IMG/VR virus record: IMGVR_UViG_3300025133_000083
Direction: 5' to 3' (one strand)
Length of the DNA: 20,000 bases
Source of the DNA: an uncultured virus (IMG/VR IMGVR_UViG_3300025133_000083)
Lineage: Duplodnaviria; Heunggongvirae; Uroviricota; Caudoviricetes
Made by a program: the position numbers and the translations under genes. Under the pieces are notes generated by a model. It saw nothing but the letters and a program-made list of their open reading frames with translations. It ran no database searches and was not told where the DNA came from. Shown piece after piece: positions 1 through 20,000 of this stretch (position 1 is its first letter; every line of letters starts with the position of its first letter).

Positions 1-7
1 ATTGGTA

Positions 8-244
8 ATGGAAAAGAAACGAATGCTTAAAACACTTCGGAGATGGTACGCATTTATAGCGTTTGTAGCTCTCTTATTCTTAATCAGTGGGCTTACATTC
101 CCCTTTGTGTGGATTTGGGCAGGATGGTCCTACGCTTGGAAGATAGCGGTATCCGCAGTAGCAGGGATGTTTGTATGTGGGTTCCTTAAGTCAGTCCTAA
201 AAAGGGTAATGACAGAAATAGATGATGATGCACCGTCTACGTAA
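8..244 (+). CDS. Small membrane protein (two predicted TM helices); may start upstream of the window
   Basis: Hydrophobic segments WYAFIAFVALLFLISGLTFPFVWIW and IAVSAVAGMFVCGFL; ATG at 8. Confidence 0.7.
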   Translation: MEKKRMLKTLRRWYAFIAFVALLFLISGLTFPFVWIWAGWSYAWKIAVSAVAGMFVCGFLKSVLKRVMTEIDDDAPST

Positions 245-276
245 AATGCGTAGAAAGAACTAAGTAAAACACGTAG
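237..276. promoter_or_regulatory. Tandem 17-bp quasi-palindromes (CTACG-N7-CGTAG family), putative operator pair
   Basis: CTACGTAAAATGCGTAG 237-253 and CTAAGTAAAACACGTAG 260-276, starts 23 bp apart, spanning the stop at 244 and the gap before ATG 279. Confidence 0.55.
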
Positions 277-278
277 AA

Positions 279-626
279 ATGAAACTAACAGGACAAGCGA
301 AAGCGTTATTTGAGAAGTGGTTAATAGATAATCATGGGGCAGAAAAGAATACAGAACGGTCAAAGCTGAAAATACTTATAGACTATGCGTGGGTAAAATG
401 TGATAGTTTACCTGAAGCCATGCAATGGGGCGTGGTTCAAGAATTTGCTGATAGTTTGGGGTATGATCTACACATAAGTAAAGAAGGCAACGGATTTTGG
501 TATGGAATAGAAATACCTGACGGGAATTTATTTACAAACACGCTGATTGATTATTACGAAGGAGGTAAGTTATTGGATTTCGTTTGGATGTACGCCCCTG
601 TTGAACTCGAAAAAGCATTGAAATGA
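279..626 (+). CDS. Hypothetical phage protein
   Basis: 115-aa ORF, ATGA overlap with next gene. Confidence 0.75.
   Translation: MKLTGQAKALFEKWLIDNHGAEKNTERSKLKILIDYAWVKCDSLPEAMQWGVVQEFADSLGYDLHISKEGNGFWYGIEIPDGNLFTNTLIDYYEGGKLLDFVWMYAPVELEKALK
602..626 (+). repeat. 25-bp direct repeat, copy 1 (left of gene 623-1138)
   Basis: TGAACTCGAAAAAGCATTGAAATGA; 24/25 identical to 1119-1143. Confidence 0.85.
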
Positions 627-1138
627 GCAAAGCAAGAGAGTTTAGAAACGAGTTTGCGGTGGAACGAGGTTATAGTGATTGGGCTGATTTGTGCGGTCAA
701 TGCTACTACGAAACATTCATTAACGATTTAATGGAAGAATACGCCAAAGAAGCCAACCAACAAGAGGAAGTCGGATGCTATTGTGACCATAACAAATTGA
801 CCAGAGAGGATTGTGCAAGTAAATCGGAATGTGATCTATTAACTAAAGAGAAACCCCAACAACAGAGCGTTGATATTACAGCAGGTCAAGAGTTTTTTGA
901 AGCAATAGTGCGCACTTGTGATTTTACGCCATTGTTAGACGATATGCACGAATTGATAAACGCATTGGCCAAAGACAATCCACAATTAAACACCCTCAAC
1001 CAAACAGGGTTAAGAGATGCGGTTGAAGAAATGTATGAATACATGACCGAATACCCAATACTTCCTAAGATATCTGAAAAGGACTGGAACTATTGGATAA
1101 AAAAGTTTGCACCGTTTATGAACTCAAAAAAGCATTGA
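623..1138 (+). CDS. Hypothetical Cys-containing phage protein, probably recently acquired
   Basis: 171-aa ORF with CGQC and CYC..C....C; flanked by 25-bp direct repeats; contains CCAG/CTGG/GGCC words rare elsewhere. Confidence 0.75.
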   Translation: MSKAREFRNEFAVERGYSDWADLCGQCYYETFINDLMEEYAKEANQQEEVGCYCDHNKLTREDCASKSECDLLTKEKPQQQSVDITAGQEFFEAIVRTCDFTPLLDDMHELINALAKDNPQLNTLNQTGLRDAVEEMYEYMTEYPILPKISEKDWNYWIKKFAPFMNSKKH

Positions 1139-1143
1139 AATGA
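1119..1143 (+). repeat. 25-bp direct repeat, copy 2 (right of gene 623-1138)
   Basis: TGAACTCAAAAAAGCATTGAAATGA; contains stop 1136-1138 and ATG 1140. Confidence 0.85.
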
Positions 1144-1283
1144 AAGCAACTTTTGTATCTAAGTTAGGCTTCAAAGTAATCGTGGAACCTATGAAAAAAC
1201 AATCCCAAGAACAACTCCTTAAACACACACAAAGAATTCTCCGAAAAAGAAAGATCAACGCACAAATAAAAATCGAACCCTAA
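1140..1283 (+). CDS. Small basic hypothetical protein (47 aa, not in ORF track)
   Basis: MKATFVSKLGFKVIVEPMKKQSQEQLLKHTQRILRKRKINAQIKIEP*; fills the gap after 1138. Confidence 0.6.
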   Translation: MKATFVSKLGFKVIVEPMKKQSQEQLLKHTQRILRKRKINAQIKIEP

Positions 1284-1288
1284 AACAA

Positions 1289-1305
1289 CTACGCATTTTA
1301 CGTAG
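1289..1305. promoter_or_regulatory. 17-bp quasi-palindrome upstream of the methyltransferase, putative operator
   Basis: CTACGCATTTTACGTAG, exact reverse complement of 237-253. Confidence 0.55.
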
Positions 1306-1343
1306 ATACAAACACAAAACTAGAACTTAAGAAATGAAAAAAC

Positions 1344-1904
1344 ATGGGAAGCATAAAAGGACAAAGACATAATCCATACATACAAGGAAAATACGGACAC
1401 CTAAACCCTAACGATGTAGTATTCACCCCCGATTGGTTAGCAAAACAAATCGTAGAGATGTTCCCCTTAAAAGGAAAGATCTTAGAACCCTGCAAAGGAG
1501 AAGGCGCTTTCCTGAAATATCTACCCGAAAACACCGATTGGTGCGAAATAACCGAAGGAAAAAACTTCTACGACTACAAAACAAAAGTAGATTGGATAAT
1601 AACAAACCCCCCGTACTCCGACTACAATAGATTCCTAGAACACAGCTTCAGCATCGCAGACAATATCGTACTCCTTGTTCCCGTATCTAAAATGTTTAAA
1701 AGCATGGGTACTCTATCCGAAATATTCAACTACGGAGGATTTGTACAAATACACACCCTCCCAAGTAGCAAAGCAGGATTCCCTTTCGGATTCCCATCCG
1801 CTGTCTACTACATCAAACGAGCATACAAAGGAAACACACAAATAAAAATGCTTGACGGAATTACTTTCAAAAAAAGAAAACCCAAACCACCAACCCTATT
1901 CTAA
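1344..1904 (+). CDS. Orphan DNA amino-methyltransferase (N6-adenine type)
   Basis: VFTPDWLAKQI (motif X), ILEPCKGEGAF (SAM-binding motif I), IITNPPY (catalytic motif IV). Confidence 0.9.
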   Translation: MGSIKGQRHNPYIQGKYGHLNPNDVVFTPDWLAKQIVEMFPLKGKILEPCKGEGAFLKYLPENTDWCEITEGKNFYDYKTKVDWIITNPPYSDYNRFLEHSFSIADNIVLLVPVSKMFKSMGTLSEIFNYGGFVQIHTLPSSKAGFPFGFPSAVYYIKRAYKGNTQIKMLDGITFKKRKPKPPTLF

Positions 1905-1964
1905 ATCAAATAACCTATAACTAAAAACTTAGTTAATACCCATTTTACGGGGAAAACACTTCCT

Positions 1965-2123
1965 CCCCGTGCTTAACCCCCCGAAAAATAGGTCCACCCC
2001 AAAAAATACCCCCTACGGAGATAACCCTAAACACCCCCTCCCTATAAAGGAAGACCCCTATAAAGAAGAAACCCCCTACGGAGACAATCCTTAGTTGATA
2101 CCCCCATTGAGGAGGAAAACCCC
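1965..2123. repeat. C-tract-rich repeat region
   Basis: About 11 runs of 3-6 C; ACCCCCTACGGAGA at 2008 and 2071; CCCTATAAAG at 2040 and 2056. Confidence 0.75.
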
Positions 2124-2413
2124 ACAAAGGAAGAAACGTCTGAAGGGAATTCGCATGGACGGGCGATGCCTACCCTATAGATTTTATTTTTTTCTATCCG
2201 TCCAAAGCACCCCCCCTATGCGATTCCTGCTTCGGGAGGCTCCTGAGTTCTGTCCTATTGTGTGCTTCCTCTTCCTAGTTCGATCCCTTTGGGGAGTGAC
2301 CTCTCTCGCGGTGTCTTCCTCTTCGGTGTCTACCTTGTGTGGGTTTGGCATATTTCGTGCTTGATTGGCTAACATGCACCTCTTCAGGTTATACTCTTAA
2401 CACTGCACACTGA

Positions 2414-2484
2414 CAGGGGTTACACCCGCAACGGGGCTACAACTACCGAAGATTGCCACATCTTCAGGGGTTACACCTGCAACG
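2414..2484. repeat. 20-bp direct repeat pair with internal dyad
   Basis: CAGGGGTTACACCCGCAACG 2414-2433 and CAGGGGTTACACCTGCAACG 2465-2484. Confidence 0.8.
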
Positions 2485-2511
2485 AATGCACACACAACAA
2501 GGGATAAACAT

Positions 2512-2666
2512 CTACGTAAAACACGTAGAACAGTACAACACGCAAGGAGGTGAAATTCTTGCGGGGAAGCTCCGCCTCAAGGGTTGTATTGTGCTTGGAA
2601 TATCTTGTTCCATGCTTAGAATACGACTACGTGAAACACGTACAACTTCCTACGTGAAACCCTTAG
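2512..2666. promoter_or_regulatory. Three CTACG-N7-CGTAG family sites
   Basis: CTACGTAAAACACGTAG 2512-2528; CTACGTGAAACACGTAC 2627-2643; CTACGTGAAACCCTTAG 2650-2666. Confidence 0.55.
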
Positions 2667-2786
2667 AGGCGCTTACACCTTCATAGACGAGTTCTGACGT
2701 ACTATCTATCTATTACTATACTCTTATATCTATTAGCTCTAGTTATACGCGCGTGTTAAGCCTTATGAAGTGAATAAGCAAGCAAT

Positions 2787-2811
2787 AGGAGGATTGATCT
2801 TCCTTTTTTTT
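2787..2811 (+). terminator. Rho-independent terminator
   Basis: Stem AGGAGGA / loop TTGA / TCTTCCT (one G-U pair), followed by a T-run. Confidence 0.6.
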
Positions 2812-2885
2812 CTTATGATGGAAATTGTATAGCTACGCAGGAGCCACACCGATAACTAAAACATTAGTTGATTATTACCTCTTAA

Positions 2886-2906
2886 GTGTAACGCAGGATG
2901 TTACAC
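2886..2906. promoter_or_regulatory. Inverted repeat GTGTAAC-N7-GTTACAC, putative regulator site
   Basis: Perfect 7-bp arms ~65 bp upstream of the promoter; GTTACAC is also in the 2414/2465 repeats. Confidence 0.45.
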
Positions 2907-2970
2907 GTTGAAATTAAACGCCCTGATAATCAAGCACTTACACATTTATTTTAATTATTTCACTTTAATG

Positions 2971-3003
2971 TTTGGAAGTATAGACATAGTTTGCCTATAT
3001 TTG
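2971..3003 (+). promoter_or_regulatory. Bacteroidota primary-sigma promoter driving the early gene array
   Basis: TTTG 2971-2974, 21-nt spacer, TATATTTG 2996-3003 (-33/-7 consensus TTTG..TAnnTTTG); AT-rich upstream. Confidence 0.75.
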
Positions 3004-3046
3004 ATGTAAGCAAACAAAGAGAAACAAACACTAATAACAAGAACAC

Positions 3047-3355
3047 ATGAAACATACAAGAGAGCAATTGCAAAAGGAATTCGAAGCAATAGACAAGATA
3101 AAGGTATTCGAAATAAGAGTAACTGACAGGAGGACAGGAGAGAATGATTATATCTTATTCGATATTACTGCCAACGATGAAGGATTGAGAGCCGAACACG
3201 TAGGACTAACAGTGAAAGAGGAAGACAGTAACAAGATAGCGTTCAAGCTCGAAAAGTGGGATGATTGTTTCAGCTTAGACGAACACTTACAAGGACTCTT
3301 GGAGACATGCACCAACGCAATACACGACAGTTCATTTTACTTACTAGCACCCTAA
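3047..3355 (+). CDS. Hypothetical early protein
   Basis: 102 aa; first gene after the promoter; CAAGAACACATG start context. Confidence 0.8.
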   Translation: MKHTREQLQKEFEAIDKIKVFEIRVTDRRTGENDYILFDITANDEGLRAEHVGLTVKEEDSNKIAFKLEKWDDCFSLDEHLQGLLETCTNAIHDSSFYLLAP

Positions 3356-3368
3356 ACACCTAGAAAAT

Positions 3369-3713
3369 ATGAGAACCAAAGAGAAAGCAATAAGATACTT
3401 TGAGCAAAAGTTAGGGAACTTAACCTACCCAAGCAAGAACGACAGAACCGACCCCGAATACAGGAAAGCGTTAATAGCGGAAGCCCTGAAGAACCTAGAA
3501 TTCGTGAGGAACGTTAAAGAGTACGAGAAAGACAACTTTTTCGAGAAGTTCCAAACGCTAGCCAATATCAAATGTACGCAGTCCTGCGGAGGACACCATA
3601 AAGGAATGATGAACGACAATCTGTACAAGAAAGAGAAAGTTAGGCTAGGGGAAGAACCATCTAACGACCTGCTGTACAGCTTCGGAATCTTCAACGGAAC
3701 GGGAAGTTACTAA
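3369..3713 (+). CDS. Hypothetical early protein
   Basis: 114 aa; CTAGAAAATATG start. Confidence 0.8.
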   Translation: MRTKEKAIRYFEQKLGNLTYPSKNDRTDPEYRKALIAEALKNLEFVRNVKEYEKDNFFEKFQTLANIKCTQSCGGHHKGMMNDNLYKKEKVRLGEEPSNDLLYSFGIFNGTGSY

Positions 3714-3735
3714 CCAACGATAAAAACTAGAAAAC

Positions 3736-4008
3736 ATGAGCATACCACAAATAGAAAACTTTACAAGCAGCAGGGGAAACAAAGTTCCCAACCAATTCAG
3801 AGTAATAACCAATGAAGGAAGCTACTTTAAATCGTATGAAACGATGATAGCGGCAAAGCTGAACAACGGTAAGATATTACTAGACAAGGATAATTGGAAC
3901 TACTCCTCAACAACGGCAACTTACAGGAACCAATTCTTGGGGCTGACAACAAAGGAGACACAACAACAGATTGAAGACGGAACAATAGAGCTAACCAATT
4001 TAAACTAG
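3736..4008 (+). CDS. Conserved phage protein of unknown function (NQF...F.SY...IA...LD...W.YS.TT..YRN.FLG family)
   Basis: Pattern recalled from a widespread phage hypothetical family; junction motif at start. Confidence 0.8.
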   Translation: MSIPQIENFTSSRGNKVPNQFRVITNEGSYFKSYETMIAAKLNNGKILLDKDNWNYSSTTATYRNQFLGLTTKETQQQIEDGTIELTNLN

Positions 4009-4013
4009 GAGAC

Positions 4014-4238
4014 ATGAATCGATTATATCCCGAAGGAATGAGCAAGCAAGAGATTGAAACACTTAGCAAAGCTTACAAGATACAAGAGAACCTGAAGCAG
4101 GTAAACGAATACCAATCAGAGATACACCCACTATTACACGACAAGGGAAGAGCTAACGACCACACAGACTCTTGGAGGAAGATTGAACACACGCAAAAAC
4201 TGATAAAGAGCTTAATACATGAACTCAAAAACTACTAG
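4014..4238 (+). CDS. Hypothetical early protein
   Basis: 74 aa; CTAGGAGACATG start. Confidence 0.75.
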   Translation: MNRLYPEGMSKQEIETLSKAYKIQENLKQVNEYQSEIHPLLHDKGRANDHTDSWRKIEHTQKLIKSLIHELKNY

Positions 4239-4243
4239 AAAAC

Positions 4244-4399
4244 ATGAAGACGAAGCACACAACAATCTTAATTAATTGGAATTCTGAACGATCTATGAAG
4301 AGAGCAACGAGACTCAAGGCAAAGCTAGAGAACGCAGGAGCCACACTTATAAACACGATAAGCACACCGAACACGGCAGCATTTATATACCAACACTGA
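4244..4399 (+). CDS. Small hypothetical protein (51 aa, not in ORF track)
   Basis: MKTKHTTILINWNSERSMKRATRLKAKLENAGATLINTISTPNTAAFIYQH*; exact junction motif. Confidence 0.75.
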   Translation: MKTKHTTILINWNSERSMKRATRLKAKLENAGATLINTISTPNTAAFIYQH

Positions 4400-4420
4400 A
4401 AACATAAACATCTAGAAAGC

Positions 4421-4696
4421 ATGAGAACAATCAAGGAAATAAAAGAGTACTGCGTACAAGTAGACCTACAAAACGTTCTAGCAGGAGATAAGAGCATACA
4501 GGCGTATGATGGAGATAACCATATCCCACTCACAACAGAGAAAGAGATTCGGCTATTCTACATGAACGCGAACATCAAGGATCTACTTCAAATCTACGCT
4601 GAATACAATGGATTGAAATGCTACAAAAAAGACGAGCCTGAAGATTATGCAATATCATACGGCTTAGACATTATTGACCTGATACAAAACATCTAA
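4421..4696 (+). CDS. Hypothetical early protein
   Basis: 91 aa; CTAGAAAGCATG start. Confidence 0.8.
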   Translation: MRTIKEIKEYCVQVDLQNVLAGDKSIQAYDGDNHIPLTTEKEIRLFYMNANIKDLLQIYAEYNGLKCYKKDEPEDYAISYGLDIIDLIQNI

Positions 4697-4708
4697 AAAC
4701 TAGAAAAC

Positions 4709-5389
4709 ATGAGCAGGATACACGATGAAACAAGCGAATTCTACAAAAGAGCATTGAAGAGAGCTAACGACAACCTGATTAAACTACTTGACGACCCTAA
4801 CGTGAAGGAGACCGACCTAACAGTAGCAGCGGCAAAGATTAAAGTGTTAGAGGACGAGAAGAAAGAGAAGGAGACAATTAAGCTACTTGAAAGGCACAAC
4901 GAAGAACAGGACAAAAAGAGAGCAATGTTGAAACGAGTACTATCAATTCAACTTCCTGAAGAGGATATTACTACGCAAGAGTCAACCATTCACGGAACCA
5001 AAATTCGTAAGCATCCTGAATTAATGAAGTTGCAGGAGGACACATGGAGAATCTACTTGACATTTGAAAAAGGAATGTACCCGAAGATCCAAGTAAACGG
5101 GGAATCAATTAACCTACTCAAGTATAAGAGCAACGGCTACACAGAAGACTCAAGCTACGAACCATTCGAGACATTTGAAGAGGCATGTAATTACAACGGT
5201 ATTCAGTTCAAGAATCCGACCATAAAAAAGTCTCTTCAGAACATTGCAAAATTACAAGCTGAATCCGATAAGATGAAGGCAAAGCTAGAGGAGTATAGCG
5301 AGAAGTGTAAAAAGCTGAACAGTTACACCTTAAGCAGTATTGGAGCCATAAGACAACAACAGAGACACCACTACGAATATTTTCACTGA
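4709..5389 (+). CDS. Hypothetical protein with coiled-coil segments
   Basis: 226 aa, K/E-rich helices; exact junction motif. Confidence 0.85.
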   Translation: MSRIHDETSEFYKRALKRANDNLIKLLDDPNVKETDLTVAAAKIKVLEDEKKEKETIKLLERHNEEQDKKRAMLKRVLSIQLPEEDITTQESTIHGTKIRKHPELMKLQEDTWRIYLTFEKGMYPKIQVNGESINLLKYKSNGYTEDSSYEPFETFEEACNYNGIQFKNPTIKKSLQNIAKLQAESDKMKAKLEEYSEKCKKLNSYTLSSIGAIRQQQRHHYEYFH

Positions 5390-5419
5390 AACAGGATAAC
5401 ACGTAAAAGGATAGGACAC

Positions 5420-5626
5420 ATGAGATATACAGGACAACAAGAACCGACACAACAGGAGAGAAAAAAAGGGGCTGAAGTAGTATTCACATACGAAACAGAA
5501 CAGGGAGAGGTAAGAATAAAAGCTTGCGCATGTTACGAAAGTTGGGAACAGTGGGGAGCAACAACCGACCAACTATACAAGAACGTTGAAAGAGTTGAAA
5601 ATTGGAGACAAAACATAAACAACTAG
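5420..5626 (+). CDS. Hypothetical early protein
   Basis: 68 aa; stop TAG lies within the next junction motif. Confidence 0.75.
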   Translation: MRYTGQQEPTQQERKKGAEVVFTYETEQGEVRIKACACYESWEQWGATTDQLYKNVERVENWRQNINN

Positions 5627-5631
5627 AAAAC

Positions 5632-5799
5632 ATGAAAAAATTAGAATTCAATATCAGTTACATGGTAAACGGCACAAGGGAGATTGAACGCATATTTGCT
5701 AACAGTCATAGAGAAGCAACTACAAAGGCAAAATCTAAAGGTAAAGACGTTACAGTGACATACATTGAAAAGCCTACCGACCTACTTTATTTACACTGA
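5632..5799 (+). CDS. Small hypothetical protein (55 aa; start corrected from 5602)
   Basis: MKKLEFNISY...; ATG in exact junction motif. Confidence 0.75.
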   Translation: MKKLEFNISYMVNGTREIERIFANSHREATTKAKSKGKDVTVTYIEKPTDLLYLH

Positions 5800-5812
5800 A
5801 AAACTAGAAAAC

Positions 5813-6397
5813 ATGAGAACAGAAACGACAACAAGAACACTTTACAAGTTCAACGAACTTAGCGAAGAAGGCAAACAGAAAGCACTTGAAAACATGTACA
5901 ACATAAACGTAGATCATGAATGGTACGAATTCATATTTGAAGACGCCAAAACAATAGGTGCATTGATAGGGATAGACATTGAAAAAATATACTTCAGTGG
6001 ATTCTCTTCACAAGGAGACGGGGCATGTTTTGAGGGATATTACAGATACGAAAAAGGTTCAGCTAAGAACCTGAAGGAACACGCACCAAAAGACAAGGAG
6101 CTGCATAGAATCGTAGAAGAACTTCAGGAGCTACAACGTAAGAACTTTTACGGATTGACTGCAAACGTAAAGCATTCAGGACACTATTCACATGAAAATT
6201 GCACGATTATAAACGTAGATAGCGAAACAGAACAGGAGATACCTGAAGACGAGATTGAAGACCTATTGAGGGACTATATGAGATGGATCTACAGAGTTCT
6301 AGAAAAGGAATACGAATATCTAACAGGAGACGAAGCAATTAAAGAAACGATTGAATGTAACGAGTACGAATTCACTGAAGACGGAGAACAAGCATAA
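5813..6397 (+). CDS. Conserved acidic phage/ICE protein (IYFSGFxSQGDGACFEG family, often auto-labelled 'antitoxin of toxin-antitoxin stability system'); start corrected from 5765
   Basis: Motifs LYKFNELSEE, IYFSGFSSQGDGACFEG, WIYRVLEKEYEYLT, NEYEFTEDG. Confidence 0.75.
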   Translation: MRTETTTRTLYKFNELSEEGKQKALENMYNINVDHEWYEFIFEDAKTIGALIGIDIEKIYFSGFSSQGDGACFEGYYRYEKGSAKNLKEHAPKDKELHRIVEELQELQRKNFYGLTANVKHSGHYSHENCTIINVDSETEQEIPEDEIEDLLRDYMRWIYRVLEKEYEYLTGDEAIKETIECNEYEFTEDGEQA

Positions 6398-6420
6398 CTA
6401 ACCATAAAAAACTAGAAAAC

Positions 6421-6705
6421 ATGAAAAAGGTAACAACACTATTGACGGCAGTATTATTAATCGCAACAGGAGCAACGGCACAAAACTCGACAAGAGGCAA
6501 GGACGGGAACTTTGCAGCCATTAAGACGGTAATAGCAGCCCACGACAGTACAACGACCTACACCTACACCGACAACAAGGGAAACGTAGAACCCGTATTT
6601 GTAGGCAAGAGACACGCCTATTACCTAGCGAGAACAAGCAAACCAAGTAAACGAAACGGATACAAGGGGAAATATTACAGAAAGTACCTGAAGACGGACG
6701 ACTAA
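6421..6705 (+). CDS. Small exported protein with Sec signal peptide
   Basis: MKKVTTLLTAVLLIATGATA/QN: basic N-terminus, hydrophobic core, AxA cleavage followed by Gln. Confidence 0.75.
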   Translation: MKKVTTLLTAVLLIATGATAQNSTRGKDGNFAAIKTVIAAHDSTTTYTYTDNKGNVEPVFVGKRHAYYLARTSKPSKRNGYKGKYYRKYLKTDD

Positions 6706-6716
6706 AACAAGGAGCC

Positions 6717-6953
6717 ATGAAAAACGCTAGAAAGTACATTTCACTTTGGGAAAGAGAGGAACGGCAAAATAAAAAAGCTGAATACTACTCAATAGGATTG
6801 AACTACAACCCCGAAAGAAGGGATAATTGGCAAGATAAAGTCCTGAAGACCAACCAAGAGATGTATCAACTAGAAAGCACCCTGACAACAGAAGAAAAGG
6901 AATACATAAACGAATACTACAACGTAGAAATATTTAACGACAAGGAGCTATGA
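6717..6953 (+). CDS. Hypothetical protein flanked by 16-bp direct repeats
   Basis: 78 aa; ACAAGGAGCYATGAAA at 6707 and 6940. Confidence 0.75.
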   Translation: MKNARKYISLWEREERQNKKAEYYSIGLNYNPERRDNWQDKVLKTNQEMYQLESTLTTEEKEYINEYYNVEIFNDKEL

Positions 6954-7147
6954 AATTTACAAGGATACAAGACCAACACACCCACGAAATAATTCAATAC
7001 AGGGTAAACGACACAAGGACAACAAGAAGTGTTTACAATGAATATAAATGGAGATACGAGACACAAAAAAGGGGAGCTTATAATTGTTCACTTACAAGTA
7101 GGACGAAAACAGGCAACTTCAGGCACACACACTACATATCAATTTAA
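6950..7147 (+). CDS. Small hypothetical protein
   Basis: 65 aa; ATGA overlap with previous gene. Confidence 0.7.
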   Translation: MKFTRIQDQHTHEIIQYRVNDTRTTRSVYNEYKWRYETQKRGAYNCSLTSRTKTGNFRHTHYISI

Positions 7148-7166
7148 CAGGATAAAACTAGAAAGC

Positions 7167-7769
7167 ATGAAAAAGGAATACGACATACTTACAACAGTAA
7201 CAATGGATAGAGACAATTTTTTCGATTATATAACCGAAGGATTGATAGACCATCTACCTGCAAAGGTTCCACAAATAGAGAACAAGAGAGGTAAGAATAA
7301 TTTCACGTATAACGGTAAGGACTATTTAATTGAAGCTTTCGACACGGAGATAGAATTAGTTAATAGCATTGCACGTACATACAAGCAACCGACAAGAAAC
7401 TACCGACTCAAATGTTTAAACGGGGAAAGTGAGATAGACGCCCTATCCTACGCAAGTACAAAAAGAGACCTTGTTGATAGTATAAACTTCAACTTGAAAA
7501 GCCAATGGACTCTTCAGTATAAAAACGAAGCCCCTGAATTTTGGGAGCTTAAAACCCTGAAGGACTATTTAAAGAACACAACCGACAAGGAGAGAGCCGA
7601 AATATTTGAAACGGCATTGAATGAAATGGAATACGGACTCAAAAAATGGGATGCAATTATAAGAGCAACAGGGTACTATTCAACACCTTCAGGTAAGCTA
7701 GTTAAAAACGACTACATACAAGAACACAAAAACAGGAGCCTAGAATACGCAATTAAGAACCTACTTTAA
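7167..7769 (+). CDS. Hypothetical protein (200 aa; start corrected from 7029)
   Basis: MKKEYDILTT...; AAAACTAGAAAGCATG start. Confidence 0.8.
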   Translation: MKKEYDILTTVTMDRDNFFDYITEGLIDHLPAKVPQIENKRGKNNFTYNGKDYLIEAFDTEIELVNSIARTYKQPTRNYRLKCLNGESEIDALSYASTKRDLVDSINFNLKSQWTLQYKNEAPEFWELKTLKDYLKNTTDKERAEIFETALNEMEYGLKKWDAIIRATGYYSTPSGKLVKNDYIQEHKNRSLEYAIKNLL

Positions 7770-7780
7770 AACTAGAAAAC

Positions 7781-8173
7781 ATGATAACGAAAGAACACTA
7801 CGATAAGAGCTATTTCTGTAAAGAATGGGCAGCAACCCCACAAATAGCAAAAGAGAAGCTTAGAGGCATGTATGTACAAGCATGGAAGGAATATTTAGAA
7901 GGTAGCGAGAACGCCCAAATGGATATTGACGACCTGAAGGAGGACTACAAACTACTTCAGGTAGAAGCACCCGAAGTTCTGTATCAACTAACAGATGAAG
8001 AAGCATGGAAACGGATATACGACAAGTTTGCTATTGACTTCTTGACCGCGCCAATAACATTCGACCAATTCAGGGGAATGGTACAAGAGAAGTTTATCCT
8101 GAACGGAACCCAACAGTTAGAGCTTCAGGTTCAATGGGAAGATAAAGAGGAGATATTAACCGAAGAAAACTAG
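7781..8173 (+). CDS. Hypothetical acidic protein
   Basis: 130 aa; exact junction motifs at both ends. Confidence 0.85.
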   Translation: MITKEHYDKSYFCKEWAATPQIAKEKLRGMYVQAWKEYLEGSENAQMDIDDLKEDYKLLQVEAPEVLYQLTDEEAWKRIYDKFAIDFLTAPITFDQFRGMVQEKFILNGTQQLELQVQWEDKEEILTEEN

Positions 8174-8178
8174 AAAAC

Positions 8179-9030
8179 ATGATACCCTTAACATTCAACA
8201 ACTTAGACAATTGGAGACACAACAGTCAGCTTTGGAATAAGTTTGACAACCTGAACCAAGAACAAGAACATAGACACGTACATTGGAACGAAAGCACCGA
8301 TAGGTACAAGTACAATAGCAGCACAAGTTACAGGAACATTATGTTCAGTCACATAATGAAGGAGTACAGATCCATGTTTGGGGTAGAGTACAACCAAGAC
8401 GTAAAACACTATGGACACTACGACCTCTTCACACAAAAGAAGCTGAATGAAGAGGAGCGATTCCAACAACGAGCGCAAGTATATATACACACTTCAATAA
8501 GTAGTATCCTAGATAATTGGAGTATTGAATTCACTGTAAAAGCTAACGGCTTTGAACAAGGCAGTAAACGCTTCAACTTCACACCACGCAGCAATGCACC
8601 CCTAACAGAGGAGTACATAGTACAAGCAACCTTTGAATACATAAACAAGCACCTGATATTCCCTGAAGGACTATTCAGGAACTTTCAAGAAGCTTTCAAC
8701 GGCACAAAGGAATACGCCCTGAAGCAATACAGATTAGCGACAGAACAAAGAGCGCAGGATATAAAAAGACAGGACAGGGAAGACAGGGTAAACGAATATA
8801 TATTCAAACGCTTCAATATCGACATAGACTACGATCTGAATGCTACTGAAAAACAGATTATCGACAGGTGTAAAGAATTCACACGTATAAACGGTAAGCC
8901 TCAAGATACTTTGACACTTTGTCAATTCAGACCGCTATACATATTAGACGGCTTTGACGGGGATATTGACGAAGTTGAAAGTCTACTAGACGAACATCTA
9001 ACAGAAAACCCAACAGTTATTTACCTATAA
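8179..9030 (+). CDS. Hypothetical protein
   Basis: 283 aa; exact junction motifs at both ends; no recognised domain. Confidence 0.85.
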   Translation: MIPLTFNNLDNWRHNSQLWNKFDNLNQEQEHRHVHWNESTDRYKYNSSTSYRNIMFSHIMKEYRSMFGVEYNQDVKHYGHYDLFTQKKLNEEERFQQRAQVYIHTSISSILDNWSIEFTVKANGFEQGSKRFNFTPRSNAPLTEEYIVQATFEYINKHLIFPEGLFRNFQEAFNGTKEYALKQYRLATEQRAQDIKRQDREDRVNEYIFKRFNIDIDYDLNATEKQIIDRCKEFTRINGKPQDTLTLCQFRPLYILDGFDGDIDEVESLLDEHLTENPTVIYL

Positions 9031-9042
9031 AAACTAGAAAAC

Positions 9043-9306
9043 ATGAAATTTGAAAGGAGCCTTAACGCAATCGAAAAAGCATATTTGAAGCACGTAAATC
9101 TATGTAATAGCCTATTGAAAAGGATTGAACCGCACATTGAATACGACACAGAAGAGACGGAGTTCGGTATTGGTTATCAAGAAAGTGATAGTTGCCACAC
9201 GTTATATGATGACTATGGAAATGTCGCTCCCTTAGATTCGGTATTGCGAATAATTACCGACAACGGTAAAATAACATACAGCGAATTCCACGAACTATGT
9301 ATTTAA
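9043..9306 (+). CDS. Hypothetical protein
   Basis: 87 aa; exact junction motif. Confidence 0.8.
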   Translation: MKFERSLNAIEKAYLKHVNLCNSLLKRIEPHIEYDTEETEFGIGYQESDSCHTLYDDYGNVAPLDSVLRIITDNGKITYSEFHELCI

Positions 9307-9326
9307 ACACTGAAAAACTAGAAAAC

Positions 9327-9665
9327 ATGAAAGAGCAACTAACAGAACTACTCGAAATGCTGAAGACCGACTCCAACTGCGATTGGTCGGTATGCAACCC
9401 GAATGATGAATTCAAAACCCTATCTGAAACAGTACGGGGAATGATAGACGGATACAACCCAAGAGAAGAGTACAAAAAAACAGGGTACTTTGGTCTACAT
9501 TGGAGTACAGAAGACATAATAGGGAAAGCTAAAGAACATGGTCACACATGCACCGAAGAGCAAGCCCAAGAGATAGCTGAAGGACTAGAAAGCAAAGGAG
9601 ATTGTAACTACGGGATAACTTGGGAACATATAGACATGGAAATTGCAGACTATTTTGGAAACTAA
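9327..9665 (+). CDS. Hypothetical protein (112 aa; start corrected from 9297)
   Basis: MKEQLTELL...; C-terminal WSTEDI...GITWEHI; exact junction motif. Confidence 0.8.
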   Translation: MKEQLTELLEMLKTDSNCDWSVCNPNDEFKTLSETVRGMIDGYNPREEYKKTGYFGLHWSTEDIIGKAKEHGHTCTEEQAQEIAEGLESKGDCNYGITWEHIDMEIADYFGN

Positions 9666-9678
9666 AAACCTAGAAAAC

Positions 9679-9960
9679 ATGAAACATACACAGGGAGAGT
9701 GGCAAGTAAAAGCAGACAATTCAGTAACGCCAAAAGATAATGTAGGCACTGTAATAGCTCAAATATGTAGCGCGAACAATAACGAAGAAGAAGCACAAGC
9801 AAACGCTGCATTGATAGCGGCTGCACCTGAACTATTGAAAGCATTGAACAGTCTTTTACATTGCCCCGACTTAAATCTTTGTGAAATAGAAATCGAAACG
9901 AGAGAAGCAATAGACATAGCTGCAAATGCAGTCCACAAAGCAACAAACGTAAACGGATAG
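9679..9960 (+). CDS. Conserved phage protein (HT.G.W ... ANAxLIAAAPELL family); start corrected from 9643
   Basis: MKHTQGEW and EAQANAALIAAAPELLKAL, a widespread phage hypothetical signature. Confidence 0.8.
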   Translation: MKHTQGEWQVKADNSVTPKDNVGTVIAQICSANNNEEEAQANAALIAAAPELLKALNSLLHCPDLNLCEIEIETREAIDIAANAVHKATNVNG

Positions 9961-9965
9961 AAACT

Positions 9966-10202
9966 ATGCAGGAAGACAACAGATATTGCAAAGGAGAGAT
10001 ACTACACACCCCGAAAGGAGAAAGTATCCCGAATACATTCAAATTCAGGTACGACCCCCACACCGACACAATGCGAGTAACCGACATAAAAGGGGAGCTA
10101 TTAATATTCACTAACCAAATGGAGCAAGTGAGTAAAGTGATAGACGACATGTACAACTTAGACGAAAGCAAACAACACCCGAAAGCATACATCTTAAACT
10201 AG
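9966..10202 (+). CDS. Hypothetical protein
   Basis: 78 aa; TAG-5nt-ATG spacing at both ends. Confidence 0.75.
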   Translation: MQEDNRYCKGEILHTPKGESIPNTFKFRYDPHTDTMRVTDIKGELLIFTNQMEQVSKVIDDMYNLDESKQHPKAYILN

Positions 10203-10207
10203 AAAAC

Positions 10208-10387
10208 ATGGACTTATACACGCAACAACGAAACGCATCAAGAGAAGCAACTACTCTAACAAATGAAGGTAAAATACCATCATACGACCTACTGATGAAA
10301 TGCAGTAAAGAACAGTTAAGTGAGAAGTTAATACACCACCTGAAGGTTATTGAAGCACTTAGAGAAATGATAAAACGTAACGACTAG
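10208..10387 (+). CDS. Small hypothetical protein (59 aa, not in ORF track)
   Basis: MDLYTQQRNASREATTLTNEGKIPSYDLLMKCSKEQLSEKLIHHLKVIEALREMIKRND*; exact motifs at both ends. Confidence 0.8.
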   Translation: MDLYTQQRNASREATTLTNEGKIPSYDLLMKCSKEQLSEKLIHHLKVIEALREMIKRND

Positions 10388-10392
10388 AAAAC

Positions 10393-10653
10393 ATGAGCAA
10401 GCTAACAACAAGACAGCGAACAGGATCACTTTTGCAATACGCAAACTTCAAAGACGGTACTCGCATCAACCTGATACGGATTGATAAACCATTGGAGGGA
10501 TACAAAGCAAAGTTTTCAATTTTACAGAACCTCAACAACCCCTTTGCAAAAGATAAAACATTCAAAGGAATCAATGAAGCTTCAAAATACTTTGAGCTTC
10601 TTACAGAATGTACCAAGTCTACACTTACCAATAGAGGAATAACAGCTAACTAA
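10393..10653 (+). CDS. Hypothetical protein
   Basis: 86 aa; exact junction motif. Confidence 0.8.
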   Translation: MSKLTTRQRTGSLLQYANFKDGTRINLIRIDKPLEGYKAKFSILQNLNNPFAKDKTFKGINEASKYFELLTECTKSTLTNRGITAN

Positions 10654-10666
10654 AAAACTAGAAAAC

Positions 10667-11035
10667 ATGGAAAACACAGAAGAGAACAACGCATTGATAG
10701 CAGAATCTAGGGGATTCAAATTTGACCCACTCCGAGAGAAGTCTTGGGAAGACCGTATAGGTTGGAGGTATGACGAATTAAAATTTCACACTTCTTGGGA
10801 TTGGTTGATGCCCGTAGTTGAGGAATGTTTGGTAGGAGAAGCAGAACAAGGAGAACACGCAACTGGTCTTATAAAACAAATCTATGAAGGACTAAACAAC
10901 ATAGATATTAACGCCACGCATAGAGCAGTAGTAAAGTTCATCAAATGGGTAAACGACCAACTACCTAGAGAAGCCACAATAGTAATACATGACGGAATGA
11001 TGTACAACCCTGAAAAACCTGAAGACGATGCCTAA
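10667..11035 (+). CDS. Conserved phage protein (NxLIA..G...FHTSWDWLMPVVE), possibly phage ABA-sandwich-like
   Basis: SWDWLMPVVE motif recalled from Bacteroidota phage proteins; fold assignment tentative. Confidence 0.65.
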   Translation: MENTEENNALIAESRGFKFDPLREKSWEDRIGWRYDELKFHTSWDWLMPVVEECLVGEAEQGEHATGLIKQIYEGLNNIDINATHRAVVKFIKWVNDQLPREATIVIHDGMMYNPEKPEDDA

Positions 11036-11336
11036 ACCAAGCACCGAGAAAGCCAAAGTTCAATGGGTATTGGAGAGATCCAAGAAGAGCAGGGATAACA
11101 ACCTTGTTCTGTACAAGAACATCTTCAAACACTTCCTGAAGATAGACCTGAACAGTATTACAGGATACGACCTACTGAAAGGTATAAAACATAAAAAGTA
11201 TCCCAATTACGACAGCGTAACAAGAGCCTCAAGAAAGCTTCAGGAACTAAACCCCGAATTAAGAGGAGCCGAATGGGAAGCTAGACATGGGAAGCCCGTA
11301 GATGAAACAATTAAAGACCTGAAACAAAACTTTTAG
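11028..11336 (+). CDS. Conserved basic phage hypothetical protein
   Basis: 102 aa; RDNN.VLY and SVTRASRKLQE.NPELRG. Confidence 0.75.
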   Translation: MPKPSTEKAKVQWVLERSKKSRDNNLVLYKNIFKHFLKIDLNSITGYDLLKGIKHKKYPNYDSVTRASRKLQELNPELRGAEWEARHGKPVDETIKDLKQNF

Positions 11337-11341
11337 AAAAC

Positions 11342-11560
11342 ATGGAAGCTAAGATTACAACAGTAGTAACTAAAACAAAACGCTACGGGAGGACAACTCA
11401 ACATACTCAATACCATATTTCAGGAGGTAGCCAAAACAACAAATATTTAACGTGTGGCAATAGATTCAAATCTATTACAGGAGTTAAGAAGTGGCTATTG
11501 TCCATTGGGTATGATAAAGTGACCACAGGCAAGAAAGAAACAACAACATACAACAACTAA
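11342..11560 (+). CDS. Small basic hypothetical protein
   Basis: 72 aa; TTAGAAAACATG start. Confidence 0.75.
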   Translation: MEAKITTVVTKTKRYGRTTQHTQYHISGGSQNNKYLTCGNRFKSITGVKKWLLSIGYDKVTTGKKETTTYNN

Positions 11561-11565
11561 AAAAC

Positions 11566-11811
11566 ATGGAGAGCAAAAAAACATACCACTACAAAGTAGC
11601 ATTCCACAAATCATCAATACACAGAGTAGCATCTGTTGAAATAGACAACGGAGTAATAACCCTTAAATCTATCTTCTTAACAGATACCTATGCAACTGTA
11701 AAAGAAGCCTTAGACGAACTAAAAATAGACTTCAAATACATAGAGCATACCCACACAACCCGAACAACAACAGAAAACGTAAACAACATAATCCAAGACA
11801 AGGAAGCATGA
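11566..11811 (+). CDS. Hypothetical protein
   Basis: 81 aa; CTAAAAAACATG start. Confidence 0.75.
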   Translation: MESKKTYHYKVAFHKSSIHRVASVEIDNGVITLKSIFLTDTYATVKEALDELKIDFKYIEHTHTTRTTTENVNNIIQDKEA

Positions 11812-12116
11812 AAATGAAAACGGCACATACAATAGAGGGAACCGAAATAGAATTGGATATTGCATTCGACTACACCCCCGAAGAACCTGAAGTACGGTAT
11901 TACAAAGACGGTTCAGGACAACCTGCAACTCCGCCCGACATCGAAATAACAGATGTTATATGGACAAGAGAAGACCTGAAGGTTGGAAGTGGATTGACAT
12001 TCGAGAAGACTAAAACTCCCGTAGATGTATTCGAGCTAATGGACAAACTAGGACACATGGACGAGATTGAAAAAACCTGTTGGGGTATGATTGAGAACAT
12101 AAACTTTGAAGATTAG
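11808..12116 (+). CDS. Acidic phage hypothetical protein
   Basis: 102 aa; FDYTPEEP...DGSG.P..PPDIEI; ATGA overlap. Confidence 0.8.
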   Translation: MKMKTAHTIEGTEIELDIAFDYTPEEPEVRYYKDGSGQPATPPDIEITDVIWTREDLKVGSGLTFEKTKTPVDVFELMDKLGHMDEIEKTCWGMIENINFED

Positions 12117-12121
12117 AAAAC

Positions 12122-12304
12122 ATGAAAAAAGAAAAGATCAAAAAACTTATCCTCGAAGAGGGACTTACAATAACAGATGTAATTGATGTTGTTGTAGAAA
12201 TGAACGGCTTTGTCGGAGTAGGACTCATCTCGCTTGGAGACGGTCTAAAGAAGTATGTTTACGACAAGATAGAACAACACACACCTGATTATTGGAACAC
12301 ATAA
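12122..12304 (+). CDS. Small hypothetical protein
   Basis: 60 aa; TTAGAAAACATG start. Confidence 0.75.
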   Translation: MKKEKIKKLILEEGLTITDVIDVVVEMNGFVGVGLISLGDGLKKYVYDKIEQHTPDYWNT

Positions 12305-12315
12305 AAACTACAAAA

Positions 12316-12666
12316 ATGGACAGAACAAGAATAACAGACACACTTGGAATAAGAGTTTCCAAATCAACAGCTAGAGGTTCAAATCTCGCATACTTTAGAC
12401 CTGAACCTACACGGATCTTAAGAGGATACCCTAGAGAGGAAGCGGTATTCGAAATGATAGAAAATGATGACGGAATATTAACAGCAGCAATAGGGGTTAT
12501 ACCTGAAACAAGCTCAAAAAATGGACTGAACTTCATCGAAAAACCGAATGGATGTATGACGGTGCAAGCCCCTAAAAAAATGATGTCGGTTGGAAGCTAC
12601 ATCATGCAATCTGAACCAATATTCGAAAAGGGGATTGATTGGTACTTACTTGAAAGAAAGCAATAA
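12316..12666 (+). CDS. Hypothetical protein (116 aa; start corrected from 12292)
   Basis: MDRTRITD...; AAAAACTACAAAAATG context. Confidence 0.75.
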   Translation: MDRTRITDTLGIRVSKSTARGSNLAYFRPEPTRILRGYPREEAVFEMIENDDGILTAAIGVIPETSSKNGLNFIEKPNGCMTVQAPKKMMSVGSYIMQSEPIFEKGIDWYLLERKQ

Positions 12667-13175
12667 TGGAAGAACAAGAAGCAGAAATAAGAACAGGCTC
12701 CGAAGTAGCAACAATAAGGGGAGACGTAAAAAGAATTTGCCACGAAGTAGAGCATACAACGGACATAAATCTTCTCCTAGAACAGGCAACCCAATTAAGC
12801 GAATACCTATTCTACATTCAGGAGCAGGAGCAAAAACTACATGGACTCGTTGTAGATGCCAAACAAATGATTAACCAAGCAAAGGAGAGCGTTAAGACAT
12901 TTGAATTCAAAACAGCACTACGCCTAAATAGTACCGAAGGCGGAGGTTACGCTATGAATAGGGCGGAAAAAATGGCTTACCTGAAATCGGAGAACCTAAG
13001 ACAATCCGTTACAGAAGTAACAGAAGCTCTAGGAGAAGTAGACAAGGATTACAGGGATATAAAAGGCTTCAAAACAGCGGTTCAGGAGTACCTTATGACA
13101 ATCCGACAGAAGGTAAAGAACTTACAGATTGAAGCAGGAGTCTACCCGATAAGACCTGATGAACAAACAAACTGA
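12666..13175 (+). CDS. All-helical protein, possibly UvsY-like recombination mediator
   Basis: 169 aa; two long helices separated by a Gly-rich turn; adjacent to SSB-like gene; function tentative. Confidence 0.45.
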   Translation: MEEQEAEIRTGSEVATIRGDVKRICHEVEHTTDINLLLEQATQLSEYLFYIQEQEQKLHGLVVDAKQMINQAKESVKTFEFKTALRLNSTEGGGYAMNRAEKMAYLKSENLRQSVTEVTEALGEVDKDYRDIKGFKTAVQEYLMTIRQKVKNLQIEAGVYPIRPDEQTN

Positions 13176-13186
13176 AAATAATTTCA

Positions 13187-13227
13187 TTTATTTGCAACCT
13201 GTAAAGTATTTATACATATATTTGACA
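13187..13227 (+). promoter_or_regulatory. Bacteroidota-type promoter
   Basis: TTTG 13191-13194, 22-nt spacer, TATATTTG 13217-13224; near copy of 19141-19179. Confidence 0.7.
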
Positions 13228-13267
13228 AACATTTAATTTTAACAGTAACAAGTAACGATTAGAAAAA

Positions 13268-14101
13268 ATGAGTAGAAGCAATCCAACAAACGACATGAAA
13301 AATCCTGCAAAGATGTGGGTAGAATATCACGGAGGAGGAGAGAAAGGGGGAACCTTTAGCTTTTTCGACAAAGAAAAACTGAACGAAGACGGAAGCAGAG
13401 GCGCGAATGTATCTCTAGGGGCTAAAATCCGCTTCATGTTCTTAGACCAAACATACACCGTTACAGGATGGAACGAGCCTTCGTACAGCGGTATATATGC
13501 CAACGAAGTAAAAGACATAACCAACGGTATCCTTACTGTTAAGGCTTTTAAAGGTCAAGAGTCTTATAAAGGAAGTTGGAACAACATCAAAGCAGCAGTA
13601 AAGCAGATGGGCGGTAAATTCACTACCAACATCTACATCGCTATGAAGCAGGGCGACAAGACATTGGGAATATCCTGCATACAGCTAAAAGGGGCGGCAT
13701 TCGCAAAGTGGAATGAATTCGTAAAGACCGCAGGTAAAAAAGCCCTAGAGGAAGGCGCTGTCAAAATTGTATCTCACTTAAGCGGAGTAAAAGGCGCAGT
13801 GAAATTCACAACCCCGATCTTCGAAATGGTAGCTGAAGGTGTTACAGAAGAAAGCAACAATGCAGCTATCGAATTGGATAGAGAGCTACAAGAGTACCTA
13901 GCGGCTAAAATAGAAGTTCCTACAACTCCTATGACGACTTCAGACGAATCAGCAGGACAACCTGTACAGATTGATGAACCTCAACACGGAACAATTCCTA
14001 AGAAGAACGTAGAGCCGATTGAAGAAGCTGAAATTGTAGGCGAAGCACCTTCAGGAGATTTCGCAGACTTAGAGGATGATGAAGACGAGCTACCGTTCTA
14101 A
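13268..14101 (+). CDS. Putative single-stranded DNA-binding/annealing protein
   Basis: 277 aa; beta-rich aromatic/Gly core, disordered acidic tail ending DDEDELPF (SSB-type C-terminus). Confidence 0.7.
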   Translation: MSRSNPTNDMKNPAKMWVEYHGGGEKGGTFSFFDKEKLNEDGSRGANVSLGAKIRFMFLDQTYTVTGWNEPSYSGIYANEVKDITNGILTVKAFKGQESYKGSWNNIKAAVKQMGGKFTTNIYIAMKQGDKTLGISCIQLKGAAFAKWNEFVKTAGKKALEEGAVKIVSHLSGVKGAVKFTTPIFEMVAEGVTEESNNAAIELDRELQEYLAAKIEVPTTPMTTSDESAGQPVQIDEPQHGTIPKKNVEPIEEAEIVGEAPSGDFADLEDDEDELPF

Positions 14102-14113
14102 AAACTAGAAACA

Positions 14114-14263
14114 ATGGGAAGAGCAAAAATTTTAGTCTACAACAAAAAAGGGAGGAAGCGATTGGTAGCAAGATTTAAGAATTACTACAATGCTGCTGTA
14201 TGGGGTAAAACTTTACCTAAGCATAAAGTAAATGATTACTTCCTCGCTAGAAAAGCAAAATAA
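14114..14263 (+). CDS. Small basic protein (49 aa, not in ORF track)
   Basis: MGRAKILVYNKKGRKRLVARFKNYYNAAVWGKTLPKHKVNDYFLARKAK*; AAAACTAGAAACAATG start. Confidence 0.7.
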   Translation: MGRAKILVYNKKGRKRLVARFKNYYNAAVWGKTLPKHKVNDYFLARKAK

Positions 14264-14275
14264 AAACTAGAAAAC

Positions 14276-14689
14276 ATGAACCACGAAGAGATAGAAGACT
14301 ACCTGAACGACCTTGCTACAGATGTAGCCGAAGGGAACGTAGAAACCCTAAAAGTGTATGGTATTCTCCAAGTAATCCGTAAAGCTGTTGAGCCAATAGA
14401 GAAAGCTGTTAAACAGGCGGCAATGAAGGAGGCTGTAGACGCAGGGGCGGATAAGGAGCCTGTAAGATACTTTGGGTTTGAATTCCGACATAAGAACGGG
14501 GCTAGAAGGTTTGAGTTTAAACACATCCCTGCTTGGGTGGAGATTGACGAAGAACGAAAGAAGATAGAGAAAATAGCTAAGACCGCTGAAGAGATGGGGC
14601 AGCCCATGCCAAACCCCGACACAGGGGAAATGATCTCTCCTGCTCATTGCAAACACAACAACCCTAGCTTAATAGCTTCTAAAGTATAA
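14276..14689 (+). CDS. Conserved Bacteroidota phage hypothetical protein
   Basis: 137 aa; exact junction motif; C-terminal PDTGEMI.PA. Confidence 0.8.
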   Translation: MNHEEIEDYLNDLATDVAEGNVETLKVYGILQVIRKAVEPIEKAVKQAAMKEAVDAGADKEPVRYFGFEFRHKNGARRFEFKHIPAWVEIDEERKKIEKIAKTAEEMGQPMPNPDTGEMISPAHCKHNNPSLIASKV

Positions 14690-14692
14690 GCA

Positions 14693-14920
14693 ATGCCAAA
14701 AGTTGTAATAGAAGACTTGGTTTTAAGGTTTGAAGGAGGCAAGGAAAAAGAACTCCTAAGCGATACGAGAATTCGCTTTGAGTTAGGGAGTACAGAGATA
14801 ACCGTTATGATAGGGAAAGAAGGAGATTGTCTTTGCCTCGATAAAGTAGAGCGTGACGGAAGAAAGGAAACGAGATTAACGACACTTGCTGAAGCGTCAA
14901 ACAGAATAACGATAAAATAA
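14693..14920 (+). CDS. Hypothetical protein
   Basis: 75 aa, tightly packed in the operon. Confidence 0.7.
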   Translation: MPKVVIEDLVLRFEGGKEKELLSDTRIRFELGSTEITVMIGKEGDCLCLDKVERDGRKETRLTTLAEASNRITIK

Positions 14921-14926
14921 TAAGAC

Positions 14927-15211
14927 ATGGGAATGAAAAAGAATAACGCAAGTATGCTAGGATTACTAGCTATGGAGGCGGCATTGGGCAGTATGGACGG
15001 AAGCGGAGGATATGGAGGCTCAAGTAGAGAAGATGCTAGAGACAGACAACTTAGTCTTGATGAATGGGCTAAAAAGAAGAGGATTGAACTAGAAGCCCGA
15101 AGCAGAGATAGAAGAAGTAATTACAAAGGGAACAAGAAGGGTAAAACCAAAAAACATAGGTTCAATGTGACCTACGGAAAAGGAGTTAAACCTGTATTTA
15201 AGAAAGCATGA
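14927..15211 (+). CDS. Basic low-complexity hypothetical protein
   Basis: 94 aa; Gly/Ser linker and K/R-rich C-terminus; ATGA overlap with next gene. Confidence 0.7.
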   Translation: MGMKKNNASMLGLLAMEAALGSMDGSGGYGGSSREDARDRQLSLDEWAKKKRIELEARSRDRRSNYKGNKKGKTKKHRFNVTYGKGVKPVFKKA

Positions 15212-16491
15212 GCAGAAGTACCGCAAGTAAAGATCCCGTAGAAAGGGAAGACGTTAAACTAACTGTTGTTAAGCTTGACATCGATTCTAAACTACCTGAA
15301 GACAAGGCTGTAAACCTGAAGAATACCGTAATTAAATTCGGTATGCAGTTACAGGGACTAGAGGACGAATACGATGAAATCGTACATGCAGCACAAAAGA
15401 CCTTCACTCCTAAATTAGCTAAGAAGGCAAAAACCCTTAGACTGAAATACGTAAAGCTTAGAGGTTCCAACGGTTCCGATGGTATGCGTAAGCAGATGAA
15501 AGCTGATGCGCTTCTAGAGGGGAAAGTAATAGACCATGTATTCGGAAAGATTCGAGATGCAGCAGTAGTAAGAGAAGACCCTCTAAAGGAGATTGAAGAG
15601 TATGCTGAAAGAGAGCAGGAAAGAATCGAGAAGGAGCTTCAGATGGACCGATACAGGGAGTTAGAACCCTATATCGTAGAAGAAGAAGAACTCAATTACA
15701 AGTTGGGGTTGATGACGGACGAAAGATGGGAAGAATACTTCTTAGAAGTTCGAGCCACTTTCAAAGAACATGAAGAAAATGAAGCGAAGGAGAAGTTAAG
15801 AGATGAGCGCCTTCAGGAAACGGCTAAACTTGCCTTGTTCATACCTGATTACGATGCAATCAATTGGGAAGACCTGAAGGAGAAAAGGTACAAGGAGGTT
15901 GTGGAGAACGCTAAGAATAAACATGAAGAACAACAACAAGAGCTTCTTGCCTTACAGAAAAAAGAAGCCGAAGAGAAAGAACTGAAAGAACGGTTCTTGA
16001 AAAGGGTAGGTCTTGTAACAGGGGCAGCACTAGGAGAGAGAGGTTTGATGTATGACGGGAAGCAAATTGCTACAATTAAAATGTTGGAGCAAAGTGAAGA
16101 TGAAGTGTTTGCTAAGTTCCTATTCAAGCACCTAGAGAAATACACCGCAGACCAAGAGCTTAAAAAACAACAGGATCTCCTAGAGAGAGAAGCCTTAAGA
16201 AAACAAGAGGCTGAAAAAGCTAGACTGAAAGAAGAGCAACTTAGAATAGAAGCAGATAGAAAGAGAGTTGCTGAAGAGGCTAGAGCCGAAGAGGAAAGGC
16301 TTATGCGACAAAAGGCTGAATACGAAGCCCAAAAAGAGGCTCCCGACAAGGATAAGATAGACGCTTATGCTAAAGCCCTGCAAAGTGTGGAAATCCCTGA
16401 ATGCAGTACGGAAAGGGGGAGAAAGTTGGTTGGGGCTGTAAGTGAAGCTGTTGGAAATGGCATCGTATGGATGCTCAACAACAACAACTAA
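15208..16491 (+). CDS. Long coiled-coil phage protein
   Basis: 427 aa, E/K/R/A-rich heptads; AKTLRLKYVKLR...RKQMKA..L.EGKVID pattern; no catalytic motif seen. Confidence 0.8.
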   Translation: MSRSTASKDPVEREDVKLTVVKLDIDSKLPEDKAVNLKNTVIKFGMQLQGLEDEYDEIVHAAQKTFTPKLAKKAKTLRLKYVKLRGSNGSDGMRKQMKADALLEGKVIDHVFGKIRDAAVVREDPLKEIEEYAEREQERIEKELQMDRYRELEPYIVEEEELNYKLGLMTDERWEEYFLEVRATFKEHEENEAKEKLRDERLQETAKLALFIPDYDAINWEDLKEKRYKEVVENAKNKHEEQQQELLALQKKEAEEKELKERFLKRVGLVTGAALGERGLMYDGKQIATIKMLEQSEDEVFAKFLFKHLEKYTADQELKKQQDLLEREALRKQEAEKARLKEEQLRIEADRKRVAEEARAEEERLMRQKAEYEAQKEAPDKDKIDAYAKALQSVEIPECSTERGRKLVGAVSEAVGNGIVWMLNNNN

Positions 16492-16697
16492 TGGACATTA
16501 TCAATAGACACTATGGCATACCGAAAAACAGGGAACAAAAAGATAGTGAAGAATTATCACTTGAACTTACACCTTCAGTCCAAGCATGTATCGACCAATA
16601 CAAAAAGGCTAAAACCTATATTGATGCTAGAATTGGAATCCCTAAAGGATATTTCGGAAATAACCCCTCCGCCAATAGTAACAGCGCCCCTAAATGA
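16491..16697 (+). CDS. Small hypothetical protein (68 aa; start corrected from 16467)
   Basis: TAATG overlap; MDIINRHYGIPK...RIGIPKGYFG. Confidence 0.6.
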   Translation: MDIINRHYGIPKNREQKDSEELSLELTPSVQACIDQYKKAKTYIDARIGIPKGYFGNNPSANSNSAPK

Positions 16698-16732
16698 AAG
16701 AATGAATTGGCTAAGAACTCTATTAAACTAAC

Positions 16733-17095
16733 ATGAAAACAGCACTTGAACAACATAGACAAACGTGGAAAGGGAAGTCCGATGAATGGCTTTTTGAACG
16801 GCTCAATAACGAGTTGAAATCAAAGGTTGAGGAAATCCACAGACTGTTAAATCAATCCGAACAAAACGTTGGCTTCAAAGCAGCAGATTGTATTCTTGCC
16901 GTTTGCGCTGTTCCTCACGGCTATCAATTCGATTTATTGGACAATAAAGCCTATTTGGATGATAAAGTTGTTGTCCTACATTCAGAGTGTAGAAGCTATG
17001 CGGAGAACATTGACTTGAATAAGTTCACTCAGGACATTGTTGAATTTATTAGAAACGGAGGTCAAGCACCCCTCAACCAAACAGAGAACAAATGA
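16733..17095 (+). CDS. Hypothetical protein
   Basis: 120-aa ORF. Confidence 0.75.
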   Translation: MKTALEQHRQTWKGKSDEWLFERLNNELKSKVEEIHRLLNQSEQNVGFKAADCILAVCAVPHGYQFDLLDNKAYLDDKVVVLHSECRSYAENIDLNKFTQDIVEFIRNGGQAPLNQTENK

Positions 17096-17229
17096 GCAAA
17101 GCACACAAATTCGGACATAACCCTGAAGCGATTGAGAATGGGAGATTGATAACTCACTTCCTACAGGTACAATGCGCTTTAATGGCACTAACTTCAATAA
17201 CGTTAATCTTTAAATTTTTTACACAATGA
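17092..17229 (+). CDS. Small putative membrane protein (45 aa, not in ORF track)
   Basis: MSKAHKFGHNPEAIENGRLITHFLQVQCALMALTSITLIFKFFTQ*; ATGA overlaps at both ends. Confidence 0.55.
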   Translation: MSKAHKFGHNPEAIENGRLITHFLQVQCALMALTSITLIFKFFTQ

Positions 17230-17387
17230 CCTATTTAACAATCGGAATGACATTAGTAGCGGTAATCCTAGCTGTAGCCGTAGGGGTACAACAGATCCGA
17301 ATACAAAAATTAAGAGACACCTCTTACGAGAACGGACTTCCTAGAGATAAGAAGACGGGCAGGTACATAAAACGGCTCTTGAAGTAA
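17226..17387 (+). CDS. Small membrane-anchored protein (53 aa, not in ORF track)
   Basis: MTYLTIGMTLVAVILAVAVGVQQIRIQKLRDTSYENGLPRDKKTGRYIKRLLK*; TAATG overlap with the nuclease. Confidence 0.65.
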   Translation: MTYLTIGMTLVAVILAVAVGVQQIRIQKLRDTSYENGLPRDKKTGRYIKRLLK

Positions 17388-18109
17388 TGAAGACATACTC
17401 CTACAGTAGACTTTCTACTTGGTACACTTGTAAGTATTCTTGGAACAGAATATACAACGAGAAGGACAGGGGAGAGGATAATTGGTTTGCTCGATACGGA
17501 ACACTTGGACACGATATATTTGAAAAAGTGGACCTGAAGGAACTGAATCCTGAAGATGCTTTCAACGAATGGGATTCCCGATACAAGGCTGAAGTCTTAT
17601 TAGGCGGAGAACACGAAATGCCTTGGATGAATAAGTGGAAGACTGAAGGAGATGTATTCTTTAAGAGATTCAAAGGATGGAGAACGGAACCTTTATGGGT
17701 TGAGAAACATGTTATCCTAGAAAGAGAGAACTACAAGTTTCAGGGATATGTTGATAGAATGTCTAGGCTCCCTAACGGAGACCTAGCTATGCAGGATTAC
17801 AAATGCAGCAACGTCTACGAAGGAGACCAACTAAAAGAGAAAGCAAGACAGATGTACCTGTACTCAGCAGGGGTGCAACAGGAATACGGGGAATTCCCTA
17901 AGCGCCTTATCTTCTTTCACTTCAGAAAGAACGCTCCCGTTATCGTACCCTTTAAGGGAGAAGAATACGAAGAGGCTTGGGAATGGGCTGATAGAACCGT
18001 AGCGGAAATAGAAGCACACGAAGGGAATTACCCGATGGAAGACAACGATTTTTTCTGTCAATCAATATGCAACTTCAGAAACACATGCACTAAAGAATTT
18101 GAGATATGA
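17387..18109 (+). CDS. PD-(D/E)xK exonuclease, Cas4/RecB/AddB-like, probable Fe-S cluster
   Basis: YSYSRLSTWYTC, GTLGH, FQGYVDR, QDYK, QMYLY, C-terminal CQSIC.....C. Confidence 0.9.
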   Translation: MKTYSYSRLSTWYTCKYSWNRIYNEKDRGEDNWFARYGTLGHDIFEKVDLKELNPEDAFNEWDSRYKAEVLLGGEHEMPWMNKWKTEGDVFFKRFKGWRTEPLWVEKHVILERENYKFQGYVDRMSRLPNGDLAMQDYKCSNVYEGDQLKEKARQMYLYSAGVQQEYGEFPKRLIFFHFRKNAPVIVPFKGEEYEEAWEWADRTVAEIEAHEGNYPMEDNDFFCQSICNFRNTCTKEFEI

Positions 18110-18342
18110 TGACATCAATCGAAAATCTGTTGGATAGAGTTAATCTTCATAAGCTAAAAAGCGAATACTATATAGGTGTAGACACCGCAATGCCAAATGA
18201 GAATGCCTATTGTTTGGTAAGAAAAACAGAAGATGATTCTGAAATAATCCTATGTAAGGGAATGGTGAATGAAGCAAACTTCAAAGAAGAAGTCGATAAC
18301 CTAGCAAAATATTTTGACGCTAGAATAATTGAAGAAAAATGA
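18106..18342 (+). CDS. Hypothetical protein
   Basis: 78 aa; YYIGVD motif; ATGA overlaps. Confidence 0.7.
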   Translation: MMTSIENLLDRVNLHKLKSEYYIGVDTAMPNENAYCLVRKTEDDSEIILCKGMVNEANFKEEVDNLAKYFDARIIEEK

Positions 18343-18575
18343 AAAAAGAGGACTACATAAAAGACATTATCGAAACCCTACGCTACCGACAAAGAAGATG
18401 GAGCGAACAACCGCTAGATCAAATATTGGACGGAGAACGTGAAGTAAGTGGAGTACAGATATTAATGGAGTATGTACAAGAAGGAGTGTTAGATATGAAA
18501 AAAGCACTTCAAATTCTACCCGCTATAGAGAACTACCAATTCAAGTACGAAATAAAGGATATTTCAGATGAATGA
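18339..18575 (+). CDS. Hypothetical protein
   Basis: 78 aa, overlaps its neighbours. Confidence 0.7.
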   Translation: MKKEDYIKDIIETLRYRQRRWSEQPLDQILDGEREVSGVQILMEYVQEGVLDMKKALQILPAIENYQFKYEIKDISDE

Positions 18576-19134
18576 AACACCGACAATACCGCACATTGAC
18601 TTTGAAACCCCTCTACCTGTATTCAGGGTAAGAGGCTTAGAGCAGGAAATAGTAGGAACACAACTACTGATAACCGACACCCATGAAGGGAAACGGCTTA
18701 GAATACGATTACTCGACATCAACCCAAGAACCCCTACAACCTATGAGATACTTTCAGACCTCCCGAACGCAGCAAAACTCGCAAAGTTTATCGCTGAAGA
18801 AACACCCCAAATTCAGATTTACCGCAAAACAGAATACTGTATCGCAACTGAATCCCCTGATGGGTCATTACTCATTCTCCTTACTGAAAAAGGAAGGGGA
18901 TTTCTCGAAGAGGAAAAAAATGTAGAATTCCTCTTAGGAGACACAAGGGGAGCCACTCTCAAATTAACAACAGAACGAATACTCACTTCAGTACCGCCCC
19001 CATACGCCACCTTCCAAGTAGAAGATAACTCAATTATTTGGTATCACAGAAACACCGTTAAAGTAGGCGCATCCGCCCTTAGAGATGAACTCCTGAAAAA
19101 CGGATGGGCGAAGATGAAGAAATACCGAAAATAA
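18568..19134 (+). CDS. Hypothetical protein
   Basis: 188-aa ORF. Confidence 0.75.
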   Translation: MNETPTIPHIDFETPLPVFRVRGLEQEIVGTQLLITDTHEGKRLRIRLLDINPRTPTTYEILSDLPNAAKLAKFIAEETPQIQIYRKTEYCIATESPDGSLLILLTEKGRGFLEEEKNVEFLLGDTRGATLKLTTERILTSVPPPYATFQVEDNSIIWYHRNTVKVGASALRDELLKNGWAKMKKYRK

Positions 19135-19140
19135 AGCATA

Positions 19141-19179
19141 TTTATTTGCATGGGTTAAAGTGAAATCATATATTTGACA
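19141..19179 (+). promoter_or_regulatory. Bacteroidota-type promoter
   Basis: TTTG 19145-19148, 20-nt spacer, TATATTTG 19169-19176; intergenic. Confidence 0.75.
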
Positions 19180-19198
19180 TGAATTATAACTAACGAAC

Positions 19199-19390
19199 AT
19201 GTCAGACGAACAAAACCCACACGAAAGATTAGCCTACTCTAGAGGATTCAAGCCTCTTAAGAAGAAGCCCCGAACATTGAAGAATGGAGATAGGTTCAGG
19301 TACAAAGGAGTTGAATACAAAGTTGTTCCTGTAAACGGAAAACCTACATTGGTTCAAGCTGTACTGAAGAGAATTCACGGAGATGGATAA
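19199..19390 (+). CDS. Small basic hypothetical protein
   Basis: 63 aa directly after the promoter. Confidence 0.7.
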   Translation: MSDEQNPHERLAYSRGFKPLKKKPRTLKNGDRFRYKGVEYKVVPVNGKPTLVQAVLKRIHGDG

Positions 19391-19973
19391 CAGGTACGTT
19401 CTAGCTTCCGAACCTAATTACGTTCTAAGGTTGATATGCAAGAAACAGCAGTTAGACCCTATAGATGCGTTGACTCAGGCTATATCAGCAGCGAACCCTG
19501 AAATACCTTCAGAGATTAAGGTTCCTAGCTCAAAATGGGTTAAAGTAAAGCGATTGCAGCATAAGCATACATCCACAAAAAGCATAACCCGTATGGGGTC
19601 GTATAAATTGGGGATGATGGACATGCAAGAGGAGTTAGTGAGATTGAATACAAGAGAGCATTTCGCAGTACAGGAAGCAGAAGCCAAGTTGGACCGCCCG
19701 AACGACCTTACAATAAGGCAGTTATCCTACTTCGCTAAATTGACCAACAGGAACTTTATGGGGTTGTTGAAAGCAATTGAAAAGGGGTTATCTCCTGAAA
19801 AACCGCAGAATTGGAGAACATTACTTGCATTAGAAAAGATTGACCACGATGAAACCAAAGCAGAACTCGAACAAGCAAGAGACGAAATCATTGTTGCAGA
19901 AAACAGAACGGAACAACTCCTTGAAATCCTCAACAGAAACGGGATACAAGACATTGAGATACAAGATCCATGA
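19383..19973 (+). CDS. Hypothetical protein with C-terminal coiled coil
   Basis: 196-aa ORF. Confidence 0.75.
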   Translation: MDNRYVLASEPNYVLRLICKKQQLDPIDALTQAISAANPEIPSEIKVPSSKWVKVKRLQHKHTSTKSITRMGSYKLGMMDMQEELVRLNTREHFAVQEAEAKLDRPNDLTIRQLSYFAKLTNRNFMGLLKAIEKGLSPEKPQNWRTLLALEKIDHDETKAELEQARDEIIVAENRTEQLLEILNRNGIQDIEIQDP

Positions 19974-20000
19974 CGAACAACAGAACTTGAAACTGATACA

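What the first reader, a model, noticed from the sequence alone, without database searches (positions are those of the whole stretch)
3360..14278. Cassette-like array of small phage genes joined by a near-invariant CTAGAAAACATG junction
Seen: 15 exact and 6 one-mismatch copies of a 12-mer, usually extended 5' by AAAA, each ending on a gene's ATG. Weaker copies occur at 3047, 4014, 5420, 9966, 13268 and 14114. Two junctions share 24 identical bases (ACACTGAAAAACTAGAAAACATGA at 5793 and 9307). The genes between them are unrelated, 150-850 bp, co-oriented behind one promoter. Known: Bacteroidota initiation regions are A-rich but loose (A-3, A-6, A-12/-13 preferences), far less conserved than this; loose parallels are mycobacteriophage start-associated sequences and T4-like promoter stem-loop cassettes. 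Inference: the motif is either a shared microhomology/recombination site that lets single genes be gained, lost or reordered (an integron-like array with no integrase in the window), or a dedicated phage translation or RNA-processing signal, or both.
Basis: partly seen in the sequence, partly recalled or inferred. Interest (0 to 1): 0.9.

Follow-up and report, generated by a model that had tools for sequence, protein, structure and literature searches.

The report
Stereotyped start-linked junction in phage early operon
An uncultured marine phage that probably infects Bacteroidota joins most of its small early genes with one almost invariant 12-base "stop, five bases, start" sequence that its likely hosts do not use, most likely a private translation start signal that also marks where accessory genes get swapped.

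Summary
CTAGAAAACATG occurs 15 times exactly and 7 times with one mismatch, all on the + strand, against 0.23 expected. Twenty-one copies end on the ATG of a predicted gene; one (5885) is an internal in-frame ATG. The motif is confined to the first transcription unit behind a Bacteroidota-type promoter. None of 21 downstream genes has it. The genes it joins are not paralogs.

It is not a host consensus. A relaxed form gives 58 hits against about 40 for a reversed control in 101 Flavobacteriaceae genomes.

A related phage (L150) keeps the core AGAAAAC-ATG on mostly different, reordered genes. It also carries a second stereotyped junction elsewhere. One close pair (L124 and L150) shows an ORF-precise cassette replacement whose left breakpoint lies at the motif.

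Best reading, about 0.5: a start-associated, Shine-Dalgarno-less translation initiation and re-initiation junction, with cassette exchange as a consequence. Rivals are an operator for a phage RegA/RegB-like factor, a dedicated recombination site, and a phage promoter. It is not integron-like: no attC-like repeats and no integrase were seen. It is a new variant of known kinds (SAS, PeSL).

The parts
2787..2814 (+). terminator-like hairpin plus T run just upstream of the early promoter
   Evidence: consensus scan only
2971..3003 (+). P1: Bacteroidota-type promoter, TTTG, 21 nt, TATATTTG
   Evidence: consensus -33/-7 TTTG/TANNTTTG as quoted in Baez 2019
3047..13175 (+). TU1: 30 small co-oriented genes with no other intergenic promoter match; holds 20 of the 21 start-linked copies
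3360..3371 (+). junction copy, 1 mismatch, ATG of gene 3369-3713; gap to upstream stop 13 nt
3727..3738 (+). junction copy, exact, ATG of gene 3736-4008; gap 22
4235..4246 (+). junction copy, exact, ATG of gene 4244-4399; the motif's TAG is the upstream stop (gap 5)
4412..4423 (+). junction copy, 1 mismatch (AGAAAG), ATG of gene 4421-4696; gap 21
4700..4711 (+). junction copy, exact, ATG of gene 4709-5389; gap 12
5623..5634 (+). junction copy, exact, ATG of gene 5632-5799; gap 5
5804..5815 (+). junction copy, exact, ATG of gene 5813-6397; gap 13; right breakpoint of the X6 variant lies at 5800
5885..5896 (+). one-mismatch copy inside gene 5813-6397 (in-frame internal ATG); probably not a junction
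6412..6423 (+). junction copy, exact, ATG of gene 6421-6705; gap 23
7158..7169 (+). junction copy, 1 mismatch, ATG of gene 7167-7769; gap 19
7772..7783 (+). junction copy, exact, ATG of gene 7781-8173; gap 11
8170..8181 (+). junction copy, exact, ATG of gene 8179-9030; gap 5
9034..9045 (+). junction copy, exact, ATG of gene 9043-9306; gap 12
9318..9329 (+). junction copy, exact, ATG of gene 9327-9665; gap 20
9670..9681 (+). junction copy, exact, ATG of gene 9679-9960; gap 13
10199..10210 (+). junction copy, exact, ATG of gene 10208-10387; gap 5
10384..10395 (+). junction copy, exact, ATG of gene 10393-10653; gap 5
10658..10669 (+). junction copy, exact, ATG of gene 10667-11035; gap 13; the same junction stands before its L150 orthologue (31% aa identity)
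11333..11344 (+). junction copy, 1 mismatch, ATG of gene 11342-11560; gap 5
11557..11568 (+). junction copy, 1 mismatch (TAA in place of TAG), ATG of gene 11566-11811; gap 5
12113..12124 (+). junction copy, 1 mismatch, ATG of gene 12122-12304; gap 5
13191..13224 (+). P2: second Bacteroidota-type promoter (TTTG, 22 nt, TATATTTG) in the 92-nt gap; conserved in L150
14267..14278 (+). junction copy, exact, ATG of gene 14276-14689; gap 12; last copy
3038..3049 (+). weak copy (2 mismatches) before the first gene of TU1
4005..4016 (+). weak copy CTAGGAGACATG (2 mismatches), gene 4014-4238; gap 5
5411..5422 (+). weak copy (3 mismatches), gene 5420-5626
9957..9968 (+). weak copy (3 mismatches), gene 9966-10202; gap 5
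13259..13270 (+). weak copy TTAGAAAAAATG (2 mismatches), gene 13268-14101 (SSB-like)
14105..14116 (+). weak copy CTAGAAACAATG (2 mismatches), gene 14114-14263

Best explanation
The motif is a start-associated junction. It is a stereotyped, Shine-Dalgarno-less translation initiation region with fixed geometry: A-rich at -14..-10, C-9, TAG at -8..-6, AAAAC, ATG, then a purine. It links about 20 independent small accessory genes along one long early mRNA, made by host RNA polymerase from promoter P1.

Ribosomes finish the upstream gene at a stop codon 5 to 23 nt before the ATG; in 8 of 21 copies this is the motif's own TAG or TAA. They then start again, or fresh 30S subunits load, on an unstructured A-rich site with A at -3, -12 and -13.

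Every junction carries the same 12-17 bases, and each gene has a separate stop and start rather than an overlap. Genes can therefore be gained, lost or replaced one at a time by recombination in or next to the junction. That exchange in turn keeps the junctions uniform.

Shown: the motif, its fixed link to ATG, its restriction to one gene block, its absence from the likely host family, its conserved core in relatives, and gene turnover at the junctions.

Inferred: that it acts in translation, that TU1 is 'early', that the host is a Bacteroidota, and that exchange is a consequence rather than the purpose.
For: 1. All 15 exact 9-mers are followed by ATG, and 21 of 22 copies open a gene, all on the coding strand.
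2. Within the 33-gene array, the 4 genes whose start overlaps the upstream gene all lack the motif. The 21 copies all lie at non-overlapping junctions, with gaps of 5 nt (8 copies), 11-13 nt (8) and 19-23 nt (5).
3. Downstream genes use another joint style. 11 of 21 overlap the upstream gene, and 0 of 21 come within 2 mismatches of the motif.
4. The composition fits the Bacteroidia initiation determinants in Baez 2019 (passages): A at -3 in 21 of 21, at -13 in 20 of 21 and at -12 in 14 of 21, with an A-rich -14..-10. An SD-like tetramer lies within 20 nt of only 8 of 46 starts.
5. Predicted unpaired probability over -20..+12 is 0.73 at motif starts, 0.68 at other array starts, 0.59 at downstream starts and 0.52 at random positions.
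6. Host-type promoters (TTTG, 20-22 nt, TATATTTG) occupy the three largest + strand gaps, and none lies at the junctions.
7. Relative L150 keeps AAAAC-ATG at 16 of 57 starts, on mostly non-homologous genes. The junction before w10667 and t10016 is nearly identical although the proteins share 31% identity.
8. Motif presence follows the junction and not the gene: w6950 overlaps its neighbour and lacks the motif, while its orthologue t4548 has it.
9. Outside the window's own contig, 65 of 98 occurrences of the 19-mer in metagenome loci open an ORF of 40 codons or more.
Against: - There are no expression or translation data, and no RNA run holds the sequence.
- Generic A-richness does not explain the invariant C-9, T-8, G-6 and C-1. 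G at -6 departs from the A-6 preference in Baez 2019.
- The likely host family does not use the motif (58 hits against about 40 for the control), so host ribosomes clearly do not require it.
- The same phage translates its other genes without it.
- L150 carries a second, quite different stereotyped junction on 5 neighbouring genes, and one 30-nt junction repeated 5 times. This points to copying by descent or recombination, or to class-specific recognition, rather than to a single optimum.
- 80 distant relatives and the cultured Tenacibaculum phage Gundel_1 manage with loose contexts.
- Gene calls are my own first-ATG ORF calls.
Confidence: 0.5

Rival explanations
1. The motif is the RNA operator or target of a phage-encoded post-transcriptional regulator. 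This could be a RegA-like repressor or a RegB-like endoribonuclease that recognises the initiation regions of one temporal class and shuts early genes off, or possibly boosts them.
For: - The motif is class-restricted: 21 of 33 array genes carry it against 0 of 21 downstream genes.
- Non-adenine positions are invariant, and the motif is absent from Flavobacteriaceae genomes.
- L150 has a second junction class on another gene block, as separate regulons would.
- T4 gives the precedent (Uzan and Miller 2010, passages). RegA sites are unstructured and A/U-rich, include the AUG and may include the upstream stop codon. RegB cuts GGAG in early initiation regions, with the consensus GGAGRAYARAA.
Against: No candidate factor was found. 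There is no Pfam, PHROG or NCBIfam hit to an RNA-binding protein or RNase among 46-50 proteins, though most are unannotated and the genome is incomplete. In L150 the positions at -9/-8 vary (TA, TT, AT, CG), so a strict operator would be only AGAAAAC-ATG. The same 17-19-mer occurs in phage contigs that share no proteins with the window.
Confidence: 0.2
2. The motif exists primarily as a recombination site: a microhomology 'linker' of the PeSL type at which accessory gene cassettes are exchanged within and between phages. Any effect on translation is secondary.
For: - The left part of the array is hypervariable. Of the 26 window genes between 3047 and 11035, only 4 have an L150 orthologue (w5813, w6421, w6950, w10667), and three of these (w5813, w6421, w6950) stand in a different order.
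- L124 and L150 share flanks at 92% and 85% identity. Homology stops exactly after ...GTAGAAAACATGAAA and resumes 4 nt before the stop codon; one 82-aa gene is replaced by two genes of 106 and 55 aa.
- A variant contig in run X6 joins window 623 to 5800, the 5' edge of a junction, with 38 other letters between.
- L150 has five consecutive unrelated genes with the same 30-nt junction.
- The phage encodes a PD-(D/E)XK exonuclease and an SSB-like protein.
Against: - A recombination site need not sit at a fixed distance from ATG or include it.
- Gaps of 5-23 nt force any gene-preserving breakpoint into the junction, so the coincidence is not diagnostic.
- The right breakpoint in L124 against L150 is at the stop codon and not in a motif.
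- Junction similarity beyond the core is no more than column shuffles give in the window (P = 0.09 and 0.18).
- No indel or motif-to-motif joint appeared in four runs holding the same phage, though these were contigs only.
- Orthologues gain or lose the motif with their context.
- Motif-bearing genes are not significantly less conserved: 4 of 21 against 10 of 25, Fisher P = 0.20.
Confidence: 0.12
3. Each copy is a promoter, or part of one, for a phage-directed RNA polymerase or sigma factor, giving leaderless or very short-leader mRNAs for each small gene.
For: Information extends over about 25 nt, from -20 to +5, which is the size of single-subunit RNA polymerase promoters (recalled). Earlier findings of this scan read similar junction repeats in other phages as promoters for leaderless genes (unchecked leads). 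The rest of the genome, which could encode such a polymerase, was not seen.
Against: - Three host-type promoters serve this region.
- The first gene behind P1 has only a weak copy.
- Conservation is strongest at -9..-1 and includes the ATG, while upstream positions drift between relatives.
- The junctions have no TAnnTTTG-like element.
- Most F. johnsoniae transcripts are leadered: 87% have leaders above 10 nt (Baez 2019).
- No RNA polymerase or sigma factor appears among the proteins seen.
Confidence: 0.08
4. The repeats are a by-product of tandem gene duplication, of chance in A-rich DNA, or of assembly error.
For: In two Flavobacteriia genomes, paired copies of the motif did turn out to lie before tandem duplicate genes or repeated segments.
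Against: No paralogs exist among the window's genes. 0 of 200 shuffles reach the count. The same sequence is present at 100% identity in an independent metagenome contig and in contigs of four other runs.
Confidence: 0.02

Closest known systems
Start-associated sequences (SAS) of Cluster K mycobacteriophages (Pope et al. 2011, PMC3203893; passages read)
   Same: A short asymmetric conserved sequence in one orientation, immediately upstream of start codons with a strong preference for ATG. It is restricted to the non-structural part of the genome and stands before genes of different families. The upstream gene's stop codon sometimes lies inside it. It is virtually absent from host genomes, and its function is still unproven.
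   Different: SAS is 13 bp (GGGATAGGAGCCC), G+C-rich, contains the Shine-Dalgarno core and lies 3-7 bp from the start. Here the host type is SD-blind. The motif is A-rich, abuts and includes the ATG, contains a stop codon at a fixed 5-nt distance, and has no extended inverted repeats (ESAS).
PeSL (promoter-early stem-loop) cassettes of T4-type phages (Arbiol 2010, PMC2839356; Comeau 2014, PMC4122927; abstracts and outlines read)
   Same: A repeated short regulatory motif between small non-essential ORFan genes in a hyperplastic early region. Gene insertions, deletions and replacements between relatives map to it.
   Different: A PeSL is a strong promoter plus a terminator hairpin, acts in transcription and was shown to form mini-circles. 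Here there is no promoter element and no hairpin at the junctions. The signal is tied to the start codon, and no circles or deletions could be looked for in raw reads.
Targets of T4 RegA (translational repressor) and RegB (endoribonuclease) (Uzan and Miller 2010, PMC3014915; passages read)
   Same: Unstructured, A-rich sequences in the initiation regions of many early genes. They include or adjoin the AUG and sometimes the upstream stop codon, and they mark a temporal class for post-transcriptional control.
   Different: The T4 sites are loose: no exact match exists between the SELEX consensus and the natural RegA sites, and the RegB core is GGAG within an SD. Here the sequence is nearly invariant and no RegA or RegB homologue was detected.
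Kozak-like, SD-less initiation regions of Bacteroidia (Baez 2019, PMC6847099, passages; Arpin 2026, PMC13000457, abstract and section 16)
   Same: A-rich at -14..-11, a purine at -3, low secondary structure and no SD pairing.
   Different: The host signal is a loose preference. The exact motif is no more frequent than a reversed control in 101 Flavobacteriaceae genomes, and it has G rather than A at -6.
Integron gene cassettes (definition recalled, not taken from a call)
   Same: A co-oriented array of unrelated small genes behind one promoter, with a repeated element at each boundary.
   Different: There are no attC-like imperfect inverted repeats and no integrase in the 24 kb seen. The repeat is at the 5' start of each gene, and orthologues do not carry it with them.

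Membership tests
Start-associated sequences (SAS, Cluster K mycobacteriophages) | Conserved asymmetric short sequence within a few nt upstream of start codons, nearly always in one orientation | tested here: met
   21 of 22 copies end on a gene's ATG and all 22 lie on the + strand
Start-associated sequences (SAS, Cluster K mycobacteriophages) | Restricted to the non-structural (early or accessory) part of the genome | tested here: met
   21 of 33 array genes carry it, against 0 of 21 downstream and 0 of 4 upstream genes within 2 mismatches. The structural genes themselves were not seen.
Start-associated sequences (SAS, Cluster K mycobacteriophages) | Virtually absent from host genomes | tested here: met
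   13 exact 12-mers in 17.6 Mb of 5 Flavobacteriia genomes that were picked for holding the 16-mer. A relaxed pattern gives 58 hits against about 40 for the control in 101 Flavobacteriaceae genomes. The true host is unknown.
Start-associated sequences (SAS, Cluster K mycobacteriophages) | Sequence GGGATAGGAGCCC containing the SD core AGGAG | tested here: not met
   The motif is CTAGAAAAC-ATG with no SD core. It is therefore an analogue and not a member.
PeSL cassettes (T4-type phages) | Strong early promoter within the repeat | tested here: not met
   TAnnTTTG matches on the + strand lie at 2996, 8238, 13217, 17515 and 19169, none at a junction. The sigma-70 scan is not above shuffles.
PeSL cassettes (T4-type phages) | Stem-loop terminator within the repeat | tested here: not met
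   0 inverted repeats of 12 nt or more within 120 nt in 2900-14800. Junctions are the least structured sites.
PeSL cassettes (T4-type phages) | Indels and replacements between relatives map to the repeat | tested here: inconclusive
   There are two cases: L124 against L150 and the X6 joint at 5800. Short gaps force breakpoints into the junction, and the other breakpoint is at a stop codon.
PeSL cassettes (T4-type phages) | Mini-circles formed by exchange between neighbouring repeats | not testable with these tools
   Only Logan contigs of the runs were available, not raw reads.
Integron | attC site (imperfect inverted repeats that fold) at each cassette boundary | tested here: not met
   No inverted repeats and no Rfam family.
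Integron | Tyrosine recombinase IntI next to the array | tested here: inconclusive
   No integrase among the window's 50 proteins (46 of them also scanned). The ORFs of the 4.3 kb extension were listed but not scanned, and the rest of the genome was not seen.
Bacteroidia SD-less initiation region (Kozak-like) | Adenines at -3, -6, -12, -13, and A-rich -14..-11 | tested here: met
   A at -3 in 21 of 21, at -13 in 20 of 21, at -12 in 14 of 21 and at -14 in 16 of 21. Position -6 is G in 20 of 21, so that determinant is not met.
Bacteroidia SD-less initiation region (Kozak-like) | Low mRNA structure around the start | tested here: met
   Mean unpaired probability is 0.73 against 0.59 for other phage starts and 0.52 for random positions (prediction only).
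Bacteroidia SD-less initiation region (Kozak-like) | A loose preference shared by host genes in general | tested here: not met
   The motif is near-invariant here and not enriched in 101 Flavobacteriaceae genomes. It is more than the generic signal.
T4 RegA/RegB-type early-mRNA targets | A cognate phage RNA-binding repressor or endoribonuclease | tested here: inconclusive
   No family hit among 46-50 proteins. Most proteins are unannotated and the genome is partial.

The most novel reading that the evidence does not exclude
The motif is a private ribosome-loading code. [quoted passage not shown] That signal is read by a phage-encoded or phage-modified translation factor or ribosomal component, and perhaps later destroyed by a phage nuclease. 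This would give the phage selective, switchable translation of a plug-and-play gene set. Different gene blocks, such as the second junction class of L150, would use different codes.
Probability: 0.15. Interest if true: 0.85.

Novelty: new variant of a known kind. Interest (0 to 1): 0.55.

Why it matters
How start codons are chosen without Shine-Dalgarno pairing in Bacteroidia is still open. Only loose adenine preferences are known (Baez 2019; Arpin 2026). A natural set of about 20 near-identical initiation regions in front of unrelated genes is a ready-made test bed: it shows which non-adenine positions selection holds fixed.

It also extends the 'start-associated sequence' phenomenon of mycobacteriophages, whose function is unsolved, to an SD-less host. 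It supplies another case in which a regulatory junction coincides with the boundaries of swappable accessory genes, as with PeSLs in T4-like phages. If it proves strong and portable, the 17-mer would be a useful expression part for Flavobacteriia.

Tried and rejected
- Whole genome of the window: none is held.
- GenBank phages: no nucleotide match and no close protein relatives.
- IMG/VR 16-mer scan: 118 loci. All are single hits except two contigs (G001 and G002) with 2 exact and 2 near copies each and no protein homology to the window.
- IMG/VR protein scans with three single proteins: nothing, or one 34% relative (L122), which uses a different recurring junction, TAATC-ATG.
- Paired motif copies in two Flavobacteriia genomes: these are tandem duplicate genes or repeats, not arrays. 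G051 contigs were uninformative.
- RNA evidence: no RNA holder listed. The four runs laid were contigs only, so they show no transcript ends and no rare joints; no indel was listed.
- Pairing with the 16S 3' tail: AGAAA is complementary to a UUUCU tail (sequence recalled). I rejected this because the motif lies about 8 nt too close to the AUG for SD geometry, and Bacteroidia sequester the tail.
- CTAG avoidance: rejected. There are 78 CTAG in the window against 76 expected.
- Extended identity between junctions as a sign of recent conversion: not significant in the window.
- Gene conservation by motif status: Fisher P = 0.20.
- Rfam: no family.
- Function of neighbouring genes: the Atlas search of 18568-19131 gave nothing usable, and PDB sequence searches gave nothing.
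- Literature: searches for the motif string, and for phage / Bacteroidetes / Flavobacteri terms with start codon, intergenic, repeat or conserved motif, found no description of it. Hits for the 12-mer string are papers on MS2 stem-loop RNA imaging and MS2 particles (search listing only), which I take to be a coincidence.
- Earlier notes of this scan on this genome or on look-alike sequence: none.

Full report
**Observation**

CTAGAAAACATG with up to one mismatch occurs 22 times in the 20-kb window: 15 exact and 7 with one mismatch. All are on the + strand and all lie between 3360 and 14278. Dinucleotide shuffles give a mean of 0.23 and a maximum of 3.

The 9-mer CTAGAAAAC occurs 15 times exactly, and every time ATG follows it. 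With my own simple gene calls (first ATG of each + strand ORF), 21 copies end on the ATG that opens a gene. The remaining copy (5885) is an in-frame internal ATG of gene 5813-6397.

The shared 24-mer at 5793 and 9307 is real.

**Anatomy**

An information profile over the 21 start-linked copies shows three zones.
- A near-invariant core at -9..-1: C, T, A, G, A, A, A, A, C.
- An A-rich stretch at -14..-10, an A/C patch at -20..-18, and a frequent T at -16/-15 that belongs to a TAA or TGA.
- A-rich second codons, with +3 being A in 17 and G in 4 of 21.

The upstream gene's stop codon lies at one of three preferred distances among the 32 junctions of the array.
- Gap of 5 nt, where the motif's own TAG or TAA is the stop: 10 junctions, 8 of them among the 21 good copies.
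- Gap of 11-13 nt: 11 junctions.
- Gap of 19-23 nt: 5 junctions.
- Gaps of 30 nt and 92 nt: one junction each.
- Overlap of the upstream gene: 4 junctions.

T-8 and A-7 are kept in 21 of 21 copies and G-6 in 20 of 21, although only 8 copies use them as the stop. The four overlapping starts (6950, 11028, 11808, 12666) all lack the motif.

**Surroundings**

The coding strand is very A-rich and T-poor: 41.6% A and 19.1% T in 3047-13175.

Three matches to the Bacteroidota promoter consensus (TTTG, 20-22 nt, TATATTTG) lie at 2971-3003, 13191-13224 and 19145-19176. These are the three largest + strand intergenic gaps. Only two other + strand TAnnTTTG matches exist, and both are inside genes. The consensus is as quoted in Baez 2019.

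So 3047-13175 (30 genes) reads as one transcription unit, TU1. The last three motif copies follow promoter P2.

Only 8 of 46 starts have an SD-like tetramer within 20 nt. Together with a homologue of gene 10667-11035 found only in Tenacibaculum phage Gundel_1 among GenBank phages, this points to a marine Bacteroidota host, probably Flavobacteriaceae. That is inference.

Almost no protein has a family. The exceptions are a PD-(D/E)XK exonuclease (17387-18106), a methyltransferase-like piece (1344-1901) and several PHROGs of unknown function. No two window proteins are related at blastp E <= 1e-3, so the repeats are not a by-product of gene duplication.

**Restriction to one gene class**

The window is 100% identical to a metagenome contig (loci L177-L180), which gave 4,279 more bases downstream.
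- None of the 21 genes from 14693 to 24267 comes within 2 mismatches of the motif.
- None of the 4 genes at 279-1904 does either.
- Of those 21 downstream genes, 11 overlap their upstream neighbour and 6 have gaps of 1-6 nt.

The phage therefore has two styles of gene joint. The conserved DNA-metabolism block uses overlap or abutment. The accessory block uses a discrete, stereotyped junction.

TU1 lies just after a segment (about 2040-2569) with doubled depth in four runs, where contigs and an adapter-tailed contig end. This suggests a terminal repeat and hence a first-injected, early region, as in Gundel_1. 'Early' is inferred.

**Not a host signal**
- Five Flavobacteriia genomes, chosen because each holds the 16-mer and so biased upward, contain 13 exact 12-mers in 17.6 Mb. 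The window has 15 in 11 kb.
- The paired copies in those genomes precede tandem duplicate genes or repeated segments.
- In 101 Flavobacteriaceae genomes, the relaxed pattern AAACTAGAAANNATG has 58 hits against about 40 for the reversed control (my hand count of the table). Nine of the 58 hold the exact 12-mer.
The real host is unknown.

**Relatives**

GenBank phages and IMG/VR hold no close relative.

A metagenome scan with a 19-mer found 98 occurrences outside the window's own contig.
- 65 of the 98 open an ORF of 40 codons or more, and 24 also directly follow such an ORF. The sequence is thus a recurrent gene-start context in environmental DNA.
- These loci were selected by the pattern, which includes ATGA, so the result is partly built in.

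L150 is a true relative. It has 15 orthologues at 31-74% amino-acid identity. The right part is collinear (w11028-w19973). In the left part, only 4 of the 26 window genes between 3047 and 11035 have an orthologue (w5813, w6421, w6950, w10667). Three of these, w5813, w6421 and w6950, stand in a different order.

L150 junctions keep the core AGAAAAC-ATG; AAAAC-ATG stands at 16 of 57 starts. The bases at -9/-8 vary: TA, TT, AT, CT, GT, CG. Two further features stand out.
- Five consecutive unrelated genes share one 30-nt junction.
- Five genes in another block share a quite different junction, TTAAACCAAAACAAAGAAG-ATG.

More distant contigs also carry the motif.
- L158 and L169 (about 35% identity in shared genes) carry exact copies at some starts.
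- L143, L144, L123, L209 and L165 have no detectable shared proteins with the window and also carry exact copies.

As a control, the same script was run on 80 IMG/VR loci that share only a distant homologue of gene 13268-14101. It found at most 5 starts per locus sharing a 9-mer, and those were loose AT-rich strings. The window gave 19 of 55 and L150 gave 13 of 57. Gundel_1's early array is likewise loose. Near-invariance is thus a trait of this lineage and not of the method or of such phages in general.

**Cassette test**

Two breakpoints could be placed precisely.
- L124 and L150 share an upstream gene and junction at 92% identity. The homology ends exactly after ...GTAGAAAACATGAAA. It resumes at 85% identity 4 nt before the stop codon. 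Between these points, one 82-aa gene in L150 is replaced by two genes of 106 and 55 aa in L124.
- A contig of run X6 joins window 623 to 5800, the 5' edge of a junction, with 38 other letters between.

Several results speak against recombination as the main role.
- With gaps of 5-23 nt, any exchange that keeps both genes intact must fall in the junction.
- The right breakpoint is at a stop codon and not at a motif.
- In the window, junction similarity beyond the core is no more than column shuffles give (P = 0.09 for the longest extension; P = 0.18 for pairs with 7 nt or more).
- No structural variant appeared in four runs holding the identical phage, though these were contigs only.
- Orthologues have or lack the motif according to their junction and not their family. 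w6950 overlaps its neighbour and lacks it, while t4548 has it. t8743 abuts its neighbour and lacks it, while its L158 homologue has it.
- Motif-bearing genes are not significantly less conserved: 4 of 21 against 10 of 25, P = 0.20.

No inverted repeats, no Rfam family and no integrase were found. The integron analogy does not hold.

**Mechanism**

The fixed link to ATG and the coding-strand polarity point to translation. So does the complementarity with overlap coupling.

The motif agrees with the published Bacteroidia determinants (A-rich -14..-11; A at -3, -12 and -13; low structure; Baez 2019). Motif starts have the highest predicted accessibility: 0.73, against 0.59 for other starts of the same phage and 0.52 for random positions.

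I therefore read the motif as a start-associated, SD-less initiation and re-initiation junction of a long polycistronic early mRNA (confidence about 0.5).

That reading does not explain the invariant non-adenine bases or the G at -6. It also does not explain the restriction to one gene block, or the existence of a second junction type in L150. These features fit two other ideas.
- Recognition by a class-specific phage factor, with T4 RegA and RegB as precedents (Uzan and Miller 2010): about 0.2.
- Propagation of junctions by copying and recombination, with PeSLs as the precedent: about 0.12 as the primary function. I think it likely as a secondary consequence.

A promoter for leaderless transcripts (about 0.08) is disfavoured for three reasons. 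Host-type promoters serve the region, the first gene behind P1 has only a weak copy, and conservation peaks at -9..-1. Earlier findings of this scan reached that verdict for other junction repeats (unchecked leads), so the promoter reading should be tested.

**Comparison and novelty**

The closest analogue is the start-associated sequence of Cluster K mycobacteriophages (Pope 2011). It has the same placement, polarity, regional restriction and absence from the host. It differs in sequence and contains an SD core, so this motif is an analogue and not a member.

I found no description of such a motif in Bacteroidota phages (searches; the library lacks most subscription journals).

Similar 'junction motifs between swappable early genes' have been noted several times in this scan. 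The general phenomenon is therefore not new. The new elements are the SD-less setting, the fusion of stop, five bases and start, and the copy density.

I rate it a new variant of a known kind, with interest 0.55.

**Basis of recalled statements (no call behind them)**
- the integron definition;
- short-homology recombination by phage exonuclease/annealase pairs;
- ribosome re-initiation and 70S scanning after termination;
- the favourable AAA second codon;
- the acidic C-terminal tip of bacterial SSB;
- the size of single-subunit RNA polymerase promoters;
- the 16S 3' tail sequence.

Noticed in passing
window 2002-2668 (esp. about 2040-2569): Contig depth is about doubled here in all four runs laid. 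The matching metagenome contig ends at window 2336, short contigs end at 2315, 2347 and 2569, and one contig carries adapter sequence after 2569. This may be a terminal direct repeat or physical genome end just upstream of the early operon.
   Followed up: partly
window 2380-2680: The non-coding stretch holds two copies of GGGGTTACACC[CT]GCAACG and several palindromic CTACGT(A/G)AAACACGTA(G/C) elements, which may be packaging, origin or operator sites. ACGTAGAA also lies before gene 279.
   Followed up: no
window 10783-10822 (gene 10667-11035): In all four runs, many contigs of other organisms match only this 35-40 nt stretch, which encodes KFHTSWDWLMPVVE. The gene family is shared with L150, L158, L169 and Tenacibaculum phage Gundel_1 (gene 12 of its early array). 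It is a widely conserved small early protein of unknown function.
   Followed up: partly
window 13268-14101: This 277-aa protein (phrog_6706) has homologues in many IMG/VR phages and in mycobacteriophages. The AlphaFold model has a core pLDDT near 88 and a mostly beta-strand fold with a disordered acidic tail ending DELPF. Foldseek matches are weak: an entry containing the phiC31 recombination directionality factor (E 6.6e-3) and the T4 and RB69 gp32 cores. [quoted passage not shown]
   Followed up: partly
L150 (reverse complement) 15960-17319: A second stereotyped junction, TTAAACCAAAACAAAGAAG-ATG, stands before five neighbouring genes upstream of the exonuclease. The window has unrelated genes without it at the matching place.
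   Followed up: partly
L150 (reverse complement) 885-2928: Five consecutive non-homologous genes share the same 30-nt junction, CTAACCAGCAAAAAATAAGAAAAC-ATG. A recurring CTAACCA follows or contains the upstream stop in many junctions of L150 and in several of the window (3736, 4014, 6421).
   Followed up: partly
L122 (IMG/VR contig with a 34% homologue of gene 8179-9030): This unrelated-looking phage (33% G+C) uses another recurring stop-start junction, TAATC-ATG, at 6 of 39 starts.
   Followed up: no
window 6708-6719, 6941-6952, 11799-11810: Three motif-less starts share a different context, ACAAGGA(G/A)(C/G)(C/T)-ATG, with an SD-like AAGGAG only 2-3 nt from the ATG. Two of them lie inside the upstream gene.
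   Followed up: no
window 600-626 and 1117-1143: Two overlapping gene joints share GAACTC(G/A)AAAAAGCATTGAA-ATGA, so the C-terminal codons of genes 279-626 and 623-1138 are alike.
   Followed up: no
L143 10800-10846, L144 2813-2859 and L123 (reverse complement) about 2079-2125: In a second group of related contigs that also carry exact motif copies, a promoter-like junction (TGTGTATATTGCACGAAATT...ATG) lies upstream of a 202-aa gene in two members but downstream of its homologue in the third. A similar ATATTGCAC string precedes some L150 junctions.
   Followed up: partly
window 3047-13175: The coding strand shows extreme A over T skew (41.6% A, 19.1% T; AT skew 0.3-0.43), higher than in the downstream unit.
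   Followed up: no
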